Shown: one piece after another, positions 1 to 64,000 of the stretch | Position numbering within the stretch: the stretch's first letter is position 1 | How the letters are laid out: each line of letters opens with the position of its first letter | Source of the DNA: Candidatus Spyradenecus sp. | GTDB taxonomy: Bacteria > Verrucomicrobiota > Kiritimatiellia > RFP12 > DVOR01 | Reading direction: 5' to 3' | Assembly: GCA_045634445.1 (NCBI GenBank) | Contig: JAZRAG010000075.1 | Location: 7,782-71,781, forward strand | Length of the DNA stretch: 64,000 nucleotides | Program-made: the position numbers and the translations under genes | Notes under the pieces: model-generated | Databases searched by the model: none | Seen by the model: only the letters and a program-made list of their open reading frames with translations | Told to the model about the DNA's origin: nothing

Positions 1-1964
1 ACCAGCCAGAGGCGATAGATGCCTTGGTTGAGGGGTTTGAAAAAGGTGCGCGACGTGCCATTCTGCGAGGGGTTACGGGAAGTGGTAAAACCTTCACAAT
101 GGCGAATATCATTTCACGCTTTAAACGCCCGACGCTCGTCATTTCGCACAATAAGACGTTGGCTGCGCAGTTGTATGCAGAATTAAAGGCCTTTTTCCCT
201 GATAACGCGGTGGAGTACTTCATCTCCTATTACGACTATTATCAGCCAGAAGCCTATTTGCCGCAGACTGATACTTACATTGAAAAAGACGCAAGTATCA
301 ACGAGGATTTGGAGCGTTTTCGCTTAGCCGCATCGCATAGCCTTTTGGGGCGTAAAGATGTCATTATTGTGGCATCGGTGTCGTGTATTTATGGTTTGGT
401 TTCGCCAGAAGATTACCGAGGACTGATGATTTCGTTGCGCCCAGGGATGGAATTGCCGCGCGATGAACTCCTTGCGCAATTGACGGAAATTCAATACCAA
501 CGCAATGACTTTGAACCGCGTCCAGGTGTTTTTCGTGTGCGTGGGGATGTGGTGGATATTTTCCCCTCATATGCTACGGAAGGTATCCGTGTGAACTACT
601 TTGGCGACGAGATTGAGTCGTTGCAGAGTTTCAATGCGACAACAGGAAAGGTGACGGGCGCTTTGCCCTCGTGCCTTCTTTCGCCCGCAAAGCAATTTGT
701 GATGCCGCGGTCGCAGTTGATGGATGGCGTTGAGCGTATTAAAGCAGAGCTTAAAGAACGGCTAACGGAGCTTTCTGCGCATGGGAAACTCTTAGAAGAG
801 CAGCGTCTGCGTCAACGCACAGAATACGATTTGGCGATGTTGGCAGAGATGGGCTATTGCACTGGGATTGAAAACTACTCTGCGCCGCTTGCAGGACGTG
901 GACCTGGTACGCCACCGCCCACCTTGGTAGACTATTTTGGTAATGACTTCCTCTGCATTATCGATGAAAGTCATGTGACATTGCCCCAAATTCGCGCGAT
1001 GTACAATGGTGACCAAGCGCGTAAGCAAGTGTTGGTGGATAACGGTTTCCGTTTGCCTTCTGCGAAAGATAATCGTCCGCTCACCTTTGATGAATTTGAC
1101 GAACGCATTCCGCGCATTTTGTACACCTCTGCCACTCCAGGGCCACACGAACGCGCAGTTGCAGACTTGGAAGCAGAGCAGATTATTCGCCCAACGGGCC
1201 TATTGGACCCGATTGTTGAAGTGCGTCCGCTTGCCAATCAGATTGACGATGTAATGGAAGAGATTCGTGCTGCAGCAGAGCAGGGCGGGCGAACGCTTGT
1301 GGCGGCGCTGACGAAGCGTTCGTGTGAAGATTTGGCGCAATATTTGACTGATGTGGGCATTCGCTGTGAATATTTGCATTCGGACATTGATGCGATTGGG
1401 CGCGTCGACATCTTAGGACGTTTGCGCAGAGGTGATTTTGATGCGTTGATTGGCGTGAATTTGCTACGTGAAGGGTTAGACTTGCCAGAAGTGACGCGCG
1501 TGGCGATTTTAGATGCAGATAAAGAAGGCTTTTTGCGCAGCGAAACCTCGCTCGTGCAGACGGCTGGACGTTGTGCGCGCAACACTGGTGGTAAGGTGAT
1601 TCTGTATGCTGATGAAGAAACGCCTGCAATTGCGGCGTTGAAGGAAATCACGCAGCGTCATCGCGAAAAGCAAGAAGCCTACAATCTCGCCCATGGTATT
1701 GAGCCGCGTTCGGTGAAACGTGCCATTAATGAAGATTTGCAAGTGATGCCAGGCTCAGGTTCTGAACCTGTGCCGCAGAGCAAAAAGCGCACGAGCGCTA
1801 CGCTTAAGGTGGCAGAAGGTGACCTCCCGATGGAGGATGTCTTGGACGCACTTCATCAATTGGAAGCTGAAATGCGCCAGGCTGCAGAGGCCTTAGAATT
1901 TGAACGAGCCGCACTTTTACGCGATGAAATGCGTACGTTGCGAAAAACGTATGGATTAAATTGA
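1..1964 (+). CDS. uvrB: excinuclease ABC subunit B (UvrB); 5' end lies upstream of the window
   Basis: Reading frame open from base 3 (QPEAIDALVEGF...); Walker A GVTGSGKTF, DESH box, helicase motifs and C-terminal UVR motif (ALEFERAALLRDEMRTL) present; ORF track 24..1964 is the in-window part. Confidence 0.95.
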   Translation, partial: QPEAIDALVEGFEKGARRAILRGVTGSGKTFTMANIISRFKRPTLVISHNKTLAAQLYAELKAFFPDNAVEYFISYYDYYQPEAYLPQTDTYIEKDASINEDLERFRLAASHSLLGRKDVIIVASVSCIYGLVSPEDYRGLMISLRPGMELPRDELLAQLTEIQYQRNDFEPRPGVFRVRGDVVDIFPSYATEGIRVNYFGDEIESLQSFNATTGKVTGALPSCLLSPAKQFVMPRSQLMDGVERIKAELKERLTELSAHGKLLEEQRLRQRTEYDLAMLAEMGYCTGIENYSAPLAGRGPGTPPPTLVDYFGNDFLCIIDESHVTLPQIRAMYNGDQARKQVLVDNGFRLPSAKDNRPLTFDEFDERIPRILYTSATPGPHERAVADLEAEQIIRPTGLLDPIVEVRPLANQIDDVMEEIRAAAEQGGRTLVAALTKRSCEDLAQYLTDVGIRCEYLHSDIDAIGRVDILGRLRRGDFDALIGVNLLREGLDLPEVTRVAILDADKEGFLRSETSLVQTAGRCARNTGGKVILYADEETPAIAALKEITQRHREKQEAYNLAHGIEPRSVKRAINEDLQVMPGSGSEPVPQSKKRTSATLKVAEGDLPMEDVLDALHQLEAEMRQAAEALEFERAALLRDEMRTLRKTYGLN

Positions 1965-1992
1965 TAAAATGTGCAGTTGAAAGGAACGAAGA

Positions 1993-4476
1993 ATGAAACG
2001 CTTACGCTACTTAATGAGTGCAATGATGGTGTGCATCGCAGGGATGCTTCACGCAGATGCCTTGCACGAACTCGCAGCGCGTATTTCGCCAGAATTGGCT
2101 TATCGCGTGCGCTTCGTGATTGATGCGGCAGAGACGGACATCACCATTGCGCCTGGAGAAAGAGATGTAATCTCAATCACAGCGCCAGATACACGATTGG
2201 CGGCGGCAGGTTTGGGGTGTTACTTACGTGATGTCGCGCAGGCGCATTGGTCGTGGTGTGGCGATCGTTTGGCCGTGCCGATGCCGATTCCCGCGCAGAC
2301 CTACACGTATACGCCCGCTTTTACGCGCACCGTAGCCTACAACTACTGCACGCTTTCGTACACGATGGCCTTCTGGGGTAAGGAAGAATGGCGCGCAGAA
2401 TTAGACCGTCTCGCGCTCTATGGCTTTGAAATGCCGCTCGTACAAGCGGGGCTCCCGAAGGTGTGGCAACTCACCTTGCGCGAATTGGGGTATCCTGAAG
2501 ACCGCATCAATGCCTTCATTCCTGACGAAGCCGCCGCAGCGTGGTGGAATATGGGTAACCTCGAAGGGCTCGGCGGTCCGCTTTCGCAAGAACGCATTGA
2601 TGGCGATGCAGAATTGGGCCGTTACATCGTAGCCGAAGCGAAGGCGCTCGGCATGAAGCCGATTCTTCAGGGTTTCGTGGGCCTTTTGCCACACGATTTG
2701 CCGCAGTATCTCTCAAAGACTGAATACGCTGATGCGAAGTTCGTGAATCAGGGTCGCTGGGTGGATGGCTTTGTGCGTCCGACGTTGCTTTTGCCCAATA
2801 GCGAAACCTATGCCAAGATTGCAGAGATTTGGTACAAGAACCTCTTGAAAGTGTATGGCGTAGAAAGCGCAGATGCCTTCGCTGGCGACCTCTTCCACGA
2901 AGGTGGTAGCACTGCGGGTGTGGATGTCACCGCTTGCGCACGTGCTGTACAGGCCGCGCAACAGAAGGCATCGCCCGGCGCGATTTGGGTGATTCAGGCA
3001 TGGCATGGTAATCCGCGTGCGGAATTGTTGGCTGGCTTGAATCCGAAGTACGCTTTGATTGAAGCCTTGGTGAAAGACCAGGCCAATGGCCAAAACTACA
3101 ACCGCTCCTTCCAAGGTGTGCCGTGGGTGTGGTGCGAACTCTTAAACTTCGGTGGTAATCACGGTCTTTACGGCGGCATGGAAATGTTGACGAAGTTGGG
3201 AGATCTCACGAAGCAACCTGGCGCGTCCACAATGGTTGGCTTTGGCTTGCTTTCTGAAGGGCTTGAAACCAATCCCATTTACTACGAATTCTTCACCGAA
3301 CACTTCTTCATGCCGAAGGATAAGAATTTTACTAAGCAGGAGTATGATGCGTGGTTGGCGCGTTACGCACAGCGTCGCTATGGTTCGTCATCAAAGCGCA
3401 TTGTGGAAGCATTGAAGCTGATGTCGCGCTCGGTGTATCGCCCGATGCGCGAACAGGAAGGTTGCACCGAAAGTATCGCGTGCGCAAAGCCCTCTTGGAC
3501 GGCGCGTAAGGCCTCTTCTTGGGCAAGTGGCGATGTCTACTACTCGGCACAGGATACGTTGAAGGCCGCGCTTCAATTGGCGAATGCCGCGAAGGAAAAT
3601 CCCGAATTGTTGAAGGTGGAAACCTTCCGCTACGATTTGGCCGACTTTACACGTCAGGCATTGTCGGACTTGGCGCGTCCTGTTTTGGCGCAGGGTAAAG
3701 AGGGTAAGATTGCGCCCATCTTCCTTGATGCTATTCGTTACACGGACAAGGTCTTGGCTTGCGAACCGCGTTGGACGTTGAAATGGCGCGAAGACATTGC
3801 ACGTCGCACAGGTGGTGACGCTGCGGCAATGGCGATTCGCCGTATGTATACGACGTGGAGTGGTCGCGGTGGTGCATTGAATGACTACGCTCATCGTCAA
3901 CTCGCAGGTTTGATGCGCGATTACTACTTGAAGCGTTGGGAAATCTTCTTCAATGCAGAAGCAGAACGTCGCAATCCCAATGCAGAATTGAATGCGTTGA
4001 ATGACGCCTTCTTGAAGGAGGGGGTTGCCTCTGAAGCAGAACCTGCTGAATTGATGCGTGCAGTGCGTGAAGCATTGGTGTTTGCCGTGGATGTGCATAA
4101 GCGTTGGCCTGAAGCCTTCACATTTGCAACCGGTGTGCCGTGGAAGTTGAATGGTGTAAGAGGGCCCACAAAGCTTGAATTCAGCGTTTCTGAATACATT
4201 ACGCGTGCTGGCGTCTATGAATTGAAGATTCAGTACCAGTCGGGTCGTCACGCATTGAAGATTGAATCGGTGGAACTTTTCGAAGGCGAAAAGAAAGTCG
4301 CAGAGGATGTCCACGCAGGGTACACAGGTATTCGCACGACGAACAACGTCTATCAGTTGCGCGTAGAACAGTTGCGCGCAGGCTTGGAAGACTACGTTTT
4401 GCGCATCAATTGTTCGGGTGATGGCGGTGGTAATTCTTCGGGTATCTTCACCTTGAAGTTTAAATCTGCCAACTAA
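1993..4476 (+). CDS. secreted alpha-N-acetylglucosaminidase, GH89 (NAGLU family) with an extra C-terminal ~110-aa beta-rich domain
   Basis: Signal peptide MKRLRYLMSAMMVCIAGMLHA; NAGLU-type N-domain, TIM-barrel (YGFEMPLVQAG, WWNMGN, ILQGFVG) and C-terminal helical domain recognised by eye. Confidence 0.85.
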   Translation: MKRLRYLMSAMMVCIAGMLHADALHELAARISPELAYRVRFVIDAAETDITIAPGERDVISITAPDTRLAAAGLGCYLRDVAQAHWSWCGDRLAVPMPIPAQTYTYTPAFTRTVAYNYCTLSYTMAFWGKEEWRAELDRLALYGFEMPLVQAGLPKVWQLTLRELGYPEDRINAFIPDEAAAAWWNMGNLEGLGGPLSQERIDGDAELGRYIVAEAKALGMKPILQGFVGLLPHDLPQYLSKTEYADAKFVNQGRWVDGFVRPTLLLPNSETYAKIAEIWYKNLLKVYGVESADAFAGDLFHEGGSTAGVDVTACARAVQAAQQKASPGAIWVIQAWHGNPRAELLAGLNPKYALIEALVKDQANGQNYNRSFQGVPWVWCELLNFGGNHGLYGGMEMLTKLGDLTKQPGASTMVGFGLLSEGLETNPIYYEFFTEHFFMPKDKNFTKQEYDAWLARYAQRRYGSSSKRIVEALKLMSRSVYRPMREQEGCTESIACAKPSWTARKASSWASGDVYYSAQDTLKAALQLANAAKENPELLKVETFRYDLADFTRQALSDLARPVLAQGKEGKIAPIFLDAIRYTDKVLACEPRWTLKWREDIARRTGGDAAAMAIRRMYTTWSGRGGALNDYAHRQLAGLMRDYYLKRWEIFFNAEAERRNPNAELNALNDAFLKEGVASEAEPAELMRAVREALVFAVDVHKRWPEAFTFATGVPWKLNGVRGPTKLEFSVSEYITRAGVYELKIQYQSGRHALKIESVELFEGEKKVAEDVHAGYTGIRTTNNVYQLRVEQLRAGLEDYVLRINCSGDGGGNSSGIFTLKFKSAN

Positions 4477-4487
4477 CTGGGTGCGCT

Positions 4488-4931
4488 ATGAGTTTTAAGC
4501 CAATGGTTTTGCGAGTAGAACGCTTGACTGCAACCGCGCAATTGCCTGCGTATGCGCATCCAGGCGATGCTGGAATGGATCTCTGCGCAGATGAAGCGCG
4601 CATCCTTCAACCTGGTGAGCGCGCGGCGGTTTCAACAGGGATTCGTATCGCGTTGCCGCAGGGTACAGAAGGGCAAGTGCGTCCGCGCAGTGGGCTCTCG
4701 ATTAAGCATGGCATTACGGTGATTAACGCGCCTGGTACGATTGATGAAGGTTATCGTGGCGAGGTGAAGGTGCTCTTGGTCAATCTAGGTCAAGAAGCCT
4801 TTGAAATCACCCCTGGGATGCGCATTGCGCAATTGGTCGTGGCGCCCGTTTTACGCGTGCCTGTGATGGAGGATGTCGTTGATGACACCACTGCACGCGG
4901 CACAGGTGGCTTTGGCTCAACAGGAATCTGA
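4488..4931 (+). CDS. dut: dUTP diphosphatase
   Basis: 147 aa; dUTPase motifs AGMDL, RSGLS, GTIDEGYRGE. Confidence 0.93.
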   Translation: MSFKPMVLRVERLTATAQLPAYAHPGDAGMDLCADEARILQPGERAAVSTGIRIALPQGTEGQVRPRSGLSIKHGITVINAPGTIDEGYRGEVKVLLVNLGQEAFEITPGMRIAQLVVAPVLRVPVMEDVVDDTTARGTGGFGSTGI

Positions 4932-4941
4932 GGCATTTTGT

Positions 4942-6228
4942 ATGATACATGAAGCTCTTTATCAACGCGCTTGCTCGGTCATTCCTGGGGGTGTGAATTC
5001 GCCTGTTCGCGCATTTAACGCGGTGAGCGGCACGCCGATTTTCGTGAAGTCGGGTAAAGGTGCTGAAATTACACTTGCTGATGGGCGCACATTGATTGAC
5101 TGTTGCTGTTCATGGGGCGCGATGATTTTAGGGCATGCGTCCCCATTGGTGACAGAGGCCGTAACGAAGGCCGCCGCTTCTGGTACGACCTTTGGCATTG
5201 GCACGCCTGGCGAAGTGGATCTCGCCGAACGTCTTGTGGCGGCAAGTCCGCTCTTGGAAAAGGTGCGTTTGGTCAATTCTGGCACCGAGGCGGTAATGAC
5301 GGCGGTGCGTTTGGCGCGCGGTGTAACGGGGCGTGATTTGATTTTGAAGTGCGAAGGGTGTTATCACGGACACAGTGATAGCTTACTCGTGAGCGCAGGA
5401 AGTGGCGTTTTAACGGCTGGTGATGGTACAGAAGTCGCAAGTGCCGGCGTACCTGAAGTGATTGCACGCGATACGCTTGTGATTCCGTACAATGATGTCG
5501 CGGCCGCAGAACGCGCTTTTGCGACGTTTGGTGCGCGCATTGCCGCTGTGATTGTGGAGCCTGTCGCTGGAAATATGGGCTGTGTGCCGCCAGTGGAGGG
5601 GTATTTAAAGGCGCTTGAAACCTTGGCTCACCGCGCGGGAGCGCTCTTGATTTGTGATGAAGTGATCAACGCTTTCCGTTTCCATTATGGCCTTTACAGT
5701 GACTTAGCGGGTATTCAGCCTGATATTATCACGATGGGTAAGGTGATTGGTGGCGGTTTCCCCTTGGCTGCGATTGGTGCGCGTGCAGAGATTATGGATG
5801 CGCTTGCGCCGCGCGGCAAGGTCTACCAAGCGGGCACGCTTTCGGGTAATCCGGTGGCTGTGGCGGCTGCAATTGCGGTGTTGGACGAGTTGAAGGCGCA
5901 TTCTCCGTATGAAGCAATGGCCGCGAAGGTGACGCGTATTACGGACGCATTTAACGTTGCTGCCGACCATCATGGCGTGCCGATGCGTGTCCAACGTTAT
6001 GCCACGGTCTTTACACCCTTTGCGACAACGGTGCTTCCTGTACGTAATCTCGCTGATGCGCAGGCTGCAGACACCGCGCTGTATGCGCGATTCTTCCATG
6101 CGATGTTAGATCGCGGTGTTTACGTAGAACCTTCTGCGTTTGAAGTCAATTTCGTTTCTGCGGCGCACACAGAGGCGCATGTGGATGCGATTTGCGCAGC
6201 GATGGATGACGCTTTACGCGCGTTATAA
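4942..6228 (+). CDS. hemL: glutamate-1-semialdehyde 2,1-aminomutase
   Basis: Class III aminotransferase, HemL-like throughout (GGVNSPVRAF, PLP-lysine region MGKVIGGG); start moved from 4873 to ATG 4942 just after the dut stop. Confidence 0.92.
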   Translation: MIHEALYQRACSVIPGGVNSPVRAFNAVSGTPIFVKSGKGAEITLADGRTLIDCCCSWGAMILGHASPLVTEAVTKAAASGTTFGIGTPGEVDLAERLVAASPLLEKVRLVNSGTEAVMTAVRLARGVTGRDLILKCEGCYHGHSDSLLVSAGSGVLTAGDGTEVASAGVPEVIARDTLVIPYNDVAAAERAFATFGARIAAVIVEPVAGNMGCVPPVEGYLKALETLAHRAGALLICDEVINAFRFHYGLYSDLAGIQPDIITMGKVIGGGFPLAAIGARAEIMDALAPRGKVYQAGTLSGNPVAVAAAIAVLDELKAHSPYEAMAAKVTRITDAFNVAADHHGVPMRVQRYATVFTPFATTVLPVRNLADAQAADTALYARFFHAMLDRGVYVEPSAFEVNFVSAAHTEAHVDAICAAMDDALRAL

Positions 6229-6254
6229 TTCGCTTAAAAGGTGCAATTACATTT

Positions 6255-6295
6255 CACGCGGGGCAGAAATGCTCCGCGTGATGCTTTATTCGCGT
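6255..6295. terminator. GC hairpin tcacgcgg...ccgcgtga between convergent hemL and the SEDS gene
   Basis: 8-bp inverted repeat with T-rich 3' flank; overlaps the last codons of the SEDS gene. Confidence 0.35.
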
Positions 6296-7671
6296 TTGGT
6301 GAGCGCGGCGGCAAGTCCGCAGAGGATAAAAACTGCGAGGATTGAAAAGCCGCCGTGGGATAAAAAGGGTAGGGTGATGCCTGTCATTGGGAGGGCTTTG
6401 GTAACGCCGCCAATATTGAGAATGATTTGCACTCCTAAAACGGCGCCAATGCCGACATTGGCGAGTTGCGTAACCAATGACTTAGCCGAAGAGGCTGCGC
6501 GGAAGATGCATCGCAGCCAAAAGAGGTAAACAATGAGCAAAAGCGCGCATCCCAAAAGTCCCCACTCCTCGGCAATTGCGGCATAAACAAAGTCACTGGT
6601 CACAATCGGCACGCTACCGGGCATCCCATGGTTAATGCCGCTTCCAGTGAGGCCGCCAGCATTCATAGCGCAGAGGCTTTGAAGGATTTGGTAACCCTTG
6701 CCCAATGGGTCATTGAAGGGATTAAGCCAAATCGAAAAGCGCGTGGCGGTGTGTGCGGAGATTTGGCAGATGGCAAGACCTGCGCCTGCCGCACCCCCAA
6801 GACCAAAGAGGAGCCAAAGCGGATTGCGCGTGAGAGAGGTGAGCATCACCACAAAGGTGAGACAGAGGATGAGCACGAGCCCAAGGTCGCGCACCATCAC
6901 CACTCCAAGAAGCGGTGCACCCCAGAAAAATCCCAATGTCATGAGCGAGGAGAATACCGGAAGCGGGACCCCGCAAAAATGACGTGAAAGGCCTTCTTTT
7001 AAGGGTGGCAACATCGTAGCGCCAAGCAATACCGCGAAGATTTTGACGAGCTCTGTGGGGTTGATTTGCCCAGGCAAAAAGATACCGCCGCGATATCTGC
7101 GTCCAAAACAAAGTAATGCGCCTAAAATGCCCATAATACCCAGCCATAAGAGCCATTTTAGGACCTTTGGCGCTAAAAGACGTTCGATGCGATTGGCGGA
7201 AAGGAGGCGAATGCAGAGCAGAAAACTCACCGCACCTGCCAACATCGGAGTGTACGCGCGCCAAACTTCCCACGTTTGCTTAAAAGAGCCGAGGCGTAGT
7301 TGCTCCACAACGCCCAAGCCGAAGAGTAAGAGTGTGAGCACTACGAAGAGACGGTCGCCCGTAAAAACCTTTGGGCGCGTAAACCAAAAAGCCAAGAGCG
7401 CAGTGCCGCCCCAAATGGCTAATGGCGCTAAAATAGCGGAGGAAAGCTGCGGATTTTCGGCGAGTTGCTCAGTAAAAATGGGCAACGCCATAACCACTAA
7501 AAAGGCCGAAAGCGCAAGGAACCAAACGATGCCCGTGGGGAAAAAGGTCCGCGCCAAAGCAGGGGCAATTCGCCGCCCTTTAGCATTCCCCTCAGCGGAT
7601 TTCTTACGCGTAGATTTCTTCGTTCCTTTAGCCATAAATGATGGTCGCAAGTATAGCAAAATTCGCGGCAT
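6286..7671 (-). CDS. ftsW: SEDS family peptidoglycan polymerase (FtsW/RodA/SpoVE) with a ~35-aa lysine/arginine-rich N-terminal tail
   Basis: 10-TM profile and conserved C-terminal region (GITLPFLSHGGFSILAVF); an alternative start at MAKGTKKS (7635) is possible; FtsW versus RodA identity is not resolvable from sequence. Confidence 0.85.
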   Translation of the reverse strand: MPRILLYLRPSFMAKGTKKSTRKKSAEGNAKGRRIAPALARTFFPTGIVWFLALSAFLVVMALPIFTEQLAENPQLSSAILAPLAIWGGTALLAFWFTRPKVFTGDRLFVVLTLLLFGLGVVEQLRLGSFKQTWEVWRAYTPMLAGAVSFLLCIRLLSANRIERLLAPKVLKWLLWLGIMGILGALLCFGRRYRGGIFLPGQINPTELVKIFAVLLGATMLPPLKEGLSRHFCGVPLPVFSSLMTLGFFWGAPLLGVVMVRDLGLVLILCLTFVVMLTSLTRNPLWLLFGLGGAAGAGLAICQISAHTATRFSIWLNPFNDPLGKGYQILQSLCAMNAGGLTGSGINHGMPGSVPIVTSDFVYAAIAEEWGLLGCALLLIVYLFWLRCIFRAASSAKSLVTQLANVGIGAVLGVQIILNIGGVTKALPMTGITLPFLSHGGFSILAVFILCGLAAALTKRE

Positions 7672-7684
7672 TATTGACTGCGTT

Positions 7685-7790
7685 TTAAAGAAGGCTTGTT
7701 TTGACCTTCAAAAGAACCTCTTTTGCACTTCAAAAGCATTTGTTTTCAATCTCAAAACAAGCTGTTTTCAAAAACCTTGATTTTAAAGGC
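7685..7790. repeat. copy of a dispersed intergenic palindromic repeat family (CAAAACAAGCY / RGCTTGTTTTG units)
   Basis: Shares exact 16-mer TTTTAAAGAAGGCTTG with 61584-61599 and unit structure with 29395-29462 and 46255-46350. Confidence 0.75.
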
Positions 7791-7923
7791 TTTTCGCGCA
7801 CCTTTGCGAAGTGAGTAAAAAGCGCCATTTCTGCGATTGATTTTGGGTGGTGCTTTTTTGAAAAAGATGATAAAAAGCGTGCAAAAATGCTCTGCACAGA
7901 ACGTGGGGTTTATGTTATAATGT

Positions 7924-9165
7924 ATGGCACTTATGAAGTTGAAAGCATTTTCTTTATTTGCGATGGCACTTTTGGCATGTTCGGCAACGGCATGGGCGAA
8001 TTCTACGCCTGTGATTGATGTGAATGTGCAGGGTGTGGCGCGTCAATCGTTATCCTTGACGGACGTCGCGCCGAGTGGGGCGGGTGGCCAGACCTTTTTG
8101 TCGACGTTGCAGAATGACTTGCAGCGTTGCGGTTGGTATCGTTTGGCTCCGAATGGCCAGGTGAAGGTGGGCGGTTCTGTAGCAGGTGCTGCAGGCGTAA
8201 CGGAAGCCCTTTCTGTGACGTGGCCTGGGAAGCGTTTTGCGTGGAATCGTGCGGCTGTGGATACCGATCAGGCGCGCCGTCATGCACACGAATTGGCAGA
8301 TGCCATCGTGAATGCTACGACGGGTGAAAAGGGTATCGCTCAGACGAAGTTTGCATTGGTTCATCAGTCTGGTACGCGTCAGTCGGGTCAGGCTATTCAA
8401 GACCTCTACATCTGCGATTACGATGGGCAGAACCTCAAGCGCGTGACCAATGATGGTTCGCCGATTGTGGGTCCGCGTTGGGGCGTGGATGGTTATTCTG
8501 TCTTTTTCACGAGCTATCGTTTAGGGTATGCCACCGTTTTCCGCGTGGATACTCGCACGGGTGCAGTGGAGCGTTTGGCCAACTTTCGTGGGTTGAGCAC
8601 GGGTGCAGTGCCTTCTCCTACGAATCCGAACCAGTTGGCAATCATCCTCTCTCACCAAGGCAATCCCGAATTGTACGTGATGGATATCCGTACGAAGCAG
8701 TTGCAGCGCATGACGCGCACGCCTTTGGCCGCAGAAGCCAGCCCTTGCTGGTCGCCTGATGGTAAGCGCATCTGCTACGTCTCTGACGTTTCGAAGTCTC
8801 CTCAGCTTTACATTGTGGATGTCGCCACGGCACAGAGCCGTCGTCTTACGCTCAAGGGCGGTGAAAGCGTCCAGCCCGATTGGAGCAAGAACGGCATCGT
8901 CTTCGCTACCCGCCGTGGCGCACCGTACCGAATTGCTGTTATTGATCCGGATGCAGGCGAACGCTCCTTGCGTTTCTTGACGCCGGTAAACGAACAGTAT
9001 GAATCCCCCTCCTGGGCGCCAGACGGCCGTCATGTGTTGGCTGCGCGTACACAGGGTAGACAGTCGTCCATTTGGGTGCTGGACGCTGCCGAAAAGGGCG
9101 CGGCACCTTACAAACCTTTCTCTTCGAGCAAGGGTCAGTGGTTGAGCCCTGCTTGGAGTCGATAA
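7924..9165 (+). CDS. tolB: Tol-Pal system beta-propeller protein TolB
   Basis: Signal peptide; N-terminal TolB domain plus repeated WD40-like propeller blades (SPDG.., LYV.D motifs); directly followed by pal. Confidence 0.82.
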   Translation: MALMKLKAFSLFAMALLACSATAWANSTPVIDVNVQGVARQSLSLTDVAPSGAGGQTFLSTLQNDLQRCGWYRLAPNGQVKVGGSVAGAAGVTEALSVTWPGKRFAWNRAAVDTDQARRHAHELADAIVNATTGEKGIAQTKFALVHQSGTRQSGQAIQDLYICDYDGQNLKRVTNDGSPIVGPRWGVDGYSVFFTSYRLGYATVFRVDTRTGAVERLANFRGLSTGAVPSPTNPNQLAIILSHQGNPELYVMDIRTKQLQRMTRTPLAAEASPCWSPDGKRICYVSDVSKSPQLYIVDVATAQSRRLTLKGGESVQPDWSKNGIVFATRRGAPYRIAVIDPDAGERSLRFLTPVNEQYESPSWAPDGRHVLAARTQGRQSSIWVLDAAEKGAAPYKPFSSSKGQWLSPAWSR

Positions 9166-9193
9166 CCCTAATCAACACCATAGGAAAAACATC

Positions 9194-9760
9194 ATGCGTA
9201 CAACATTCCTCTTAACTCTACTTCTCGCAGTAGCATTTGTGTTCACGGGTTGCGCTCGTAAGTCTCGCAACGCAGCTGGCGGTGCTGACGACTTTGACAG
9301 CGCTGCAACGTTCGCTGGCGACGGTGCATTCATCGACCCCAACGGCGCAAACTTTGACCCCAATGATCCGAATGCAGGCGCTTTCGACACTGGTAAGTTT
9401 GAAGACACCCGCACTCGCGTGACAGATGCAGGCTTGGAAGCGCTCTACTTCTCCTTCGACTCTTACATGCTTCCTCCGGAAGAACTCGCTAAGGCAGAAG
9501 CTGCAGCTCAGTATCTCTTGAACAACCCCTCTCACGTGATGATCCTCGAAGGTCACTGCGACGAACGTGGTTCCAACGAATACAATCTCTCCCTCTCCGA
9601 ACAGCGTGCAATCGGCGTGCGTGACTACATGACCTCCTTGGGCATCGATGGCGCTCGCATTCAGACCCGTGCATTCGGTGAAGATAAGCCTGCTGTTCCT
9701 GGCACGGACGAATCTGCGCACAGCTTGAATCGTCGCGCGGAATTCGTTCCTTACAAGTAA
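9194..9760 (+). CDS. pal: peptidoglycan-associated lipoprotein (OmpA family)
   Basis: Lipobox VFTGC; C-terminal OmpA-like domain (EGHCDERGSNEYNLSLSEQRA...NRRAEFV). Confidence 0.85.
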   Translation: MRTTFLLTLLLAVAFVFTGCARKSRNAAGGADDFDSAATFAGDGAFIDPNGANFDPNDPNAGAFDTGKFEDTRTRVTDAGLEALYFSFDSYMLPPEELAKAEAAAQYLLNNPSHVMILEGHCDERGSNEYNLSLSEQRAIGVRDYMTSLGIDGARIQTRAFGEDKPAVPGTDESAHSLNRRAEFVPYK

Positions 9761-9864
9761 TTCCTTCGCGGACGTTCCGCTGACTAGCACCGCGCAGCCG
9801 TTTCCGACTGTAATAGGTCGTTGACGACGCGTGGTGCTCTCATCTTCTTAAGACGCTTAAAGCT

Positions 9865-10206
9865 ATGTTCTCCTTCCCGGAAATCCTCGTCATCCTTATT
9901 GTGGCGGTCATCGTATTGGGACCCAAACGATTGCCCGAAACAGCGCGCAAAATCGGGCGCTGGGTTGGCGTATTCAAACAGGCTGGAGACGAATTTAAGC
10001 GTCAACTGATGACGATGGATCGCATGGTAGATGATTCGCTCAATCGTGCGACATCAGATTTAGACCAATTAGAGCCAGAAGCGGTGAAAAGTTATGAAGA
10101 CGTGGTAGCTGATATTGCTGACACCTTCAATGCGCCCTTCACCGCTGCGCCAAGTGCCTCATCCCCTTCTGCGGAAACACCCGTTCAGGAGGGCGATAAA
10201 GCATGA
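9865..10206 (+). CDS. tatA: twin-arginine translocase subunit TatA/TatB family
   Basis: N-terminal TM helix + amphipathic helix (FSFPEILVILIVAVIVLGPKRLPE); acidic C-tail. Confidence 0.8.
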   Translation: MFSFPEILVILIVAVIVLGPKRLPETARKIGRWVGVFKQAGDEFKRQLMTMDRMVDDSLNRATSDLDQLEPEAVKSYEDVVADIADTFNAPFTAAPSASSPSAETPVQEGDKA

Positions 10207-11042
10207 GTGCGCCAAAAGCTCGCTTCCAATCGCGCATGGCACAAGGCTTTACGCGCTTTTTTACCTCCACAGAGGAAGATCGCGTACGTGATGAAGCGAT
10301 GGATCCCCCGCGCCCCTTCATTGAGCATTTCATTGACTTGCGCAACTGTGTCATCGCCTGCGTGATTGCGTGGGTGGTAGCAATGCTTCTTGTGGCGCCC
10401 TTTTCACCGTGGATTATTGAACTCTTGCAAGCACCCGTTGTGGAATCTGGTTTGCAAGAGCAAGGGGTCACGGTGGAAGGTCTTGAAATTGGCGTAGGCT
10501 TCTCCCTCTTTATGACCACGATGCTTTGGGGTGGCACCATTGTCTCCCTGCCAGCATTGCTCTACTTCATCTTCCGCTTCGTCTTCCCAGGATTGCGTCG
10601 ACACGAACGCAATATTGTATTGGCGACGCTGATTAGTGGGGTGGCGCTCTTCATCGGTGGCGTTTGGCTCTGCTTTAGCTTTGCCCTGCGGTTGGCTCTT
10701 GAAGCGCTCATGGCCATTAACCAATGGATGAATGTGCCTGTCACCATTTTACAAGCAGAAGCCTACATCGGCTTTGTGCTGAAAATCTTGCTTGCCTTTG
10801 GCCTTGCCTTCCAATTCCCCTTAGTGCTCTTAGTGCTCGGATGGCTTGGCATCATTAGCGCAAAAGCGCTCTCTTCGCGTCGCGGTATCGCGATTGTCTT
10901 GATTTTTACGATGGCGATGTTCTTAACACCGCCAGACCCTTTATCGCAGATTATCATGGCTGTGCCGATGTGCCTGCTCTATGAAATCACCATCATTTTA
11001 GTACGATTGCGCGAGAAAATCAGCGCAACAACAATGGAGTAA
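10203..11042 (+). CDS. tatC: twin-arginine translocase subunit TatC
   Basis: 6-TM TatC profile (FIEHFIDLRNCVIACVIAWVVAML...); 4-bp overlap with tatA. Confidence 0.9.
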   Translation: MSAPKARFQSRMAQGFTRFFTSTEEDRVRDEAMDPPRPFIEHFIDLRNCVIACVIAWVVAMLLVAPFSPWIIELLQAPVVESGLQEQGVTVEGLEIGVGFSLFMTTMLWGGTIVSLPALLYFIFRFVFPGLRRHERNIVLATLISGVALFIGGVWLCFSFALRLALEALMAINQWMNVPVTILQAEAYIGFVLKILLAFGLAFQFPLVLLVLGWLGIISAKALSSRRGIAIVLIFTMAMFLTPPDPLSQIIMAVPMCLLYEITIILVRLREKISATTME

Positions 11043-11047
11043 TTACT

Positions 11048-12238
11048 ATGGGCTTTGAGTCTGGGTCAATGACCTTTCGCGCATTTTACCTCTCTCGCGC
11101 ATTTACCCCCGCTGACATGGAGCGCTTTGCAACGCGTCCCTTGCCTCCCATCAATACATTGACGGGCGATCAGCCGTTACATGGTTGGGCAGGTCCGTCT
11201 CACGCATTGGATACTGAACTCACCGAAGAACACTGCTGGCGCGCAGATTGGCTGTGGTTCGCACACGTAACGGCTCAGAAGAAGGTGCCGCCAAGCTTGA
11301 TGCGTGCGATGTTGATGGCTGAACTTGAAGTAGAACGCAAGGCCCGTGGTGTGGAAATTTTGCCACGTGCAGCTAAGATTGAAGTGAAAGAACGCGTTGC
11401 CGAAGATTTGATTCGCGATGCGCAGCCCTCCTTTGGTTCGATGGAGTGCGCGATTGACTTGCGTAATGACCGCTTACTTGCGAGCGCAATGAATGACGCG
11501 TCGATGCAGGTGCTCTGCCCCTTCTTCCGCGAAACCACGGGTTGCATGCCTGTGGCCTGCGGTCCTGAAAGCGCGGCTTATCGTCTCTGTGGCCTTGATG
11601 CCAATAGCGTGGAATTGATGAATCTCACACCGAATGAAGCCATTGGCATCCCGCCAGAAGTGACGCTCGGTACGGAATTCTTGACTTGGCTCTTCTACCG
11701 TTGGGAAAAGGAAGACGCCACCTTCAAGATGGGCGATGATCGTTGTCAGTTGATGTTTGAAGGCCCCTTGATGTTTACGGGCGATAAGGCGCCAGGTTGC
11801 CACGAAACGGTCTTGCGTAATGGCACACCTTTGGATACGCCTGAATTCGGCATTGCGCTTTGGAATGGTAAGAAACTCCGCCGTGCGAAGTTGACCTTAA
11901 CCCGTAATGACTGGATTATCACCGCCACGGTGGATGGTTACGACTTCTCTTTCCGTTCGCTCAAGTGTGATCCGCCGAAGAAGTCTAAGGATGCTGACGC
12001 TGTTTCGGAAATGCCGTCAATGAACGCCCCTGGCGCTGCACCTGCACCCGAGGTAGAGGATGGCAAGCGCAAGTTGAGTGCAGACGAACGTCTTGATCGT
12101 GCTGCCTTCTATGTGGATGCCTTCTTGCATCTCTACAAGGAGTTCTTGAAGTTGCGCGAAGATGGCGTGGCATGGCGTGGAGAACTTGCTAAGATTCGTC
12201 CGTGGATTGCAACTCGTTCGGGTCAGGTAGAGGCCTAA
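11048..12238 (+). CDS. hypothetical protein, possibly RdgC-like recombination-associated protein
   Basis: Pattern similarity to RdgC N-terminus (F..YRLSR..., MAFTP-like) and C-terminus (KRLKF-like LRRAKLTL); weak, by eye only. Confidence 0.4.
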   Translation: MGFESGSMTFRAFYLSRAFTPADMERFATRPLPPINTLTGDQPLHGWAGPSHALDTELTEEHCWRADWLWFAHVTAQKKVPPSLMRAMLMAELEVERKARGVEILPRAAKIEVKERVAEDLIRDAQPSFGSMECAIDLRNDRLLASAMNDASMQVLCPFFRETTGCMPVACGPESAAYRLCGLDANSVELMNLTPNEAIGIPPEVTLGTEFLTWLFYRWEKEDATFKMGDDRCQLMFEGPLMFTGDKAPGCHETVLRNGTPLDTPEFGIALWNGKKLRRAKLTLTRNDWIITATVDGYDFSFRSLKCDPPKKSKDADAVSEMPSMNAPGAAPAPEVEDGKRKLSADERLDRAAFYVDAFLHLYKEFLKLREDGVAWRGELAKIRPWIATRSGQVEA

Positions 12239-12843
12239 TGCGTTACGCACTGCATGAGATTTTTGAAACCCGCCAAGGGGAAGGGCGCAATACGGGAAAG
12301 CCGTGCGTTTTCGTCCGCTTTGCGGGATGTAACCTTGCGTGCCCTTGGTGTGATACCGATTTCTCTGCACAATGCTTCATGGAAGCAGACGAAATCATCG
12401 CAAAGTTGGCCACTTATTCTGTGAAGAGTGTGATTTTTACGGGCGGTGAACCGCTTATTCAGTCAGGACTTGAAGCCCTTGCGCGTGAATTGAAAGCGCG
12501 CGGTTATTGGTTAGGCATTGAAACCAATGGCACGATTGAGCCCAAGGAGTGCCTTCGTGAAGTATTAGACTACATTGCGACTTCGCCGAAATTAGAGGCG
12601 CCCATTGCGATTACGCGTGCGAATGAAGTGCGTTTAGTAACCGCTGAGGGCGTGACCGCGGAGTGGTGTCGTGCAGTGCGTGCGCAGATTCAGGCTGAGG
12701 ATTATTATCTTTCGCCATGTGACTGTGATGGCGGGCTGCAAGTGCGTCCCGCGCTTGAACGTCTAGGTGAGCTAAACAGTGATTCGCCAATGCCGCCGTG
12801 GCGGCTTTCATTGCAAACGCATAAGTTAGCGGGGATTCCATGA
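12238..12843 (+). CDS. queE: 7-carboxy-7-deazaguanine synthase (radical SAM)
   Basis: CxxxCxxC-like radical SAM motif FAGCNLACPWCDT; start ATG 12238 overlaps upstream stop (TAATG). Confidence 0.85.
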   Translation: MRYALHEIFETRQGEGRNTGKPCVFVRFAGCNLACPWCDTDFSAQCFMEADEIIAKLATYSVKSVIFTGGEPLIQSGLEALARELKARGYWLGIETNGTIEPKECLREVLDYIATSPKLEAPIAITRANEVRLVTAEGVTAEWCRAVRAQIQAEDYYLSPCDCDGGLQVRPALERLGELNSDSPMPPWRLSLQTHKLAGIP

Positions 12844-13547
12844 GCGTGACAGAAACGGAAGAGCTTTTTAACGGATGCCGAGTGGTTCGTCTTACGCCTG
12901 AAACGCCTAAAGGCACGATGGTGTGGTTTCATGGCGGCGGCTGGATGATTGAATTGGGCGAAGATGCCTTACAGTGGGGGCGTGATTTAGCTGCGCGCAC
13001 AAGCCTCACGGTGTTGATGCCCGATTATCCCTTGGCGCGTGAACACGCTTATCCAGCTTCCAATGCGTGGTGCGTGGAGTTTTGGCGTCACTGCTTGCGT
13101 ACAGAAACGGGCCCAGTCTATTTGGGCGGTGACTCGGCTGGCGCACATTTGGCATTGTGCTCACTGCCAGGTGGTCAACCCGAAAAGGCGCTCTTTATCT
13201 ATGCCGTGACGACGCTTTTGCCCATCCGTGATAGTGGCTCGTGGGCGGCCTTTAAGAAGGGGTGGCCTCTTTCGCCGCGGTTGATGGACTATTTCTATGA
13301 TGCGTATTGTCCCAATGTTGAGATGCGTTACGCTGCATCGCCTTTGGAGCAGCTCGAAATCGTGCCGCAGACGTTGTTGATTACTGCGGCTAACGACATT
13401 TTGGCAGACCAACAAACCGAGTTTGCGCGTCGCTTTGGTGCAAAGCAAATCGTCTATGAAGGCGCAGGGCATATCTTCCTCTCGCGAGCAGAAGGTGCGG
13501 CTTATCGCGCGAAGGCGTTGGAGGATGCGGCAGCCTTTTTGGCATAG
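12840..13547 (+). CDS. alpha/beta hydrolase (esterase/lipase fold-3 family)
   Basis: HGGGW oxyanion motif and GDSAG nucleophile elbow. Confidence 0.78.
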   Translation: MSVTETEELFNGCRVVRLTPETPKGTMVWFHGGGWMIELGEDALQWGRDLAARTSLTVLMPDYPLAREHAYPASNAWCVEFWRHCLRTETGPVYLGGDSAGAHLALCSLPGGQPEKALFIYAVTTLLPIRDSGSWAAFKKGWPLSPRLMDYFYDAYCPNVEMRYAASPLEQLEIVPQTLLITAANDILADQQTEFARRFGAKQIVYEGAGHIFLSRAEGAAYRAKALEDAAAFLA

Positions 13548-13620
13548 TGTGATGGCCTAAAAATGAATTAAGGTTCTTTTGAGGTGCAATTGAAGCCTTT
13601 TGTGGAATTGAAAATAGCTT

Positions 13621-14298
13621 ATGTCGACGCGGAAAACAACCCTTATTAAAAAGTACACGCTTGCGGACTATGAAGCGATTCACGCTGCATTAGCGCAGGC
13701 GTATACGGAAGTACAAGCGCCGATCATGGATTTAATTGCCGCGCAGACGCATGACCCGTATCGTATCCTCGTTGGGACGATCCTCTCTGCGCGCACCAAA
13801 GACCAAACCACCGCAGCTGCTCTTGAACGTCTTTTCCCTGTGGCGCCAGACATGGCTGCGCTGGGCAAACTTACTGCTGCAGAACTTGAAAAACTCATTT
13901 ATCCCGTGGGCTTTTACCACACAAAGGCCGAACACTTAGCCGCTTTACCACACGCGTTGGAGGAGAAGTTTGGCGGTGTGATTCCGCACACTGTTGAAGA
14001 GTTAATCCAACTGCCCGGTGTCGGACGTAAAACGGCGAACCTTGTCGTCTCTTTGGCCTTTAATCTGCCTGCGATTTGCGTGGATACGCATGTGCATCGC
14101 ATTAACAATCGCCTTGGGATTGTGCGCACAAAGACGCCACTAGATACAGAGATGGCCTTGCGTAAATGTTTACCGCAACATCTCTGGAGCCCGTGGAATA
14201 TGATTTTCGTCTCCTTTGGGCAGACGCGTTGTAAGCCCATTGGCCCGAAGTGTGCAGGTTGTCCCATCGCCCATTATTGCAATGAGGTGCGCGCATGA
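13621..14298 (+). CDS. nth: endonuclease III (HhH-GPD DNA glycosylase, 4Fe-4S)
   Basis: HhH-GPD motif LPGVGRKTANLV, catalytic D, C-terminal Cx6CxxCx5C cluster. Confidence 0.9.
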   Translation: MSTRKTTLIKKYTLADYEAIHAALAQAYTEVQAPIMDLIAAQTHDPYRILVGTILSARTKDQTTAAALERLFPVAPDMAALGKLTAAELEKLIYPVGFYHTKAEHLAALPHALEEKFGGVIPHTVEELIQLPGVGRKTANLVVSLAFNLPAICVDTHVHRINNRLGIVRTKTPLDTEMALRKCLPQHLWSPWNMIFVSFGQTRCKPIGPKCAGCPIAHYCNEVRA

Positions 14299-14963
14299 AG
14301 ACCACCCTCCCGCGCGTAGCGCTCTTTGATGTGGATGGCACGCTCTTTGATACGGAGCGTTTGTGGTCTGAAGCATTGGCTTTAATTTTCGAAGAACTCG
14401 GTCATCCGCAACCCGTTTCGCGTCTAATGCATCTAACATATGGCCTTGCGTGGCCAGATGCGCATGCGGCATTGCGAAAAGCATTCCCTGATGTCTTGGC
14501 AGACTTCTCTGCGAGCCGCTTGGGGCATCGTTTGTGCATATGTTTTGATCGTCTCTTTCAATTGGCACCGCCTGTCATTGAGAGCAGTGTCGCATTGTTA
14601 CGACGTTTAAACGCGGCAGGCGTTAAGTGCGCCTATGTTTCGGGAAGCCCGCGTACAACGATTACTGCGAATTTGGCACGTTGCGGAATGACTGACCTTT
14701 TGGATGCGTCATGCTCTGTGCCTTCTGATGATATGCCGCGTGGCAAACCTAATCCAGATGGTTACCTTCTCGCCCTTGAGCGTTGCGGCGTGACAGCTGC
14801 AGAGGTTGTCGCTTTTGAAGATTCACGCGTGGGCTCAACCGCCGCATTGGCCGCAGGCATTGAGCGCACCTTTGTTTGTCCGCCACCGAGTGCGCCAAAT
14901 CAAGATTACCCACCAGGCGCCATCCGCGTCTCAACGTGGGACGAACTCTTTCCTGCGAGTTAA
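14295..14963 (+). CDS. HAD-superfamily hydrolase (beta-phosphoglucomutase-like phosphatase)
   Basis: DVDGTLFDT motif I; motif III/IV (FEDSRVG); 4-bp overlap with nth. Confidence 0.75.
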   Translation: MKTTLPRVALFDVDGTLFDTERLWSEALALIFEELGHPQPVSRLMHLTYGLAWPDAHAALRKAFPDVLADFSASRLGHRLCICFDRLFQLAPPVIESSVALLRRLNAAGVKCAYVSGSPRTTITANLARCGMTDLLDASCSVPSDDMPRGKPNPDGYLLALERCGVTAAEVVAFEDSRVGSTAALAAGIERTFVCPPPSAPNQDYPPGAIRVSTWDELFPAS

Positions 14964-15014
14964 TCGTTAATTCGTAAAGACTTTAATTGCTAACACTTAA
15001 AACGAAAGTAGAAT

Positions 15015-16157
15015 ATGTTTTATTTAATCAGTGAATGGTTACGCACCTTTTGGGGTCCTTTCCGCCTCTTACAATCCCACGTGGTGATGATGGGTGGCGG
15101 TGCTCTTGCTGCTGCAATTTTGGTCTGGATGTTCTTACCGAAATTGGCAAAGAAGTGTCCGATGGATCGCGGCAAAGTCGTCAAGACGGTTGATGGCAAG
15201 AGTGTTGCAATCGCAGGTGGCGCAGACGCTAAGGCAAAGCCTACGGGTACGGGTGCGGCGATGGCGCTCTTGTTGGCGCCTGTGCTCCTCTGCTTTTTCC
15301 CGATTTACGCATGGGAGTCCTTGTGGGACATTGGCGTGATTCTCTGCATCTATGCGTGCATGATTTCGGGTTACTTAGATGACCGTGCAGACATCCCTTG
15401 GAGCGGACTCAAGAAGGGCCTCTTCGATGTGGCGGTTTCGTGTTTGACGGCGATTTGCCTCTGCCATGGCCAAGATATGGCGGTGTGGTGGCCCTTTACG
15501 CGCGTTGAAACCCTCATGCCTGTGTGGCTCTATGTGCCCATCGCAGGCGCATTGCTCTTTGGTGCGATTAATACCACCAACTGCTCAGACGGCATTGACG
15601 GCCTTGCAGGCTTGTTGACATTGTTGTCCTTAACGGCGATGGCTATTTTGCTTTACGTGGTAATCGGTCACAGCGTGGTGGCAGACTATCTCTTGATCCC
15701 GCATAGCAATTCTGCTGCAAAGTGGGCGGTGCTCGTCAGTATCTTCGCAGGTTCAATGGGCGCATACTTGTGGTACAACTGCAATCCTTCGTCGCTTTTG
15801 ATGGGTGATGCAGGCAGTCGTATGTTCGGAATGGTGATTGGTATTGCAGCTTTGATGTCGGGCAACTTCTGTGTGTTGTTGGCCGTGGCACCGATGATCT
15901 TGATCAATGGCGGTTTGGGCCTTGTGAAGCTCGCTTGCTTGCGCGTCTTACGCCTCGCTGGGCATCCAGTGAATCGCCCCGAGCCGGGGCAGAAGCCAAC
16001 GCTTTTGCAGCGCATCTTCTTTACCTTCACCTTCCCCTTGCATGATCACTTCCGTAAGCAAAAGGGTTGGTCTGGCCAACAGGTGGTGATTCGCTTCTTG
16101 CTTTTGCAAGCATTGCTCTTGCCTGTGTTGTTTATGATTTTGATTAAGGTGCGCTAA
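15015..16157 (+). CDS. mraY: phospho-N-acetylmuramoyl-pentapeptide transferase
   Basis: PNPT family motifs GYLDDR, NTTNCSDGIDGLAG, and MraY-type C-terminus PLHDHFRKQKGW...IKVR aligning with E. coli APIHHHYELKGW...LKVR. Confidence 0.85.
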   Translation: MFYLISEWLRTFWGPFRLLQSHVVMMGGGALAAAILVWMFLPKLAKKCPMDRGKVVKTVDGKSVAIAGGADAKAKPTGTGAAMALLLAPVLLCFFPIYAWESLWDIGVILCIYACMISGYLDDRADIPWSGLKKGLFDVAVSCLTAICLCHGQDMAVWWPFTRVETLMPVWLYVPIAGALLFGAINTTNCSDGIDGLAGLLTLLSLTAMAILLYVVIGHSVVADYLLIPHSNSAAKWAVLVSIFAGSMGAYLWYNCNPSSLLMGDAGSRMFGMVIGIAALMSGNFCVLLAVAPMILINGGLGLVKLACLRVLRLAGHPVNRPEPGQKPTLLQRIFFTFTFPLHDHFRKQKGWSGQQVVIRFLLLQALLLPVLFMILIKVR

Positions 16158-16618
16158 TGCGAAAACTCATTTGCCTTTCAAGCGCTATTGGTGCCGTTGC
16201 CTTGGCGGCAGACCAAGTGACAAAGGTCGCTGTTGAGCGCGCCTTTCAATTAGGCGAAACGCTTCCCGTGTGGCCCTTCTTTTCCTTGACCTATGTGCGT
16301 AATCAAGGTGCCGCATGGGGTATGTTCCAAGGCGCGCACTACATTCTTGCAGGTGTTGCCGTCATCGCGATGGTGGCCTGCACGATCTTTTGGCGTAAGA
16401 TCTTCGGCGAGAGTCGCGGTGCGGTATTGATTGGCGGCTTGCTCTATTCGGGCATTATTGGCAATCTCATTGATCGTGTTCGCTTAGGGTATGTGGTTGA
16501 CTTCTTTGACTTTTATTGGGGTAACTACCATTTCCCGTGCTTCAACATCGCTGATTGCGCGATTTGCATCTCGGTCTTTATCTTGATTCTCTTGCAATGG
16601 CGGACGAAGGAGTCATGA
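16157..16618 (+). CDS. lspA: lipoprotein signal peptidase II
   Basis: 4-TM LspA pattern with conserved NRGAAWG and FNIADCAI motifs. Confidence 0.85.
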   Translation: MRKLICLSSAIGAVALAADQVTKVAVERAFQLGETLPVWPFFSLTYVRNQGAAWGMFQGAHYILAGVAVIAMVACTIFWRKIFGESRGAVLIGGLLYSGIIGNLIDRVRLGYVVDFFDFYWGNYHFPCFNIADCAICISVFILILLQWRTKES

Positions 16619-17490
16619 GCGAAGCACCACGTTTCTGTTTAGCTGGAGCCACCGCTACGGGCAAAAGCGCCGTTGCGCAATTGCTTGCGGAACGCCTCAA
16701 TGGCGTTATTTTGTCGGCGGATGCGATGCTTGTCTATCAAGGACTCGACATCGGCACGGCAAAGCCCTCTATCGCAGAACGTGGGGATGTGCCCTATTTT
16801 GGTGTGGATTGCGTAACACCAGCCGAAGATTTCTCCGCGGCTGCATGGCTCGCAGAGGCAGAACGCGCACGCCAATGTGATGCGCCTTGCATTGTTGCTG
16901 GCGGCACAGGTCTCTATTTCAGTGCGCTCTTGCGCGGCTTAGATCCTTCGCCGCCTGCGAATCCAGAACTGCGTGCGCAATTGGAAGCCTGCTCTTTAAC
17001 AGAACTTCAAACGCGTTTGGCCGCTACAGGTAAGACGATTGCCGATCCATCGAATCCACGTCGATTAGTACGAGCATTGGAAATCTTGGAAAGTGGGGGT
17101 GACTTGCCTGGCGGTTGGCAGACCAAGGTCAAGCCGCCGCTTACGGCCCTCACGTGGGATCGTGCAATCTTGCACCAACGCATTGCGCGTCGCGTGGATG
17201 AGATGTATGCCATGGGCCTCTTAGATGAGGCGCAGCGCGTCCGTAAAGTCTATCCTGTGTGGTCGCGCACTGCGGCGCAGGCAATTGGTTATGCAGAAGC
17301 CTTTGCAGTCTTGGATGGCACAATGACGCTTGTGGAAGCGAAGGAACGCACTGTGATTCGTACCCGTCAATTGGCGCGTCGCCAAGAGGTCTACTTGCGG
17401 GGTCAGTTTGAGGTTACGTGGATTCGTGGCGAAATGGGTGATACGGTCGAAACGCTTGCTGAGAAGGTGGCGCAAGCGTGGCAATTGTGA
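16615..17490 (+). CDS. miaA: tRNA dimethylallyltransferase
   Basis: P-loop GATATGKS, DSMQVYQGLDIGTAKP-like motif (DAMLVYQGLDIGTAKP); ATG 16615 overlaps lspA stop. Confidence 0.9.
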   Translation: MSEAPRFCLAGATATGKSAVAQLLAERLNGVILSADAMLVYQGLDIGTAKPSIAERGDVPYFGVDCVTPAEDFSAAAWLAEAERARQCDAPCIVAGGTGLYFSALLRGLDPSPPANPELRAQLEACSLTELQTRLAATGKTIADPSNPRRLVRALEILESGGDLPGGWQTKVKPPLTALTWDRAILHQRIARRVDEMYAMGLLDEAQRVRKVYPVWSRTAAQAIGYAEAFAVLDGTMTLVEAKERTVIRTRQLARRQEVYLRGQFEVTWIRGEMGDTVETLAEKVAQAWQL

Positions 17491-17513
17491 GCGTAACAGA
17501 AGTGGAGGGTGTC

Positions 17514-18266
17514 ATGGCAGAGGAAATCCCTGAGGGAGAGCAGAATCGCCTAAAAGATTTACCAGAGGCAGAACGTCCGCGTGAAAAGCTTCTCGCGCGT
17601 GGTGCCGAAGGGTTGAGCGATGCAGAGCTTGTTGCCATTCTCTTACGTACAGGTGTAACGGGATGTAATGTCCGCGACTTGGCGCAACGTTTCTTAGATG
17701 GGCTCACGGGTCTTGATAAGATTCGTACGTGGGATAGTCGCACATTGAAGACCTTTATTGAGCGTACGCCCGAATTACGTGGTATTGGTAAGGATAAGAT
17801 TGCCACGTTGCTCGCCGCTTTTGAAATTGGGTTTCGCATCTATGCTCCTAAAGAGAAATTAGTGCGCGGTGCCGTTTTAACACCTGCACAGGCTGTGTCG
17901 CTAATCATTGACGATGTGAAACACTTTAATCGCGAGGGCTTTTGGGCGATTTATTTGGATAAACGACGTCGCCCGATTGAGCAACCTCAACCGCTCACCT
18001 TAGGCATTGGCGCGCAGACAGTGATTGATGCTAAGACGCTCTACCGCCGTGCCGTCCTCTTTGATGCATGCGCTGTCATTATCTTGCACAACCATCCGAG
18101 TGGTAATTTAGACCCCAGTGAGGCCGATTTAGAGACTACGCGTGCACTTATCTCTGCGGGTAAGACAATGAACATCCCTTTAATTGATCATATCATTGTC
18201 TGCCCACCGGGCTTGAATCATCCGCATTATCGTTCGCTCCGTAGCCATAACGACTGCACCTTCTAA
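17514..18266 (+). CDS. radC: RadC-family JAB/MPN domain protein
   Basis: HhH N-region (LSDAELVAILLRTG) and JAMM motif HNHPSG..DPSEAD; upstream alternative start 17478. Confidence 0.85.
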   Translation: MAEEIPEGEQNRLKDLPEAERPREKLLARGAEGLSDAELVAILLRTGVTGCNVRDLAQRFLDGLTGLDKIRTWDSRTLKTFIERTPELRGIGKDKIATLLAAFEIGFRIYAPKEKLVRGAVLTPAQAVSLIIDDVKHFNREGFWAIYLDKRRRPIEQPQPLTLGIGAQTVIDAKTLYRRAVLFDACAVIILHNHPSGNLDPSEADLETTRALISAGKTMNIPLIDHIIVCPPGLNHPHYRSLRSHNDCTF

Positions 18267-18302
18267 ACAAACCACGCTTTAGATACTAATAAGCAAAATA
18301 AA

Positions 18303-18334
18303 ACAGGGATGACGCTTTACGCAATCATCCCTGT
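18303..18334 (-). terminator. intrinsic terminator hairpin (10-bp stem acagggatga/tcatccctgt) downstream of nfnB-like gene
   Basis: Perfect inverted repeat with A-run on plus strand 5' side (U-run on minus transcript). Confidence 0.6.
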
Positions 18335-18355
18335 TGAAGTTATATGACTGAACGC

Positions 18356-19849
18356 TTACTTGTTCGCGAGGTAGTCATTGATAGCCTTTGCGGCACGGCG
18401 ACCTTCGCCCATGGCGAGGATTACGGTCGCGGCGCCGAGCACGATGTCACCGCCAGCATAAACGCCAGGGATGCTCGTGGCTTGTGTTTCATTCACGACG
18501 ATATTACCGCGACGATTGATTTCCAAGCCAGGGGTGGTCTGGGGGATCAAGGGGTTGGAGGCGTTACCGATTGCGATAATCACGGCATCAATGGGCAGGG
18601 TGAATTCGCTGCCGGCCACGGGTACAGGGCTTCTGCGACCAGAGGTATCGGGTTCACCAAGCTCATAACGCAAACATTCAATGGCGTTTACAATGCCATT
18701 TTCATCACCGAGAATGCGCTCGATATTGCAGAGGAACTGGAAGTTGACGCCCTCTTCTTCTGCGTGTTCCACTTCTTCTGCGCGAGCAGGCATTTCTGCG
18801 CGGCTACGACGATAGACGAGGTAAACCTCTTCTGCGCCTAAACGGAAGGCCATGCGCGCTGCGTCCATTGCCACATTGCCACCGCCTAAAACAGCTACGC
18901 GTTTGGCGGGATAGTAGGGCGTTGCGGCGGCTGCACGGTCGTAAGCCTTCATGAGGTTAGCACGCGTGAGGTATTCGTTGGCCGAGAAGACGCCGACGAG
19001 TTCTTCGCCTGGGATTCCCATAAAGCGCGGCAAACCTGCGCCAGAGCCCACGTAAACGGCATCGTAGCCATCCTTTTCCATAAGGTCCGTGAGCTTACGT
19101 GTGCGACCAACAACAAAGTTGTTTTCTACGGTTACGCCCATCTTCTGGAGGCCTTCGACTTCCTTATCCACGATGGCCTTTGGCAAGCGGAATTCAGGGA
19201 TGCCGTAAACGAGCACACCGCCGGGCTTCTGGAAGGCTTCAAAGAGGGTCACGTCATGACCTTCACGACGGACGTCTGCAGCCACTGTGATACCCGAGGG
19301 TCCAGAACCCACTACTGCGACCTTCTTGCCAGTCGCGGGCTTTACGGAGTTATCAATCGGTGCTTCATCCTCGTGTTCGCGCTGCCAGTCAGCCACAAAA
19401 CGTTCCAGGCGGCCAATCGCCACACTCTGATTTACATCCTTGTGGATGAGACCAACGGTGCAGCCCTTTTGGCACTGATTTTCTTGCGGGCAAACGCGAC
19501 CGCAAATTGCGGGCAAGATGCTATTTTTACGAATGATACTCAAGGCTTCTGCGTAGTTACCCTGTGCAATTTCGCGAATGAAGTCAGGGATCTGAATGGC
19601 AACAGGGCAACCCTTCATGCAAGGTGCATTCTTACACTGTAAGCAACGGTTTGCTTCAATGCGAGCCTGAGTTTCGGTATAACCACACGCCACTTCGTCC
19701 ATGTTGTGCTTACGCACTTCGGGTGGCTGCACGGGCATAGGTTGCTGTGCGAGAGCGTTACGGTCTTTTGGCGAGAGCGGGCGATCTTTAATGGTGGCCC
19801 AAGTTTCAAGAGCTGCGGTTTCAAGCGCTTCTTTGGTGATAAAGGACAT
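18356..19849 (-). CDS. glutamate synthase small-subunit family NAD(P)H oxidoreductase (NfnB/SudA-like), two [4Fe-4S] + FAD + NAD(P)
   Basis: Cys clusters CLQCKNAPCMKGCP and CGRVCPQENQCQKGC; FAD GxGxxG VAVVGSGPSG and second dinucleotide fold VAVLGGGNVAMD. Confidence 0.8.
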   Translation of the reverse strand: MSFITKEALETAALETWATIKDRPLSPKDRNALAQQPMPVQPPEVRKHNMDEVACGYTETQARIEANRCLQCKNAPCMKGCPVAIQIPDFIREIAQGNYAEALSIIRKNSILPAICGRVCPQENQCQKGCTVGLIHKDVNQSVAIGRLERFVADWQREHEDEAPIDNSVKPATGKKVAVVGSGPSGITVAADVRREGHDVTLFEAFQKPGGVLVYGIPEFRLPKAIVDKEVEGLQKMGVTVENNFVVGRTRKLTDLMEKDGYDAVYVGSGAGLPRFMGIPGEELVGVFSANEYLTRANLMKAYDRAAAATPYYPAKRVAVLGGGNVAMDAARMAFRLGAEEVYLVYRRSRAEMPARAEEVEHAEEEGVNFQFLCNIERILGDENGIVNAIECLRYELGEPDTSGRRSPVPVAGSEFTLPIDAVIIAIGNASNPLIPQTTPGLEINRRGNIVVNETQATSIPGVYAGGDIVLGAATVILAMGEGRRAAKAINDYLANK

Positions 19850-19865
19850 GATTAACTCCTAAGGG

Positions 19866-20717
19866 TTAGCGCTGTGCGTTTTCTTTTGCGTCTGCCATCT
19901 TAAGGAGATTGCAGCTGTCTTCGCGTTCGCGTTGCACGAAGGCACGATTACGCTTCATCAAGTTGTCAAAGTCCACTTGATGGGCGTCAAATTCAGGGCC
20001 ATCAACACAGACGAACTTAATCTTGCCGCCTACGAGCACGCGGCAACCGCCGCACATACCCGTACCATCAATCATGATGGAGTTGAGCGAAGCAGTCGTG
20101 GGCACGTTGAAGGGGAGCGTCGTCAAAGCGCAGAACTTCATCATGATGGGCGGGCCAATCGTGACGCATTCAGCGATGGTTTCGCGTTCGCAGACTTCCT
20201 TGAGCGGTTCGGTGACTAAGGCCTTACGACCATAAGAGCCGTCATCGGTGCAGATGATAAGCTCGTCTGCAATGGCGGCCATTTCCTTTTCAAGGATGAG
20301 AAGATCTTTGGTGCGAGCGCCCATAATGACAATAACCTTGTTGCCTGCGCGCTTCATTGCTTGGGCAATAGGATGCATTGGTGCCACGCCAATGCCACCC
20401 CCCACGCACACTACGGTACCTTTCTTTTCAATATGGGTAGGCTTCCCGAGCGGCCCTAAGAACACCGGAAGCGCATCGCCAGGATTCATCTGAGCGAGCT
20501 TATTGGTTGAGGCGCCAACGGCTTGGAAGATAATGCGCACGGAGCCCTTTTCGGGGTCTGCATCGGCAATGGTGAGTGGGATGCGTTCGCCAAATTGTTC
20601 GTCAATTTGAAGGATGATAAACTGCCCAGCTTGACGTTCTTCTGCAATTAACGGGGCGTGAATCCACATGGAATAGACATCAGCGGATAACTGTTCTTTT
20701 TCAAGGATTGGAAACAT
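19866..20717 (-). CDS. ferredoxin-NADP reductase-like electron transfer subunit (NfnA/SudB-like), FAD + [2Fe-2S]
   Basis: FNR-like beta barrel and GGIGVAPM NAD-binding motif, C-terminal CGGC...C cluster; start chosen at MFPILEKEQ preceded by GGAGAA. Confidence 0.72.
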   Translation of the reverse strand: MFPILEKEQLSADVYSMWIHAPLIAEERQAGQFIILQIDEQFGERIPLTIADADPEKGSVRIIFQAVGASTNKLAQMNPGDALPVFLGPLGKPTHIEKKGTVVCVGGGIGVAPMHPIAQAMKRAGNKVIVIMGARTKDLLILEKEMAAIADELIICTDDGSYGRKALVTEPLKEVCERETIAECVTIGPPIMMKFCALTTLPFNVPTTASLNSIMIDGTGMCGGCRVLVGGKIKFVCVDGPEFDAHQVDFDNLMKRNRAFVQREREDSCNLLKMADAKENAQR

Positions 20718-20770
20718 TTGCTTCTCCAAGGATATAATTGACATCTCAATGTAGAGTATAGCACAGTTCT

Positions 20771-21481
20771 TTACCAAAAACCATAGGCATCAAAGAGAAG
20801 GACGTGTAACCCCAATAGGAGGTTGGTCACCACATGTGCAATAATCGAGGCTCGTAGGCTACCTGTGCGTATAGCTAACGCACCATACGCAATCCCTGCG
20901 AGGAGTCCACCTACATAACGATCGTGTTCAAGCGCGAAGACCACGGCTGTTACCCAAAAGGCATAACGTGTCACCGCTGAAAAGGGGAGGTGCTGCCATG
21001 CTTTTTCGCTGAGCCAACGCATCATGCAGCCACGGAAGAAGAACTCCTCAATCGGTGCAATCACAAAGGCTGATCCGATCAGTTTAATGATGGCAAGTGC
21101 AGGATGTTCGCTATAAGCATAACACCATGAAGCGCTGTAGTCGGGCAACGTTCCAGGCATCATAACGAGCCAACGGCGATAGGTTTCGGTTACCGCAGGC
21201 CATGGCGTACTCTCGGGGAGCGCCCAGAGAACGTAAATCGCTATCCCAATCAAGAGCCCTAATGCCCAGTCACCCTTCACCGCGTGTAACGGTACATAAC
21301 GCCACGGCTTGAGCGTGAGCGTTAGTCCTGCGCAGAACACTGTCTTGACTGCATAAACATATGCGGGAAAGTCAAAGCCGTGTGGGAGGAAGAGCAACAC
21401 AATCCCGGCAATCCATAGGAAGAAGGGCCATGTTAAGGCTCGGGTTGCGCGGGGATTATCGTGAGGGGTTGTTGGCTGCAT
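20771..21481 (-). CDS. CPBP family intramembrane glutamic endopeptidase (CAAX protease/Abi family)
   Basis: EEFFFRG motif, FALEHDRY, second His in IIAHVVTN; polytopic. Confidence 0.72.
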   Translation of the reverse strand: MQPTTPHDNPRATRALTWPFFLWIAGIVLLFLPHGFDFPAYVYAVKTVFCAGLTLTLKPWRYVPLHAVKGDWALGLLIGIAIYVLWALPESTPWPAVTETYRRWLVMMPGTLPDYSASWCYAYSEHPALAIIKLIGSAFVIAPIEEFFFRGCMMRWLSEKAWQHLPFSAVTRYAFWVTAVVFALEHDRYVGGLLAGIAYGALAIRTGSLRASIIAHVVTNLLLGLHVLLFDAYGFW

Positions 21482-21513
21482 AATAGGCTATGAATAATGT
21501 AAAGAGGTGCGAG

Positions 21514-22032
21514 TTAATTGCCTCTGAGGTGAAAGAGCGTCATTAAGAGAATGCGACAGTCAAACCAAAAGGAGCGCTTGGCGACATACTCAAGGTCATA
21601 CTGCACCTTTTCAGCGCGGGTAATGGCATTACGACCATGTACCTGCGCCCAACCTGTAATCCCTGGGCGCACATCATGACGGTGATGTTCGGCTTCGGTA
21701 TATTCGTCGAGATACGCCATCAAAAGCGGGCGCGGTCCGACCAAGGACATTTTACCCGAGAGTACATGAAACAACTCAGGCAATTCGTCCAACGATGTCG
21801 CACGCAAAAAGGCGCCTAATCGTGTGGTGCGCACATCATCGCTTTCTGTGCCAGCGCGCATCGTGCGGAACTTCACCAAGGTAAAGGGTTGGCCATGTAA
21901 TCCTGGGCGCTCTTGACGAAAGAAGACAGGCTTTCCATCTATGCAGCGAATCAAGAGCGTTAAGAGTCCGAACACAGGCATCCATAAGGGCGCTGTAAGC
22001 AAGACTAGAAGCACTTCAATTACGCGTGGCAT
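21514..22032 (-). CDS. small undecaprenyl-phosphate sugar phosphotransferase (bacterial sugar transferase, PglC/WcaJ C-domain type)
   Basis: One TM then conserved RPGLHGQPFTLVKFRTM...GPRP...PGITGWAQV catalytic domain; start at MPRVIEV avoids overlap with nadE. Confidence 0.8.
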   Translation of the reverse strand: MPRVIEVLLVLLTAPLWMPVFGLLTLLIRCIDGKPVFFRQERPGLHGQPFTLVKFRTMRAGTESDDVRTTRLGAFLRATSLDELPELFHVLSGKMSLVGPRPLLMAYLDEYTEAEHHRHDVRPGITGWAQVHGRNAITRAEKVQYDLEYVAKRSFWFDCRILLMTLFHLRGN

Positions 22033-22046
22033 AGGTGATACGGATT

Positions 22047-23876
22047 TTATAGGACGAGGTTGGCGTCGGAGGGTAGCATCCATCCACCACGTGGTGAGAG
22101 CGCAATGCCACCGACAGCAGGTCCATCAGGACTGCAAGAACGCTTGAACTGCTGCGTAATTACGCGACGGCAGAAGATGTCAAGCGTGCGGGTGCGTTCG
22201 GCTTCGGGAATCTCACCATGTAAAAGCGTAGCCAAATCGGCGAGTTGCTCTCTATTACACCCATAACGCATAAAGTACCACAAGAAGCAGTCGTGCAATT
22301 CATAGCGGCCAACGATTGACTCAGTATGTTGCACCCCAGGGACCAATTCAGGCGAAACAGGCGTCTCGCAGATATCCTTCAATACCGCGGTAAGCGTTTC
22401 GGCTGCAACATGATCTGCAGAGGCTAAACGCTCCGTTGCCGCTTCAAGACAGGCGGGAATCAATGTCTTTGTGATGGCGCAGTTCACGGAGTACATGCTC
22501 ATGTGGTCACCATTGTAGGTACTCCACCCGAGTGCAATCTCTGAAAGGTCGCCTGTGCCCACAAGTAACCCGCCCTCTTTATTGGCGATGTCCATGAGCA
22601 ACCACGTACGTGCGCGAGCTTGAGCATTCTCGTAAGTGACATCGTGCGTCTGCGGATCTTGGCCGATATCAGTGAAGTGTTGGGTCACACAGGGCACAAT
22701 TGAAATCTCGCGCAGTTCAGCTCCCAATGTCTTTGCCAATGTACACGCGTTGTTGTACGTGCGATCTGTTGTACCGAAGCCTGGCATTGTCACTGCGATT
22801 ACCGTCTCTGCCGGCAACCCATACTGACGGCAAAGCAACGCGCACACAATCAAGGCAAGCGTTGAGTCTAAGCCGCCTGAGAGCCCCAGAACCAAACGTT
22901 TCGCGCGGATTTGCTGGAAACGGCGTGCCAACGCATGCACCTGCATCTCAAGCAATTCGTGGCAACGTTCCATGCGCGCTGCTGGCGTTTCTGGCAAGAA
23001 GGGGTTCGCGCGTAATTTCGCCTGCGAACCATCACATGCTGTCGCAGGGAGCGTCGCCGTAATGAGGCGCTCAGGTGTCGGTGCTGTGAGATTCGCACGG
23101 AGGCGATGGGCATCAATCCATGCCGGCGAGAAGTCCATCAATGACACCCCTGTCTCCCAACGTGCTTCAGCGCAGAGACGTCCTTCATTGGCTAAGAGAC
23201 GGTGACCGCTGTAAACGCCATCAGTAGAGGATTCACCCATGCCTGCATTGGTGTACACACACGCGCCGCCTGTTGTGCGAGAAAGAAGCGTAAGCGCTTC
23301 ACGACGGAATTGCGGTTTGCCTGCGCCTTCAGGTGAAGCATCCAAGCAGAGGAGGAGATGCGCATCCAAAGTAGACGTAGCGTCCAACGGCAAGCCAAAG
23401 GTTACGGCAAGACGCGCATCTGCGATTGCAAAACGAAGATCCGTGCCAAAAGGTGTGCCATCAGGTAGTGCAACGCATGTTGCAGATGCGGCAGGTGAGA
23501 AACAACGGAAGCGCGGGTCTTGCTTGGGGAGTGTCGCACGCGGCACCACGCCTAAAATGGCGTTGTCTTGAATAACCACCGCGCAGTCGTAGAGCTGGCC
23601 CTCAATGAACAATGGTGCACCGCACACGAAAAGTAATGCCGGTGGCAAGCTTTCACAAAGGTCCATTAATGCGACCTGTGTCTGCTCCTGAAGCGTCCGT
23701 GAGAGGAAGAGGTCGCCACATGTAGCGCCTGTAAGTGATAATGCTGGTGCCACCGCAATGGAAGCCCCTGCCGCAACAGCCTTCTCTGCAGCCGCGAGCA
23801 AAGCAGAAACATTCGCCTGAGGATTCGCAAGCGTAATATCAGGCGTCAATGCCGCCACACGAATAAAACCAGTCAT
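22047..23876 (-). CDS. nadE: glutamine-dependent NAD+ synthetase (nitrilase domain + NadE domain)
   Basis: N-terminal CN-hydrolase domain, C-terminal PP-loop LVLGLSGGLDSTL. Confidence 0.9.
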   Translation of the reverse strand: MTGFIRVAALTPDITLANPQANVSALLAAAEKAVAAGASIAVAPALSLTGATCGDLFLSRTLQEQTQVALMDLCESLPPALLFVCGAPLFIEGQLYDCAVVIQDNAILGVVPRATLPKQDPRFRCFSPAASATCVALPDGTPFGTDLRFAIADARLAVTFGLPLDATSTLDAHLLLCLDASPEGAGKPQFRREALTLLSRTTGGACVYTNAGMGESSTDGVYSGHRLLANEGRLCAEARWETGVSLMDFSPAWIDAHRLRANLTAPTPERLITATLPATACDGSQAKLRANPFLPETPAARMERCHELLEMQVHALARRFQQIRAKRLVLGLSGGLDSTLALIVCALLCRQYGLPAETVIAVTMPGFGTTDRTYNNACTLAKTLGAELREISIVPCVTQHFTDIGQDPQTHDVTYENAQARARTWLLMDIANKEGGLLVGTGDLSEIALGWSTYNGDHMSMYSVNCAITKTLIPACLEAATERLASADHVAAETLTAVLKDICETPVSPELVPGVQHTESIVGRYELHDCFLWYFMRYGCNREQLADLATLLHGEIPEAERTRTLDIFCRRVITQQFKRSCSPDGPAVGGIALSPRGGWMLPSDANLVL

Positions 23877-23998
23877 GAGTCATCCCCTTCATCAAAATCG
23901 CCTACATTATAACACACCCGCGCGTATTCTGCGCGCGTTTGGGTGATAGTGGCAATGCAGTCAATAGGGCCGATGAACGCCAATCGCTGCGGAGCCGC

Positions 23999-26557
23999 TC
24001 ACTCTTCCTGTATTGTGCAAGGAGCGGTGACAGAATAGGTCTTGCCATTGGCCTGCACGCTTACGGTAGTGGGTTGATTTGCCTCAAGTGACCACATGAC
24101 GACGCGTCCTTCGCGCCATTGCAGTGAGACGCGAATCCCATCGTGTGCACGCACACCATGGAGGGAGCCGCCCTTTGCCCATGCAGTAGGGAGCGCTGGC
24201 AATAATTCAATCATTCCCGAGCGCGACTGCACAATCTGCTCCAACATCGCGGCGGCGATGCCATAATTGCCATCTATTTGCAAGGGGATGCGGTGCGAGG
24301 CAAAGCCGTTGTCTAAGACATTGTGTTGCAACAGTCCTTGTATCATAGCATGGGATTCCTCTCCTCGATGGAGGCGTGCCCAGAGTGCCGCTCGCCACGC
24401 CCAAGCCCACGAACGGCGACTGTCGCCTGTGGTTTTGCGTAATCTCAAACTGCGTTCGGCGGCAGTAGCGAGTGTAGGCGTTGTGCTCGGTGAGAGGAGT
24501 GTGCCAGGATAGAGTGCAAAGAGATGTGACGTGTGACGATGGTCGGTCTCAGGGTTGCGGTCAATGAGCCACTCCATGAGATTGCCCCGCTGTCCAATCT
24601 GAGGCGGCACTAATCGCGCCGCGGCTTCGCTAATCTCGGTAAGGAGGGGTGAGGTATGCCCCGATTGATGTGCTCCGGTGAGGGTCGCTTGAAAGAGTTC
24701 GGTGACGATTTGCTGATCATGGGCGACGCCATCTTCTTCGCGCGGTCCGTGTTCGGGTGACCATCCTTTAGGGACGACCAAGGCGCCCGCAGGCAGGGCG
24801 GCGAGTTCTGGATACGCACGCGGATCGACCGCATGACCATTGGAGCAAAACCCCTCGCCGCCAGGGCCGAGCGCCTTGAGCCGTTGAAGCCAGAAGGCAG
24901 AGAGTTCGGTCAAGAGCGGAAGCGCTTCATCCCAACGGGTGGGAGAGGGTGCTGCAAAGGCGGCATGGTCGCGGAAGTGTAAGGCGTACCAGGCTGAAGC
25001 GGGCAGATTCATCTGCCAACCGCCCGCGCCAAAGGGGTTGTGCGATGTATAGACAAGCCATCCAGAGGAGGTGGGGACCTTTTCGCCACGGGCAATGAAG
25101 TACTCGGTAGTGGCGCGTTGGAAACAAGGACGCATGGCTAAGAGGTAGTCAAGGAGGGCGCGATGACATTCGGGTAGGGCGCCTCGTTCGGCAAGCCAAT
25201 AGACCATCTGCGCGTTGATGTTGCTGTGGTAGTCATTTCCCCAAGGTGCTTCGGGATAGGGATTCCAAATACCTTGAAGACCTGCGGGAAGGCCACCAGG
25301 ACGTGAGGTCGCAATGAGAAGATAACGCCCAAAGGCGAGGAAGAGCGCTTCCAAGGCGGGGTCTCCCTCGGGATGGTCGCGATAAGCGGCCAATCGCTGT
25401 GGGGTCGGGAGATCGCGTTCGGGCGCATCAAGCCGTAGCGCAAGGCGACGATAGAGGGCGCGCGTATCTGCGCGATGACGTTCGCGTAAAGCTTCAAAGG
25501 TGAAATCCGCAAGCGCAGAAAAGCGAGCGGCACAACGTTCGGCTGCAGGTGTACCTCGAAAGCCAAGCGCAGGACTCATCTCGTAATTGGTCTCCACTGC
25601 GGTGAGCAACGTCCATTGCCGCACATCCTTGAGAATGAGCGCTTCTGGGGTTACCTCCACCTGCGCAGCATCGCAATGAACCAAACGACTTTGTGAACGG
25701 CATTGGAGGCCATTGGCAAGGGTCGCATCAAGGATGAGTTCGGAGGGCGACAGGGTGAGTGTGTCACTGGGACGATTCCGTGCGAGGGTAATCGCAACGC
25801 GTGCCAACGGTGCATCAGCGGTGTAACGTAGCGCGATGACGCGGTCAGGATAGGAGCAGAAGGCCTCGGAGTGAATCGTTATCCCATTGCGTATGGCAAT
25901 AGCACGCACCGCAGCAGTGTCAAAATCAAGTTCGCGTCGAAAGCCTTCCTTGTGTACGGGCGCGCCGAAGTCAATCAGTAAATCCGCTACGGGTTGTTGG
26001 CCGCCAAATCCCGAGGCTGAATCAGGCCCATGCGAACCATTGTAGGGCTTATCGCCGAGCGCATCAATGCCAGGATTTGCGCCACCAGACCAGAAAGCGG
26101 CCGAGGAAAGCGTGTAGCGGTCACGTCCCGAACCATGAAAGACCGAAACACCCGTAAACCCATTGCCCAATGGATAAGGTTCACCCTCCCACAAGCGTGC
26201 AGGATTGGTGTAACGTCCTTCGGTTAGCGCGTACGTGCGCTCACAAAGGATGTCTACCCCCTCGCCCATGGCACGATGCTTAGGGTAGGAGGGTGGAGGC
26301 GTAGGACGTACTGGCGCTGGCGCACCGATTCGAACGCCCTCAAAAGCCTCTGAAGTTACCGCTGGCACAAGTTGATGTGGGAAGAGTACCGTATAGGCGG
26401 GGCAATCAGACCAAAAACCCTCAAAAGCGCTGCCAGCGACCAACCGCGCTAACGGTGCAATCACCCCTAAAAGAAGAAAGAATCGTCGCCCATTCATACG
26501 CCTCACATTATAACATATGGGCGTGCCTACCGACGCTGTCAAGCGTTTAGATGTCAA
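23999..26557 (-). CDS. secreted glycoside hydrolase, GH95-like (putative alpha-L-fucosidase)
   Basis: Signal peptide after internal Met (MNGRRFFLLLGVIAPLA); GH95-type motif GNDYHSNINAQMVYW; ~830 aa mature size typical of GH95. Confidence 0.65.
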   Translation of the reverse strand: MTSKRLTASVGTPICYNVRRMNGRRFFLLLGVIAPLARLVAGSAFEGFWSDCPAYTVLFPHQLVPAVTSEAFEGVRIGAPAPVRPTPPPSYPKHRAMGEGVDILCERTYALTEGRYTNPARLWEGEPYPLGNGFTGVSVFHGSGRDRYTLSSAAFWSGGANPGIDALGDKPYNGSHGPDSASGFGGQQPVADLLIDFGAPVHKEGFRRELDFDTAAVRAIAIRNGITIHSEAFCSYPDRVIALRYTADAPLARVAITLARNRPSDTLTLSPSELILDATLANGLQCRSQSRLVHCDAAQVEVTPEALILKDVRQWTLLTAVETNYEMSPALGFRGTPAAERCAARFSALADFTFEALRERHRADTRALYRRLALRLDAPERDLPTPQRLAAYRDHPEGDPALEALFLAFGRYLLIATSRPGGLPAGLQGIWNPYPEAPWGNDYHSNINAQMVYWLAERGALPECHRALLDYLLAMRPCFQRATTEYFIARGEKVPTSSGWLVYTSHNPFGAGGWQMNLPASAWYALHFRDHAAFAAPSPTRWDEALPLLTELSAFWLQRLKALGPGGEGFCSNGHAVDPRAYPELAALPAGALVVPKGWSPEHGPREEDGVAHDQQIVTELFQATLTGAHQSGHTSPLLTEISEAAARLVPPQIGQRGNLMEWLIDRNPETDHRHTSHLFALYPGTLLSPSTTPTLATAAERSLRLRKTTGDSRRSWAWAWRAALWARLHRGEESHAMIQGLLQHNVLDNGFASHRIPLQIDGNYGIAAAMLEQIVQSRSGMIELLPALPTAWAKGGSLHGVRAHDGIRVSLQWREGRVVMWSLEANQPTTVSVQANGKTYSVTAPCTIQEE

Positions 26558-26673
26558 TTGCGCAGTGATGAAATAAAATGCGTGCGGAGTGGGAAGGGCG
26601 TGAAGTAAAATAAGGATGTCCTCGCGGAGGTGTTGAGGATTGGTGTATGTTTAACAACAAAAGGAATGAACAG

Positions 26674-27042
26674 ATGAAGAAGATTTTGCTTTTAGCAATG
26701 ATGGCGATGATGTTCGGCCTTGTAGGGTGCGGTTCATCTGAGACGCCAGAGTCTACGGTGACACAGTGGGTAGATGCAGTGCTTGCAGCGGATTATGAGG
26801 CTGCAAATGCGTTGTGTGATGGCTTTGGAATGTCGCTCGCAACGAATGTCACGATTAATCAAACTAAAGACGGAAGCCCTCGCAAGGAAGAGGTGCGTGC
26901 CTTTTTGACAGGATTAAAGGATTTGCGTTCTAAGGTTGAGGGTGACACTGCGAAGGTCTATTGTCCCGCTCGACCTGACAAGCCTATTTTTGAACTTAAA
27001 AAGGTCGATGGTAAGTGGAAGATCGTTGGCGAGGGTATCTAA
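26674..27042 (+). CDS. small lipoprotein, function unknown
   Basis: MKKILLLAMMAMMFGLVGC lipobox; AAGGA RBS before ATG 26674; followed by hairpin terminator. Confidence 0.55.
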   Translation: MKKILLLAMMAMMFGLVGCGSSETPESTVTQWVDAVLAADYEAANALCDGFGMSLATNVTINQTKDGSPRKEEVRAFLTGLKDLRSKVEGDTAKVYCPARPDKPIFELKKVDGKWKIVGEGI

Positions 27043-27067
27043 GCTAAAGGTTTGTTTTAAATTGTTG

Positions 27068-27113
27068 AAGGCGTCCTTGGGTAGTTCCTAAGGATGCCTT
27101 ATTTATATTTTTT
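27068..27113 (+). terminator. intrinsic terminator (11-bp stem aaggcgtcctt/aaggatgcctt + T-run)
   Basis: Inverted repeat with one G-U position followed by atttatatttttt. Confidence 0.6.
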
Positions 27114-27129
27114 AGTTCTTCAATACTTT

Positions 27130-27405
27130 GTACTCTATTTTTCCGGCCGTAACTTATTCATTTTTAATAACTTATTTTGAATATTTTATGGCCGGCAATT
27201 TTAAGCTTAAAATCAGTACAATTTGTACTATTCATGCAAAATTTAAACAGTACAATTTTTTGGGGGCAAGATATTTTAAGGGAAAATTTCCGCTCGGGAA
27301 GAAATCTTAAATAGTACAATTTTTTGCACGGGACTTTTTAGACCTGTCTAGAAAACTTTAGAAAATAGTACGAAGGACCGAAGAAGTGAAACAATAGGGT
27401 TGTGC
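27130..27405. repeat. non-coding direct repeat copy A (~275 bp; contains AGTACAATTTGTACT palindrome 27215-27229 and a 67-bp internal duplication)
   Basis: Aligns base-for-base with 29118-29327 (e.g. GTAACTTATTCATTT, TTTTATGGC, AAAATCAGTACAAT, TATTCATGCAAAATTTAAACAGTACAATTTT, CTGTCTAGAAAACTTT); the two overlapping ORFs are in different frames. Confidence 0.85.
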
Positions 27406-27423
27406 TATCATCATCGGCGTTTT

Positions 27424-27499
27424 CGGTCTCTAACTCAGTTGGTAGAGCACGACACTTTTAATGTTGGGGTCGCGGGTTCGTTCCCCGCGAGACCGGCCA
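27424..27499 (+). tRNA. tRNA-Lys (anticodon TTT)
   Basis: Cloverleaf: acceptor CGGTCTC/GAGACCG, D arm ACTCAGTTGGTAGAGC, anticodon loop CTTTTAA, T arm GCGGGTTCGTTCCCCGC, encoded CCA. Confidence 0.92.
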
Positions 27500-27506
27500 T
27501 CTTAAA

Positions 27507-27536
27507 CCTCTCAAACGCACGTTTGAGAGGTTTTTT
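27507..27536 (+). terminator. intrinsic terminator after tRNA-Lys (cctctcaaac/gtttgagagg + TTTTTT)
   Basis: Perfect 10-bp stem, 4-nt loop, 6 T. Confidence 0.8.
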
Positions 27537-27544
27537 GTTGCCCT

Positions 27545-27580
27545 AAAATAAAAAAATCACCAGCATTTGCTGGTGATTTT
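27545..27580. terminator. bidirectional hairpin atcaccagc/gctggtgat flanked by A-run and T-run
   Basis: 9-bp perfect stem; serves minus-strand gene 27635-28054. Confidence 0.65.
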
Positions 27581-27634
27581 CAATACATTAAATTTGACTA
27601 AAATAATGTATATGGTAAACTAGACGTTATCCCG

Positions 27635-28054
27635 TTAATCGGGAATCGCTGCATAGATTAGTAAAAATAGAAGGCCTAGAACGAAGCCAATTGAGCCTGT
27701 GATAATCCCAGACATCCCCTTTCCGCTTTTAACTTCAGCACATCCACATCCAATGCCTCCTGCGGAAAGAATCATTCCAAACCATGCAGTCCACGATAAC
27801 ACTAAGCCAAGAATACCAAGAACAAGTGCCAAAGTAGCTAAAATACTCGAGTTTTGGCTTCCTTCAAACTCTTGTCGAGGTACAACTAGGGGTGTTGTAT
27901 TGCCCGCTCCAAAAGTATTATAAATCTGAATTGGAGCATTTTGTTGTGAACGAGCTCGATGAAGCTCATTACCACACGCCATACAGAATTTATTCCCAGT
28001 TGATTGCTGCTTTCCACAGTGAGCGCAAAACATTTGTTCGTCAGTCATATCCAC
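27635..28054 (-). CDS. zinc-ribbon membrane protein (DUF4190-like: N-terminal CxxCG...CxxCG ribbon + two Gly-rich TM helices)
   Basis: FCAHCGKQQSTGNKFCMACG then TM hairpin ILATLALVLGILGLVLS / GIITGSIGFVLGLLFLLIY; lower GC than surroundings. Confidence 0.6.
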   Translation of the reverse strand: MDMTDEQMFCAHCGKQQSTGNKFCMACGNELHRARSQQNAPIQIYNTFGAGNTTPLVVPRQEFEGSQNSSILATLALVLGILGLVLSWTAWFGMILSAGGIGCGCAEVKSGKGMSGIITGSIGFVLGLLFLLIYAAIPD

Positions 28055-28729
28055 TTAATCTCTCCATTTAGCGTTAAATTCTTCATGCGACATCTGCCCA
28101 GAGGCGGCATCCACCGCATCTGTGACAACTGCTTGAATAATTATCCCCCAAAGAGCAATGGAAATCACCCACAAGAGGAACGATGTTACGGCAGGACCAT
28201 AATTTTTATTTGTGAGTTTTGCTCGTCTAAACAAATACCAATAAGGGAAAAGACACGACCGAATTCCGATTTCAGCCACTTCTTTTCTATACCCTGCCTT
28301 TTCTAATACTGCTTCATCTTTAAGCGTCAAAATGATTAATACAATTCCCGCACAAATGAAAGCTGCACCCCTCGACGAACTGATGATGCCCACCACATAC
28401 CAAACTATAATCGGCACAATCGCCAGTAACCATGCCCACTTATCCGTTAAGGGAAGCCGCTCTTTCGACTGTTGCGAGGTAGAACTTTTGAAGGCTTCGT
28501 TTTTAACTTTTACGCGCTTGCCAGACGGCAGCGTCACAATTTTATAGGGAGATTCCTGCGAAACACTTTCTTTTTGCAGTGTTTTAGTCTCAGCCACAAG
28601 CGACTCGGTTGTTGAATTATCCAAATGTGTCGGCACGCTCGGTTCAACTAACGACTCATGACTTTTTCCACATTTTGGGCAAAATCGAACTTGAGCTTGA
28701 AGTTCATTTCCACAGTTTGTACAAAACAT
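28055..28729 (-). CDS. zinc-ribbon membrane protein, unknown function
   Basis: MFCTNCGNEL...FCPKCG ribbon, then 3-4 TM helices; abuts the preceding gene with no gap. Confidence 0.55.
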   Translation of the reverse strand: MFCTNCGNELQAQVRFCPKCGKSHESLVEPSVPTHLDNSTTESLVAETKTLQKESVSQESPYKIVTLPSGKRVKVKNEAFKSSTSQQSKERLPLTDKWAWLLAIVPIIVWYVVGIISSSRGAAFICAGIVLIILTLKDEAVLEKAGYRKEVAEIGIRSCLFPYWYLFRRAKLTNKNYGPAVTSFLLWVISIALWGIIIQAVVTDAVDAASGQMSHEEFNAKWRD

Positions 28730-29117
28730 ACCATTTCCTTTCTTTTACTAGCAGTTTTCTTACTAAGCGAAAGGAACTCGTTTTATTTTACTGAGATAAA
28801 ATAAAGCGTGTTCTTCGCCCAATCATCTTCAGTAGAGGCCTACCACAGCCCGAGTGACGACAAGTGAACAGAGAACACGCTAGGAAATGAATCCTAACGC
28901 GCCTCCGCATTACAACTCGTTCACTCAGAGAAAAGTGGTAGTTTCTACTGAACAAATTGTTATGCGTTAACGCATCTTTTAGTACGTCTGAGAGGTGGCA
29001 AGAGGACGCATCACGTCATCGCCCCAATCAAACTATGTGATGGTAGTATAGACCTTTTTAGGATTTAATTCAATAAGAAATTATTGCCCATCACAAAGTA
29101 TTAATTCTTCATTATTC

Positions 29118-29327
29118 CGTACTATATTTGCCGAGTCGTAACTTATTCATTTACAATAACTTATCTTGAATATTTTATGGCAGGTAATTTTAGGCTTAAA
29201 ATCAGTACAATCAGTACTATTCATGCAAAATTTAAACAGTACAATTTTAGGCGGGGACTTTTTGGCCCTGTCTAGAAAACTTTGGAAAATAGTACGGAGG
29301 GCTGAAGAAATGAAACAAATGGGTTTG
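29118..29327. repeat. non-coding direct repeat copy B (~210 bp; AGTACAATCAGTACT palindrome 29203-29217)
   Basis: See copy A; same orientation, ~1.7 kb downstream, no tRNA after it. Confidence 0.85.
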
Positions 29328-29394
29328 CAAATGATTGACGGATTGGGGGCTATAAAGCGTTAAAAACAATGTGAAAAGAGATTACTTTTAAGGG

Positions 29395-29462
29395 GTTTTT
29401 GAAAACAAGCCTTTTTGCCTTTCAAAACAACCCTTTTTGATCTTGAAAAGAGGTTGTTTTGG
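29395..29462. repeat. copy of dispersed intergenic palindromic repeat family
   Basis: GAAAACAAGCCTTTTTG...CAAAACAACCCTTTTTGATCTTGAAAAGAGGTTGTTTTG imperfect palindrome. Confidence 0.7.
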
Positions 29463-29568
29463 GAGTCAATTTCAGCCTTTTCTAAAAACCGCTTAAAATC
29501 AAGCATTTAATGGCGCAGCGTTGAATGGATGCGCTCATGGTTGATGATGGGTGTAAAAGAGGGTTATG

Positions 29569-30489
29569 TTATGCGTCAAAGAGCCAGGTGGAGAGGTAGC
29601 GGTCGCCGCCGTCGGGGATGATGACGATGATGCGTTTGCCGGCGTAGGCTTCGTTGCGGGAGAGGTCGCGGGCTACTGAGAGGGCGGCGCCTGCTGAGAT
29701 GCCGACGAGTAAGCCATCGGTCTTGGCGATGGTACGCGCAGCTTCGCCAGCGGCTTCTGCGCTAACGGCGATGGCGCGTGTAATAAGGGCGGTGTCTAAG
29801 TTCTTGGGAATGAAGCCTGCGCCGATGCCTTGGAGTTTATGGGGGCCAGGGGTGCCACCACTGATAACGGGGGAGGTGTCTGGCTCTACAGCGATAACTT
29901 CGAGATTGGGATTCTTGGACTTAAGCACAGTCGCAATGCCCGAAAGGGTGCCACCAGTGCCAACGCCTGCGACTAAGACATCGACTTGGCCATCGGTGTC
30001 GCGCAGGAGCTCGTAGGCAGTCTGTTCGCGGTGGGCGGCGGGATTGGCTGGGTTTTCAAATTGTTGGGGAATCCAACTGCCTGGGTTGGCCGCTTGTAGG
30101 GCTTGGGCTTCTGCGATGGCGCCTGTCATGCCGCGTTCGCCTGGGGTGAGGACGAGTTCTGCACCATAGGCGGCAAGGAGCTTGCGGCGTTCGGCGCTCA
30201 TGGTTTCGGGCATGGTGAGGATGAGGCGATAGCCTTTAACGGCGGCGGCAAGGGCGAGGCCGATGCCTGTATTACCGCTAGTGGGTTCAATGATGAGGCC
30301 GCCAGGCGCGAGGAGTCCATCGCGTTCGGCGGCTTCAATCATGGCGAGGGCAACGCGGTCTTTGATGCTGCCACCGGGATTAAAGTATTCGACCTTGGCG
30401 AGGAGTTCTGCGTGGCCATCGTTGAATCGATTGAGGCGCACGAGAGGGGTGTTGCGGGCGGTCTCAAGGATGGTGTTGTAGATGGGCAT
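29569..30489 (-). CDS. cysK: cysteine synthase A (O-acetylserine sulfhydrylase)
   Basis: PLP-lysine region GGSIKDR, TSGNTG motif, GTGGT loop. Confidence 0.92.
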   Translation of the reverse strand: MPIYNTILETARNTPLVRLNRFNDGHAELLAKVEYFNPGGSIKDRVALAMIEAAERDGLLAPGGLIIEPTSGNTGIGLALAAAVKGYRLILTMPETMSAERRKLLAAYGAELVLTPGERGMTGAIAEAQALQAANPGSWIPQQFENPANPAAHREQTAYELLRDTDGQVDVLVAGVGTGGTLSGIATVLKSKNPNLEVIAVEPDTSPVISGGTPGPHKLQGIGAGFIPKNLDTALITRAIAVSAEAAGEAARTIAKTDGLLVGISAGAALSVARDLSRNEAYAGKRIIVIIPDGGDRYLSTWLFDA

Positions 30490-30512
30490 AGGAGGCTCTC
30501 GCGTAGGGTGGT

Positions 30513-31442
30513 TTAGCGGGCTTGTTTGGCGGTGGAGCCAACGCGATAACGGCCGCGGGTGGCAAGGAGGTAGATCTGTAAGGGGCTCCGATTGCCAGGG
30601 ATAATGCGGCGATGGATATCATCGGGCGCGGCTTCAATGGGGCGCATATACTTGCCCGTGGTTAAGATGTAGGTGTAGCCAATGGCTTTGACGGTGGCGC
30701 GTAAATCGTCTGCAGGGACGCCCACGGGCAAGGAGAAGAGTTTAGGGGAGTGACCAAGAACGCCCGTCATCCACTTGCGTGCGAGCTGGAGCTCGTCAGT
30801 GAGGGTGGGGGCGGAGACTTGGTCGGCCGCGATGGTGGAACCGAATTCAACGAGGCCTGAGCGCACCATTTCCTTGACTTCTAAGACTTTGAGGTGGTCG
30901 GCATTCTGGGGATCCAAGGGCGGAATGAGGCAGGTGGCCTTGGCTTTGAGTTTGCGTAGGATGGGGAAGAGGGCAAAGAAGGCGTCGCGGGTGCCGCCAT
31001 CAAAGGTGAGGACGACGGACTTCTGGTCGGGTGCTGCGATGGCTTCAGAGGTGGTGAGGAGTCGGTAGTTGGCCGCCTTGAGATTGAGGATGAGCTTTTC
31101 GAGGGCTGCAGGGTGGATGGTCTCCTCGGGGTGTGCGGGGTCAACGGGCTTTTCGGCCACGTGACGGAAGCAGAGGAAGATCGGCACATCGCGTGCAGAG
31201 CGCGGGCGCCACCAAGCAACCAAAAGCGAAATGAGTAATGTCACGCCCAACCAAACGGCTGCGCCGATGAGACGGGTTTGCCAAGTGAGTGGGCACATAA
31301 TCCAAATGGTCATCAAGACAACCCAAATGGCTGCTAACCAACGAAAGCGTGCTTCGTACGAAGAGAGAAGACCCAAAGTCATAGTTGACTCCTTGTTTGG
31401 GCTGTGAGTGCTTGTCCACCATGGGCCGCTCATCACAGTCAT
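30513..31442 (-). CDS. membrane-anchored polysaccharide deacetylase (NodB-homology domain)
   Basis: N-terminal TM helices, then TFDGGTRD (TFDDG-like) and His motif region. Confidence 0.68.
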   Translation of the reverse strand: MTVMSGPWWTSTHSPNKESTMTLGLLSSYEARFRWLAAIWVVLMTIWIMCPLTWQTRLIGAAVWLGVTLLISLLVAWWRPRSARDVPIFLCFRHVAEKPVDPAHPEETIHPAALEKLILNLKAANYRLLTTSEAIAAPDQKSVVLTFDGGTRDAFFALFPILRKLKAKATCLIPPLDPQNADHLKVLEVKEMVRSGLVEFGSTIAADQVSAPTLTDELQLARKWMTGVLGHSPKLFSLPVGVPADDLRATVKAIGYTYILTTGKYMRPIEAAPDDIHRRIIPGNRSPLQIYLLATRGRYRVGSTAKQAR

Positions 31443-31562
31443 TCAATAATGTAGCAAAATCACCCCTATGGGATAAACCCTTTTTTTGCTTCTTGTGTGC
31501 TTTTCTTGTGAGAACGCAGGGGAGCGGAGGAGGGGTGTACGGAGGGGTGGGATTTTAATTAC

Positions 31563-31592
31563 TTGACAGAGCACAGGGAGATTTGGTACAGT
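31563..31592 (+). promoter_or_regulatory. candidate sigma70 promoter for rpmH operon (TTGACA-N18-TACAGT)
   Basis: Consensus -35 at 31563-31568 and -10-like TACAGT ~31587; ~95 nt upstream of rpmH ATG. Confidence 0.4.
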
Positions 31593-31683
31593 TTCGGTTC
31601 ATTGCAGATTTTGGAATTTGAATCTTCGCAGATTTTGATTCGCAGATTTTGAATAGGTCTCAACGACGAGAGGAATACACATC

Positions 31684-31821
31684 ATGAAGATGACTTGGCA
31701 ACCTTCTAAGATTAAGCGCGTTCGCAAGATTGGTTTCCGCGCTCGCATGGCTACTAAGGGCGGTCGCAAGATCTTGGCTCGCCGCCGTGCTAAAGGCCGC
31801 AAGGCATTGGTTCACGCTTAA
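31684..31821 (+). CDS. rpmH: 50S ribosomal protein L34 (45 aa; below the ORF-track size cut-off)
   Basis: [45 protein letters not shown] matches L34 (MKRTFQPS..K...GFRARM.T..GR.VL.RRR.KGR..L). Confidence 0.92.
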
Positions 31822-31844
31822 GTGAATCGCTCGGGGGGCACGCT

Positions 31845-32264
31845 GTGACCGATACCCCTGTGTGCGGCGTTGTTTCCAAAGGAGGCTCCTACCAGGCGCC
31901 TCCTTTGCTTTTGTCGCCTTTTAGACTCCCTGAAGACGTGTTTTCGGCGTTGTTTGAAAAGGGGAAGTCTGAGGCGAATCGCTCATTGGTGCTGCGTTAT
32001 GTGCCCAATGGGTTGGAGAAGACGCGCATAGGGGTGATTACGACGAAGCGGACGTTCCGTAGGGCGGTGGATCGCACGCGTGCCCGTAGGCTGATGCGTG
32101 AGGCGTTTCGATTGGAGCGTACGCAGTTGGCCGTGGGGTACGATTTGGTTTTGATTGGGCGGCAGGCTTTGACAACGCTGCGATGCCAAGAGGTGCGAAG
32201 CGACCTTTTAAAGTTGTGTCGCCGTGCGAAGTTGCTGGCGAATCAAGGTCGCAGTGGACAGTGA
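31845..32264 (+). CDS. rnpA: ribonuclease P protein component
   Basis: RnpA core [15 protein letters not shown]...[30 protein letters not shown]; true start may be a downstream non-ATG codon. Confidence 0.85.
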
Positions 32265-32271
32265 GGCTATA

Positions 32272-32547
32272 ATGGCGCGTGCACGATGGCAACAATGGCT
32301 TGCGAATGGGTTGATTGCCTGCGTGCGGTTCTACCAGCAGACGTTGCATAGCTTCTTTGGGTATGGCAGCTGCCGTTTTACACCGACGTGTTCGCAGTAT
32401 ATGATTGAAGCGGTGCAGGTGTATGGGCCCTTTAAAGGGTTGGGCTTAGGGCTCTGGCGCATTTTACGATGTAACCCGTTTTGTCGGGGTGGGTACGACC
32501 CAGTACCATTGCCTCGACAGGACAGAAACGAGATGAATGATGAATAA
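32272..32547 (+). CDS. yidD: membrane protein insertion efficiency factor YidD
   Basis: [16 protein letters not shown]...[20 protein letters not shown] signature; ATG 32272. Confidence 0.85.
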
Positions 32548-34210
32548 GAATGACAAGATTTGGGTGGTCGTATTGGTGGCCGCACTCTTGGGTTATTTTG
32601 CATGGAGTTGGCTCTCTCCGAAGCCAGCACAGCCTGCTCAGCCAGCGCCTGTAGTGGCGCCAGTAGCGCAGACTACCGCACCTGCGGTGACGCCGAGTGC
32701 GCCTGCGCCTGTAGTGGCTCCAACGCTTCAACCTGCGCAGCAGCAGTTCTACACGCTCAAGAATGACGAGGTGGTCTTGACCTTCTCTGATTTGGGCGCT
32801 CGTTTGACGAAGGCTGAACTCTTACAGTATCGCAAGGAAAACACCGAAGACTCCGCGCATGTGGTCTTGGAAACGGGTGATTTGATGAATCTCTCGTTTG
32901 AGGGCGCTGCGCAGTATTTGAAGTATCAGGTGGCAACGCCTGATGCGCAGACGTTGGTTTTCTCTACGGTGTTGCCGACAGGGGTGACCTTGGAACGTAC
33001 GGTGACGTTGGGCGATAACTACGTGGTAGGCGTGCGCGATGCCTTCCGTGCGGCTCAGAATGCAGCGATCGCTCCTTATCAGTTCAGTGCGGGTGCGTTT
33101 CATTTGACTGACAAGCAAGGCGATACGATTGGTTTTGATACGCTCGCTGCTGGTGAAGATGATCCCGAATACCATGAAGGGGATTTGGCAAAGCTCTTGG
33201 GTGCACGTAGCGCATTCTTGGGTTGCGGTACGAGTTCTGATCCGACTGGCTTGCCTTTGACGGGCAGTGCTTCTTTGGCTACTGCACAGACGTGGGTAGC
33301 ATTGAAGAGCCGCTTCTTTGCAACGTTGGTGATGCCTCCAGTGGCGGCGCCGTGCACGTATGGCGTGTCGCGTGATCCTGCGGCTAAGACGTTGCAGATT
33401 ACAGGCGTGAATGCCGCCTTTACCTATCCTGCGATGCAGCTCACGGGCGGAGTTTCTTCTGGCGTGGTGACGCGTTTGTACGTGGGCCCTAAGTTGTTGA
33501 GCAATCTCAAGGCTTTTGGTAACAATGCAGACGACGTGATGGACTTCGGGATGTTCTCGTGGTTCTGCGCATTACTCTTGCCGATTTTGAACTTCTTCTA
33601 CAACTTAATCCCGAACTACGGCGTGGCGATTGTGCTGTTGACCCTGCTCGTGCGTGTGGTCTTCTGGCCGTTGACGCACAAGAGCACGGTTTCGATGCGT
33701 AAGATGAGTGTGGTGCAGCCTCAGATTAAGGCCTTGCAGGCACAGTTTAAGGATAATCCGCAGAAGTTGCAACAGGAAACGCTTAAGCTCTATCGCGAGC
33801 ACAAGGTGAATCCTTTCTCGAGTTGCTTGCCGATGTTGGTGCAGATTCCGATCTTCATTGCGCTTTTCACGGTGTTGCGCTCTGCAGTGGAATTGCGTTT
33901 CGCCGACTTCCTCTGGATTGCCGACCTTTCGCAGCCTGAAAACCTCTTTGCAGGTATCTTGCCGATGCCGCTCAATATCTTGCCGATTTTGACGGCCGTT
34001 ACGATGGGTTTGCAGACGCACCTTTCGCCCGCTTCGGGTGACCCTGCGCAGAAGAAGATGATGACGTGGATGATGCCGATTATGTTGCTCTTCATGTTCT
34101 ACTCGATGCCGTCTGCGCTCTGCTTGTATTGGACGATTTCGCAGGTCCTTTCGATTGCACAGATGTGGTACATCCACAAGACTACGGCCACAACGCCGAC
34201 TAACGCTTAA
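32537..34210 (+). CDS. yidC: membrane protein insertase YidC
   Basis: N-terminal TM, large periplasmic domain, 5-TM C-terminal core ([20 protein letters not shown]...MQPQIKALQ). Confidence 0.9.
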
Positions 34211-34218
34211 GTAATACC

Positions 34219-35088
34219 ATGAAAGCTCAAGATATTACAGCCGTTTCCGCAGTGCTCCCTTCATCGGAGGCTGCGGAATGTCTTTTAGAATTGCTCGATG
34301 CTGATGCCTTTACACCCACCGTTTGGGAAGACATTGAAACGGGTAATGTGCGTTTAGACATCTTCTTGGAAGATCCTGCTGCAGCCGAAGGTGTAGAAGA
34401 CGCTGTGCGTGCAACGGCAGCGATCGCAGGCCTTGAGGTGCAGCTGACGCGCGATACGCTCCCTGCGGCAGATTGGTCGGAAGCGTGGAAGCGTTTCTTC
34501 CATGTGGAGCACATCACCAACCGTGTTACGATTCGTCCTTCTTGGGAAGATTACGCAGCGCGTGAAGGTGAAGTGGTGATTACGCTTGACCCCGGAATGA
34601 GCTTCGGTACAGGGAAGCATCCGACAACGCGTGCCTGCTTAGAAATGCTTGATGAGCTCGCTGTGGGCGATTTGAATCGTCCAGTGTTGGACATGGGCTG
34701 CGGCAGTGGGATTCTCTCGATTGCAGCGCAGAAGTTGGGCTTTACGCATGTGCGTGGGTTTGATTATGATGCGGATGCTGTGGCCGTGGCAAAGGAAAAT
34801 GCTGAGCTGAATGGCGTATGTATTCCGTATGAAACGCGCGACTTGGCGAATAACTTGGATCAGGGCGCTGTAGTGCTTGCCAATATCTTGGGCCCTGTCT
34901 TGATTGAATACGCTGCAGAAGTGGCATGTGCTGTATTGCCAGGGGGCGCTTTGGTTGCTTCGGGTATCTTGGATACGCTCTATCCTGAAGTGAAGGCTGC
35001 TTTTGAAAAGTACGGCTTGCAAGAGGTTTCGTCGCGCTTGATTGGTGAATGGCGTTCGGGCCTTTTCACGCGCTCAATGGAGGACTAA
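34219..35088 (+). CDS. prmA: ribosomal protein L11 methyltransferase
   Basis: SAM motif LDMGCGSGILSIAA, DYDADAV, PrmA N-domain. Confidence 0.87.
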   Translation: MKAQDITAVSAVLPSSEAAECLLELLDADAFTPTVWEDIETGNVRLDIFLEDPAAAEGVEDAVRATAAIAGLEVQLTRDTLPAADWSEAWKRFFHVEHITNRVTIRPSWEDYAAREGEVVITLDPGMSFGTGKHPTTRACLEMLDELAVGDLNRPVLDMGCGSGILSIAAQKLGFTHVRGFDYDADAVAVAKENAELNGVCIPYETRDLANNLDQGAVVLANILGPVLIEYAAEVACAVLPGGALVASGILDTLYPEVKAAFEKYGLQEVSSRLIGEWRSGLFTRSMED

Positions 35089-35089
35089 G

Positions 35090-36163
35090 ATGGAATTCGC
35101 AAATCTCGTTGCGTGGCTTCCTTGCGTAGGCCAGTGGATCGCGGCTATTTTTGCGATGGCCTTTGGTATGTGGGTCTTAACCAAGAGTGCGGACCTCTTT
35201 GTTGAAGGCGCAGTAGCGCTTGCAACGCGCCTTAAAATGCCCGCATTGCTTGTGGGCTTCATCATCGTAGGATTTGGCACAAGCGCGCCCGAAATGTTAG
35301 TTTCTGCGCTTGCAGCGGCACAGGGCTCCACGCCGTTGTCGCTTGGAAATGCCTACGGAAGCAACATCACGAATGTGCTATTGATTTTAGGCGTGTCGAT
35401 GTTGGTGGCGCCGATTGTGCTTCATCGCGCAGCGCTTCGCCGCGATGTGCCCTTTTTGCTGGGCATTATCGCCTTGTTCTTCCTCTTGGGTTTGAATGGT
35501 TTTTCACGCTTAGACGGCATTATTCTGGTGAGCGTCTTTTTGCTCTTTTTGGGTTGGCAGATTGGGATGGTGTTTCATCAACGTAAGACTGGCACTGTCA
35601 ATGCGGAAGAAGAAATCGCGCAAGATGCTGAAAAGTCAATGGGCATCATCCTTTCGCAGACCTTTGGTGGTTTAGGATTGCTCTTGCTTTCTTCTCAGAT
35701 TTTGGTGAGTGCGGCTTGTTTTATGGCGAATCGTGCGGCTGCAGCGGCTGGAATTACGCCTGAAGCTGCAGAACTCATCGTAGGCGTTACGATTGTGGCA
35801 CTGGGTACTTCTTTACCTGAATTGATGGCATCTGTCGCTGCAATGCGTCATGGACAACCCGACATCGCGCTTGGCAATGTGGTGGGGTCAAACTGCTTTA
35901 ACATTTGTATTGTGGCAGGGTTGGCATTGATTATTCGCCCAACGGTGGGTGAGAGTGTGCCTTCTGCATTGATGGTGCGTGATCCTTTGATTATGTTGGG
36001 GACGACTCTTTTGCTTGCTTGCTGCGGTTGGGGCGCGTGGGCGCTCTTGAATCGACGCGGGAAGCGTGGCGAGGCGATTACTTTGACGCGTTGGTGGGGG
36101 GTACTTTACCTCGCCCTTTGGATTGGCTATACCTTGCTTGCGGTGTGTTGCACGCGCGATTAA
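35090..36163 (+). CDS. Ca2+/cation antiporter (CaCA/YrbG family)
   Basis: Two alpha-repeats GFGTSAPEMLVS and LGTSLPELMASV. Confidence 0.8.
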   Translation: MEFANLVAWLPCVGQWIAAIFAMAFGMWVLTKSADLFVEGAVALATRLKMPALLVGFIIVGFGTSAPEMLVSALAAAQGSTPLSLGNAYGSNITNVLLILGVSMLVAPIVLHRAALRRDVPFLLGIIALFFLLGLNGFSRLDGIILVSVFLLFLGWQIGMVFHQRKTGTVNAEEEIAQDAEKSMGIILSQTFGGLGLLLLSSQILVSAACFMANRAAAAAGITPEAAELIVGVTIVALGTSLPELMASVAAMRHGQPDIALGNVVGSNCFNICIVAGLALIIRPTVGESVPSALMVRDPLIMLGTTLLLACCGWGAWALLNRRGKRGEAITLTRWWGVLYLALWIGYTLLAVCCTRD

Positions 36164-36196
36164 GGGACTCTGTTAGAAGTGAGCGATTAGAAGACG

Positions 36197-36727
36197 ATGA
36201 GCCTTTTTTTAATCATTCTTGAGTTGTTTATCTTTACGTGCATTCCAGCATTAGAACTGCGCTTCTCCATTCCGATGGGATTTTTCGCTTTAAAGACCGA
36301 GGCGGGCGTTCCTTTAGATTGGTGGTGGGTGGCAATTATTTGCACGGTGGCAAACATCATCTTAGGCATTGGTGTGTATGAGATACTTTTGCCTATTTTG
36401 CGCTTTATGTGCCGCTTTAAGTGGTTCGCAGATAAACTTTGGAAGCATGTAGAAGTGCGTCGCGATAAGTTGCGCCCAGTAGTAGAGAAGTATGGCGAAT
36501 GGGGCTTGGCGCTCTTTATTGGCGTGCCACTTCCTGGAACGGGCGCAGTGACAGGTGCAGCGGGGGCCTTTTTGCTTGGATTTAAGCGTTCGCGCTTTTA
36601 CATTGCGAACATCGTGGGCGTTCTTATCGCAGCGATTTGCGTGACGGCGCTTTGCCTTTTGATTCAAAATGGCGTGGTGGCAGAAGATTCCTTCTTACGG
36701 ACGCTCTTTATCAAAGACGTGCATTAA
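36197..36727 (+). CDS. small integral membrane protein (putative small multidrug export protein family, COG2426-like)
   Basis: 4 TM, motif GVPLPGTGAVTGAAGAFLLG. Confidence 0.45.
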   Translation: MSLFLIILELFIFTCIPALELRFSIPMGFFALKTEAGVPLDWWWVAIICTVANIILGIGVYEILLPILRFMCRFKWFADKLWKHVEVRRDKLRPVVEKYGEWGLALFIGVPLPGTGAVTGAAGAFLLGFKRSRFYIANIVGVLIAAICVTALCLLIQNGVVAEDSFLRTLFIKDVH

Positions 36728-36750
36728 AGGCGAAAGTCTCGTGTAATACG

Positions 36751-36782
36751 ACCGCTCGGCGCACGCTGAGCGGTTCTTTTTT
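36751..36782 (+). terminator. intrinsic terminator (accgctcggc/gctgagcggt + TCTTTTTT)
   Basis: 10-bp stem with one mismatch, T-run. Confidence 0.65.
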
Positions 36783-36923
36783 GGGTGTTGATGTACGTAT
36801 TTTTGGGTGCACAGTGGGGAATGCATTTCGCAAAAGAAATGCTTTTCTACCTTGCGCTTCAGTTTAATTGGTGGTATGCTTTAAGTAGTATTATTTGAGT
36901 ACTCTCTGGCAAAGGAGCCAACT

Positions 36924-37571
36924 ATGGATTTTCTAAAGACGTTTTCTCTCTTCGCAACGGTTGCAGCAGTGATTTCTTTGACGGGTTGCCAGCAGGCAAA
37001 GACTGTAAAAACGCAAGAGCCTGTATCTGCTGGAGAGACTGCTACGCAGGCTCAGGATACGTTGGCTGCATGGCTCGCAGAGGCCAAGGAACCTACAGTG
37101 GTGGCATGTTCTGTTAGCCGTGATATAGCGCCGACGGCTGTGGATGGCTTTAATACGATTGCTGAGAAGGTTGCTGCGATTTATCAGGCTGTCTATGCCG
37201 AAGCTCAAGAAACGGCCACGGCACGTGATTCTGGCGATGTGATGGCCGATGCAGTGCTTGCAAAGGTCGCAGAGGGCGTTGCAAATGGCGAAACTTCTGT
37301 TGATTGGAAGTCTGCTGCACAAGATGCCGTGATCTCCAATTATCAGGAAACGGTGAAGGCGATTGAAGAACAGCGTAAGACTTTGGCAGATTATTCGGTT
37401 TCGTTGAAGTCTGAGCCCTCTGTTGCCGCAATCACGAATGGCGTTGAGAAGACCTCAGTTTTGATTAAGATGGGTAAGGATACCGCGGAATTGGGTCGTC
37501 AATTGAAGGCCGCAGGTGAAGGCGCTTCTGCGATTCGTATGCGTCGCATCTCTACCGCACTTGGAAAATAA
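36924..37571 (+). CDS. lipoprotein, helical, unknown function
   Basis: Signal + lipobox LTGC; Ala/Glu-rich. Confidence 0.5.
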   Translation: MDFLKTFSLFATVAAVISLTGCQQAKTVKTQEPVSAGETATQAQDTLAAWLAEAKEPTVVACSVSRDIAPTAVDGFNTIAEKVAAIYQAVYAEAQETATARDSGDVMADAVLAKVAEGVANGETSVDWKSAAQDAVISNYQETVKAIEEQRKTLADYSVSLKSEPSVAAITNGVEKTSVLIKMGKDTAELGRQLKAAGEGASAIRMRRISTALGK

Positions 37572-37728
37572 GCCCGTTTTGAATAAGGGTTGAATTAACC
37601 CTAAAAAGCACTGCTTTTAAAATTAAATAAGGGTTGAATCGCAAGGCAATTAAAGCCTTTTCATTTGGCCTTGCAAATCGCCTGTAAAAAGGTGTTTTAT
37701 CCTTAGTTTAAAAGGTCTGGGGGAATCA

Positions 37729-38913
37729 ATGGCCAAACTCCTCATTTACAAGGATTATTTTCGTTCTGGACGCGGTGCCGACCGCGCAACTGCGACCTTG
37801 GCGAATGCAATGGCTGCGCGTGGATATGACGTGCATGTCGTCACGTTACAGCCCGCAAAAGAACCTTTCTCTGTGACATTCGCTCCAGCGGTAACTTGCC
37901 ATTGTCTCCCGAACCCAAAACGCCCCTTTGCGCGACAACTGAATAAGTGGTTGCTTACTTCTGCTGTAGGTGAACGCATCCTTGCGCGTTGCTTTCCGAA
38001 GTTGGATATTGTGCGCGTTGTTTCAAAGCGTTTGCAAGCGATGATTGAGCGTATTGCACCAGATGTAGTGGTGGCGGCAGGGACGAATGAATGCGTGGAC
38101 ATTCTACTCGCAGGCCCCATCCCAGCGCCTGTAGTAACGATGTTTCATGTGTTCCCGCCAGAGTGTTTCCGCAAGAATAAGTTCCGTCGCGTTTCTCGGT
38201 TAAAGGTCGTTTTGCAGCATGTGGCGGAGTGTCAGGTGTTGCTGCCCTCGCATTGCGAGACTTTGCGTCCATATACAACTGCGCCGATTACTGCGATTGG
38301 GAATGGGGTGTCATATCCTGCAGACGAGGCTTTGCCAAGTGTGACTTCGCGCGACAAGAGCATTGTCTATGTAGCCTACTTCTCAAAGGATAAGAATCAC
38401 CTCGAATTATTAGACGCATTTGCGCGTTTAAATGCTCCAGATTGGACGCTTCACCTTTATGGAAGCGGTACGCCAGAGTGGGAAACGCGTTTGAAGACGC
38501 GTGCAGAAGAACTCGGCATTACCGCGCGCGTTCGTTTTATGGGAATTACGCACACGCCGCGCCCAATCTTATTGCGCGCCGGGATCTGCGCATTTGCATC
38601 CAAGGTGGAAGGGTTTGGCTTGGCACTTGCAGAAGCGATGTGGTGTGGCTTACCTTGCGTGGGCTTTAAGCATGCTCCAGGCGTGAATGAATTGATTACT
38701 CACGAGGCAAATGGCTTGCTCGCAGAGGATGGCGCAGAAGCCTACGCAGCACAGTTGCAGCGTCTGATTGATGATGAAAGTTTACGTGACCATTTAGGCG
38801 AAGTCGCCGCACGAACTGCACGTCGCACATGGTCGCAAGCAACCGTTGAGCAACAATGGGACGATTTATTCCAACGCAATATGCATAAAGCTACGAACGC
38901 AACTGAAGCGTAA
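37729..38913 (+). CDS. glycosyltransferase family 4 (GT-B, retaining)
   Basis: EX7E motif region EGFGLALAEAMWCGLPCV; GT4 N-domain. Confidence 0.8.
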   Translation: MAKLLIYKDYFRSGRGADRATATLANAMAARGYDVHVVTLQPAKEPFSVTFAPAVTCHCLPNPKRPFARQLNKWLLTSAVGERILARCFPKLDIVRVVSKRLQAMIERIAPDVVVAAGTNECVDILLAGPIPAPVVTMFHVFPPECFRKNKFRRVSRLKVVLQHVAECQVLLPSHCETLRPYTTAPITAIGNGVSYPADEALPSVTSRDKSIVYVAYFSKDKNHLELLDAFARLNAPDWTLHLYGSGTPEWETRLKTRAEELGITARVRFMGITHTPRPILLRAGICAFASKVEGFGLALAEAMWCGLPCVGFKHAPGVNELITHEANGLLAEDGAEAYAAQLQRLIDDESLRDHLGEVAARTARRTWSQATVEQQWDDLFQRNMHKATNATEA

Positions 38914-39138
38914 TCGCAAAAAACGTATTTTAAATCGGCTTAATTACCCCTGAAAACGCCTTTAATAAAGGTTTTTCTCAGGGGTAAACCCTTATTTATG
39001 AGGGTTTTAGAGAGGAAAAGTTAAAAAAAGCCCTTTAAATCAACTTTTCTGCTTGATTTTTTTAAATTAAAAATCCATAATAAGAGCATATTCGGCGGAT
39101 GACCTGCCGGACAAACACAATCAAGGAGTTATTCCCCC

Positions 39139-39444
39139 ATGGCTAAGAAGACGACTGCCAAGCCGATGACCAAGGCTGCAATGATCGATGCACTCGCTAA
39201 GGACACTGGTTTCACCAAGGTGACCATTGAAGAAGTTTACGGTGCAATCCTCGCTCTCACCGCTAAGGAAACCAAGAAGGTTGGCGCCTTCACCCTTCCT
39301 GGCCTCGGCAAGTTCGCTGTCGTTCAGCGCAAGGCTCGCATGGGCCGCAACCCCGCCACCAAGGAAGCAATGAAGATTCCCGCCAAGAAGGCTGTGAAGT
39401 TCACCGTTTCCAAGTTGGTGAAGGACAAGGTCCTCGGCAAGTAA
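39139..39444 (+). CDS. hup: HU-family nucleoid-associated DNA-binding protein with N-terminal Lys-rich extension
   Basis: GAFTLPGLGKF...RNP.T beta-arm signature. Confidence 0.88.
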   Translation: MAKKTTAKPMTKAAMIDALAKDTGFTKVTIEEVYGAILALTAKETKKVGAFTLPGLGKFAVVQRKARMGRNPATKEAMKIPAKKAVKFTVSKLVKDKVLGK

Positions 39445-39467
39445 GCTTTAGCTGAAATGCATTTAGC

Positions 39468-39500
39468 AGGCATGGAGCAATCCGTGCCTGTTATTTTATA
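39468..39500 (+). terminator. intrinsic terminator after hup (aggcatgg/ccgtgcct + TTATTTTAT)
   Basis: 8-bp stem with one G-U, U-rich tail. Confidence 0.6.
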
Positions 39501-39979
39501 TTTAAATCAAATGGAAATATATTTTGAATAGCGAAAACAGAAATCAGTTACAATTTACCTGCAATTGGCATGTAGTATTTTGTTAAAGAAATCACGCATG
39601 TGTCGTTTATGCGGGTATTGAATAATGCGACACTCTAAAGATTAAAATTTAAAGTGTATTGGTTGTTAATGGACCATTATGAAATAGTTAAAGGAATCAG
39701 CTAATTAGAAATATTGACGCGTGGAATGTAAAAGTAATACTTGACGTGCACTTTTACTGACGCTTTGAATGTAAAAATGTTAGATTTTTGTTAGAAATAT
39801 TCATATAGATGTGTGAGTTGGCGATTAAAGAAAGTAATAAATCATTGAAAATATAAGGAGTTATTAACATCTTAATGGTTTAGAATAAAGTGATGTAAAA
39901 TAAAGAAAGATGTTGTAGTATTTACGATGAGTGTGTTAGAATACTTTCGAAATGAAGATGATTATGTGAAGAAGGCTGT

Positions 39980-40897
39980 ATGAAAAAAGTCATTTCTTAC
40001 ATTTACTATTTATTGGTTGCGGGCTTGTGGAATCTTTATCGATTGATTCCTATCTCGTGGACGTATCGAATCGGCTGGGGTATTGCCGTTGGTTCGTTTG
40101 CGCTTTGCCGTAAATCAAAACGTGCGCTCGTGGCGATTGATAATGTAATTATTGCAGGTCTCGCAAAGACGCGTAGAGAAGCGTATTATATCGCTCGTAA
40201 CTCGTTGGGTCATTTCGTTGGTCATATTTGTGAGGCATTGCGTGCGCCGCGCCTCGTGACGCATGATAACTGGCGTGAGTATGTCTCTGTGGAAGTTTCT
40301 CCTGCGTCACAGAAGGTACTCTTTGAAGAAAAGAAGCCCTATGTTTTGGCTACGGGCCACTTGGGTGCATGGGAAGCTGCCATTGTAGCACTTACGAGCG
40401 TGCGCCCGTTGTTGGCCGTGGCTCGCATGATGGACAACCCTTATATCCAGCGCTTCTTAAATCGCAATAATTTCCGTGGCGGCGCTACGATTATTCCGAA
40501 AAGCCGTGGATTCTCAAGCTCGGTTATTCGTCAATGGCAAGAATCCAATGCTGCGTTGGCAATTTTGTTTGATCAACACGCCTCTCATGGCGCACCTGTA
40601 ACTTTCTTTGGCAACCCTGTTTCGGTGTATACCTCTCCTGCACGCTTGAGTTATAAGACTAATAGCCCGATTATCGTGGGTGGGTTCTTGCGCGCAGGCT
40701 TCAAGAAGTACAGAATGGTGGTTGTCGGTGATCCGATTTACCCAGACCTTTCAAAGCCACAAGATCAAGCAATCCAAGAATTGACTGCTGAATGTATCTC
40801 GCGCTTGGAAAAGGTTATTGCGATGGCTCCTGATCAGTATTTGTGGTTGCATCGCCGTTTCCGTGGGATCCCTGTTCCCGAAGTTCCTGAAAAATGA
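39980..40897 (+). CDS. lipid A biosynthesis (Kdo)2-lipid IVA acyltransferase family (LpxL/HtrB-like)
   Basis: N-terminal anchor, LpxL-family fold pattern; preceded by ~540 bp AT-rich region. Confidence 0.72.
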   Translation: MKKVISYIYYLLVAGLWNLYRLIPISWTYRIGWGIAVGSFALCRKSKRALVAIDNVIIAGLAKTRREAYYIARNSLGHFVGHICEALRAPRLVTHDNWREYVSVEVSPASQKVLFEEKKPYVLATGHLGAWEAAIVALTSVRPLLAVARMMDNPYIQRFLNRNNFRGGATIIPKSRGFSSSVIRQWQESNAALAILFDQHASHGAPVTFFGNPVSVYTSPARLSYKTNSPIIVGGFLRAGFKKYRMVVVGDPIYPDLSKPQDQAIQELTAECISRLEKVIAMAPDQYLWLHRRFRGIPVPEVPEK

Positions 40898-41217
40898 GTG
40901 GTTGGTATCAACCCGTAGATGATGCTCACGTCCGTCGAGAACGTACACGGGCGCGTCAATTGCGTGCATCTCCATGGTGGAAGTCGCAATTGGCAAAGGG
41001 GCTTTGTTATCATTGTGGGAAATCTTTTCCGCCAAATGAATTGACGATGGATCATTTGATTCCGGTGGCGCGTGGCGGCACTTCCACAAAGGGGAATGTT
41101 GTGCCTGCGTGCTTTGCATGTAATCAAGCGAAGGCTGCTCAAATGCCTGCGGAGCAGATTTTAGAGTCGCTAGGCTTTGATGATGACGATTTCCCGCCAG
41201 AGATGTATGATTTATAA
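40894..41217 (+). CDS. HNH endonuclease-domain protein (107 aa)
   Basis: CYHCGK...DHLIPVARGG...N...CFACN HNH zinc-finger motif; 4-bp overlap with preceding gene. Confidence 0.75.
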   Translation: MSGWYQPVDDAHVRRERTRARQLRASPWWKSQLAKGLCYHCGKSFPPNELTMDHLIPVARGGTSTKGNVVPACFACNQAKAAQMPAEQILESLGFDDDDFPPEMYDL

Positions 41218-41257
41218 AAAGGTTTTCTGTTTCTTTTGGGTTAAAGACTTTACAGTT

Positions 41258-41299
41258 AAAACAAAAAGCTCGATGGTGAACATCGAGCTTTTTTGTTTT
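41258..41299. terminator. bidirectional intrinsic terminator between convergent HNH gene and panB
   Basis: aaaacaaaa-AGCTCGATG-gtgaa-CATCGAGCT-tttttgtttt. Confidence 0.85.
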
Positions 41300-41380
41300 G
41301 AAAGATGAAATAAGCTTATTTTAAAGGTGTAATTACAGCTCTAAATTTGCTTATTCAAATCAATCGTTGAATGGACGAAC

Positions 41381-42184
41381 TTATTCGTAGGCTTCTGCTG
41401 GAGCAGGGTAGGAGCCATTACCAACGGAGGACGCGTAGTCACTCAGTGCGTTTTGGACAGCTTCGCCGAGATTAGCAAAGCGACGAACAAACTTCGCAAG
41501 ACGGTTTTGGTTGAGGCCTAAGAGGTCTTGCCACACTAAGATTTGGGCATCGGTGTCAGGGCCTGCGCCAATGCCAATCACAGGAATTGAGAGCGCAGCT
41601 GCGACCTTCGCACCGAGTGCGGAAGGGATGCATTCAACCACTAATGCAAAGCAACCTGCAGCTTCAAGCATTTTGGCTTCTTCAATGAGGCGGTTTGCTG
41701 CGTCTTCATCGCGTCCTTGTACGCGGAAACCCATCGCAAGGCAGGATTGCGGCGTGAGGCCTAAATGGCCGCAAACGGGGATGCCAGCATCAACCAAGCG
41801 ACGAATCAAAGGCGCGCAGCGTTCGCCGCCTTCTAATTTTACGGCGTCTGCTCCACCTTCTTGGATAAGACGGACGGCATTGCGGAACCCTTCGTCGTCA
41901 TTTGCTTGATAGGAGCCAAACGGCATATCCACGAGTAAGAGCGAATTCTTGAGCACGCGTCCAACGCATTGAGCATGGTAGACGACGTGATCAACGGTGA
42001 CGGGCAGGGCCGTATCGTGGCCCTGCATCACGTTCCCAAGGGAGTCGCCCACCAAGACAAGCGGGAATGCGTCGCAATCCATCGCCTCAATCAGTGCCGC
42101 GCTTGTGGCGTCATAGCAGGTGACGGTGGCGAATTTACGCTTACCTTTGAGGGCGCGGATTTTGCTTGGCGTCCAATTACGCAT
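41381..42184 (-). CDS. panB: 3-methyl-2-oxobutanoate hydroxymethyltransferase
   Basis: KFATVTCYDATSA, VGDSLGNV, KLEGG motifs. Confidence 0.92.
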   Translation of the reverse strand: MRNWTPSKIRALKGKRKFATVTCYDATSAALIEAMDCDAFPLVLVGDSLGNVMQGHDTALPVTVDHVVYHAQCVGRVLKNSLLLVDMPFGSYQANDDEGFRNAVRLIQEGGADAVKLEGGERCAPLIRRLVDAGIPVCGHLGLTPQSCLAMGFRVQGRDEDAANRLIEEAKMLEAAGCFALVVECIPSALGAKVAAALSIPVIGIGAGPDTDAQILVWQDLLGLNQNRLAKFVRRFANLGEAVQNALSDYASSVGNGSYPAPAEAYE

Positions 42185-42196
42185 GATTTAACCCTC

Positions 42197-43966
42197 TTAG
42201 AAGAGTCCCTTAACCTTGCCAGTTTCTGCATCAACGTCAACACGACGATACGCCGGGTTTGCGGAAGTGCCAGGCATGAGCATGATCTTGCCAGAGACGG
42301 GGACGATGAAGCCTGCACCCTGATAGATGAGGATGTCCTGCACTTTGAGGCGCCAGCCTGTCGGGCGGCCAATCTTCGTGGCATCGTCAGAGATGGAGTA
42401 CTGGGTCTTTGCCATGCAGATGGGGAGGTTTGCAGTTTCGGGATTGGCTTCAAATGCCTTCAACTTTTCGAGTGCTGCGGGTTCATAGTCCACACCGTCG
42501 CCGCCGTAAACTTCCTTAACCTGCTTTTCAATGCGTGTGGAGAGCGGTTCGGAGAGGTCGCAGAGGAATTGGAAGTCCACGGGATCTTCGCAAGCGGCAA
42601 TGACCTGCTGAGCGAGTTCTTCGGCACCTTCACCACCCTTTTCCCAATGCTTGGAGAGGGCAAAACGGCAACCTGCTTCTTCGGTGATTTGCTTGACGAG
42701 TGCGACTTCTGCATCGGTATCGGTGTAGAAGTGGTTCAAGCACACCACAGGGCGAATGCCTGCGCGACGGATAATGTCGATGTGTGCGAGCAAGTTGGTG
42801 CGGCAACCAGCTTCAAGGAGTTCAAGATTTTCCTTCGTATAAGCTTCGTCAAGCGGAGTGCCAGGCTTGACGTCTGGGCCGCCGCCATGGCGCTTGAGTG
42901 CGCGAACGGTTGCTACGAGCACCACTGCATCGGGCTTGAGACCAGAGCAACGGCACTTGATGTTCCAGAACTTTTCAAAGCCCATATCGGAGGCGAAGCC
43001 ACTTTCGGTGACAAGGTAGTCTGCGAGTGCGCAACCCACGCGGTCTGCAACCACAGAGTTCTGGCCGATTGCGATGTTTGCGAAGGGGCCTGCATGCACG
43101 AGCACGGGCTGGCCTTCAAGGGTCTGCATCAAGGTGGGATCGAGTGCGCGGACGAGCCATGCGGTCATTGCACCGCCGACTTCCAAGTCGTCTGCAGTGA
43201 CGGGTGTGCCGTCCTTGGAGTAAGCCACGATGATCTTACCAATGCGCTTGCGCAAGTCTGCGAGGTCTGCGGCCACTGCGAGAATAGCCATCACTTCGGA
43301 GGCGACAGTGATGTAGAAGCCGGAGTCCATTTCAAAGCCATTGAGCGTGCCTGCGCCCATGCCAATGCGAATCTGACGCAAACCTTGTGCGCAGAAGTCA
43401 AGTGCCCAACGCATCTGCACACGTGCAGGGTCAATGTCTAAACGCTTCAAGCCCTTGGAAGCGAGCCATTCATCGTCGTGATTGCGTTCGTGCTGCATGC
43501 GTGCATTGAGGGCCACCATACAAAGGTTATTTGCCTTTTCAACGGCGTCAAAGTCACCCGTAAGACCGAGCGAAAGGGGCGTCAACGGAATAACCTGTGC
43601 CAAACCGCCGCCAGCAGCGCCGCCCTTGATGTTGAAGGTGGGGCCGCCAGAGGGCTGACGCAAGGTGCCGCAGCAATTCTTACCCAATCGGCCGAGGCCT
43701 TCGAGCAAGCCAACGGTGGTGGTGGTCTTGCCTTCGCCGAGCGGCGTCGGGGTGATGGCGGTCACATCGATGTACTTTGCCTTCTGCTTGCCGTTGGTGC
43801 GCTTGAGAATGGCGCGTGCATCAACTTTGGCATAGCTATTGCCGTAGGGGATGAGTTCTTCGGGCAATACACCGAGGCTTTCTGCAATCTTAGCGATGGG
43901 CTGCATGGTTTCTTCTGCTGCTTCAGCAATCTGCCAGTCTTTGAGTTTGGTAGGGTCAAGTTTCAT
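42197..43966 (-). CDS. fhs: formate--tetrahydrofolate ligase
   Basis: PTPLGEGKTTTTVGL P-loop and full-length FTHFS similarity. Confidence 0.93.
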   Translation of the reverse strand: MKLDPTKLKDWQIAEAAEETMQPIAKIAESLGVLPEELIPYGNSYAKVDARAILKRTNGKQKAKYIDVTAITPTPLGEGKTTTTVGLLEGLGRLGKNCCGTLRQPSGGPTFNIKGGAAGGGLAQVIPLTPLSLGLTGDFDAVEKANNLCMVALNARMQHERNHDDEWLASKGLKRLDIDPARVQMRWALDFCAQGLRQIRIGMGAGTLNGFEMDSGFYITVASEVMAILAVAADLADLRKRIGKIIVAYSKDGTPVTADDLEVGGAMTAWLVRALDPTLMQTLEGQPVLVHAGPFANIAIGQNSVVADRVGCALADYLVTESGFASDMGFEKFWNIKCRCSGLKPDAVVLVATVRALKRHGGGPDVKPGTPLDEAYTKENLELLEAGCRTNLLAHIDIIRRAGIRPVVCLNHFYTDTDAEVALVKQITEEAGCRFALSKHWEKGGEGAEELAQQVIAACEDPVDFQFLCDLSEPLSTRIEKQVKEVYGGDGVDYEPAALEKLKAFEANPETANLPICMAKTQYSISDDATKIGRPTGWRLKVQDILIYQGAGFIVPVSGKIMLMPGTSANPAYRRVDVDAETGKVKGLF

Positions 43967-43994
43967 AGGATTATTTCCGAATCTAGTTTTAAAT

Positions 43995-44627
43995 TTAAGG
44001 GAGGAGGGGACTTACAGCATCCCAAACGGCTGCTGCGGTGATGTCCTGCGGCGTGGTGCTATCAATTCGACGAATGCGCTGCGGATCTTGTGCTGCGAGG
44101 GCACGGAAGCCTTCTGCGAGGCGCTGATGGAAGGAGTCGCGTTCTTGTTCAAAACGGTCTGCCTTTTCATTGCGTCCAGCTACGCGGTCGCGACTTTCAT
44201 CTTGGGGAATATCCAAGAGAATGGTGAGGTCTGGCATAAGACCTTGTGTAGCGAAACCATTGATGGCGCGGAGTTCTTCCACGTTCATGCCACGGCCGTA
44301 ACCTTGGTAAGCGAAGGTCGAGTCGCAGAAGCGGTCGCTCAACACCCATTCGCCACGTTCAAGCGCAGGCAGAATCACGTTGTTGACGAGTTGTGCGCGA
44401 CTTGCCAAAAAGAGGAGCAATTCCGCTGTCGGTACAGGACTTTCGCCTGCGGTGTCAAATTGCAAGAGGCCTCGCACGGCTTCCCCGAGTTTGGTGCCGC
44501 CTGGTTCACGGGTGGTGAGCACGGGAATGCCGCGCGCCTTGAGCGCTTCGGCAAGCAACTTCAAGTGCGTGCTTTTGCCAGCGCCTTCAGGGCCTTCTAA
44601 GGTGATAAAACGTCCGCGGTTCATGGG
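43995..44627 (-). CDS. tmk: thymidylate kinase
   Basis: P-loop FITLEGPEGAGKST, DRF motif; start at MNRGRF avoids overlap with cysS. Confidence 0.87.
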   Translation of the reverse strand, partial: PMNRGRFITLEGPEGAGKSTHLKLLAEALKARGIPVLTTREPGGTKLGEAVRGLLQFDTAGESPVPTAELLLFLASRAQLVNNVILPALERGEWVLSDRFCDSTFAYQGYGRGMNVEELRAINGFATQGLMPDLTILLDIPQDESRDRVAGRNEKADRFEQERDSFHQRLAEGFRALAAQDPQRIRRIDSTTPQDITAAAVWDAVSPLLP

Positions 44628-46030
44628 GTGGCGAGGGGTTTGAGGGTTTGACCTTCCTTTGAGTCGCGCACTTGCCATCCCTTCGCAGCGAGTTCATCGC
44701 GCAAACGATCGCTTTCGGCCCAGTTCTTTGCGGCACGGGCGGCGGCGCGTTCATCGGCGAGAGCCTGAATGTCTGCGGGGATTTCGGTGCTTTCTGCGCG
44801 GCCAAAGAAGATGAAGCCGAGCACGCGGTCCATTTGACGAAGTTCTTCAAGTGCGGCAGGGGCGCCAGCGGCGGTGAGACCTGCGGTCAAAGCTGCGTTT
44901 GCGGCGCGCACGAATGCAAAGCATGCGCTGAAGGCTTCGGAGGCGTTCAAGTCGTCTGCAAGCGCCTTACCAAAAGCTTCCAATTGCGAGGGTACGCGCA
45001 CGCCATCGTCTTCGCCTGCCACCTTGGTGCGTGCGGTGAGCGCATCAACGCATTCATCCAAACGGGCCAATGCGGCGCGTGCAGCGGAGAGTGCGTCGAA
45101 GGTGAAGTTGAGGCCCTGACGGTAATGCGCATTCAAAAGCACGTAACGGATTTCGCGGCCAGTGTAACCCTTTTCCTGAAGGTCACGAAGCGTAAAAAAG
45201 TTACCCAAAGACTTTGACATCTTCTGGCCGTTGACGCGCAAGTGTGCGCAGTGCATCCACGTCTGCACAAAAGGCTTACCCGTGACGGCTTCAGCTTGTG
45301 CGGTTTCGTTTTCGTGGTGCGGGAAGAGGTTGTCAATGCCGCCGGTGTGCAAGTCAAAGCTTTCACCGAGGTATTTCATGCTCATGGCCGAGCACTCAAG
45401 GTGCCAGCCTGGGCGACCTTTACCCCATGGTGCATCCCAAACGACGTCGCCATCCTTTTCATCCCACCCTTTCCAAAGGGCGAAGTCGCCAACGCCTTCC
45501 TTTTCGTATTCATCGGCATTGATGCGGACGCCAGAACGGAGAGCCTCGCGATCAAGATGGGCGAGTTTACCATAGTTCTCATACTTTTCAACGCTGAAAT
45601 AAACCGAGCCATCTTCGCTCTTGTAGGCGATGCCCTTGTCAAAGAGCGCAGAGATGAGGTTGAGCATTTCAGGGATGTGGTCGGTCGCTGCGGGATAGAC
45701 GGCGGCGGGTTCGACGTTAAGGGTCTTCAAATCTGCAAAGAAGGCTTCAATGTAAGGCTTGGTGTATTCCTTGAGGGGAAGCTTTGCTGCCTGCGAACCG
45801 CGAATCGTCTTATCGTCCACGTCGGTAAGGTTCATCACCTGCTTCACCTTATTGCCAGCGAATTCTAATACGCGACGCAAGAAGTCTTCAAAGAGATAGG
45901 CGCGGAAGTTGCCAATGTGCGCAAAATTATAGACCGTTGGGCCGCACGTATACATGCCCACTTCACCCGGTTTCAACGTCTTAAACGGCTCAATTTGCCG
46001 CGTCATTGAATTGTAAAATTTAAGTTCCAT
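44621..46030 (-). CDS. cysS: cysteine--tRNA ligase
   Basis: HIGN and KMSKS motifs, Zn-binding Cys. Confidence 0.93.
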   Translation of the reverse strand: MELKFYNSMTRQIEPFKTLKPGEVGMYTCGPTVYNFAHIGNFRAYLFEDFLRRVLEFAGNKVKQVMNLTDVDDKTIRGSQAAKLPLKEYTKPYIEAFFADLKTLNVEPAAVYPAATDHIPEMLNLISALFDKGIAYKSEDGSVYFSVEKYENYGKLAHLDREALRSGVRINADEYEKEGVGDFALWKGWDEKDGDVVWDAPWGKGRPGWHLECSAMSMKYLGESFDLHTGGIDNLFPHHENETAQAEAVTGKPFVQTWMHCAHLRVNGQKMSKSLGNFFTLRDLQEKGYTGREIRYVLLNAHYRQGLNFTFDALSAARAALARLDECVDALTARTKVAGEDDGVRVPSQLEAFGKALADDLNASEAFSACFAFVRAANAALTAGLTAAGAPAALEELRQMDRVLGFIFFGRAESTEIPADIQALADERAAARAAKNWAESDRLRDELAAKGWQVRDSKEGQTLKPLATP

Positions 46031-46254
46031 GACAATTTCCTATTTTAAAAATAAATAAGCGTCTGAGATTATACCATAATTATAAAAGAATAGCACCATA
46101 ATTAAAAGAGATTCGCGAGAAGCGATTTCGTAGACAGTATCGGCAAAACTGCTACTTATGCGTAACGGTTAATCTCTCTTAAACTATTTTCTGATAGGGG
46201 CAGTGGAGGGGATGCGTAAAACGGCATTTTTGAAGCGTTTTAAAGGTTGAAAAG

Positions 46255-46350
46255 AAAGGGTTTTTCAAAACAACCTGAATTGACATTCAAAAAGGCTTGT
46301 TTTGCTTTTCAATAAGGCTTGTTTTAAAACGCAAAAAGGCTTGTTTTGAA
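46255..46350. repeat. three tandem AAAAAGGCTTGTTTTG units plus CAAAACAACC unit; member of the dispersed intergenic repeat family
   Basis: ttcaaaaaggcttgttttgcttttcaataaggcttgttttaaaacgcaaaaaggcttgttttgaaaa. Confidence 0.75.
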
Positions 46351-46551
46351 AATGCAGTGTTTATAGATGTTTTTGGAAGAAGCATTTTGGGGCGGTAAAA
46401 CGTGTTAACCTTCTTCAAAACCTAGTGAAAAAGGAGTGGGATAAGCGTCTGTAGCGTCGCTTAGGGAAAAGGTGGATTTTCCATTAAATAAAAGGAAGAA
46501 AAACGGGGGTGCAACTTCTAGAAAAAAGTCACGTTAAAATACGCTAAAGTC

Positions 46552-46580
46552 TTGACGGATGGCGAAAATAAGAATATACT
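46552..46580 (+). promoter_or_regulatory. candidate sigma70 promoter of the secretin/PilM operon (TTGACG-N17-TATACT)
   Basis: Consensus-like hexamers ~55 nt upstream of ATG 46633; GGAG RBS. Confidence 0.45.
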
Positions 46581-46632
46581 TTCTAACGTCAAATGGTTAA
46601 AGGGCGGGTGAAGCCCAGAAGGAGCCGTAAAA

Positions 46633-47457
46633 ATGAAGTCATGGATGATGGTTTTGTTAGCAGCACTTTGCGCTGGTACTGTAATGGCACAGAGCCGGAA
46701 TGGTAAGCAGAAGCAAGGCAAGTCAAAAAATAATGAGGCTGGCCAGTTCATTTCAATTAAGGAAATCTCTTCGGTGGGCGGTGAAAGCGATTACGCTGTG
46801 GAAGCTCCTACCACGGATGATAACTGGAAGAAGGTGAAGATCAACCACGTGGATTCCTACAAGAAGGAAGGCGCGAAGGGTTGGCACTTCTTTGAAGTTG
46901 CTTACGAAGTGGATAAGGTGGGCATTGATCCTGAGAAGAAGAAAACATTGCCGCTCTTTGTGTTGCCCGAAGTGGAAATTACCTACGCGCTCCTTTATGA
47001 TATGACCGAATCGAAGCACACCTCTTCGGTGAAATCGCAGGCGAACAAGGCTGGCGGTGCGATTGGTTGGGATAAGCCTGATCAGACGAATATTTTGTTC
47101 TCTGAAACAGTGGTTTACTCTCAAGTCACTCCTGGTCGTGTGCACTACGCAGCAGTGTGCGTCCCGCCGAATGCCGTTGTGCTTTACGGGAAACCCATCG
47201 TCTTCTCCGTGCAGATTAAGGTTGATGGAGTGCAGCAGGGCGAAATCGAAACGCAGTTCTTGGGCGGCAAGAAGATTGAAGGTAAGGAAATTACTTCCTT
47301 GTTAGTCGGCGCCAAGAAGGAAAAGATTGCTTGGTGGGAAACGATTCAGACAAAGTCTAAGACCGTGCAGAAGGTGGACAATGTGTTGCGTGACCGTTCG
47401 CAGACGCCCTTCGCATTGGTTGGCGATATGTACTATGACCAAGTGAAGGCTAAGTAA
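46633..47457 (+). CDS. secreted beta-rich protein, first gene of the pili-like cluster (positional analogue of Amuc_1102)
   Basis: Sec signal peptide MKSWMMVLLAALCAGTVMAQS; no TM thereafter. Confidence 0.6.
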   Translation: MKSWMMVLLAALCAGTVMAQSRNGKQKQGKSKNNEAGQFISIKEISSVGGESDYAVEAPTTDDNWKKVKINHVDSYKKEGAKGWHFFEVAYEVDKVGIDPEKKKTLPLFVLPEVEITYALLYDMTESKHTSSVKSQANKAGGAIGWDKPDQTNILFSETVVYSQVTPGRVHYAAVCVPPNAVVLYGKPIVFSVQIKVDGVQQGEIETQFLGGKKIEGKEITSLLVGAKKEKIAWWETIQTKSKTVQKVDNVLRDRSQTPFALVGDMYYDQVKAK

Positions 47458-47493
47458 GGTTTTCCCTAAGGATTTGAAACAGACGGATACTTT

Positions 47494-49179
47494 ATGGAAC
47501 GTATTTTAACACTTAATATCGGCGCGACGCGTCTTGCGCTTGCCGAGTTTGAGGTCAGGGCCGGTCGCGGCCCCGGCCTCTTGCGCTATGCTTTTGGCGA
47601 CTTGCCAGATGGTAGCACGGACAATCCAACCGCTTTTGCAATTGAAGTGGAGCAAGTCCTTCGTGGCATGATGGTGATGTCGGGCATTCGCCCCGGCCGC
47701 ATCCATGTGGCACTCTCTGGACAGATGGCATTCCCGCGCTTCATTAAGGTGCTTGCAGACAGTCCTGAAAAGATGGATGAACAAATCCGTTTCGAGCAGG
47801 AGCAGGCTGCACCCTTCCCCTTGACCGAAGCTATCTTCTCACACGCATTGGTCGGTGAGCCCGATGTCGGTGAACAGCATGTGATGATCATCGCTTCTCG
47901 TGAAGCGCTTGTTTCTTCCGTGACGCGTGCACTGTTGAATATGGGCTGCGAACCCGATGTGGTAGATGTTGCTCCGATTGCGCTCTACAACGCTGTGCGC
48001 TTTAACTATCCTGAAATGGATGGTTGCACCCTTGTTGTGGATATTGGTGCACGCTGCACAAACTTGGTCTTTGTGGAGCAGGATCGCATCTTCTATCGTT
48101 CGATTCCTGTCGCGGGCAATACGATTACTGCAGAAATCGCCAAGACCTTCGGTATCACCCCTGAAGAAGCTGAAGCCTTCAAGTGCGAACAGGGTATTGT
48201 GGCACAAGGTGGCGCATTTGCAGTAGATGATCCCGATGTGGACCGTCTCTCCAAGGTGATTCGTAATGTCATGACGCGTTTGAACGCAGAAGTGGCACGT
48301 TCAATCTCCTTCTATCGTAGCCAGCAGGGCGGTAGCGCACCCTCGCAGATGTTGCTCACAGGTGCCTCCTCGCAGTTGCCTTACATGCAGAACTTCTTTG
48401 AAGAAAAACTGCAGATTGCGGTTGACTTCTTGAACCCCTTCCAGACTGTGGCATTCCCCAAGCACGTGGATGCAGAACAGTTTGGCCATGACGCCTTCTC
48501 CTTGCCCGTATTGGTGGGCTTGGCCTTGCGTCGCGGCTTGACCTGCCCAGTGGAAATCAACTTGGTTTCCCAGGAAATCGTAAATCGCAAGATTTTCCGT
48601 CGTCGTTTGCCCTTCCTCGGCCTCGCAGCAGTGGGTATGGTCGCGACATTGGGCATTTGGTGGCTCTTTGTGAACAACCTCAAGAACTCTTACGAAACGC
48701 ATCAAGAAAACTTGGCATCTCGTATTAGTGACTATCAGGACCAAAAGGATCGTTACGATCGCGTAGATAAGAAGGCTAAGACTGCAGAAGCTCGTGCCGC
48801 CGCTTATCGTGCGTTGATGAAGCGCCGTGGTCAGTGGTTGGACATGATGGTGGCTATTGATGACGCCGTGCCCAATGGTCTCTGGGTGACAAGCATGAAG
48901 GCTCGTCGTCAAGACAACGTCTTACAGGGCGTGGACCTCACCGTTTCTGCTTGGAAGGATCTTGAGCCGCGTTTGGTAGAAAAGGGTAAAACCATCGCAG
49001 AAACCATTGCTAGCCGTCTTGCAACACAAGAAGTCTTCGTGGATGACGCAAAGGAAATCACAATCAGCAAAATCAATCAGAGCGTTGATTGGATGACCTC
49101 CTTTGACCTCACCGCTAAGCTTAAAGGTGTGGAAGAAGCAGCAGCTAAGACGAACAACAAGCGTCGCACCCGGAGGTAA
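47494..49179 (+). CDS. pilM: type IV pilus assembly protein PilM (actin-like ATPase fold) fused to a PilN-like TM + coiled-coil C-terminal region
   Basis: PilM pattern LNIGATRLALAE...VVDIGARCTNLVFVE...LTGASSQLP; TM FLGLAAVGMVATLGIWWLFVNNL at ~aa 385 followed by charged helical segment. Confidence 0.75.
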   Translation: MERILTLNIGATRLALAEFEVRAGRGPGLLRYAFGDLPDGSTDNPTAFAIEVEQVLRGMMVMSGIRPGRIHVALSGQMAFPRFIKVLADSPEKMDEQIRFEQEQAAPFPLTEAIFSHALVGEPDVGEQHVMIIASREALVSSVTRALLNMGCEPDVVDVAPIALYNAVRFNYPEMDGCTLVVDIGARCTNLVFVEQDRIFYRSIPVAGNTITAEIAKTFGITPEEAEAFKCEQGIVAQGGAFAVDDPDVDRLSKVIRNVMTRLNAEVARSISFYRSQQGGSAPSQMLLTGASSQLPYMQNFFEEKLQIAVDFLNPFQTVAFPKHVDAEQFGHDAFSLPVLVGLALRRGLTCPVEINLVSQEIVNRKIFRRRLPFLGLAAVGMVATLGIWWLFVNNLKNSYETHQENLASRISDYQDQKDRYDRVDKKAKTAEARAAAYRALMKRRGQWLDMMVAIDDAVPNGLWVTSMKARRQDNVLQGVDLTVSAWKDLEPRLVEKGKTIAETIASRLATQEVFVDDAKEITISKINQSVDWMTSFDLTAKLKGVEEAAAKTNNKRRTRR

Positions 49180-49186
49180 GTAATTT

Positions 49187-50287
49187 ATGGATCCTAAACA
49201 AAAACTCATCTTCGGAATTGTAGCAGGCGCTTGCACTGCTGCAATCATCGCGCTTGCAGCGTTGCTCTTTGGGCAAATCGGAGCGAAGAACGAAGCAAAA
49301 GAAGCGCGCGATAATGCCGCATCTGAAATTCGCGGCTACTACTCTGAAGCCATCTACCCTTCGAAGGCCAATCGTGATATCCGTGAACAGGATACGAAGA
49401 CCTACACTGAAGTGGCAGAAGCCGCACGAGCTTTACTCGCAAAGCCTTTGGAATATCCCAAGGGAGAATCCCCCTCGCAATTCGTGACGCGCGTGGCTGA
49501 CACCATTCACGCATTGGATGCGCGCAAGAATGCTTCCCGAGTGGAAATCTTTGATGGCATTGCCAAAAACAAGAATGCTACGCCCGCAGAGCAGGGGATG
49601 GATTACTCCTTCGGCCGCTATGTGCAGCAGGGTGAATTGCCTAAGGATACCGATGTGCCGCGTTTGGCTCATCAGTTCGCAGTGATTGAACACGTCTGCG
49701 ACATCCTTTTGGATGCAGGTGCATTGGACATCACCAAGGTCACACGTGAAATGTTCGACACCGCAGCAAAGCCTGTGCAAGAAGATAAGAATGCACGTCG
49801 CACGACGCGTCGCTCCAAGGCTAAGGAAGAACCTGTTGCAACCACAGGTGTGCAGCTCCCTGATGAACTCGCTAAGGATGGCGTCACCGCAGAGGCGTTC
49901 ACCATAACCTTCCGTGCGCAGTATGCAACCATCGCGAAAGTAATGAATACCTTGGCCAAGGATTCCCTCTTTGTCGTGGTAACGGATGTCTCCTTTAATA
50001 ATCCTATGGACTTGCGTACGCGTGTTGCCGACATGGTGAAGCGTCGTGAATCTGCTCGCGCGACCGCTGCACGTCGTAATCGCAATCGTGCCGCAGAAGA
50101 AAATGCAGAACCCGTTAAGGAAGTCGCACTCTTTGAAACTGCAGCACCTGCAGAGCGCTTGGTTACCGACCCCGAAAACGCGATGCCGATGGAAGTCTCC
50201 ATTTCGTTTGAAGTTTATTCGGTGCCTCCCGCTGAAGAGCCTGAAGCCGAAACCGCCGAAACCGATTCGGCCAAAACTGCAGAATAA
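49187..50287 (+). CDS. bitopic membrane protein, Amuc_1100-like / PilO-like
   Basis: N-terminal TM LIFGIVAGACTAAIIALAALLF; segment TFRAQYATIAKVMNTLAKDSLFVVVTDVSFNN resembles (from memory) Amuc_1100 AFQGDRESVLKAMNAITGMQDYLFTVNSIRIRN. Confidence 0.55.
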   Translation: MDPKQKLIFGIVAGACTAAIIALAALLFGQIGAKNEAKEARDNAASEIRGYYSEAIYPSKANRDIREQDTKTYTEVAEAARALLAKPLEYPKGESPSQFVTRVADTIHALDARKNASRVEIFDGIAKNKNATPAEQGMDYSFGRYVQQGELPKDTDVPRLAHQFAVIEHVCDILLDAGALDITKVTREMFDTAAKPVQEDKNARRTTRRSKAKEEPVATTGVQLPDELAKDGVTAEAFTITFRAQYATIAKVMNTLAKDSLFVVVTDVSFNNPMDLRTRVADMVKRRESARATAARRNRNRAAEENAEPVKEVALFETAAPAERLVTDPENAMPMEVSISFEVYSVPPAEEPEAETAETDSAKTAE

Positions 50288-50305
50288 GGAAGGAATCACG
50301 CAATT

Positions 50306-51445
50306 ATGGCAAACCAACTTCCTCCATTTTTAAAGCACTACGATCGCCTCGCCGCGGTCTTAGTCTTGGTGGCATTGTTGATCTCCCTCGCCTTCCTCGT
50401 GCTGAGGGGTGTTAGCCTCCAGCAAGAAGAGCGCGAATACGATGCAGACCTTGAAGCAGGTCAGCCCTCAACCTCTCAAGTGAAGCCTGCTGATAACGCA
50501 GCAGACCTCGCTTTGATTGCTGTGGTGGCAAATCCGCCCGCTGAAAAGTTGCTCGCACTTCAGGACAATCCTGAACTTGCAAACATGGGTACGCCTGAAC
50601 GCCGCTTGCTCTGCGTGAAGTGCACCAAGCCCATCGTTTGGGGTGCAGAAAAGTGCACCTTCTGCGCAGCCGTTCAGCCTAAGGAAGAAAAGATTGACCT
50701 CGCAGCGGTTGACTCCGATGGTGACGGCATTCCTGATATTGAAGAATTGAAGCTTAAGCTCAATCCGCAGGACGGCAATGACGTTGACTTGGATAATGAT
50801 GCCGACGGCTTCACGAATATTGAAGAATATTTGGCAAAGACCGATATGAACGATGCTGCAAGCCACCCTGGCTATGAAGGTCGTTTTGCATTGAAGTCAA
50901 TTGAAGGCACGAAGTTGCAAATTCGCGCAATCGATAAGATGCAGCTCCCCTCCACGAAGGATGCAGACGGAAAGAGTGTTTCTCACTACGCAGTCACCTT
51001 CGTTTCTGTGAATGCAGATGGTGTGATGGGTACCAATCCTGTTCGCGCTAAGGATGGCGAAGAAATTATGTCTAAGGCAGGCACCAGTACTGGTTATCGC
51101 TTTGTTCGCTACAACGAGCTTCCTAAGAAGAAGATTGAAGTTGGCGAACACAAGCAACAGCGCTTTGTTGACGTTTCGGAAGTTGAACTTGTGCGTGTGG
51201 CTGACAATAAGAAAATTGTCACCATTATGTATGACAAAAACAATCCCGAATGGCCTGGCGATCCGCTACTTGAACAGCGCGCAACTTTGGAATTTGACAT
51301 CCCTGGCGTGAAAAACGTGGTTGTTGCTCCTGGTGGTAAATTCACCGTAAAGGGCGAAAAATACACGGTTTTGAGCGTTGATGCCGAGAAAAAAGTCGTA
51401 ACCATTCAGAAAAATGCGACTGGCGCGAAATTTGACTTGAAATAA
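50306..51445 (+). CDS. bitopic membrane protein with zinc-ribbon and DxDxDG calcium-binding motifs (positional analogue of Amuc_1099; PilP-like role possible)
   Basis: TM LAAVLVLVALLISLAFLVL; CVKC...CTFC; DSDGDGIPDIEE and DLDNDADGFTNIEEY; beta-rich C-terminus. Confidence 0.55.
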   Translation: MANQLPPFLKHYDRLAAVLVLVALLISLAFLVLRGVSLQQEEREYDADLEAGQPSTSQVKPADNAADLALIAVVANPPAEKLLALQDNPELANMGTPERRLLCVKCTKPIVWGAEKCTFCAAVQPKEEKIDLAAVDSDGDGIPDIEELKLKLNPQDGNDVDLDNDADGFTNIEEYLAKTDMNDAASHPGYEGRFALKSIEGTKLQIRAIDKMQLPSTKDADGKSVSHYAVTFVSVNADGVMGTNPVRAKDGEEIMSKAGTSTGYRFVRYNELPKKKIEVGEHKQQRFVDVSEVELVRVADNKKIVTIMYDKNNPEWPGDPLLEQRATLEFDIPGVKNVVVAPGGKFTVKGEKYTVLSVDAEKKVVTIQKNATGAKFDLK

Positions 51446-51519
51446 TTCTTTTATTGGGTTATACTTACCTCACGATTTGGAATGGGTAAAGAGCCCAACT
51501 AACTGCGGAGAAACGTGTT

Positions 51520-54500
51520 ATGACACAATTTGTACGCTTTGCCATGATCGGCGCATTAGCCGCTGGGGCATCAGTATGCGCCATTGCGCAAGACGATGAC
51601 AGTCTTGACGCCCTCTTGGGGGACCTCGTAGAGGATGTCGCGATTGAAGAAGACGCTGTAGCTGTCGACGAAATCGCTGACGAACCTGCTGAAGAAGTCG
51701 CCGAAGTGCCTGCCGAAGAAGCAGTCGAAGAGGTCGCTGAAGAAGTTGCTGCCGTCGACGAAGATCCTATCGCAGATGAACCTGCAGAAGACGTCGCTGA
51801 AGTCCCCGCAGAAGAAGCGGTGGAAGAAGTTGCTGAAGTTGCAGATGAACCTGCTGAAGAGGTCGTGGAAGAAGTCGCCGAAGCAGACGAACCCGCAGCC
51901 GAAGTCGAAGAAGTGATCGCCGAAGCAGACGAGCCCGCAGAAGAAGTTGCGGAAGAAGTCGCTGAAGTTGAAGCTGACGCAGACGAAGCAGTCGAAGTGG
52001 TTGAAGTGGCAGACGAGCCCGCAGAAGAAGCTGTGGAAGAAGTCGCTGTCGCAGACATGGAAACTGAAATCAAAGAAATCGCGGAAGCTCCTGCAGACGA
52101 ACCCGCCGAAGGTTTGCTCGCTGGCGTCAACACCTCCGTTGAACCGATTGAAGAACTTACCGAAGAAGAACGCAAGTATAATGATCTTGCGCTCTTGATG
52201 GAACTCAAGAATCGTGGCTTGGATAACCATGCATATGCTTGCTTGGCTAAGGCTCGTGAATTGATGACCACGCCTCCGCAGCCTGGCAAGGCCTTCAATC
52301 AGTACGCTGATGCTATTAAGATGTATAAGGACGCTCAGGTTTACTTCCGTCAGCGCGAAGAAAACCTCCCTCTCCGCAATGAGTGTGACATCGGCATCCG
52401 CGAAGCTGAATATCGTCAGGCAAAGGTTCGCTTTGAAGAAGGTAACTTCGTTGAAGCTCTTGAAATGGCTCAGAATGTCCAGCTCAGCGGCCATCCTCAG
52501 GGCGCAGCTTTGATTGAAATCATTCAGGACGAAATGAATAAGCCGGTGGAAGTTCGCCCGAACCCCATCCTTCCTGAATACGCTAAGGAAGAATATCAGC
52601 GCAATCGTTTGGCCATTCAGGAACGTATGCGCCGTGCAACCGTTTACTTCCAGCTCGCTAAGTATCGTGAAGCAAACGATCAGTTGGAACTCATTCTCCG
52701 TGATGACCCCAACAATGAAGAAGCAATTAGCTTGCGTGCTCGCGTGAATCGTCGTCATGCAGATCGCAATCGTCAGTTGAAGTATTCCACACACGATGAA
52801 ATGATTAGCCAGGTGGAAGCTAACTGGACTCCCCTTGGTGCTCTCGCCCGCAACTCTGAAGAACTCTACGCTCCTGTAGAATCTAAGGGTGCCACCACGA
52901 AGGTGAACAAGGAGGGCGAAAAGGAAGAAGCAGTCGTGATGGCTAAGTTGCAGTACATCCGCTTGCCTGAATTCTCTATCCGTCCGCCGAGCACGCTCGC
53001 TGACGCAGTTGCGCTCTTCGCTGAACTCTCTAAGGATTACGACAAGCCCGAACTTCCTCCGGAAGAAAAGGGTATCGCTTTCGTGTTGAACATGGGCAAA
53101 AAGCCCGCGGCAGCTGCGGAAGAAACCGAAGATGATCCGTTCGCATCTGAATCGGAATCCTCCTCTGGCCTTCCTCCGATTGCCTCCATCTCCATGCCTT
53201 GGGTGACCCTCAAGGAAGCATTGGACATGGTTTGCGAAGTGACTGGCTCCAAGTACGTGATTAAGGGTAAAATCGTGATGATCGTTCCCGCAACACACGT
53301 TGACGGTATCATGGTCACGCGTTCCTATAACGTGATGGGCGGCTTGGTTGAAAAGCTCAGCCAAGTGAACAGTGAAATGGGTTCTTCTAGCGATGACAGC
53401 GATTGGGGTTCTGACTCCGAAAGTAGCTTCACTGCACCCTCTACCGACGCGGCATCCTTGAAGGCCTTCTTCACTGACCTCGGCGTGCCCTTTGATGGTG
53501 GTGCTCGAATCGCCTACTTGCCGACCATCGGTAAGCTCCGTGTTACAAATACTCCTGAAAACTTGGCAATCCTCGAAGGCGTCCTTGAAGACCTCAACGT
53601 GACTCCGTCTCAGATTGAAGTTGAAGCTCGCTTCGTTGAAGTAAGCCAGGAAGACTTGAACTCCCTCGGTTTTGAATGGGGCTTGAATGGTGACGTTGTT
53701 GGCACCATCGGTTCTGGTATCGACTGGGCTGACTCTGTGATTTCTGGCAATGCTAACCGTGGTCTCGCCGCAGGCGGTACTGGTGCAAATGGCAATGTCT
53801 TCCGCCCTGGACGCGGTGGCACGGGTGATGCAAACGTAGCTGTTCATGGTGGCTCTCTTAATAATGGTATGCGCTTCCTTGGCGATGGTAATGCATATGC
53901 AAATCGTATTAACCTCGCAGGTAGCACCATTGCTCCCGATGATACCTTTGCCAGCTTCTCCGCTGTCTTTGGTCGCGTGGACATGACGATGGTCCTCCAC
54001 ATGTTGGCTCAGCGCTCCGATACGGATATGCTCTCCAGCCCCAAGGTGCTCGCACGCCCTGGCCAGGAAGCACTCATCCGCGTGGTGACCGAACACATTT
54101 ATCCTACCGAATTCGATATTACCGAACTCGAAGAAGCTGAACAGAACTGGAACGGTAATAACGGTGGTAGCAGCCTTGCTGGAGGCTTGACCGGTGGCCT
54201 CATCGGTGGTAATAATGTGCAGATGAATGCACCGCCTGTGAAGTTCGCTGTTGAACCTCAGTCCTTCGAAAAGACGGACGTGGGTGTCTCCTTGCAGGTT
54301 GTCCCTGAACTTTCTCAGGAAGGTCAGATGATCAACATGTTGGTCAACCCCAAGGTTGTTGAATATCTCGGTGACTTTGACTACGGTATGAAGGTGCCTT
54401 ACATCCAGTACGGCATGACCGCAGGTGCAGTTTCTAGCGCTCAGGTTGAATACTACAACGTAGAAATGCCTCAGCCGAAGTTCCATGTTCGTGAAATCAA

Positions 54501-54786
54501 TACCTATATCTCTGTCTACAACGGCTCTACGGTTGTGATGGGTGGCTTGATTACCGAAACGCGTAAGTCCTTCGAAGATAAGGTTCCGTTCTTGGGTGAC
54601 CTTCCCTTCATTGGCTTCCTCTTCCGCTCTAAGGGCGAATTCAGCGAAAAGCGCAACCTCCTCGTCTTCCTTACCGCTCGTTTGGTTGACCCTGCAGGCC
54701 GCCCGTTGAAGACCGCTACCGATGGTCGTACAGGCAATGCTGCAATGGATACCGCAGCAGAAACCATGGACTCCATCGCAGAGTAA
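51520..54786 (+). CDS. pilQ: secretin (PilQ/GspD family), 1088 aa, with signal peptide, ~170-aa acidic repeat region, TPR-like helical region and Gly/Asn-rich insert
   Basis: C-terminal secretin domain (VPFLGDLPFIGFLFRSKGEFSEKRNLLVFLTARLVDPAGRP); signal MTQFVRFAMIGALAAGASVCAIAQ. Confidence 0.85.
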   Translation: MTQFVRFAMIGALAAGASVCAIAQDDDSLDALLGDLVEDVAIEEDAVAVDEIADEPAEEVAEVPAEEAVEEVAEEVAAVDEDPIADEPAEDVAEVPAEEAVEEVAEVADEPAEEVVEEVAEADEPAAEVEEVIAEADEPAEEVAEEVAEVEADADEAVEVVEVADEPAEEAVEEVAVADMETEIKEIAEAPADEPAEGLLAGVNTSVEPIEELTEEERKYNDLALLMELKNRGLDNHAYACLAKARELMTTPPQPGKAFNQYADAIKMYKDAQVYFRQREENLPLRNECDIGIREAEYRQAKVRFEEGNFVEALEMAQNVQLSGHPQGAALIEIIQDEMNKPVEVRPNPILPEYAKEEYQRNRLAIQERMRRATVYFQLAKYREANDQLELILRDDPNNEEAISLRARVNRRHADRNRQLKYSTHDEMISQVEANWTPLGALARNSEELYAPVESKGATTKVNKEGEKEEAVVMAKLQYIRLPEFSIRPPSTLADAVALFAELSKDYDKPELPPEEKGIAFVLNMGKKPAAAAEETEDDPFASESESSSGLPPIASISMPWVTLKEALDMVCEVTGSKYVIKGKIVMIVPATHVDGIMVTRSYNVMGGLVEKLSQVNSEMGSSSDDSDWGSDSESSFTAPSTDAASLKAFFTDLGVPFDGGARIAYLPTIGKLRVTNTPENLAILEGVLEDLNVTPSQIEVEARFVEVSQEDLNSLGFEWGLNGDVVGTIGSGIDWADSVISGNANRGLAAGGTGANGNVFRPGRGGTGDANVAVHGGSLNNGMRFLGDGNAYANRINLAGSTIAPDDTFASFSAVFGRVDMTMVLHMLAQRSDTDMLSSPKVLARPGQEALIRVVTEHIYPTEFDITELEEAEQNWNGNNGGSSLAGGLTGGLIGGNNVQMNAPPVKFAVEPQSFEKTDVGVSLQVVPELSQEGQMINMLVNPKVVEYLGDFDYGMKVPYIQYGMTAGAVSSAQVEYYNVEMPQPKFHVREINTYISVYNGSTVVMGGLITETRKSFEDKVPFLGDLPFIGFLFRSKGEFSEKRNLLVFLTARLVDPAGRPLKTATDGRTGNAAMDTAAETMDSIAE
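51640..52110 (+). repeat. degenerate in-frame tandem repeats encoding (A/V)EE(V/A)AE..DEPAEE units
   Basis: Repeated gaagaagtcgc / gacgaacctgc blocks; about 10 units of 14-18 codons. Confidence 0.7.
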
Positions 54787-54805
54787 GGTTGAGAAAACTA
54801 AAAGA

Positions 54806-54838
54806 AAACGCGGCATGAAAGTGCCGCGTTTCTTTTTA
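54806..54838 (+). terminator. intrinsic terminator of the secretin operon (aacgcggca/tgccgcgtt + TCTTTTTATT)
   Basis: 9-bp GC-rich stem, 6-nt loop, T-run. Confidence 0.8.
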
Positions 54839-55308
54839 TTAAAGACTTGGTTTGATATATCACACATTTAACTAGCAATAAAGCAGAGGATTGGAAACTG
54901 TTCGAATAGATTGAGATATGATAATTTTAAGAGAGACACAATCGTAGAGAAGGGCATAAAGTGTGATCTTTAATTATAGCCAGAGTTAAAAACATCTTTT
55001 AGAAGTGGGGTATATCGGAGTGGTTTGTGATAGAGAAGAGGGTATAAGAATAAAAGATTTCTAAGGTGTAGGTAACGCGGATAAATGTAGAAATCTTGGG
55101 TGTGAATCGTTACTGAATGTGGTAGTTAACACTGAAAGTTTGGCAACATTCTCGTAGTGATGTAATCTTTAAGGGATAACGAATATTGTGATGTCATTAA
55201 AGGAAATTTAAGCAGGGTTCTGTTAGGTGTTATTTATAAAAGAGGGGCACTCTTTAATTTTGCTATAAATAAAGCGTTAAATAAATTAAAGAAAGTTTAA
55301 AAAAGTAC

Positions 55309-55338
55309 TTGCATTCTGCTATTTAGATTTAGTATACT
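55309..55338 (+). promoter_or_regulatory. candidate promoter for tRNA-Val (TTGCAT-N18-TATACT)
   Basis: -10 ends 12 nt before tRNA 5' end; embedded in 500-bp AT-rich region. Confidence 0.4.
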
Positions 55339-55350
55339 TATTCGCGTTTT

Positions 55351-55427
55351 CGGGCTGTTAGCTCAGTTGGTTAGAGCACTACCTTCACACGGTAGGGGTC
55401 GCTGGTTCGAGTCCAGCACAGCCCACC
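55351..55427 (+). tRNA. tRNA-Val (anticodon CAC)
   Basis: Acceptor GGGCTGT/ACAGCCC, D arm AGCTCAGTTGGTTAGAGC, anticodon loop TTCACAC, T arm CTGGTTCGAGTCCAG, encoded CCA. Confidence 0.9.
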
Positions 55428-55433
55428 ATAATT

Positions 55434-55468
55434 TATCCGGATAGGTCTTCCTATTCGGATTTTTTTGT
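55434..55468 (+). terminator. intrinsic terminator after tRNA-Val
   Basis: atccggatagg-tctt-cctattcggat + TTTTTTT. Confidence 0.8.
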
Positions 55469-55629
55469 TTTCGAGAAATGTTCTAACGTTGAATGTCTCT
55501 TCTTATTCCTACATACTCTTTTTATTATTCCAATAATAAGGTGTTTAACAACAAGAAAGGTGGGCGTTCGGAAAGAAGGTGGAAAAGGTAAAGGTTATAG
55601 GAGTATATTTCCTGGTGTATGAGTAAAAA

Positions 55630-55654
55630 TCACGGCAGCTTTAGGCTGCCGTGA
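55630..55654 (-). terminator. intrinsic terminator of minus-strand gene 55685-56278
   Basis: tcacggcagc/gctgccgtga 10-bp stem; A-run on plus 5' side gives U-tail on minus transcript. Confidence 0.7.
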
Positions 55655-55684
55655 CAGTGTTTTAAAGCGGTTGTAGCGGATTTG

Positions 55685-56278
55685 TTAATCCTCTGGGTGA
55701 AGTTTGCGGAGTGCAGCTTCTGCGGCGTCTAGTTCGCGTGCAGGGAGGTTGTCAAAGCCAACAGGAGGATGGTTGCCGTTTTGTGATACGGTAGAGTAGG
55801 CAAAGTGGATGTCACCTGTCCCATTACGGCGTTCAATTCGGTCAATAAAGTTTATCTCGGGTGCTCGCCAAGACTTACGAAGAATACGCCCAAAGCAGAC
55901 AGCACGTTTGGTTGTAACTGCGTAGATTTGCCCAGTCATTGCAATACGCTTCCAGAGCGGCGCAAAGAGGGTCGCAATGCCAATCACAATAAACGGAACA
56001 AAGAATGCGCAGATACCAATCTTGAACCAAATAGAAATTGCGTCTGCAGTAGTTTTGACACCGTTTACAGTGATAGGCTCATTGGAATCGCCAAAGACGA
56101 CTTGGCTTAGAAAGATGGCGCATAGTGTTCCACTGATTGCGGACCAAGGGATGCCGAAGAGCATAGCTCCGATGGTTGCCTTGGAGAATGCGCGTGGGAT
56201 AGGCTTGGCACACCAGACAAGTTGCTCATTGACGTCAAGCTTGTTATGGATGCGTTGTGTTTCTTCGGGAGTAAGCAT
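55685..56278 (-). CDS. hypothetical membrane protein (two TM helices + C-terminal PH-like/YdbT-like domain)
   Basis: TM LFGIPWSAISGTLCAIFL and ICAFFVPFIVIGIATLF; no recognisable catalytic motif. Confidence 0.45.
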   Translation of the reverse strand: MLTPEETQRIHNKLDVNEQLVWCAKPIPRAFSKATIGAMLFGIPWSAISGTLCAIFLSQVVFGDSNEPITVNGVKTTADAISIWFKIGICAFFVPFIVIGIATLFAPLWKRIAMTGQIYAVTTKRAVCFGRILRKSWRAPEINFIDRIERRNGTGDIHFAYSTVSQNGNHPPVGFDNLPARELDAAEAALRKLHPED

Positions 56279-56306
56279 AACGATGTCCTTTTATGTAAGC
56301 GTTTTA

Positions 56307-56345
56307 TTGGGGTGTTTTAAGGCAGACCGCCGTCTGCGGGGCAGA
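56307..56345. other. GC-rich perfect hairpin (agaccgccgtctgc-ggg-gcagacggcggtct) downstream of ettA
   Basis: 14-bp stem; lacks a clear U-tail on either strand. Confidence 0.4.
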
Positions 56346-56361
56346 CGGCGGTCTTAGACGC

Positions 56362-58017
56362 TTAGTGGCGGACTGGGCGGAACTTAATGCGCTTAGGTTT
56401 GTCAGCGTCATCGCCGAGTTCCTTACGGCGCATTTCGTGGTAGTCGGAGTAGGAGCCTTCAAACCAGCGGACCTTGGAGTCGCCTTCAAAGGCGAGAATG
56501 TGCGTAGCAATACGGTCAAGGAACCAACGGTCGTGGGAGACAACTACTGCGCAACCACCGAAATCTTGAATACCTTCTTCAAGCGAACGGAGTGTGCCAA
56601 CGTCAAGGTCGTTGGTCGGTTCGTCGAGGAGGAGAAGGTTACCGCCAGAGCGGAGGAGTTTTGCGAGGTGCACGCGGTTACGTTCACCGCCAGAGAGTAC
56701 GCCAACCTTCTTCTGTTGGTCGGTGCCCTTGAGGTTGAAACGAGAGCAGTAGGCGCGGCCATTCATCATGCCCTTGCCTGCGAGGTTGACGTAATCACCA
56801 CCGCCAGTGATTTCTTCATAGACCGTGTGGTTGGGGTCAAGCGCTTCACGAGACTGGTCAACGTAACTGAGAACAACGGTTTCACCGATGCGGAGTTCGC
56901 CTTCAGAGGGCTTTAATGCACCTGTAATTAACTTGAAGAGGGTGGTCTTACCTGCACCGTTCGCGCCGATTACGCCGACAATGCCACCGCGCGGAAGGTC
57001 AAAGTTGACATTTTCAAAGAGCACCTTGTCGCCAAAGGACATGGAGAGGTTCTTGGCCTGCACCACGAGATTGCCCAAACGGGGACCTGGCGGAATCTGA
57101 ATCTTGAGTTCTTCTTCGCGAGTGTCGACTTGTTGCGAGACGAGTTCTTCGTAACGTGCGAGACGTGCTTTACCCTTTGCACGACGACCAGAAGGATTGG
57201 TGTGAATCCATTCGAGTTCTTGCTGGATCATCTTCTTGCGGCTTTCGGCCTGCTTTGCCTGTGCGGCCATCATAGCTTGCTTTTGTTCAAGCCACTGTTC
57301 GTAGTTGCCCTTATAGGGATACGTACGACCAGCATCCATTTCAAGAATCCACTCGGTGACGTTGTTAAGGAAGTAACGGTCGTGGGTCACCACGATGAGC
57401 GTACCCTTAAACTTCTTTAAGAAGGCTTCAATCCATGCCACGGATTCGGCGTCAAGGTGGTTTGTGGGTTCGTCAAGGAGTAACACGTCTGGATTGGAGA
57501 TAAGCAAACGGCACATTGCAACACGGCGTTTTTCACCACCAGAAAGGACGCCTGCTTTGGTGTCGGGATCTGGGCAGCGGAGCGCTTCCATTGCCATTTC
57601 AACTTGGTGATCAAGGCTCCAGAGATCGTTGGCGTCAATGATTTCCTGAAGACGTGCCATTTCTTCTTCTGCACCAGGTTCATCTAAGCGGCAGCAGAGG
57701 TCTTCATATTTTTCCAACATTGCCTGTGCTTCTGCAACGCCTTCCATGACGCATTCTTGCACGGTCTTTTCGGGATCTAATTCAGGTTCCTGCGGAAGAT
57801 AGCCCACCTTGGTATTCTTGCCGACGTAGCAGGTGCCCATGTAGTCTTTGTCTAAACCTGCGAGAATGCGCAAGAGCGAGGATTTACCTGCACCATTGGC
57901 ACCGATTACGCCGATGTGTGCGCCATGGAAGAATGCGAGATTCACGTCATCAAGAATGACTTTCTTTTCGTGATGCTTAGTGACGTTTTGAAGGTTAAAG
58001 ACATATTCGCCTGCCAT
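56362..58017 (-). CDS. ettA: ABC-F ATPase, energy-dependent translational throttle EttA
   Basis: Two ABC domains with Walker [13 protein letters not shown] / [12 protein letters not shown], signature LSGGE, arm region; end-to-end similarity to E. coli EttA. Confidence 0.88.
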
Positions 58018-58034
58018 AGGAGGGCCTTTCGGAA

Positions 58035-58733
58035 TTATGTTTCAAAGAGTTGAAATGAATCAAAGAGAAAAGTGAAATTGTCGCGCCAATAATCAACGTG
58101 GAAGTGGCCGACATACCAACGATTAAAAGTGAGTTTTTGTCGAATAGATTCTAACCACACTTCGGTGGAGTCATCAATAGGTCCCATATCGCTTGCCAAA
58201 GGCGGAAGTTTTTCCAATGGTACTTGCGATTTGGGACAGGTGTGCGAGAGCACAACGTCTACTTTCCATGCTGCCGCGTCAAGCGTGGCTTCTGTCCGCG
58301 CTTTAATGGCTTCAGAGGGTTGTTCATCATCAAACCATTTCCAACGGCGTAAAAGGCGGATAAACTTGTCTACCGAATAGGCACCGCCAATCACGAGTGC
58401 GCGTTGATTGCCAATTTGATAAATCGCGCCATCAACGGGGAAAAGTTGGTTCGGATAACGCGGATCCACATAAACCTGACCGCCGAATGCATCTTGCAGT
58501 ATGTATTCGCTTAGGGTTTCTGGGCGTGCTTCGTGATTGCCATGAATGCAGAAAAGCGTGATGGGCAATGTCGCAAGCTGCTCTTTTAATGCGGTCTCAC
58601 GTTCATCATTGAAGTAGTTAATCCCTGCATCACCGAGGATAATGAGCGTATCTTCGCGGTGTGTCTGCCATTTTTTGCAGAACGCTTCCACGCGCGAGAA
58701 GTCGCCATGTGTATCGCCAGTAATCCAGATCAT
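58035..58733 (-). CDS. metallophosphoesterase (calcineurin-like)
   Basis: GDTHGD, GDxxDRG-like [14 protein letters not shown] motifs. Confidence 0.75.
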
Positions 58734-58784
58734 TTCAAAGATGCGCTAGAATGGGTTGATGATTGTGTGCGGAGAAGACAATTT

Positions 58785-58821
58785 CCGCTTCCGGCAACAT
58801 TAGAATGTCGGCCGGAAGCGG
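58785..58821 (-). terminator. hairpin directly after gyrA stop (ccgcttccggc/gccggaagcgg)
   Basis: 11-bp stem with structured loop. Confidence 0.55.
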
Positions 58822-58830
58822 GTAATTGCA

Positions 58831-61404
58831 TTATGCTTCAGGGTTGTCAACAGGCTGCTCTACAGCTGCTTCAGGAGCTTCGGGTGCAACTTCGTTCGCA
58901 GGCGTTTCAGAAGGCGCTGCAGTGGCAGGCGTTTCTTCTTCGGCTTCTGCGGGTGCGAGCGAGAAGCTTGCGAGCGTTGCATCGCCCTTGAGCTTGATGA
59001 AGTTGACACCTGCTGCGCTACGGCCCATCGTGCGGACGTCGCTGACGTTTGTGCGCATCATGATGCCAGAAGTGGTGAGCAATACCATGGTTTCGTCGCC
59101 CTTAACGGTGGCGATGCCAATGAGCTTACCATTCTTTTCATTGCCAATCGGGTTACCAATGACGCCCTTCGAGCCACGATGTGTGACGCGGAAGTCATCA
59201 AAGGCGCTACGCTTGCCGCGGCCGTTTTCGGTGACGAAGAGGAGGTCTGCTTCGGGTTCTTCCACTGCGAAGCCGCAGACGCTATCGCCTTCAATCTTGA
59301 ACTTCATGCCGCAGACGCCCATGGCGCCACGTCCCACGCGACGGACTTCATCAATATAGAAGGCGTTCACGAGGCCTTCGCGAGAGGCCATAAAGACCTT
59401 GTCGCCAGGCTTGGTGAGGGCAATCTTAACAATTGCATTGCCTTCTTCAATATTGATTGCGATGATGCCGCGACGGTTGACATTGCGGTAATCCGAGAGG
59501 GCTGTGCGCTTGATGGTACCATCGGTAAGCACGAAGGTGATGTCGAGATCTTCGTCAAAGCCGTGAATCGGGAGGATTTCAACGATACGCTCGTCCTTTT
59601 GGAGGCCTTCAAGCACGTTGATAATCGGCTGACCCGCGTGGGCGCGTTCCTGTTCGCGAATTGAGAAGGCTTCCTTCTTGTAGACGCGGCCAGTATTCGT
59701 GAAGAAGAGGAGGTCATCGTGTGCGTAGGGTACATAGATGCGTTCAATGAAGTCTTCGTCCTTAATCTTCACACCTGTGAAGCCCGTGCCGCCGCGTGCT
59801 TGTGCACGATAGTCAGAGAGCTTGGTACGCTTCACGTAACCACGGTGGGAGAGCGTGATGACGGTGGGGACATTCGGCGTGATGGCGCGGATGTCAATTT
59901 CGCCCTTTGCTGCTTCAATCGTGGTAAGGCGGTCGCCTTCCTTCGTGTACTGAGCCTTGATTTCTTCAAGGTCTGCCTTGATGAGGGCGAAGACCTTTTC
60001 AGGATTTTCAAGGATGGACTGCAATTCTTCAATGCGAGCGCGCAATTCGGACTGTTCATTGAGCAACTTGTCGCGTTCCAGGCCTGTCAACTGACGCAAG
60101 CGCATTTCCAAGATTGCCTGCACCTGCGGGTCAGAGAAGCCGAAGCGTTCGCAGAGGCGCGTACGAGCCTCGTCATTCGTCTTAGAGTCGCGAATGATGT
60201 GAATAACTTCGTCAAGGTTGTCCTGTGCGATAAGCAAGCCATCCACGATGTGAATGCGTTCCTGTGCTTTACGCAATTCAAAGCGAGCACGACGCGTGTG
60301 CACATCGAAACGGTGATCCACGTAGCACTGGAAGAAATCGCGTAACGTCATACGCTTCGGGCGACCGTGATCCAATGCGATCATATTTGCGCCAAAGGTG
60401 GTCTGCAAGTCAGAGTGCTTGTAAAGCTGGTTGAGAATGACTTCGCCGTCATCAGCATTCTGCTTGAGTTCAATCACCACACGGATGCCGTCCTTAAGGC
60501 TCGTTTCATCGCGGATATCAGAGATGCCCTTGATGACGCCATCCTTGACGAGCTCTGCCATCTTAGAGACCATGGCAGCCTTGTTCACCATATATGGAAT
60601 CGAGGTGATGATAATGCGCTGACGCTTACCTTCTTGCTCAACCGTAGCCTCGCCACGCATCGTAATTGAGCCGCGGCCGAGCTTGTACATTTCTTCAATG
60701 CCCTTGAAACCGCAAATCAACGCGCCCGTGGGGAAGTCTGGGCCCTTGACATAGGTCATCAAGTCATCAATCGTCGCGGTAGGATTATCAATGAAGTAAA
60801 TTAAGCCATCGCAGAGCTCGCGGAGGTTGTGCGGCGGGATGTTCGTAGCCATACCCACTGCAATACCCTGCGAACCATTGAGGAGGAGGTTCGGAAGCTT
60901 GGAGGGAAGGACGCGCGGCTCTGTTTCATTGCCGTCATAGTTCGGCATGAATTCCACAGTATCCTTATCGATATCTGCGAGCATTTCATTGGAAATCTTC
61001 GCCATACGGCATTCAGTATAACGCGCAGCTGCCGCGCCATCGCCGTCGAGTGTACCGAAGTTACCATGGCCATCTACGAGCGGCACGCGCAAGCTAAACC
61101 ACTGCGCCATACGCACCAACGTGTCGTAGATAGAGCTATCGCCGTGCGGGTGATATTTACCCATCACTTCACCGACCACACGGGCGGACTTCATGTACTT
61201 GGTATTGTAGAAATTCTTCATTGCGTACATCGCATACAACACACGACGATGCACAGGCTTGAAACCATCGCGCGCATCAGGCAATGCACGAGACACAATG
61301 ACACTCATGGAGTAATCAATGTAGGAGTTCTTCATTTCCTCTTCTACATTGATTGAAGTTAAACGTGTATCTTTGGCAGGGGCCAACTGAACTTCTTCGT
61401 CCAT
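58831..61404 (-). CDS. gyrA: DNA gyrase subunit A
   Basis: Active-site region [31 protein letters not shown] with catalytic Tyr; C-terminal beta-pinwheel and acidic tail. Confidence 0.95.
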
Positions 61405-61440
61405 CCTATAAATCCTTTCAATAATGGTATATTATATCAC

Positions 61441-61472
61441 ATATATTACGCGTACGCGTATGCGCGCGTGCG
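61441..61472. promoter_or_regulatory. 26-nt perfectly alternating pyrimidine-purine tract (tacgcgtacgcgtatgcgcgcgtgcg) in gyrA upstream region
   Basis: Visible in sequence 37-68 bp upstream of gyrA ATG; flanked by AT-rich -10-like gatataat on minus strand. Confidence 0.5.
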
Positions 61473-61564
61473 AAAGACGCAAGAAAAGTGATAAAAATAA
61501 GCAATAAAATCGTCTTTAAACGCAAAGAACGCACGATTCTTTGCGTCACAATTGCGCGCAAAAA

Positions 61565-61670
61565 AGGCCCTCTTTTAAAGAAGGCTTGAATTGTACTTCA
61601 AAACAACCCTTATTGAACGTCAAAAGAGGTTGTTTTCAACATCAAAACAACCTCTTTTCAAAACCGTTTT
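61565..61670. repeat. copy of dispersed intergenic repeat family including a perfect 15-bp/7-nt-loop hairpin (61623-61659)
   Basis: aaaagaggttgtttt-caacatc-aaaacaacctctttt; shares TTTTAAAGAAGGCTTG with 7683-7698. Confidence 0.8.
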
Positions 61671-61826
61671 CACCATCACCTCAAAACGCCTCAAAAAAGA
61701 CCTCCTCTAATCCTCGTAAAATGCCGAAATAACAGCGTTTTAGAAGATTTTTCAGATTCCTAAATAAAAGAAACAGCCGGACGTATTAACGGCCGACTGT
61801 TACTTTGTAAAGAGATGTGAAGCAGA

Positions 61827-63713
61827 TTAGAGATCGAGACCTTCAATCGTCACTTCATTAGCATCTTCCACCTTCACTTCCGCTTCCGCTTCAATCTTTG
61901 AAAGCGCGCCCTTTGCGAGCGGGCTGTTACGATAGTAAACCATGAGCTGGAGCGCCGTAAGGCAGTTGCCAAGGATCATACCCTTCATTGCAGGATTCTT
62001 GCCAGAATGCCAACCCGCGAGCGTACAAACGTCACGATTGATAAGGTCCTTAATAGGATAACCCATGCGGGTGCCATTCTTTGTGCCCTTATCCTTCATG
62101 AGACGTTCTTCGTCAGGAATGGCCTTAGGCTCACCCTTGAACTGCGCAGAAGAATTCTGCACGGGCCAATAGGTGATGTACTGCGGACGACCATTGTGGT
62201 CCACATAACCAGACTTATCTGCGGGAATGTTGATTGCAGCAGCGTTGTAAAGACGCTTCTGAACTTCATTCCAACGAAGCCATGCGGGATGTTTTTCACC
62301 CTGGTTAAAACGCACTTGAGAGAGGTAATAGCAGTAATACTGAGAAGACTTACCGATTGCAGGAGACTTTTCCTTCTTCGGCGGCGCATCAGTATACTTA
62401 AACGTGGGATCCCACGTTTCCATGTACTTGAGCGACTTCTTACAAAGTTCCGTATCACCTTCGTCCAACATCTGGAGAATCAATACGCACGGAGCGGTCA
62501 AACCCCAATAGCTATTGAATTCACGCGGCTTATTCTTCTTATCCAAATAGCCGAATGCACCAGCCTGAGGACCATCCGTGTGCAAACACTCCTTGATACC
62601 CTTAGAAGCCTTCTTAAGTGCAGTCACAATCTGGCCCTTAAGCTTCTGGTCACCAATGTGAGCGAGCTTAGCAGCCTTAAGTGCCTGAACAGCCCAGCTA
62701 GCATACGAAGTATCGGTAATCGGACACTTAGCATCGAGGTTGTAATACCAACCGCCACTTGCGTTCTGACCATCGATAATCGGCTTAACAGCGCGTTCAA
62801 CCACAGGCTTGAGGTCAGGAATGCGCGTCATTGCATAAGCTTCAGAAAGTGCGTACACAGCGACCAACTGAGTGTAGTTGGTAGCGTTACGGGACTTAAA
62901 GTAGCCGACTTCACCACGACGGAAATTATGACCATCATAACCACGCTTCGAGTTCGAGTGGTCCTGCTTAGCCTCTTCTTCCGTCTTGATTTGGTCAGCG
63001 ATCATCGCGCGAATCGCCTTTTCAACCGTAGAGCCGAATTCTTCGCTCTGGCCCGGTAATTCGTTGTGAGCGAGGTAACAGAGAAGTGCGAGAGACGTAA
63101 GACCTGCGTCATCTTCCCACAAACCATTGTAACCCTGCTTCAACTTGAGCCAACGCAAGAAGCCGTAAACGAGCTTTTCAGTAGAAGCTGCACCGAACTT
63201 ACCAATCTTAGCACCACGCAAACCAGGATCACGAGAGCCGTGCACACCCTTCAACACCACAGGGGAGGGGGTGAGAGCCACCGAGTCCATCGGAGCTGGC
63301 TGGGGAGACTGCTCAGCAGAAGTTGTCGGAGGAGCATCGATATCCACGACCACATCCGTTTCAACCACTTCATCCAATTCCGGAGGTTGTTCCGGTGGTG
63401 GTGGTTCTTCAGGAGCGAGTTCTTCAGCAGCTTCAGGTTCAATAATCTGCGTTTCAATTGCCGGCGGCTTTTCATCTGGTACAAACTTGACCAAACTCAT
63501 TACAGCCACTGCAGTAAGCACGATAACAAACGCAGCAATCGGAGCGCCGAGACGCTGGAATTCAATCATAGCCTGCTTGAATTCCAAAGAGTCCTTCGGC
63601 TTACCGAAGCCCTTAAACATGTCTGCTAAACGTTTGAAATAGGAGCGTTCACCTTGCTCAAACATCTTGAGCAATTCGTCCTTTTCATAGTTATTATTTA
63701 AATCATCCGCCAT
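61827..63713 (-). CDS. TonB/TolA-like anchored protein: N-terminal TM + Pro/Glu-rich spacer + C-terminal alpha/alpha-toroid (prenyltransferase/terpene-cyclase-like repeat) domain
   Basis: TM IAAFVIVLTAVAVMSLV; spacer EPEAAEELAPEEPPPPEQPPELDEVV; C-domain with repeated aromatic/Gly motifs (GGWYYNL, SYASWAVQAL); lies immediately downstream of exbD/tolR. Confidence 0.5.
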   Translation of the reverse strand: MADDLNNNYEKDELLKMFEQGERSYFKRLADMFKGFGKPKDSLEFKQAMIEFQRLGAPIAAFVIVLTAVAVMSLVKFVPDEKPPAIETQIIEPEAAEELAPEEPPPPEQPPELDEVVETDVVVDIDAPPTTSAEQSPQPAPMDSVALTPSPVVLKGVHGSRDPGLRGAKIGKFGAASTEKLVYGFLRWLKLKQGYNGLWEDDAGLTSLALLCYLAHNELPGQSEEFGSTVEKAIRAMIADQIKTEEEAKQDHSNSKRGYDGHNFRRGEVGYFKSRNATNYTQLVAVYALSEAYAMTRIPDLKPVVERAVKPIIDGQNASGGWYYNLDAKCPITDTSYASWAVQALKAAKLAHIGDQKLKGQIVTALKKASKGIKECLHTDGPQAGAFGYLDKKNKPREFNSYWGLTAPCVLILQMLDEGDTELCKKSLKYMETWDPTFKYTDAPPKKEKSPAIGKSSQYYCYYLSQVRFNQGEKHPAWLRWNEVQKRLYNAAAINIPADKSGYVDHNGRPQYITYWPVQNSSAQFKGEPKAIPDEERLMKDKGTKNGTRMGYPIKDLINRDVCTLAGWHSGKNPAMKGMILGNCLTALQLMVYYRNSPLAKGALSKIEAEAEVKVEDANEVTIEGLDL

Positions 63714-63731
63714 AATAGACCCTTTCGTGCC

Positions 63732-64000
63732 TTAGAGGCTGAAGATTGCGAGATTGGTCATCCCGTACTTGTTGCAGAGGTCAAGCGCCTTTACAAGCAA
63801 GGAGTGAGGAGAATCCTTCGTGCAGCGCAAGAGCACCGTAGAACCCTTGTTGTTACGAGCTGCACGCTTGATTTCAGAATCAAGCTGACGATACGAAACA
63901 GGCGTCTTATTGACGAGGAAGCCTTCGCCACCCTGATTCGGATTGTAAATGTCAATGGTCAACATTTCAATCTGTTCAGCGGGTGCAGCCTTAGAGTCAG
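63732..64000 (-). CDS. exbD: biopolymer transport protein ExbD/TolR (C-terminal part; N-terminus beyond window end)
   Basis: C-terminal periplasmic domain pattern ...VLLRCTKDSPHSLLVKALDLCNKYGMTNLAIFSL; frame stays open to base 64000. Confidence 0.6.
   Translation of the reverse strand, partial: DSKAAPAEQIEMLTIDIYNPNQGGEGFLVNKTPVSYRQLDSEIKRAARNNKGSTVLLRCTKDSPHSLLVKALDLCNKYGMTNLAIFSL

Follow-up and report, generated by a model that had tools for sequence, protein, structure and literature searches.

A probable MITE-like repeat family bounding a tRNA-Lys unit in gut Kiritimatiellae

Structure of the AT-rich islet

The 64-kb window (the whole stretch of DNA that was analysed) carries a discrete AT-rich islet, as a preliminary description had recognised, with a GC content of 0.30–0.44 over positions 26950–29650 versus 0.56–0.63 in the flanks. 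The islet lies between a lipoprotein gene and cysK. The two repeats at its ends were taken in that description to be homologous, directly oriented and non-coding, and this holds. Repeat search and MAFFT alignment matched 27112–27266 with 29101–29255 (86% identity) and 27321–27401 with 29245–29325 (84% identity) as direct repeats, giving an overall identity of ~85%, above the ~70% below which they were not to be regarded as true repeats. The limits of the two copies, hereafter EL-A and EL-B, were refined by aligning 45 or more family members, and no further EL copy was found in the 64-kb window. The features of the locus are as follows.

27068–27100, plus strand: left native flank, formed by the terminator hairpin of the lipoprotein gene that lies upstream; also present at loci L047 and L122
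27110–29315, plus strand: probable composite unit of 2206 bp, bounded by ELs and made up of EL-A, tRNA-Lys, two genes, the leader and EL-B
27110–27391, plus strand: EL-A, long canonical form, 282 bp (repeat search, family alignment)
27110–27139, plus strand: 5' terminal inverted repeat of EL-A, TTTTAGTTCTTCAATACTTTGTACTCTATT, with a sharp alignment boundary; pairs with 27362–27391
27215–27229, no strand assigned: palindrome AGTACAATTTGTACT in EL-A, with half-sites conserved and spacer variable across copies
27238–27338, plus strand: two imperfect internal direct units (27238–27274 and 27302–27338), 70% identical
27362–27391, plus strand: 3' terminal inverted repeat of EL-A, AAAATAGTACGAAGGACCGAAGAAGTGAAA, with a sharp 3' boundary in the family alignment
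27424–27499, plus strand: tRNA-Lys (anticodon UUU), cargo (ARAGORN; Rfam 54.8 bits)
27504–27581, both strands: back-to-back intrinsic-terminator-like hairpins (plus strand 27504–27533, minus strand 27581–27552)
27635–28054, minus strand: 139-aa Zn-ribbon membrane protein, cargo (Pfam Zn_Ribbon_1, E = 1.2e-6)
28055–28729, minus strand: 224-aa Zn-ribbon membrane protein, cargo (Pfam Zn_Ribbon_1, E = 4.5e-7)
28730–29098, minus strand: cargo; leader or ncRNA of 369 nt, highly structured, that precedes the Zn-ribbon genes (folding versus shuffles)
29099–29315, plus strand: EL-B, short form, 217 bp (repeat search, MAFFT, family alignment)
29316–29568, no strand assigned: native spacer, AT-rich and containing short palindromic units, that separates the unit from cysK; the alleles with an empty site, L047 and L122, have it too

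The spacer at 29316–29568 (fold z = −3.5) lies outside the mobile unit. Within the unit, tRNA-Lys starts 32 bp past the end of EL-A; ARAGORN agrees with the initial reading that a tRNA gene follows this copy only, and no tRNA or tRNA fragment was found after EL-B. Between EL-A and tRNA-Lys, the only promoter-like feature found was a TGnTATCAT-like −10 element at 27403–27411, read by eye. Pfam assigned both low-GC minus-strand genes to the Zn-ribbon class to which they had been ascribed. The 90%-identity cluster of the 224-aa protein is encoded at L001 (where its member is identical), L044, L045, L046, L120 and L121. A structured leader of 390 bp had been proposed upstream of these genes; the structure was borne out (MFE −131.7 versus −88.4 ± 5.5 in shuffles, z = −7.8; opposite strand z = −6.5), over a length of 369 nt. 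No Rfam match was obtained for 28730–29098, and a metagenome scan with the 3' half of tRNA-Lys returned zero matches.

EL-A holds six GTAC motifs (at 27130, 27216, 27225, 27250, 27314 and 27368), a density of 6 per 282 bp versus 1 per 464 bp in the window. The palindrome AGTAC-N5-GTACT, reported earlier from both copies, occurs exactly twice in 64 kb, once per EL copy, against an expectation of 0.02. It had been likened to an operator; because GTAC also lies in both terminal inverted repeats, the motif pattern suggests that binding by a transposase or recombinase would be at least as likely.

A dispersed repeat family in Kiritimatiellae

EL is an AT-rich, non-coding sequence of 283 bp, with a 216–217-bp variant that has lost one internal unit through deletion of ~65 nt from the internal-unit region (27238–27338 in EL-A). 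The 67-bp internal duplication ascribed to copy A is present as two such units, but is the norm of the family and not a peculiarity of EL-A; EL-B is the deletion variant. Other short forms lie at L007 (3050–3266 and 5727–5942) and L029 (7087–7302). The ends are ~30-bp imperfect terminal inverted repeats, the outer 12 bp of which are nearly perfect, with the consensus 5' TTTCAYTTCTTC-N8-GTACT ... AGTAC-N8-GAAGAARTGAAA 3', and each EL carries five or six AGTAC motifs. Among ~47 complete copies, 40 measure 273–284 bp (most 281–284 bp), with a mean identity of 91%. In the family alignment, similarity stops abruptly at both the 5' and the 3' end, and the sequences beyond are unrelated.

An exact 21-mer from EL (alignment columns 126–146) was found at 38 loci, every one in Kiritimatiellae MAGs, whose copies are 87–92% identical to EL-A. 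BLAST resolved 55 EL copies in the first 38–39 loci, and metagenomes added 17 EL loci. At least 21–23 copies are present in each of two Candidatus Spyradenecus MAGs, with more in other gut Kiritimatiellae; none was found in viral contigs. The repeat is not limited to the two copies of the islet but forms a multi-copy, dispersed family that is not tRNA-specific. Its members are concentrated in intergenic DNA where short palindromic units abound, and their orientation relative to neighbouring genes is mixed. The core of EL seems more conserved than its ends, which is partly ascertainment owing to the position of the search seed inside the core.

A hidden small ORF was considered and rejected: many copies contain an open frame of ~50 codons, but variability by codon position (0.048 / 0.075 / 0.069) shows no codon phase, and the open frames differ between copies.

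Presence, absence and relocation of the unit

Loci for comparison were obtained via 90%-cluster members of the CysK, lipoprotein and Zn-ribbon proteins; exact-protein look-ups for the CysK, lipoprotein and 139-aa protein of the window gave no match. At two of these loci, L047 and L122 (two JGI samples), the sequence is 97.7–98% identical to the window over 22500–27113 and from 29316 onwards and lacks exactly 27114–29315. These empty sites hold a 44-bp filler of two palindromic units that is missing from the window.

Conversely, L044 carries the window unit at 9349–11617 (97.6% identity), including tRNA-Lys, in unrelated surroundings between tRNA-Cys/LysM and DUF212/LepA genes, with a 7-bp target-site duplication. 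The same context with the unit is found at L120, from a second ENA sample, on a contig that stops before the EL junctions. At L001, the cargo (99.6% identical) is fused to a Sel1 gene with no EL, and the break falls exactly at 29099. L007 and L029 share flanks that are 98–99.6% identical, yet the cargo that a short and a long EL enclose is unrelated in the two. At L036 and L037, ELs occupy differing positions and orientations beside the same flank. The cargo of the L004 unit is a restriction-modification system, and other units contain Sel1, Nudix, HEAT, radical-SAM or methyltransferase genes. These loci show that two directly oriented ELs can move the intervening DNA as a single unit.

Synteny via more distant CysK relatives (L040–L043, 86–89% identity) was not informative: no EL, tRNA or Zn-ribbon genes lie by cysK, and synteny is already broken there. 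An 852-aa ORF at L028 equals the GH95 gene of the window in length, yet is unrelated to it.

Target-site duplications

A duplication test at fixed k and offset 0 was negative, and a signal appeared only after pairing adjacent ELs and listing exact matches: exact direct repeats at offset 0 flank 6 of 45 single copies versus 1.55 under shuffled pairing. These are AATCTTTA at L025, CAATAGG at L010, L017 and L035, GGATGA at L006 and TAGTAC at L030. Duplications were also found outside whole EL-cargo-EL units (CAAGCAC at L004, CTTAATA at L007, CAATACGG at L028 and TTAATAG at L044). Where present, duplications are 6–8 bp long and non-uniform; 39 of the 45 single copies have no recognisable duplication, and neither has the window unit at 27110–29315. 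The absence of a duplication together with the 44-bp filler in the empty sites shows that the event in the window was a replacement and not a clean insertion. Several copies (L033, L024 and L019, outer flanks) are surrounded by inverted-complement flanks, which simple transposition does not predict. In addition, L019 has an inner 8-bp repeat.

Mosaic ELs and a possible entry route

The two ELs of the window are mosaics with respect to L044. The 3' 184 nt of EL-A are 99.5% identical to the first EL of L044 versus 83% for the 5' 98 nt; the 5' 112 nt of EL-B are 95.5% identical versus about 79% for the remainder, which also has a 66-nt deletion. The cargo between them is 98–100% identical. As read from these alignments, the mosaic ELs indicate that recombination between ELs occurs.

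The window copy may have arrived otherwise than by direct transposition. A circular intermediate of cargo plus one EL would have been excised from an L044-like unit and would then have undergone recombination with a short-form EL that already occupied the interval from the lipoprotein gene to cysK. Such EL × EL recombination would explain both the missing duplication and the mosaic ELs, and the junction expected in the circle is the 5' flank of EL-B, ...CCCATCACAAAG, followed by one EL and then CAATAGGGTTG. The absence of a duplication and the mosaic ELs fit this route or an assembly chimera. The window is probably a MAG contig, and mosaic ELs would also result if the assembly had been threaded wrongly through a resident solo EL; the conclusions at the level of the family are independent of such a chimera.

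Search for a transposase or integrase

No transposase or autonomous element with EL ends was found among 65 ORFs neighbouring ELs, and no transposase among the best 25 of 70 Pfam families from 43 window ORFs. Metagenome matches to the end motif and viral contigs likewise contained no autonomous element; 55 of the 72 loci from the metagenome end-motif scan are chance matches in coding DNA. The sole odd match in that scan, L098, consists of a lone EL end located where the contig stops. Neither an integrase nor a recombinase was found in the 6 islet-flanking ORFs, the 65 EL-adjacent ORFs or the best Pfam families of 43 further window ORFs. These ORF searches, and the finding that the repeats share nothing with tRNA-Lys, sustain the earlier view that the islet is not a classical tRNA-inserted island. 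Nor does EL belong to the IS6/IS26 family: it contains no ORF, and its ends begin with TTTCAYTTCTTC and not with GGCACTGTTGCAAA, the end sequence of IS26. Integron or attC sites do not describe it either, since there is no integrase nearby, the ends are unrelated and duplications are present.

Interpretation and alternative explanations

We conclude that EL is probably a MITE-like, non-autonomous mobile repeat family that has not been described before, and that the islet is a composite unit bounded by two ELs. The features of MITEs are present in size and lack of coding sequence, inverted ends, dispersed copies and insertion polymorphism (filled versus empty sites), and as in a composite transposon, two ELs flank cargo and the unit is found at different loci. 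A DDE-type transposase encoded elsewhere would recognise the EL ends, perhaps together with the repeated AGTAC sites, and would make staggered cuts of 7–8 bp.

The distribution of the copies bears on two explanations raised in the preliminary description, by which EL-A would be a tRNA promoter-leader and EL-B either its duplicate or what is left of a second tRNA-Lys locus. The closeness of EL-A to tRNA-Lys, across an interval with only the one −10 element, is in keeping with such a role, as are the 4 of 55 copies that lie upstream of a tRNA on the same strand (Lys, Gln at two orthologous sites, and Arg) and the 8 of 55 within about 350 bp of a tRNA. However, 51 of the 55 copies do not precede a tRNA, the tRNAs concerned differ, a separate promoter-like sequence lies between EL and tRNA at L007, L029 and L009, and EL-B is not followed by any tRNA fragment. 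Nor is EL a generic module upstream of every tRNA operon; it is generic in another sense, as a dispersed repeat. Both explanations are already contradicted by the distribution of EL copies, and we give them hardly any credence. In the reading that we favour, tRNA-Lys is cargo, the position of EL beside it is incidental and EL-A is not a dedicated promoter. It is also highly improbable that ELs are small-RNA genes, as had been suggested for the pair, or structured cis-regulatory RNAs. EL-A folds more stably than shuffled sequences (z = −5.1), and several one-sided C/U changes preserve G-U pairs on the plus strand, but terminal inverted repeats and DNA palindromes account for the fold signal. 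Across 40 copies, RNAalifold found a compensatory change in just 1 of 41 pairs (covariation term −0.73), and comparison of EL with Rfam at gathering and lax thresholds gave no match. The mixed orientation relative to neighbouring genes also speaks against an RNA, and promoter and terminator scans gave no site at the EL-A ends, with totals that are unremarkable or unrelated to EL. One weak promoter-like match (9/12) was noted in EL-B. An apparent covariation of the hypervariable 5' block (columns 32–40) with the 3' block and with columns 81–87 was inconsistent by eye and was rejected.

Two further explanations were weighed. ELs might be site-specific recombination sites of the attC, Xer/dif-module or shufflon type, at which a tyrosine or serine recombinase binds AGTAC-N5-GTACT and swaps cassettes. 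Synteny breaks located exactly at EL ends, the different cargo held in one EL pair at L007 and L029, palindromes with conserved half-sites around a variable spacer, and the lack of a target duplication at the window unit all agree with this, and the inner repeat of L019 fits a circular intermediate. Site-specific recombination does not, however, yield the exact 7–8-bp duplications seen around individual ELs and around complete units; the ORFs searched beside ELs and in the window include no recombinase or integrase, the ends are unlike attC cores or 11-6-11 dif sites, and the insertion sites are many and unrelated, so we regard the explanation as unlikely. Somewhat more doubtful still is the view that EL has no mobility of its own but is a host repeat of the REP/ERIC kind, bound by a host protein (for instance a nucleoid or regulatory factor), and that it spreads and reshuffles the DNA around it only by homologous recombination and gene conversion. 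Its highly conserved core, its clustering in palindrome-rich intergenic regions, the EL × EL recombination recorded in the mosaics and the many copies without duplications would suit such a repeat. Yet homologous recombination cannot make 7–8-bp duplications at new sites (L025, L004, L007 and L044), one unit is found at unrelated loci, and inverted ends with sharp boundaries are typical of transposase substrates.

Relation to known mobile elements

The EL unit probably adds a further case to an established kind of mobile DNA, the MITE-bounded composite. A pair of MITEs of 439 bp each flanks class 1 integrons and blaPER-1 in Acinetobacter (PMC3934969), and TIME-COMPs are composites bounded by Tn3-derived miniature elements (PMC4133298, PMC13367494); bacterial MITEs in general are reviewed in PMC10969869. 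As in these composites, two small elements with inverted ends bracket the cargo and no transposase lies inside; a target-site duplication surrounds the whole in the units of L044, L004, L007 and L028, though not in that of the window. The EL unit differs in its Kiritimatiellota host, in its unrelated ends and in a duplication of 7–8 bp instead of 5 bp, and its cargo consists of a tRNA with membrane-protein genes, or of restriction-modification genes, in place of resistance genes.

The pseudo-compound transposons and translocatable units of IS26 and the IS6 family (PMC7986276, PMC7885326) resemble EL units in their directly oriented flanking copies and duplication of about 8 bp. As with IS26, the unit apparently entered next to or into an existing copy with no new duplication, and the inner duplication of L019 is the trace expected of a cointegrate formed from a circle. 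In contrast to IS26, EL encodes no transposase and lacks the 14-bp ends of that element; the mosaic in the window is accounted for just as well by ordinary homologous recombination from one EL to another.

Correia elements (NEMIS) of Neisseria are high-copy intergenic repeats with inverted ends and with a long and an internally deleted short form; they often lie beside genes, can affect expression, and have a TA duplication, an IHF site and RNase III processing. EL shares with them the multi-copy intergenic distribution, the inverted ends and the two length forms, but is roughly double their length, lacks a TA duplication, is not known to have an IHF site or to undergo RNase III processing, and has multiple AGTAC sites in its core. 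Like attC sites and Vibrio cholerae repeats, ELs are imperfect palindromes that separate low-GC cassettes whose content varies by strain, although they lack IntI, attC cores and a long one-directional array and have target duplications. The islet also recalls tRNA islands in being a low-GC segment with direct repeats and a tRNA alongside, but it has no integrase, its repeats do not contain the tRNA 3' end and the tRNA lies inside the unit.

A MITE-like family would, on this evidence, shape intergenic DNA in the gut Kiritimatiellae, uncultured bacteria that have received little study, where it would break MAG assemblies and shuttle accessory genes (restriction-modification, repeat proteins, tRNA) as composite units. 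For annotation, blocks of ~283 bp should be masked as mobile repeats and not called promoters or sRNAs, and EL-bounded islets should be treated as strain-variable. Most worth following up are the mobile tRNA-Lys(UUU) unit and its unexplained structured leader. One speculative reading, to which we assign a low probability, is that the 2.2-kb unit is no mere chance composite but a self-contained mobile module in which an essential tRNA-Lys(UUU) ensures that the linked cargo is kept, with ELs moved by a novel transposase or recombinase acting at AGTAC sites. If so, the unit could change place (window locus, L044 locus, L001 context) without ever being lost. The cargo retained in such a module would be the 369-nt structured RNA and the two Zn-ribbon membrane proteins, and the tRNA-Lys is possibly single-copy.

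The islet and its repeat family

The AT-rich islet of the preliminary description and the repeats that bound it are confirmed, and the interpretation offered there was right only in part. The islet is a composite mobile unit built from a novel MITE-like repeat family, for which we coined the name EL. GC content is 0.30–0.44 over ~26950–29650 compared to 0.56–0.63 in the surrounding DNA, and the unit comprises:

27110–27391: EL-A (copy A), 282 bp
27424–27499: tRNA-Lys(UUU)
between the copies, minus strand: two zinc-ribbon membrane-protein genes
28730–29098, minus strand: structured leader, 369 nt
29099–29315: EL-B (copy B), 217 bp

A repeat search aligned 27112–27266 with 29101–29255 (86%) and 27321–27401 with 29245–29325 (84%) in direct orientation, with no third copy in the 64-kb window, and the two ends of each copy are inverted repeats of each other. 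As described earlier, the tRNA gene follows copy A and none follows copy B (tRNA prediction and Rfam), both zinc-ribbon genes are present, and the palindrome AGTAC-N5-GTACT has two occurrences in the 64-kb window, one in each copy (0.02 expected). The reported lack of an integrase also holds for the adjacent ORFs; the genes next to ELs have ordinary housekeeping functions, and neither transposases nor integrases are among them.

A search of the species-representative genome collection with a 21-mer common to both copies gave 38 stretches with an exact match, every one of them from a Kiritimatiellae MAG (two Candidatus Spyradenecus species, several ruminant 'RGIG' MAGs, and UMGS1657), and BLAST with copy B as the query identified 55 EL copies in these loci (compared loci carry L numbers). 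Many lie at contig ends, as expected of repeats that break assemblies. ELs align over their full length with sharp boundaries and unrelated flanking DNA, starting with TTTCAYTTCTTC or the variant TATTAATTCTTC and ending with GAAGAARTGAAA. Because their length is very uniform (40 copies of 273–284 bp, most 281–284 bp; a minority of 216–217 bp), EL-A is canonical and EL-B a short form in which only one of the two imperfect internal units is present. Pairwise alignment gives a single 65-nt gap on the B side; copy A has not gained the '67-bp internal duplication' ascribed to it, copy B being a deletion form. When metagenomes were scanned with a degenerate end motif, a further 17 EL-bearing loci emerged, almost all in a single assembly (JAEIGA01...), the remaining 55 matches being due to chance, and no EL was found in viral contigs.

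Ends like those of EL (TTTTTCAATATTTCCGTACT... and TATCATTTTTTCAGATGATTGTACT...) also occur, with different interiors, in two other non-coding repeat families (family 2: L036 1761–2000, L037 580–800; family 3: L007 1913–2088 and 2823–3000, L021 6328–6503). Their ends and frequent direct adjacency to ELs suggest a superfamily served by one transposase. At L098, a lone 3'-type EL end (TTTCACTTCTTCAGAGCTTCGTACTATTTTCT, 9213–9242) is present, and the rest of the contig beyond it consists of unrelated GC-rich DNA; the end derives either from a truncated EL or from a longer related element.

Coding, RNA, and tRNA-associated readings of EL

A ~50-codon frame is open in many EL copies; a coding function was rejected, since variability at the three codon positions (0.048, 0.075, and 0.069) shows no third-position excess. 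EL-A folds more stably than shuffled sequences (z = −5.1), a signal that derives from the inverted ends and DNA palindromes. Across 40 copies (91% mean identity), RNAalifold returned a covariation term of −0.73 kcal/mol with 1 of 41 pairs compensatory, and Rfam gave no match even with lax filters on the element alone, leaving the earlier reading as small-RNA genes unsupported. Only 4 of the 55 copies lie ≤100 bp upstream of a same-strand tRNA (Lys, Gln at two orthologous sites, and Arg), and EL orientation relative to adjacent genes is mixed. These counts do not support a duplicated tRNA promoter-leader, and a remnant of a second tRNA-Lys locus fares no better for a dispersed family with several tRNA neighbours. 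Eight of 55 ELs occur within ~350 bp of a tRNA gene (L004, L007, L009, L018, L029, L030, L038, and the window), which exceeds the share of intergenic regions holding tRNAs, so EL may prefer tRNA-proximal sites. An extended −10 (TGnTATCAT-like) is present at 27403–27411 in the 32-bp interval between EL-A and tRNA-Lys. As the usual −35 position falls within the EL end, EL-A may add to the promoter of this gene, though EL in general is no tRNA module.

Target duplications and composite units

Exact direct repeats abut the ends (offset 0) of six single EL copies, against a mean of 1.55 for shuffled pairing. At loci with two or three ELs in the same orientation, the sequence 5' of the first EL recurs 3' of the last, indicating that EL-cargo-EL blocks insert whole, as units.

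Direct repeats at single ELs and at the outer ends of EL blocks (examples)
L025, single EL: AATCTTTA
L010, L017, L035, single ELs: CAATAGG
L006, single EL: GGATGA
L030, single EL: TAGTAC
L004, EL-cargo-EL block (1969–6356): CAAGCAC, 7 bp
L007, three-EL block (4.3 kb): CTTAATA
L028, EL-cargo-EL block: CAATACGG
L044, EL-cargo-EL block: TTAATAG, 7 bp

At L019, an 8-bp repeat (CTATCTAG) lies on the inner, not the outer, sides of the ELs, a pattern that would be left by a one-EL circle fusing with another EL. The L004 unit encodes a complete-looking restriction-modification cluster (N6/N4 methylase, two IceA/NlaIII-like proteins, and a C5 cytosine methylase with an HTH domain), and accessory genes form the cargo of other units too (encoding Sel1 proteins, a Nudix hydrolase, a HEAT-repeat protein, or a radical-SAM/SPASM enzyme with a methyltransferase). 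Between two MAGs (L007 1625–5942 vs. L029 4633–7302), flanks are 98–99.6% identical and the cargo, located between a short and a long EL and adjoining tRNA-Gln, is unrelated. Beside the same flank, L036 and L037 have ELs at different positions and in opposite orientations.

Empty sites and origin of the window copy

Two JGI samples (L047 and L122) match the window at 22500–27113 and from 29316 onwards (97.7–98%); what they lack runs precisely from the EL-A start to the EL-B end. In place of the unit are 44 bp comprising two ~22-nt palindromic units (L047 4606–4649; L122 1881–1924). In an ENA sample, L044 carries the whole unit (EL, tRNA-Lys, both zinc-ribbon genes, leader, EL) at 97.6% identity between tRNA-Cys/LysM and DUF212/LepA genes, with the 7-bp duplication TTAATAG around it; L120, from another ENA sample, shows the same context. 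At L001, the cargo (99.6% identity) is joined to a Sel1-repeat gene without an EL, and homology to the window stops exactly at 29099, the first base of EL-B. The window unit has no target duplication, the 44-bp filler being replaced rather than interrupted, and segment-by-segment comparison shows that it is a mosaic relative to L044.

Identity of the window unit to L044
EL-A, 5' 98 nt: 83%
EL-A, 3' 184 nt: 99.5%
Spacer, tRNA, genes, leader: 98–100%
EL-B, 5' 112 nt: 95.5%
EL-B, remainder: ~79%, with a 66-nt deletion

The window copy probably arose by exchange between a circle and a resident EL. In an L044-like unit, the two ELs would recombine and release a circle with the cargo and a single hybrid EL (its 5' part from EL2, its 3' part from EL1), and one reciprocal exchange with a short-form EL already resident at the window locus would yield exactly the observed mosaic, either by ordinary homologous recombination or by a transposase-mediated conservative reaction as in IS26 translocatable units. 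An identical mosaic would result if the assembly path had been mis-threaded through a solo resident EL, the window probably being MAG-derived. The family-level conclusions are independent of the window placement; L044 (with a true duplication), L120, L047, and L122 were each assembled independently.

Mobility, insertion sites, and known systems

With inverted ends, uniform size, multi-copy dispersal, ~7–8-bp target duplications at some copies, composite-unit movement, and copy-copy recombination, EL appears to behave as a bacterial MITE. A DDE-type transposase encoded elsewhere would work on the outer EL ends; none was found among 65 ORFs near ELs, at the metagenome end-motif loci, or among the best-scoring Pfam families (25 of 70 listed) of 43 window ORFs. 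EL-A has six AGTAC motifs (each inverted end has one, the central palindrome two, and the rest of the interior one or two), which are putative protein-binding sites, the palindrome being a possible operator. GTAC density in EL-A is ~10x that of the window, where GTAC occurs at 0.56 of expectation.

Read toward the element, the flanks on either side of EL give the same consensus, AAAtyCwwTGr. ELs frequently lie within short, tandem, intergenic arrays of 22–24-nt palindromic units (e.g., GTCAAATCCATTGGATTTCAAA and ATTTTCAAYATGTTAAAA; window 29390–29470; flanks of L015, L021, L022, and L033), the unit centre varying by locus. This suggests that EL prefers such units as targets, which may produce flanks that are inverted complements (L033, L024); the units are candidate REP-like sequences, insertion targets, or excision remnants.

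Long and short forms coexist in Correia elements, which EL recalls in this respect. The islet resembles MITE-bounded composite transposons, such as the Acinetobacter 439-bp MITE pair (PMC3934969) and TIME-COMPs (PMC4133298, PMC13367494), as well as IS26 pseudo-compound transposons and translocatable units in its direct orientation, the ~8-bp duplication at other loci, and its apparent entry into a resident copy (PMC7986276, PMC7885326). It differs in defining features from IS26 itself, integron cassettes, tRNA-integrating islands, and structured RNA families. Our literature search found no paper on repeat elements in Kiritimatiellae. The mechanism itself is familiar; the phylum is understudied, the cargo is unusual in comprising a tRNA gene and a leader with very strong structure, and the points of interest are the cognate transposase, the mobile tRNA-Lys, and the 369-nt structured RNA.

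Structured leader and genomic context

The leader upstream of the zinc-ribbon operon, first described as structured, spans 369 nt and is exceptionally structured. Its MFE is −131.7 kcal/mol compared to −88.4 ± 5.5 for shuffles (z = −7.8), and the sense strand is 25 kcal/mol stabler than the antisense. It has no Rfam match, accompanies the cargo at 98–99.6% identity in L001 and L044, and is contained in the stretches of L045 and L046 that match the window at 98.4%. The leader may represent a hitherto undescribed cis-regulatory RNA or ncRNA.

An rpmH-rnpA-yidD-yidC cluster is located at 31684–34210, 2 kb from the islet, with gyrA elsewhere in the window. Such a gene set is often close to the chromosomal origin, placing the islet in a core housekeeping neighbourhood. 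Over the 64-kb window, there is strong avoidance of CCGG (0.18 of expectation) and CTAG (0.10), and GATC, TCGA, and GTAC each occur at ~0.5 of expectation; the scarcity of CCGG may point to a restriction system of the HpaII/MspI type in the lineage.

Follow-up and report, generated by a model that had tools for sequence, protein, structure and literature searches.

The five-gene operon analysed here is, judged from its sequence, a diverged counterpart of an already known locus of Akkermansia, Amuc_1098-1102, now named MUL2. It is an operon of the pilMNOPQ type with one extra gene. A PilM-PilN protein, proteins of PilO and PilP/GspC fold and a secretin together point to a type IV filament machine, of which they would form the scaffold and the pore. 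We consider it probable that the five genes provide such a machine with the scaffold that spans the envelope and with the outer-membrane pore, the operon being the Amuc_1098-1102/MUL2 orthologue of a gut bacterium of Kiritimatiellia/Lentisphaeria type.

Operon layout and relation to the Akkermansia locus

The operon (46633-54786, + strand) lies in a window of 64 kb, by which we mean the whole stretch of DNA that was analysed. The ORF coordinates confirmed the five co-directional genes of the original prediction, with gaps of 36, 7, 18 and 74 bp (Table 1). The promoter scan was not significant by itself, with 13 promoter-like sites against 8.5 +/- 3 expected. The proposed TTGACG-N17-TATACT promoter was nevertheless upheld by conservation: both hexamers are invariant across five related loci, in which TCTTGACG, the TATACT box and the AAGGAGCC ribosome-binding site are unchanged while the flanking DNA has diverged. 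The intrinsic terminator was likewise recovered, as an 11-pair hairpin followed by a T-run.

Table 1. Coordinates of the operon and its features in the window
Feature	Position (nt)	Strand	Description
Sigma-70-type promoter TTGACG-N17-TATACT	46552..46580	+	about 50 nt 5' of first gene; score 10/12
p1, Sec-exported Amuc_1102-family (MUL2A-like) protein	46633..47457	+	274 aa; N-terminal signal peptide; without class-III pilin leader
p2 gene	47494..49179	+	561 aa
p2, cytoplasmic actin-like PilM domain	47494..48537	+	residues 1-348; Pfam PilM_2 4.4e-35; TIGR01175
p2, PilN module fused to PilM	48544..49179	+	residues 351-561; EINLV motif, TM helix, periplasmic domain
p2, EINLV motif of PilN module	48553-48567	+
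p2, transmembrane helix	48607-48675	+	residues 372-394; sole hydrophobic segment
p3, bitopic Amuc_1100-family protein, predicted PilO-type fold	49187..50287	+	366 aa; TM helix residues 5-34, coiled coil, double alpha-beta-beta core ~154-345
p4, bitopic Amuc_1099-family protein	50306..51445	+	379 aa; TM helix residues 11-40; beta-rich C-terminal region with predicted PilP/GspC 'HR'-type domain
p4, four-Cys zinc-ribbon-like knuckle			residues 103-120
p4, TSP3/DxDxDG calcium motifs			residues 133-183
p5, Amuc_1098-family secretin	51520..54786	+	1088 aa; signal peptide, acidic repeat tract ~25-200, TPR-like region ~258-420, periplasmic N domains
p5, secretin domain	54004-54690	+	residues 829-1057; Pfam Secretin 7.6e-29
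Intrinsic terminator	54806..54841	+	11-bp G+C-rich hairpin (54806-54831), then T-run

Gene order was surveyed in 80 of 506 matching genomes, and the order p1-p5 was kept in all 80 of these related PVC genomes wherever the contig was long enough. The complete genome OW818680.1 of the same lineage (locus L047) carries the operon, and the nearest match is Ca. Spyradenecus (86% PilMN identity). Relatives of the operon have already been annotated automatically with Amuc family names.

The products p1 to p5 match the NCBIfam families Amuc_1102, 1101, 1100, 1099 and 1098, respectively, which is the Akkermansia order. These five families, the Pfam family PF28028 (Amuc_1100) recorded for a protein identical to p3, the predicted fold of p3 and the family matches of p1 orthologues all support the earlier proposal of a strongly diverged orthologue. 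Four of the five family matches are under the NCBI equivalog cut-offs, so that functional equivalence to the Akkermansia proteins is not guaranteed. The two loci agree in the order and orientation of their five genes, in the fusion of PilM with PilN (the Amuc_1101 model has 608 positions and is matched up to 555) and in the N-terminal TPR region of the secretin (PMC4960237 for Akkermansia), and the p3 model can be superposed on crystal structures of Amuc_1100 (6KNY, 6LAD and 6LAF). However, identity between p3 and Amuc_1100 in the structural alignment is 11-12%, p1 carries clade-specific insertions, and p5 has an additional acidic repetitive tract of about 170 residues, which is limited to the closest clade. 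The host also differs: it belongs to a lineage labelled Kiritimatiellia/Lentisphaeria, not Verrucomicrobiales. The 'different verrucomicrobial lineage' of the original prediction is a different PVC lineage, verrucomicrobial only in the GTDB sense. Its statement that the mechanism is uncharacterised is out of date, since genetic work links MUL2 to mucin acquisition in Akkermansia, for which the locus is important (PMC13174399, PMC12418764, bioRxiv 10.64898/2025.12.30.696933).

Components of the predicted scaffold and pore

Sequence profiles place p1 in the Amuc_1102 family. Its own match to Amuc_1102_rel is under the cut-off (E=1.2e-3), and 29 of 32 p1 orthologues match the same model, with a best value of 1.3e-12. 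The gene always stands first in the operon. Members of the Amuc_1102 family are described in the literature as Ig-like in fold and related to an archaeal type IV pilin. The absence of pilins can therefore be claimed only in the sense of canonical class-III pilins.

The p2 sequence indicates a cytoplasmic PilM that leads, through the conserved motif at the N-terminus of PilN and a single transmembrane helix, into a periplasmic PilN domain. The first part scores above the curated cut-offs for Pfam PilM_2 (121.7 bits, cut-off 27) and TIGR01175 pilM (140.5 bits, cut-off 133), and it matches PilM of M. xanthus (3jc8, 1.4e-51) and T. thermophilus (2ych, 1.3e-44). The second part matches M. xanthus PilN (3jc8_Na, 2.3e-6 to 3.1e-6) from the PilN 'IRINLLP' N-terminus onward, in agreement with the PilM-PilN fusion proposed earlier. 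The match runs past the transmembrane helix (query residue 394) in 78 of the 80 loci; in the other two (L022 and L026) it ends earlier only because the contig ends there. Like p2, p3 and p4 each have a single hydrophobic segment.

The model of p3 shows an N-terminally anchored protein of the Amuc_1100 family with a predicted PilO-type fold. The profile match to Amuc_1100_fam (5.7e-19) spans residues 12-307, so the proposed likeness to Amuc_1100 is present but is not confined to the C-terminal block to which it had been assigned. In a Foldseek search with the AlphaFold model (pLDDT 78.8), the top 10 matches were all Amuc_1100 structures (E 4e-6, TM 0.69-0.79), and next came PilO structures, 2rjz (probability 0.99) and that of M. 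xanthus, as weak matches (E 0.014, TM about 0.5). Amuc_1100 itself resembles PilO/PilN (bioRxiv 10.64898/2025.12.30.696933; PMC13174399; PMC12418764). It is reported to be exposed at the cell surface of Akkermansia (PMC5332112), a location that does not sit well with a PilO role at the inner membrane.

From its model, p4 appears to be a membrane-anchored protein carrying a PilP/GspC-type domain. In known systems this domain touches the N0 domain of the secretin. Both motifs noticed earlier in p4 are conserved, the four-Cys motif in 68/68 orthologues and DxDxDG in 66/68. Sequence profiles from the operon gave no match to E. coli HofO or GspC, nor to the PDB chains of Amuc_1100/1102, and the PilO and PilP/GspC assignments of p3 and p4 are those of predicted folds only.

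Sequence profiles identify p5 as a secretin whose N-terminal part bears a TPR region. It exceeds the Pfam Secretin cut-off (100.9 bits against 27.5), and among NCBIfam models it matches Amuc_1098_fam (4.8e-119), GspD (TIGR02517, 4.3e-40) and PilQ (7.5e-30), with weak matches to HofQ models; the general, non-Amuc secretin matches are all under their cut-offs. Among PDB sequences, p5 is closest to PilQ 6w6m (1.6e-17) and GspD 6i1x (3.7e-17). The AMIN domain is typical of PilQ, and no Pfam match to it was found in p5.

Pilins, motor and alternative readings

The operon resembles the type IVa pilMNOPQ operons of P. aeruginosa, M. xanthus and Neisseria and hofMNOPQ of E. coli in the order of cytoplasmic PilM, bitopic PilN, bitopic PilO, secretin-binding PilP and secretin PilQ, with PilM and PilN recognized by sequence profile and PilO and PilP by predicted fold. 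It also resembles them in standing alone amid housekeeping genes, away from pilin and ATPase genes. Unlike in those systems, PilM and PilN form one polypeptide, the putative PilP equivalent is not a lipoprotein but is anchored by a transmembrane helix and bears a zinc-ribbon-like knuckle and calcium-binding TSP3 motifs, the secretin carries TPR repeats and is without a Pfam AMIN-domain match, and an Amuc_1102-like gene heads the operon.

The original prediction regarded the five proteins as a 'minimal trans-envelope conduit', a channel that works without pilins, PilB/PilT ATPase, PilC or PilD and displays or exports something, perhaps p1 or p3. We consider this improbable. The absence on which it was built is real, with pilin taken to mean a canonical class-III pilin: a six-frame scan of the 64 kb window found no class-III signal peptide or T2SSE Walker box, and tblastn of the window with E. 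coli HofB/GspE, HofC/GspF, GspO and PpdD/GspG-K gave no match. Across 1.14 Mb around the 80 related operons, neither an ATPase nor a platform protein nor a peptidase turned up, and the sole pilin-like gene was unlinked. The module is always accompanied by p1, and in Akkermansia both Amuc_1100 and Amuc_1102 are reported to be surface or 'pili-like' proteins (PMC5332112; Xiang 2021, by its title as given in PMC13275887). However, a pilMNOPQ operon normally lies apart from the genes for pilins and ATPase, as in E. coli, where hofMNOPQ lies between aroK and mrcA, 3.4 Mb from ppdD-hofB-hofC; the absence is therefore uninformative and is no evidence for such a conduit. The operon encodes no energy source for transport, and the only role known for PilM, established in type IVa pili, is to couple the scaffold to a cytoplasmic motor and platform. 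One relative (L015) has a class-III pilin-like gene 3.6 kb past the secretin, with unrelated genes between. In Akkermansia, pilins (Amuc_1523-24, 1583, 0394, 0745) are encoded away from MUL2 (bioRxiv 10.64898/2025.12.30.696933; PMC13174399; PMC12418764), as are pseudopilins, and some of these proteins are required in vivo (bioRxiv 10.64898/2025.12.30.696933).

A type II secretion system would read p2 to p5 as GspL-, GspM-, GspC- and GspD-like proteins exporting folded glycoside hydrolases, with the pseudopilus encoded elsewhere. This is unlikely, though less so than the conduit. The PilM-PilN fusion shares its domain architecture with GspL, p5 scores slightly better against GspD than PilQ models, and the L015 pilin-like gene is closer to GspG than to PpdD. 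However, p2 retains type IV pilus family membership by passing the curated PilM models, its C-terminal half matches PilN and not GspL, tblastn gave no match to GspL or GspM, p3 resembles PilO and not GspM in the PDB, and no sequence similarity to GspC was seen. The secretin scores are themselves under the general cut-offs. Classical gsp operons are contiguous, whereas gspE, F, G-K and O are not adjacent here, and the Akkermansia phenotype is in mucin uptake or acquisition and not a secretion defect (PMC12418764). A role in DNA uptake (competence), which has been proposed for hofMNOPQ of E. coli and pilMNOPQ of Thermus and Neisseria, is very improbable: the gene content does parallel hofMNOPQ, annotated 'DNA utilization', and p5 matches HofQ models weakly, but no com genes are linked to the operon, the Amuc_1102-like gene and TPR-bearing secretin occur specifically in the MUL2-type locus of PVC bacteria, and the Akkermansia phenotype concerns mucin.

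In the type IV filament machine that we favor, PilN and PilO would pair in the inner membrane and p4 would bridge them to the secretin. PilM would dock an unlinked motor ATPase and platform protein, which may polymerise class-III pilins or pseudopilins whose genes lie at other sites of the genome. Such a machine would most likely serve the capture or uptake of, or attachment to, complex host or fucose-rich glycans. This glycan-uptake role is proposed purely by analogy with Akkermansia MUL2 and in view of the GH89 and GH95 genes, both of which are present in the window.

Architecture of the operon

The five-gene operon (products p1 to p5, in gene order) is of pilMNOPQ type, with an additional gene in front. 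An Amuc_1102-like protein (p1) is followed by a PilM-PilN fusion (p2), a PilO-like protein of the Amuc_1100 family (p3), a predicted PilP/GspC-like protein of the Amuc_1099 family (p4) and a PilQ-type secretin of the Amuc_1098 family (p5). The original prediction had placed five co-directional ORFs here; their coordinates and the gaps of 36, 7, 18 and 74 bp between them, from p1 to p5, were reproduced, and a hairpin terminator was found downstream, as had been proposed.

The proposed promoter, TTGACG-N17-TATACT, could not be accepted from the promoter scan on its own, in which 13 promoter-like sites, with 8.5 +/- 3 expected, were no significant excess. It was borne out by an alignment with four related loci, in which the -35 box (TCTTGACG), -10 box (TATACT) and ribosome-binding site (AAGGAGCC) stay unchanged amid diverged DNA. 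Downstream of the -10 box lies CGTCAA, which together with the -35 TTGACG makes a perfect inverted repeat around that box (46552-46600), and this palindrome accounts for a minus-strand "promoter" in the scan. Related loci keep a TTGAC...GTCAA core, followed by a block GTCAATATGGT.A.AGG. The inverted repeat could be an operator for some regulator.

Two antisense ORFs were rejected. One, of 1098 aa, spans the whole secretin gene (51571-54867, minus strand) and was picked over it by a longest-ORF gene caller; we regard it as a shadow ORF. The other, rich in Ser/Ala (51465-52298, minus strand), is taken as a shadow of the GAA/GCA-rich acidic repeats of the p5 gene.

Features of the operon and of other parts of the window
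Feature	Position	Strand	Basis or remark
Promoter-like TTGACG-N17-TATACT	46552-46580	+	Promoter scan and alignment with related loci
p1 gene	46633-47457	+	ORF
p2 gene	47494-49179	+	ORF
p3 gene	49187-50287	+	ORF
p4 gene	50306-51445	+	ORF
p5 gene	51520-54786	+	ORF
Hairpin terminator of operon	54806-54831	+	
tRNA gene	27424-27496		Inside low-GC stretch
Small zinc-ribbon protein, low GC3	27635-28048	-	Low-GC stretch
Small zinc-ribbon protein, low GC3	28055-28729	-	Low-GC stretch
Short ORF, no family match	55685-56278	-	Alone between downstream tRNA/terminators and ABC-F gene
ABC-F ATPase gene	56362-58017		

Family assignment of the five products

NCBIfam holds one curated model for each of the Akkermansia proteins Amuc_1098-1102, and the bit scores of p1 to p5 were compared with the equivalog cut-offs of these models. 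Along the plus strand the matches run 1102-1101-1100-1099-1098, with E-values of 1e-18 to 1e-124 for p2 to p5. Only p4 passes its cut-off. Since the other four products score below theirs, the operon is a diverged orthologue of the Akkermansia muciniphila Amuc_1098-1102 locus (MUL2) and not a near copy. Homology is thus supported, with sequence scores short of strict equivalog status, and the five families in Akkermansia order agree with the strongly diverged orthologue that had been predicted.

NCBIfam matches of the five products
Product	Model	E-value	Score and equivalog cut-off (bits)
p1	Amuc_1102_rel	1.2e-3	18.5 vs 55
p2	Amuc_1101_fam	5e-124	415 vs 650
p3	Amuc_1100_fam	5.7e-19	68.7 vs 180
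p4	Amuc_1099_fam	2e-18	67 vs 50
p5	Amuc_1098_fam	4.8e-119	398.7 vs 750

The original prediction expected PilM, PilN-like and secretin profiles in Pfam. The PilM and secretin matches were obtained, and the Pfam PilN model gave no match to p2. The PilM identity of p2 is secure, with curated cut-offs passed for both PilM_2 (PF11104, 121.7 bits) and TIGR01175 (140.5 against 133). Over residues 4-347 a family profile matched PilM from M. xanthus (1.4e-51), T. thermophilus and P. aeruginosa, and the C-terminal part of p2 matched M. xanthus PilN (2.3e-6 to 3.1e-6). The latter alignment starts at the N-terminal "IRINLLP" of PilN, which corresponds to an "EINLV" motif right after the PilM domain that is nearly invariant in the p2 family. 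It is followed by the one hydrophobic segment of p2, a transmembrane helix at residues 372-394. Because a PilM match, a PilN match and a single hydrophobic segment follow one another in this way, p2 is a natural PilM-PilN fusion. Its C-terminal half also gave a weak in-register match to E. coli HofN (E 0.0016, probability 16%). No relationship was found by hhalign between the PilN-like half of p2 and the p3 family, so PilN/PilO paralogy is not visible at the sequence level.

The proposed resemblance of p3 to Amuc_1100 was confirmed by NCBIfam, by the Pfam family PF28028 "Amuc_1100" (recorded for a sequence identical to p3) and by structure comparison. An alignment-based AlphaFold model (pLDDT 78.8) has an N-terminal membrane helix, a long coiled coil and a double alpha-beta-beta core. 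When this model was compared with the PDB by Foldseek, the ten best matches were Amuc_1100 crystal structures (E 4e-6, probability 1.0, target TM 0.69-0.79), and the next four were PilO of P. aeruginosa and M. xanthus (2rjz, E 0.014, probability 0.99; 3jc8_Oa, probability 0.96), a likeness at the level of fold. No match of p3 to E. coli HofO, nor any other sequence-level link to PilO, was found. [quoted passage not shown]

The match of p1 to Amuc_1102_rel is weak by itself; it gains support from the orthologues of p1, of which 29 of 32 match the same model (best 1.3e-12). Insertions in p1 are a lineage-specific feature. A profile of the p1 orthologues reached no chain in the PDB, including that of Amuc_1102 (7DSZ, an Ig-like fold). 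Likewise, the Amuc_1100 chains were not retrieved with p3 in single-sequence or profile searches of the PDB. The links of p1 and p3 to Amuc_1102 and Amuc_1100 rest on the NCBIfam and Pfam models and on fold comparison.

For p4, and for the Amuc_1099 family as a whole, a PilP/GspC-type secretin adaptor is predicted at the level of fold; p4 gave no sequence match to E. coli GspC. A four-Cys, zinc-ribbon-like knuckle lies at residues 103-120 of p4 (window 50612-50665) and is kept, with CxxC or Cx4C spacing, in all 68 of 68 orthologues. Since it follows the single transmembrane helix, it is predicted to be periplasmic, which would be an unusual place for a zinc ribbon.

The secretin identity predicted for p5 was verified with PF00263 (7.6e-29). 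In the PDB search p5 is about equally near the solved PilQ and GspD secretins (~1e-17). Directly after its signal peptide lies an acidic tract of ~170 residues (p5 ~25-200, window 51592-52119), which is 40-46% Asp/Glu, almost without Lys/Arg, and encoded by degenerate DNA tandem repeats with periods of 42, 84 and 96. Strong acidity of this tract is confined to the closest (Spyradenecus-like) clade, and the N-termini of more distant orthologues, though about as long, are not acidic. The acidic repeat tract is a lineage-specific feature.

Probable pilus-type scaffold and its alternatives

[quoted passage not shown] The PilM part of p2 may dock an unlinked PilB/GspE-type ATPase and PilC/GspF platform, which would in turn polymerise class-III (pseudo)pilins through the secretin. 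The operon differs from the type IVa pilus module in the fusion of its PilM-like and PilN-like parts in one protein, and p5 differs from PilQ in having a TPR-like region (weak signals at residues ~366-411) in place of an AMIN domain, for which no match was found.

The main rival is a type II secretion system. In its favour, p4 is anchored in a GspC-like way, the p2 fusion is built like GspL, and p5 scores slightly better with GspD. However, the affinities of p2 and p3 are with PilM, PilN and PilO, and the operon lacks the contiguous gspC-O set of type II secretion: no such operon (GspE, GspF, GspG-K, GspO) was found in the window, where the secretin was the sole tblastn match to E. coli Gsp proteins.

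The original prediction further held that no pilin, ATPase, PilC or prepilin peptidase is encoded in the 64 kb and read the locus as a minimal trans-envelope conduit. The absence itself stood. Neither a class-III leader nor a T2SSE Walker box turned up when the window was scanned for motifs in all six frames, and tblastn with E. coli HofB, GspE, HofC, GspF, GspO, PpdD and GspG-K gave nothing there apart from a trivial match to the P-loop of the ABC-F ATPase. Run against the 1.14 Mb of the 80 related loci, these queries picked up the secretins and, besides them, a single GspG-like gene, which in its locus (L015) lies 3.6 kb beyond the secretin with unrelated genes between. As evidence for a conduit, however, this absence carries little weight, because hofMNOPQ of E. 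coli K-12 lies between aroK and mrcA at 3.52 Mb, far from ppdD-hofB-hofC at 0.115 Mb, and pilMNOPQ is likewise apart from the pilin and ATPase genes in P. aeruginosa and Neisseria.

It seems improbable to us that the MUL2-type module is instead an ancient, PVC-wide machine for glycan capture or import, of another kind than classical type IV pili, in which p1, as a Sec-exported, Ig-like protein of the Amuc_1102 family, rather than a class-III pilin passes through or decorates the TPR-bearing secretin and the scaffold gates the uptake of large glycans into the periplasm. The gating scaffold would then be formed by the fused PilM-N, the PilO and the zinc-and-calcium-binding PilP-like parts. Such a machine would account for the constant grouping of the five genes in the 80 genomes examined, and for the lack there of any linkage to pilins or ATPases.

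The pilMNOPQ-type reading, taken part by part, makes the Amuc_1100 family PilO-like inner-membrane scaffold parts and not pilins, and gives the Amuc_1099 family a predicted role as PilP/GspC-type adaptor. Amuc_1100 and its neighbours have been heavily studied as host-active "postbiotic" proteins, and their machine is poorly defined. In papers that cite the genetic work on Akkermansia, its MUL2 locus is described as important for mucin acquisition (PMC13174399, PMC12418764, bioRxiv 10.64898/2025.12.30.696933), and marine Akkermansiaceae have been proposed to attach to fucose-rich glycans via the MUL2 cluster (PMC13174399, PMC12418764). By analogy, the operon may serve glycan or mucin acquisition.

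Distribution and genomic surroundings

Scanning a single genome for each GTDB species gave 506 stretches that encode a relative of the p2 fusion, and the order p1-p2-p3-p4-p5 is kept in the best 80 of the 506 matches wherever the contig is long enough. One of these loci (L047) lies on a complete chromosome, OW818680.1; the closest genomes are JAZUPT01 and JAFYWN01. The nearest sequences are animal-gut MAGs labelled Kiritimatiellae, Lentisphaeraceae or Ca. Spyradenecus, with PilMN identity up to 86%; NCBI taxonomy places Spyradenecus under Lentisphaerota. On some relatives PGAP gives the names "Amuc_1100 family pilus-like protein" and "Amuc_1099 family pilus-like system protein".

Public labels are inconsistent among contigs with a near-identical operon architecture (L005-L081) and include Kiritimatiellae, Lentisphaeraceae, "Akkermansia sp.", "Akkermansia muciniphila" (L054, PilMN identity just 44%) and "Agathobacter rectalis" (L010). 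This probably reflects automatic MAG naming or mis-binning, and taxonomic surveys by such labels would be misleading.

The locus type is already known, and no new kind of system is revealed here. It was described in 2016-2017 (PMC4960237, PMC5332112); crystal structures of Amuc_1100 and Amuc_1102 and curated NCBIfam and Pfam families exist, and a genetic phenotype of MUL2 is reported for Akkermansia (PMC13174399, PMC12418764). A 2026 synteny survey covered Akkermansiaceae, Verrucomicrobiales, Chthoniobacterales and Methylacidiphilales, and the same paper called the Amuc_1099 family uncharacterised (PMC13174399). Our search of the literature for pili in Kiritimatiellia found nothing relevant. 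New here are a diverged member of the module in a Kiritimatiellia/Lentisphaeria-type gut lineage, its strict synteny in the related genomes examined and the predicted, fold-level assignment of the Amuc_1099 family as PilP/GspC-type adaptors. With its order unchanged, the five-gene module reaches well beyond Akkermansiaceae and Verrucomicrobiales, into gut and environmental lineages labelled Kiritimatiellia/Lentisphaeria. The PilO-like reading of the Amuc_1100 family and the adaptor role predicted for the Amuc_1099 family are gains at the level of annotation, and they provide a broad comparative set for structural work.

Elsewhere in the window, a GH89 alpha-N-acetylglucosaminidase (1993-4476, plus strand; NAGLU domains 2e-85) and a GH95 fucosidase-type glycoside hydrolase (23999-26497, minus strand; 1e-104) are encoded. 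Their activities, on host mucin-type or fucosylated glycans, fit a glycan forager. A stretch at ~26000-30000 has a GC content of 0.445-0.453 against ~0.52 elsewhere in the window, and may be a small integrated element beside a tRNA. At 55352-55460 and 55630-55654, just downstream of the operon, lie another tRNA gene and, after it, hairpin terminators. A TolB-like gene (PD40 beta-propeller) and a Pal-like gene (OmpA domain) stand side by side at 7924-9760, and TatA/TatC-like genes appear to come next (9865-11042), as judged from the starts of the translated sequences.

Follow-up and report, generated by a model that had tools for sequence, protein, structure and literature searches.

Research and development on Amuc_1100 of Akkermansia have treated it chiefly as an "outer-membrane pili-like" protein active on the host, and it was localised to the cell surface or to outer-membrane fractions of this bacterium (PMC5332112). 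Its two alpha-beta-beta motifs resemble proteins of type IV pili and of type II secretion (PMC13119276), and a similarity to PilO and PilN has also been described (bioRxiv 10.64898/2025.12.30.696933). The gene cluster of Amuc_1100 constitutes the mucin-utilization locus MUL2, which is reported to be important for the acquisition of mucin (bioRxiv 10.64898/2025.12.30.696933; PMC13174399) and whose synteny is conserved, at low sequence identity, in Akkermansiaceae from gut, marine and freshwater habitats (PMC13174399). The published survey of MUL2 covers Verrucomicrobiales, Chthoniobacterales and Methylacidiphilales (PMC13174399), and our literature search found no paper naming both Amuc_1100 and any term beginning with "Kiritimatiell".

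We describe here a distant relative of Amuc_1100 from an uncultured PVC-group gut bacterium, whose own relatives carry the label Kiritimatiellae or Lentisphaeraceae ('Ca. Spyradenecus'). The window, that is, the whole stretch of DNA analysed, is 64 kb long and, outside the locus discussed below, it represents ordinary chromosome (uvrB, ftsW, tatAC, yidC, cysS, tmk, gyrA).

The gene and its five-gene cassette

The gene occupies positions 49187..50287 of the plus strand and encodes, from an ATG start, a protein of 366 residues, exactly as a preliminary description of the sequence had it. A GGAGG Shine-Dalgarno sequence lies 10 nt 5' of the ATG, 7 nt past the stop of the preceding gene. We consider it a genuine gene, since its relatives form 42 protein clusters (39-100% identity) of similar length, all sharing the N-terminus MDPKQK.

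The single membrane-spanning segment and the Glu/Pro/Ala-rich tail noticed in the preliminary description are both found. Residues ~7-30 (49205..49276, plus strand) are the sole stretch of the protein with a Kyte-Doolittle 19-mer hydropathy above 1.6, are placed inside a continuous helix 3-53 by the AlphaFold model, and align with the N-terminal hydrophobic segment of Amuc_1100 both in hhalign and in a broad family profile. This helix is the presumed inner-membrane anchor; by analogy with PilO it would be uncleaved and oriented N-in. A lipoprotein reading of Cys16 (AGAC) was considered and rejected, because the hydrophobic stretch runs 14 residues beyond this cysteine, which is moreover variable among the relatives. 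The acidic tail, residues 346-366 (50222..50284, plus strand), contains 6 E, 5 A, 3 P and 3 T in 21 residues, has pLDDT below 50, is predicted to be disordered, and varies among the orthologs in the alignment.

Five tightly spaced, co-directional genes on the plus strand, of which this gene is the third, match in order the NCBIfam families Amuc_1102, 1101, 1100, 1099 and 1098. The first (46633..47457) encodes a 274-aa Amuc_1102-like (MUL2A-like) protein, assigned by NCBIfam, BLASTP and position: its match to the Amuc_1102_rel model is weak (E 0.0012), while BLASTP links it to the protein of a distant locus, L022 (E 8e-8), and that protein to Akkermansia Amuc_1102 (E 3e-10), and the gene takes the same position as the PF28178 genes of the Akkermansia contig L020 and of the loci L022, L024 and L025. 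The second gene (47494..49179) encodes a 561-aa counterpart of Amuc_1101, in which a PilM domain is fused to a PilN-like module (Pfam PilM_2, E 4e-35; NCBIfam Amuc_1101_fam, E 5e-124; TIGR01175 pilM, 140.5 bits, above the cutoff of 133). Its C-terminal third consists of an EINLVS motif, a transmembrane helix, a helix of ~100 residues (coiled coil) and a small alpha-beta domain, and a profile of this part finds PilN of M. xanthus as its best PDB match (3JC8 chain N, E 6.5e-4). The core of PilO shares its fold with PilN, and the model of the PilN-like module, built on a shallow alignment of 8 sequences, resembles the PilO core weakly according to Foldseek.

Downstream of our gene lie those for a 379-aa protein of the Amuc_1099 family (50306..51445; NCBIfam Amuc_1099_fam, 67 bits, above the cutoff of 50), which possesses a transmembrane helix, a CxxC-x10-CxxC motif, TSP3-like calcium motifs and a beta-rich C-terminus, and for a 1088-aa secretin, the counterpart of Amuc_1098 (51520..54786; Pfam Secretin, E 8e-29; NCBIfam Amuc_1098_fam, E 5e-119), which has an N-terminal acidic repeat and also a TPR region. 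A promoter-like site matching the consensus at 10 of 12 positions precedes the first gene (46552..46580, plus strand), in a region whose total of such sites is no higher than in shuffled sequences, and a terminator-like hairpin, whose 11-bp stem contains 6 GC pairs and whose tail is T-rich, lies 20 nt past the secretin stop (54806..54831, plus strand).

The same order is found in the Akkermansia contig (proteins of 238, 612, 317, 337 and 906 aa), in 18 related animal and human gut genomes labelled Kiritimatiellae, Lentisphaeraceae or Ca. Spyradenecus, and at the distant loci L022 and L025 as well as at other loci of sequences bridging the two clades. Our gene thus stands where the cassette carries its Amuc_1100-family member, and such conservation of position across Akkermansia and distant loci identifies it as the positional ortholog of Amuc_1100.

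Relationship to Amuc_1100

The preliminary description saw in the protein a highly diverged homolog of Amuc_1100, and our data support a real, if very distant, homology. The Amuc_1100 query was verified, its residues 31-317 being identical to the PDB chains 6KNY, 6LAD and 6LAF, all named 'Amuc_1100'. The simplest searches would rather favour a likeness of chance or composition, in which a transmembrane helix and helical low-complexity sequence make an unrelated protein look similar: BLASTP of our protein against Amuc_1100 gave at best E 0.46, in an unrelated short segment; neither phmmer with the protein nor hmmsearch with a 41-sequence profile of its clade found an Amuc_1100 chain in the PDB; and this narrow profile, being too specific, gives Amuc_1100 only 8.9 bits. 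Taken alone, the BLASTP result would have spoken against homology in the very terms of the preliminary description, which named an alignment no better than background as its refutation. It is overturned by Smith-Waterman alignment, by profiles and by structure. A full Smith-Waterman alignment is collinear (residues 10-355 against 12-317) and scores 84, compared with 40.5 +/- 5.8 for shuffled sequences, none of 500 reaching this value. With the transmembrane helix removed the score is still 76 (shuffles 40 +/- 6.2, maximum 66, none of 500 reaching 76), so that pairwise comparison stands above background in spite of the failure of BLASTP.

Profiles lead to the same conclusion. The NCBIfam model NF038287 (Amuc_1100_fam) matches the protein with 68.7 bits and E 5.7e-19, aligning residues 12-307 to model positions 13-288 of 326; the equivalog cutoff of this model is 180 bits, so the protein is not an NCBIfam equivalog. 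In precomputed Pfam tables, where an unmarked match means E <= 1e-5, the family PF28028 'Amuc_1100' has an unmarked match on exactly this protein, and it is also present on all 43 of its relatives and on all Akkermansia Amuc_1100 proteins. Going by these tables, the protein belongs to the Amuc_1100 family at the superfamily level of PF28028. Profile-profile comparison by hhalign returned a probability of only 5.8% when the partner was the single Amuc_1100 sequence, which showed that an alignment was needed on the Akkermansia side as well; between the two clade alignments the probability is 71% (E 3.6e-5, 212 columns).

An exhaustive search with the clade profile retrieved 1,485 representative clusters (50% identity) at E <= 1e-3, and a broad family profile made of our protein and 141 of these clusters scores Amuc_1100 at 61.5 bits (E 8e-12 for a library of 1.84e9 proteins), in an alignment that is collinear from the transmembrane helix to the last strand (10-186 to 13-192 and 214-335 to 189-315). 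A bridging sequence, P0234, is matched by both clade profiles (E 1.9e-36 and E 1.2e-4), and its locus carries the same cassette. GenBank already lists a relative with 66% identity, MBQ9694433.1, as 'Amuc_1100 family pilus-like protein [Kiritimatiellae bacterium]'. Taking together the Smith-Waterman score that survives removal of the hydrophobic helix, the broad profile, the structural match specific to Amuc_1100 entries (below) and the identical place in a conserved five-gene cassette, we regard the compositional explanation as already refuted.

As to what exactly is conserved, the preliminary description pointed to a C-terminal block, FTITFRAQ...SFNNP, as the core shared with Amuc_1100. This block corresponds to residues 238-273 (49898..50005, plus strand), a strand, a helix and a strand of the second alpha-beta-beta motif, and it does align to Amuc_1100 207-233, with agreement between Smith-Waterman, hhalign and HMM alignments: IAFQGDRESVLKAMNAITGMQDYLFTV. 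BLASTP did not report the block alignment, and the block alone scores 36 against 23.6 +/- 3.7 for shuffles, 14 of 2000 of which reach this value, so its own signal is weak, only marginally above chance. In an HMM-guided alignment the two proteins share 16.8% identity over 292 columns, and 30 columns are conserved family-wide and common to both. Among them (our protein first) are P58/S59 = P60/S61, S95-P96..F99 = T99-P100..F103, F142..Y145 = F134..Y137, R187 = R177 and N254 = N221. Other family-conserved positions are P152, L160 and the final strand, and those inside the block are F242, M253, N254, L256, V265 and V268. The segments P58-S59, S95-P96..F99 and F142..Y145 and the residue R187 are at least as conserved as the C-terminal block. 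Judged from these alignments, conservation is spread over the whole periplasmic part, mostly in core-forming positions, and the block is one element of several.

Within genomes of the Kiritimatiellae type it is consistently the Amuc_1100-like gene that has diverged furthest among the five (at locus L006 the identities across the cassette are 57, 69, 50, 56 and 67% in gene order), and in comparison with Akkermansia BLASTP finds only two of the proteins, PilM at 31% identity and the secretin at 27% over 864 aa (against Amuc_1098). Our protein is 28% identical to its L022 counterpart over 281 aa (BLASTP E 3e-24); Akkermansia Amuc_1100 has no BLASTP match with that same protein. This pattern suggests that Akkermansia Amuc_1100 is the outlier of the family, which we take as a lead only, since three lineages were compared and the representatives were chosen by the profile of our own protein.

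Predicted fold and probable role

The AlphaFold2 model, built on the 41-sequence alignment, has a pLDDT of 79.6. A long helix (3-53) is followed by more helices as far as residue ~125 and then by an alpha-beta domain, whose core, residues ~154-345 (49646..50221, plus strand), is of the twofold alpha-beta-beta (PilO/PilN) type in the model and in Foldseek comparison (H154-177, E181-187, E234-244, H246-258, E262-271, E335-345). Within this core there are two basic, Arg/Lys-rich insertions of low confidence, at about 193-225 and 276-302, with basic 15-mers beginning at residues 199 and 285. We considered an electrostatic pairing of such basic insertions or tails of the PilO-like and PilN-like proteins with the acidic N-terminus of the secretin. 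We rejected the idea as unsupported: L022 has an acidic secretin region without a basic PilM-PilN tail, and the comparison embraces three lineages only.

The ten best PDB matches of the model by Foldseek are all crystal structures of Amuc_1100 (6KNY, 6LAD, 6LAF), with E 2e-6 to 3e-5, target-normalised TM scores of 0.69-0.79 and 11-12% identity, and the helices followed by two alpha-beta-beta motifs reproduce the Amuc_1100 fold. The next neighbours are PilO chains (2RJZ and 5UVR of P. aeruginosa, and 3JC8_O of the M. xanthus machine; E 0.014-0.27), of which 2RJZ is a marginal structural match (E 0.014, TM 0.51). [quoted passage not shown] Pfam and NCBIfam models of PilO or PilN give no match on it at E <= 1. 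Its neighbourhood is that of a PilO too, with the PilM-PilN-like fusion directly upstream and the secretin two genes downstream, and the order of PilM-PilN (fused), PilO-like, Amuc_1099-like and secretin genes parallels pilMNOPQ. The long helical, charged ectodomain of the preliminary description is thus only partly retained: long helices do extend to residue ~125, but fold and context point to a periplasmic PilO-type part rather than to a surface ectodomain.

We propose, with a probability of roughly three in four, that the protein is the positional ortholog of Amuc_1100 and acts as a structural part of PilO type in a MUL2-like five-gene secretin machine. Its N-terminal helix would anchor it in the inner membrane, and on the periplasmic side its coiled coil and two alpha-beta-beta motifs may pair with the PilN-like module of the protein encoded upstream, in the way PilO pairs with PilN in type IVa pili. 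Such a pair would form an alignment platform connecting PilM in the cytoplasm with the Amuc_1099-like protein and with the secretin of the outer membrane. By analogy with MUL2 of Akkermansia, the machine as a whole may help the cell to attach to, or take up, complex glycans from the host or from other sources; this is the least secure step of the scheme, made plausible by the gut origin and by the genes for GH89 and GH95 glycosidases encoded in the window, both of which are listed among mucin-degrading families (PMC12418764). A pilus fibre is at most a possible product of this machine, since genes for a pilin, PilB/PilT ATPase, PilC and prepilin peptidase are absent from the 64-kb window.

One could also think of a type II secretion-like exporter, for instance of glycosidases, in which the protein would play the role of GspM or of the periplasmic domain of GspL. 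GspM and GspL belong to the same fold family as PilO and PilN, the secretin scores higher with the NCBIfam GspD model (E 4e-40, 137.8 bits) than with PilQ (E 8e-30, 104.3 bits), and pilin or ATPase genes are not found nearby. Yet the cytoplasmic partner is of PilM type by its TIGR01175 score, a weak GspL match falls on the Amuc_1099-like protein and not on ours, which has no GspM or GspL match in Pfam or NCBIfam, the PDB neighbours following Amuc_1100 are PilO and not GspM chains, and GspE, GspF and pseudopilin genes are likewise missing from the window. We therefore consider an exporter of this kind improbable.

The label of a host-interaction protein, under which the preliminary description placed the sequence, leads to a different view: a surface-exposed signalling protein, a TLR2 agonist and modulator of the gut barrier, selected for this very function. 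True homology and a shared fold with Amuc_1100 speak in its favour, as does the origin of the closest relatives from animal and human gut MAGs, and Amuc_1100 itself was immunolocalised outside Akkermansia cells and activates TLR2 (PMC5332112; PMC13055324). Its surface localisation in Akkermansia fits poorly with the inner-membrane role of a PilO-like protein. Against host signalling stand an identity of only 11-17% and the nature of the shared residues, mostly buried hydrophobics with a few motif residues, because of which no surface epitope can be assumed to be conserved. The family is also large, comprising at least 1,485 clusters at 50% identity; both the fold and the order of the genes match an inner-membrane PilO; and MUL2 synteny extends to marine and freshwater Akkermansiaceae (PMC13174399), so that the ancestral role is not host signalling. 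At such a level of sequence identity the TLR2 and host activity of Amuc_1100 cannot be transferred to our protein. The label describes the Akkermansia protein and is not evidence for the function of this one, for which we find host signalling an unlikely selected function and prefer that of a PilO-type machine part.

On a larger scale it is possible, and we put it forward only tentatively, that the cassette reaches beyond Akkermansia and Verrucomicrobiales as an ancient PVC-wide envelope machine (at least 1,485 clusters at 50% identity), with the PilO-like subunit as its fastest-evolving part and Amuc_1100 as an outlier rather than the prototype, and that gut Kiritimatiellae/Lentisphaeraceae with GH89 and GH95 could capture host glycans in the manner of Akkermansia. 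If this is true, these bacteria would be mucin foragers of a second lineage that has been overlooked, and their pilus-associated proteins would potentially be active on the host. The complete five-gene cassette is in any case present in gut PVC lineages outside the published MUL2 survey. This extension to a new lineage is mildly new, as the survey covered other orders and no paper found links Amuc_1100 with Kiritimatiellae; the kind of protein is already known, and the significance is incremental, since family models and database annotations already exist. A distant ortholog of this sort makes it easier to tell the ancestral task of the machine from host effects peculiar to Akkermansia: the family has kept a PilO-type scaffold and a few scattered motif residues, and no obvious surface patch.

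Comparison with known systems

With PilO of type IVa pili the protein shares a bitopic architecture, the coiled coil and the ferredoxin-like alpha-beta-beta x2 core, and its gene likewise directly follows a PilN-type module and precedes a secretin, in an order like pilM-N-O-(P)-Q. Unlike type IVa PilO, it has no Pfam PilO sequence match and only a marginal structural score with the P. aeruginosa protein. The cassette as a whole also departs from type IVa systems: PilM and PilN are fused in it, an unrelated-looking protein of the Amuc_1099 family takes the place of PilP, and pilin, ATPase and platform genes are unlinked to it.

The closest single counterpart is Amuc_1100, with which the protein shares its fold, its motif residues and its slot between the PilM-like and Amuc_1099-like genes of a secretin cassette. 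It is 49 residues longer, at an identity of 11-17% that BLASTP does not detect. The places of its Arg/Lys-rich insertions, in this comparison about 199-215 and 283-301, are taken in Akkermansia Amuc_1100 by an acidic loop and a Pro/Ala-rich linker; its tail is acidic, and its host belongs to a different PVC lineage.

At the level of the locus the comparison is with MUL2 (Amuc_1099-1102) of Akkermansiaceae/Verrucomicrobiales. Our locus differs from it in belonging to a gut lineage labelled Kiritimatiellae/Lentisphaeraceae, where it may by analogy have a role in glycan acquisition, and agrees with it in gene order, in the protein families encoded, and in the combination of low identity with conserved synteny.

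Public labels of the lineage and genes around the cassette

The sister metagenome-assembled genomes that carry the five-gene cassette (18 related gut genomes, loci L002-L019) appear in public records under conflicting names, being called Kiritimatiellae, Kiritimatiellaeota, Lentisphaeraceae or Ca. Spyradenecus, the last of which is placed by the NCBI taxonomy under Lentisphaerota. One of these loci, L012 (CAVDHG010000075.1), is a 9.8-kb contig with a full PVC-type cassette that was deposited under the name of a Firmicute, 'Agathobacter rectalis'; binning contamination of that assembly is the most likely explanation.

Two glycosidase genes lie in the window, one for a GH89 alpha-N-acetylglucosaminidase (NAGLU; 1993-4476, forward strand) and the other for a GH95 alpha-fucosidase-type enzyme (23999-26557, reverse strand). 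Both families are among those listed for mucin-degrading glycosidases (PMC12418764), and the pair is consistent with a gut lifestyle of host-glycan foraging. A stretch at about 26000-30000 has a GC content of 0.445-0.453, against about 0.52 elsewhere, and contains a tRNA (27424-27496) and two adjoining reverse-strand ORFs with zinc-ribbon domains (27635-28054 and 28055-28729); possibly it represents a small islet of acquired DNA.

Charged regions of the PilM-PilN fusion and the secretin

All Kiritimatiellae-type orthologs of the PilM-PilN fusion (loci L002-L019) keep a basic tail, ..RRTRR or RRSRR, at the C-terminus, which in the window is encoded at 49150-49179; the counterpart in Akkermansia lacks it. 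The secretin (gene at 51520-54786) has an acidic N-terminal region of tandem repeats, encoded at 51673-52056 (repeat periods in the DNA: 42, 84 and 96 nt); Asp and Glu make up 40% of residues 30-230 and the net charge over residues 1-260 is -77. Akkermansia Amuc_1098 is devoid of such a region. The idea of an electrostatic link between the basic tail and the acidic N-terminus of the secretin found no support in a comparison of three lineages: the distant locus L022 has a secretin with a comparable acidic region and a PilM-PilN counterpart without the tail.

The entire secretin gene is also covered on the reverse strand by an ORF of 1098 aa (51571-54867), which slightly exceeds the secretin ORF in length. 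The translated sequence, rich in Phe, Cys and His, does not look like that of a protein, and this is probably a shadow ORF.

Comparison with the Akkermansia locus

Downstream of the cassette lie coaE and rho, both in the genuine Akkermansia contig (L020) and in L022, and a downstream linkage has been noted in the literature on MUL2, the Akkermansia mucin-acquisition locus (PMC13174399). The window instead has a tRNA (55352-55425) and unrelated genes after its cassette, so this linkage is not universal.

The Amuc_1099-family protein of the window (50306-51445, forward strand) has a transmembrane helix and then, at residues 102-119, a zinc-ribbon-like CxxC-x10-CxxC motif, which is also present in the L022 counterpart but absent from Akkermansia Amuc_1099. 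Common to all three proteins are TSP3-like calcium-binding motifs (DxDxDG..EE), the sole part of the window protein that BLASTP aligned with Akkermansia.

Follow-up and report, generated by a model that had tools for sequence, protein, structure and literature searches.

The gene at 50306..51445 (+ strand) in the window, the whole stretch of 64,000 nucleotides that was analysed, stands next to a secretin gene and raises the question of whether its product links the inner membrane to the secretin. A sequence-only reading had proposed that it does so, as a metal-stabilised adaptor. The open reading frame translates, as had been given there, into a protein of 379 aa followed by a stop codon. This protein matches the NCBIfam model NF042425 (Amuc_1099 family) with 67 bits and an E-value of 2.1e-18, against a curated cut-off of 50. 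The match is partial: positions 105-320 of the 321 in this equivalog-type model correspond to residues 139-367. The relatives P0013, P0041 and P0053 score 63-91 bits, and Akkermansiaceae-type proteins align over positions 2-321 with 300-366 bits. The homologue P0033 carries the NCBI name 'Amuc_1099 family pilus-like system protein', and the same designation suits the window protein. By these profile matches, the product is a member of the already catalogued Amuc_1099 family. Because the match to NF042425 is accompanied by a conserved operon, both the family and the system can be regarded as known, while being functionally uncharacterised; in the papers covered, Amuc_1099 appears as a hypothetical protein or is merely named as part of a gene cluster. 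The sequence-only reading had not recognised the family.

The gene context is also of the Amuc_1099 type, with the PilM-like Amuc_1101 gene upstream and the gene itself flanked by one Amuc_1100-like gene and one secretin gene of the Amuc_1098 type. Five genes on the + strand, separated by gaps of only 7-74 nt, follow one another in the order Amuc_1102-like, PilM fusion (Amuc_1101), Amuc_1100-like, Amuc_1099 and secretin (Amuc_1098). The operon is that of a bacterium of the PVC group, either Lentisphaerota or Kiritimatiellota. The first (46633..47457) encodes a secreted Amuc_1102-like protein of 274 aa, with a weak match to NCBIfam Amuc_1102_rel (E 0.0012); it is kept in the loci L001 and L005, and PF28178 (Amuc_1102) is found at the equivalent slot in L088 and L089. 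The second (47494..49179) encodes a 561-aa protein of the Amuc_1101 family, composed of a PilM-like part, a transmembrane (TM) segment and a periplasmic segment; it matches Pfam PilM_2 (E 4e-35), TIGR01175 pilM (140.5 bits, over the cut-off of 133) and NCBIfam Amuc_1101_fam (415 bits, under the cut-off of 650). The third (49187..50287) encodes an Amuc_1100-like bitopic protein of 366 aa (NCBIfam Amuc_1100_fam, 68.7 bits, under the cut-off of 180), for which a sequence search of the PDB gave no relative; PF28028 (Amuc_1100) occupies the equivalent slot in L088 and L089. The fifth (51520..54786) encodes a secretin of 1088 aa of the Amuc_1098 family, whose N-region has acidic repeats (Pfam Secretin, E 8e-29; NCBIfam Amuc_1098_fam, 399 bits, under the cut-off of 750). 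The gene order is the same in L001-L005 (Kiritimatiellia and Lentisphaeraceae), parts of it are kept in L006, L040, L057 and L063, and all five genes are kept in L088 and L089, whose members are at 23-27% identity. The position in a secretin operon, on which the adaptor proposal had drawn, is thus a constant one: in every related locus with an identifiable secretin, the gene adjoins the secretin gene on its upstream side and follows the PilM-like and Amuc_1100-like genes.

The structure of the protein was then divided into modules, all given here on the + strand. The N-tail, residues 1-14 (50306..50347), is predicted to be cytoplasmic; it has a net positive charge and carries a conserved (F/L)xx(H/N)Y(D/E)(K/R) motif, which reads NYEKA in the Akkermansiaceae orthologues, and its M1 and D13 are conserved to 90% or more in an alignment of 43 sequences. 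The TM helix, residues 15-33 (50348..50404), has a Kyte-Doolittle peak of 3.21 and would act as an uncleaved signal anchor. It is the only hydrophobic segment by this measure, in agreement with the single N-terminal helix described before, and one TM segment is present in 43 of the 43 aligned members. There is no cysteine before residue 103, and hence no lipobox. The N-terminus, MANQLPPFLKHYDRLAAVLV, has no G/FTLxE motif of the class III signal peptide of pilins and pseudopilins and gave no N_methyl match in Pfam; a type IV pilin or pseudopilin identity was rejected, since it requires that signal peptide. A helical stalk and a low-confidence linker, predicted to be periplasmic, occupy residues 34-99 (50405..50602). 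In the full-length AlphaFold model (pLDDT 83), a continuous helix spans residues 7-52 and further helices span residues 65-75 and 79-82, with pLDDT values of 49-70 across residues 50-100. The stalk ends in a conserved TPERR motif, and R100 is at least 90% conserved in the alignment. The remainder consists of a Cys4 module, a pair of calcium-type loops and a beta domain. The modular build of the family can therefore be defined as a TM anchor, a stalk, an optional zinc-ribbon-like module, predicted calcium loops and a beta domain with no solved relatives.

The Cys4 module covers residues 100-124 (50603..50677). Its segment CVKCTKPIVWGAEKCTFC contains C103, C106, C117 and C120 (nt 50612-50665), which are the only cysteines of the protein. 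In the 43-sequence alignment, which reaches down to 23% identity, C106, C117 and C120 are invariant and C103 is at least 90% conserved. A larger sample came from an exhaustive profile search with the C-terminal domain, which gave 965 cluster representatives at E ≤ 1e-3; among the best 150 of these 965, 145 were newly returned, and 112 of the 145 look full-length and have the Amuc_1099 architecture. The strict Cys4 pattern is found in 108 of the 112, and three of the four others have four cysteines at a wider spacing. The cysteines that the earlier reading expected to be conserved are accordingly kept in 111 of 112 representatives, the last having none. The spacing is C-x(1-12)-C-x10(-16)-C-x2(4)-C, where a constant 10 residues separate the second cysteine from the third in most members; the second knuckle reads CP[FY]C in the majority of cases. 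Three kinds of comparison bear on the likeness to a zinc ribbon. One is Pfam: although the segment of the window protein itself has no match, zinc-ribbon models were matched by 10 to 17 of 32 members (DZR 17, UPF0547 15, Zn_ribbon_3 11), with a best E-value of 1.3e-5. Another is the profile search of the PDB, in which zinc ribbons came best, with L40e first (E 0.0025), followed by TraR and rubredoxins. The last is the AlphaFold model, which places short strands at residues 100-102 and 109-111 with a pLDDT of about 82. The 'rubredoxin-like' description can be refined, as the module is closer to the zinc ribbons (DZR, Zn_ribbon_3, L40e) than to rubredoxin proper. With DZR, Zn_ribbon_3, Zn_Ribbon_1 and L40e it has in common the CxxC-x10-CxxC arrangement and, in most members, the CPxC second knuckle; it differs from them in its predicted periplasmic side and in the variable spacing of the first knuckle. 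By the profile searches, the module looks like a zinc ribbon, and it may bind zinc.

Zinc ribbons are typically cytoplasmic, and a periplasmic one, if true, would be unusual. The literature search found none in pilus or secretin systems, and the Cys4 module is new at the level of description. It is present in most metagenomic relatives, but the Akkermansiaceae and Verrucomicrobiales members with end-to-end matches to NF042425 lack it entirely; these examined members are read as having lost it. Since end-to-end matches to the family model lack the Cys4 module, the ribbon is not required for the core role of the family.

A rather unlikely, though serious, alternative to metal binding is that the four cysteines are joined in the periplasm as two structural disulfides, which would staple the hairpin into a small rigid knot with no Zn(Cys)4 site. 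Extracytoplasmic cysteines are usually oxidised in bacteria with Dsb systems, and the segment is on the extracytoplasmic side by the topology given below. Judging by their names, however, the hosts seem to be PVC bacteria of the gut or rumen, and likely anaerobes. The spacing can be read in two ways: the 1 to 12 residues between the first two cysteines are looser than a canonical zinc knuckle, whereas the classic CP[FY]C second knuckle and the 10-residue interval that precedes it in most members speak for a metal site, and the overall profile resembles zinc ribbons rather than disulfide-rich families. The all-or-none occurrence of the cysteines fits disulfides as well as metal. An odd number of periplasmic cysteines is found in 62 of 171 members, which argues weakly against strong selection for pairing.

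The next module, residues 134-188 (50705..50869), carries the two DxDxDG loops noticed before. Loop 1, DSDGDGIPDIEE, is at residues 136-147 (50711-50746), and loop 2, DLDNDADGFTNIEEY, is at residues 161-175 (50786-50830). With their connector they look like a single TSP3 pair unit, of the same kind as that repeated in large PVC proteins (Pfam TSP3_bac); none of the tools pointed to a dockerin. The Pfam score of the window protein itself is 13.9 bits, under the cut-off of 25, while PF18884 is precomputed for most homologues; weak NCBIfam matches in this region were to MtsD (TSP3) and lanmodulin. The expected conservation of the loops was also seen: D163, D165, D167 and E174 are invariant in the 43-sequence alignment, and D136, D138, D140, G141, D144, E147, G168, F169, N171 and E173 are at least 90% conserved. 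In those Akkermansiaceae and Verrucomicrobiales members on which the family model is based, the first loop is degenerate. The module has in common with bacterial TSP3 repeats (PF18884) the motifs DxDxDGxPDxxE and DxDxDGFTNxEEY and the extracytoplasmic location. Such repeats are predicted to bind calcium, according to PMC12045341, which cites Dai et al. 2017. The same source describes the loops as features of extracytoplasmic proteins and gives precedent for periplasmic TSP3 linkers with predicted calcium binding in TraB and OmpA-type proteins. In contrast to those linkers, the window protein has one pair module only, within an inner-membrane-anchored protein of a pilus system.

The window protein resembles Amuc_1099 of Akkermansia muciniphila in several ways: its gene takes the slot flanked by the Amuc_1100-like gene and the Amuc_1098 secretin gene, it has a TM anchor at the N-terminus and the Y(D/E)(K/R) motif on the cytoplasmic side, and it carries both the second TSP3 loop and the beta domain at the C-terminus. 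The Cys4 module and the intact first DxDxDG loop are found in the window protein and in neither the Akkermansiaceae nor the Verrucomicrobiales members scoring 300-366 bits. A locus from Akkermansia muciniphila (L029) was considered as an Amuc_1099 locus and rejected, as it holds an unrelated TSP3-bearing protein of 1987 aa.

The beta-rich C-terminal domain of the earlier description, residues 189-379 (50870..51442), is all-beta in both AlphaFold models; residues 186-379 modelled alone gave a pLDDT of 95.7, a pTM of 0.81 and 16 strands of at least three residues. Searching the PDB with this domain by sequence and by profile gave no match. Foldseek searches of the PDB with the full-length and domain-only models had best E-values of 0.014 and 0.079, with TM-scores below 0.2, so that the kelch, lipocalin and ribosomal matches returned (E ≥ 0.014) were regarded as spurious. 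Pfam matches to Phage_attach (10 of 33 beta domains, best E 0.0023) and DUF6406 are weak and were judged to be generic small-beta-barrel noise. The homology region (HR) of PilP and GspC, against which the earlier reading suggested comparing the domain, was sought in four ways, and no similarity was found in any of them. PF04351 (PilP) and PF11356 (T2SSC) were matched by none of 33 members at E ≤ 10; the PDB profile search gave no HR match; no PilP or GspC chain was among the 50 best Foldseek matches of either model; and hhalign gave probabilities of 0.2% with E. coli GspC and 0.5% with a five-sequence HR profile (K-12 GspC, EtpC variants, a Pantoea protein and PulC), a negative that is weaker than one from HHpred against PDB70 because the profile is shallow. 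A distant HR-like subdomain could still conceivably lie within the beta domain. Aligning the domain by hhalign with the Amuc_1102-like protein of the same operon was also negative.

The beta domain is not confined to the pilus-like system. It also occurs in Ser/Thr kinases, on their extracytoplasmic side (P0143 and P0156), and is fused to FGE-sulfatase domains in P0132 and P0156, and its recurrence in receptor kinases is a further trait of the family. Because of these fusions, a general ligand- or envelope-binding function fits the domain at least as well as that of a secretin adaptor. Amuc_1099 might then tether or sense a target other than the secretin, such as a glycan, peptidoglycan or an outer-membrane component. 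The missing HR similarity is in line with this view. So is the secretin: neither a Secretin_N nor an N0 domain could be detected in its periplasmic region (residues 421-830), and the classical HR-N0 contact can accordingly not be assumed. Against it, the Amuc_1099 architecture predominates among the best-scoring representatives counted above, and the same five-gene cassette, with the gene immediately 5′ of the secretin gene, is found at every examined locus where a secretin can be identified. For the protein as a whole, we consider that a non-secretin target is unlikely, and a little more so than the disulfide alternative.

The side of the membrane to which these modules belong was predicted from several observations. 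The proteins of the Amuc_1098-1102 cluster, including Amuc_1099, were enriched in a membrane and cell-envelope fraction of Akkermansia (PMC5332112), and TSP3 loops are, as described above, extracytoplasmic features (PMC12045341). In P0143 and P0156, one TM helix separates the beta domain from the cytoplasmic Ser/Thr kinase domain, and in P0150 and P0210 a signal peptide precedes the TSP3 and beta domains. Of the 43 aligned members, 39 have a more positive charge on the N-flank of the TM helix than on the C-flank (over all 43, mean net charges of +1.05 and − 1.56), which favours the N-in orientation. The earlier placement on the periplasmic side is hence supported for the whole protein beyond the TM helix. 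The inverted topology (N-out, C-in) would put all three modules, zinc ribbon, TSP3 loops and beta domain, in the cytoplasm. It would suit the usual location of zinc ribbons and the small difference in K+R between the flanks (means of 2.5 and 1.7, with the same count on both sides in 13 of 43 members), but it is hardly credible in view of the net charges, the fusions, the loops and the envelope enrichment.

What the protein may do in the operon was considered by comparison with PilP, GspC and GspB. The gene, like theirs, stands behind PilM-like and PilN/O-like genes and directly 5′ of the secretin gene, and the product has in common an inner-membrane anchor and a periplasmic beta-rich C-terminal part. 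GspC and GspB likewise have an N-terminal TM anchor (see PMC9239104); the window protein has such a helix as in GspC and, unlike PilP, no lipobox. It differs from PilP and GspC in its additional zinc-ribbon-like and TSP3 modules, and its beta domain has about 190 aa, in contrast to roughly 70-80 aa for the HR domain. We infer a PilP-like adaptor role from the gene position alone, with no detectable homology. The favoured reading, to which we give about an even chance, is that the bitopic inner-membrane Amuc_1099 protein would be the periplasm-spanning connecting subunit, with a metal-stiffened neck, of a type IV pilus-like machine. It would take the part played elsewhere by PilP, GspC or GspB: the anchor would sit beside the PilM/N/O-like platform, the modules in the neck between stalk and head, with Zn2+ in the ribbon and Ca2+ in the TSP3 loops, would be small metal-stiffened spacers, and the beta head would reach the periplasmic region of the secretin or another envelope partner. 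The original 'metal-stabilised adaptor' proposal is, on the sequence comparisons, plausible but unproven.

An improbable extension of the connecting-subunit reading is that a periplasmic Zn(Cys)4 ribbon would be a redox- or metal-sensitive latch, attached to a beta domain that would be a new periplasmic fold common to receptor kinases. If this were true, oxidation or loss of zinc would alter the neck of the connecting subunit and couple the redox state of the envelope to the assembly or gating of the secretin-pilus system. Among the products of the Amuc_1098-1102 cluster is Amuc_1100, which has been studied more than any other host-active protein of Akkermansia. No current view is overturned by the present finding, and the modular build offers testable handles on the assembly of this PVC-specific pilus-like or secretin system.

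Finally, signals and repeats were observed along the transcription unit itself. A promoter-like site lies upstream of the five genes (46552..46580, + strand; 10 of 12 consensus positions), and a terminator-like hairpin with an 11-pair stem and a T-rich tail lies 20 nt past the stop codon of the secretin gene (54806..54831, + strand), both being consensus matches only. The secretin gene contains tandem repeats at 51673-52056.

The ORF at 50306–51445 (+) is real: its translation consists of 379 aa and is identical to the protein described in the sequence-only reading. The features noted there were all recovered. A hydropathy scan revealed residues 15–33 as the one hydrophobic segment, and the full-length AlphaFold2 model (mean pLDDT 83; input alignment of 43 sequences) contains a helix at residues 7–52. 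The four cysteines of the zinc-ribbon-like module (Cys4), C103, C106, C117 and C120, all lie within CVKCTKPIVWGAEKCTFC and are the only ones in the protein; in the model, their knuckles are flanked by short strands (pLDDT ~82). The two Asp-rich loops occupy residues 136–147 (DSDGDGIPDIEE) and 161–175 (DLDNDADGFTNIEEY), and the C-terminal part is all-beta with pLDDT of at least 90.

Over residues 139–367, the protein scores 67 bits (cut-off 50) with NCBIfam NF042425, 'Amuc_1099 family pilus-like system protein'; the gene thus belongs recognisably to a catalogued family and a known system. By family models, the best assignments of the other cassette genes are an Amuc_1102-related gene (weak; 46633–47457), a PilM/Amuc_1101 gene (47494–49179), an Amuc_1100 gene scoring below the cut-off (49187–50287) and a secretin/Amuc_1098 gene (51520–54786). 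The five genes are separated by gaps of 7–74 nt, with a promoter-like site on the 5′ side (46552–46580) and a terminator-like hairpin on the 3′ side (54806–54831). This gene order is also present in Lentisphaeraceae and Kiritimatiellia genomes (loci L001–L005), occurs partially in Verrucomicrobia (L006), Akkermansiaceae (L040, L063) and Verrucomicrobiales (L057), and is retained at 23–27% identity (L088, L089); the gene is strictly linked to the PilM/N/O-like and secretin cassette. Among species representatives, Candidatus Spyradenecus (Lentisphaerota) comes closest, at 56% identity. Amuc_1099 has been termed a hypothetical protein or merely named within the Amuc_1098–1102 type IV pilus-like cluster (PMC5332112, PMC10688800).

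A database search provided 68 relatives, those named being Kiritimatiellae, and 43 of them were aligned (identity down to 23%). C106, C117, C120, D163, D165, D167 and E174 are conserved in all 43 sequences, and C103, D136, D138, D140, G141, D144, E147, G168, F169, N171 and E173 in at least 90%. With the C-terminal domain as query, an exhaustive profile search recovered 965 representatives of clusters (E ≤ 1e-3). The 150 best hits included 145 new representatives, of which 112 looked full-length (an N-terminal TM segment and 320–450 aa). Since 108 of the 112 carry the strict Cys4 pattern, three have the four cysteines more widely spaced and the last lacks them all, Cys4 is either kept whole or absent, and is under strong selection. 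Within the family, its spacing is C-x(1-12)-C, then mostly x10, and x2 (sometimes 4) between the last two cysteines; the second knuckle is CP[FY]C in most members.

The Akkermansiaceae (L040, L063) and Verrucomicrobiales (L057) orthologues match NF042425 end to end (300–366 bits) and lack cysteines in the corresponding segment; their first Asp loop is degenerate (e.g. HEGIPNTWWLKYNLDP), whereas that of the window protein is DxDxDG, and their second loop is retained (DPDEDGFTNREEY). The homologue P0152 resembles them. In the Cys4-bearing proteins, by contrast, the match is restricted to the C-terminal two-thirds of the model (63–97 bits). On this difference, the window protein is assigned to a divergent Cys4-bearing branch, which predominates among the metagenomic proteins closest to it in the beta domain (residues 189–379). 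Cys4, present also in one Verrucomicrobia MAG (L006), is thus a feature of a branch and not of the whole Amuc_1099 family.

As for what the modules resemble, Cys4 segments excised from 32 members matched Pfam DZR (17), UPF0547 (15), Zn_ribbon_3 (11; best E = 1.3e-5) and Zn_Ribbon_1 (10); in the same scan, the window protein's own segment had no match. Against solved structures, the Cys4 profile ranked zinc ribbons first (L40e, E = 0.0025), followed by TraR and rubredoxins, so that the initial label 'rubredoxin-like' holds only as a lower-ranking similarity. Alternatively, the four cysteines may form two disulfides instead of a zinc site; this we regard as rather unlikely, and the odd number of periplasmic cysteines in 62 of 171 members argues weakly against it. 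Residues 134–188, the Asp loops with their connector, correspond to the TSP3 pair unit of bacteria (DxDxDGxPDxWE...LNP...DxDxDGxxNxxEY..GTDP), present once here and in many copies in large PVC proteins. Pfam TSP3_bac reaches 13.9 bits here, below its cut-off of 25, and is annotated, as precomputed, for most homologues. In TraB and OmpA-type proteins, TSP3 linkers in the periplasm are predicted to bind calcium (PMC12045341, citing Dai et al. 2017).

The sequence-only reading had put the protein in a PilP-like position of the operon. AlphaFold of residues 186–379 alone gave pLDDT 95.7, pTM 0.81 and 16 strands of at least three residues. Foldseek against the PDB gave no significant match for the full-length model and, for the beta-domain model, a best E of 0.079 with every TM-score below 0.2; PilP or GspC chains were absent among the matches listed for both. 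Neither Pfam PilP nor T2SSC matched in the 33 members scanned, a PDB profile search gave no match, and hhalign gave 0.2% probability for E. coli GspC and 0.5% for a shallow GspC-based HR profile of five sequences. No Secretin_N or N0 domain was detected by Pfam in the periplasmic region (residues 421–830) of the window secretin. Because every comparison was negative, 'PilP-like' applies only to gene position and membrane topology; homology to HR domains was sought but not detected. No Pfam model matched the beta domain in the window protein or in the 33 members; models exist for Amuc_1100 and Amuc_1102. The kinase and FGE-sulfatase fusions suggest that the domain may be a general ligand- or envelope-binding module, a reading to which we give little credence.

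One TM segment was found in 43 of 43 members. The mean net charges of its flanks are +1.05 (N) and −1.56 (C), and the N-flank is the more positive in 39 members; therefore, an N-in, C-out orientation is predicted, and the inverted topology is scarcely credible. Independent support comes from proteins of other architecture that share these modules: P0143 (Pkinase, one TM, DnaJ-type CxxCxGxG repeats, beta domain), P0156 (Pkinase, one TM, beta domain, FGE-sulfatase), and P0150 and P0210 (signal peptide, TSP3 pair, beta domain). With a single TM helix in the window protein, Cys4 shares the periplasmic side with the TSP3 and beta modules, where the sequence-only reading had placed it. The protein is thus bitopic and N-in, with the periplasmic order stalk, Cys4 ribbon, TSP3 pair and beta domain. 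The beta domain was also observed outside pilus operons, in the Ser/Thr kinases P0143 (L086 505–3171) and P0156, in P0132 (after an FGE-sulfatase domain), and in P0159, P0142 and P0201. In P0143, it is directly preceded by several DnaJ-type zinc-finger repeats; extracytoplasmic Cys-rich zinc-finger-like modules beside this domain are a recurring theme.

Taken together, the window protein may be a periplasm-spanning connector of a pilus-like machine, a functional analogue of PilP, GspC or GspB. The predicted ribbon and Ca loops would be small spacers, stiffened by metal, that separate the membrane-proximal stalk from the beta head, which would engage the secretin or another envelope partner. 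We rate the chances of this joint reading as about even. Three points were absent from the literature searched: the putative periplasmic-side zinc-ribbon-like module, which Akkermansiaceae have lost; the account of the family as a set of modules; and the reappearance of the beta domain in receptor kinases. These are useful and incremental, and the functional reading is a proposal.

Several other features were found around the cassette. In the secretin, the signal peptide is followed by ~180 aa of acidic tandem repeats rich in E/A/V/D/P (51673–52056; DNA periods of 42, 84 and 96 nt, up to 5.9 copies); a TPR-like stretch and then the core of the secretin come next. An antisense ORF of 1098 aa (51571–54867, −) spans almost the whole secretin gene, codon for codon; it was rejected as a codon-usage artefact because TTA, CTA and TCA are nearly absent from the sense codons of the secretin (1, 0 and 1 among 1089). 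Other long antisense ORFs in the window are likewise artefacts. In L089 (5802–11307; distant relative P0061, GCA_020721745.1), two secretin genes in succession (1024 and 798 aa), not one, come after the Amuc_1099-like gene. In the window, inspection showed no gene resembling a pilin beside the operon: judged by translation, its flanking genes there encode cysteinyl-tRNA synthetase-like and thymidylate kinase-like proteins upstream and an ABC-F ATPase-like protein downstream. In the distant relative P0053, by comparison, a gene that matches prepilin N_methyl weakly lies ~6 kb upstream of the cassette (L088 1–766). Directly before the TM helix, the cytoplasmic N-tail (50306–50347) carries the motif (F/L)xx(H/N)Y(D/E)(K/R), kept from Kiritimatiellia to Akkermansiaceae as HYDRL, HYDKL and NYEKA (L040, L057 and L063 compared); a cytoplasmic partner, e.g. 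a PilM domain, may dock on it. In canonical systems, the N-terminal INLLP-type peptide of PilN binds PilM. In the Amuc_1101-like protein, a PilM domain (residues 11–347) is continued by a TM helix and a periplasmic segment, and the EINLV in the linker directly before the TM helix (48553–48567) resembles this peptide, which suggests a covalent PilM–PilN fusion.
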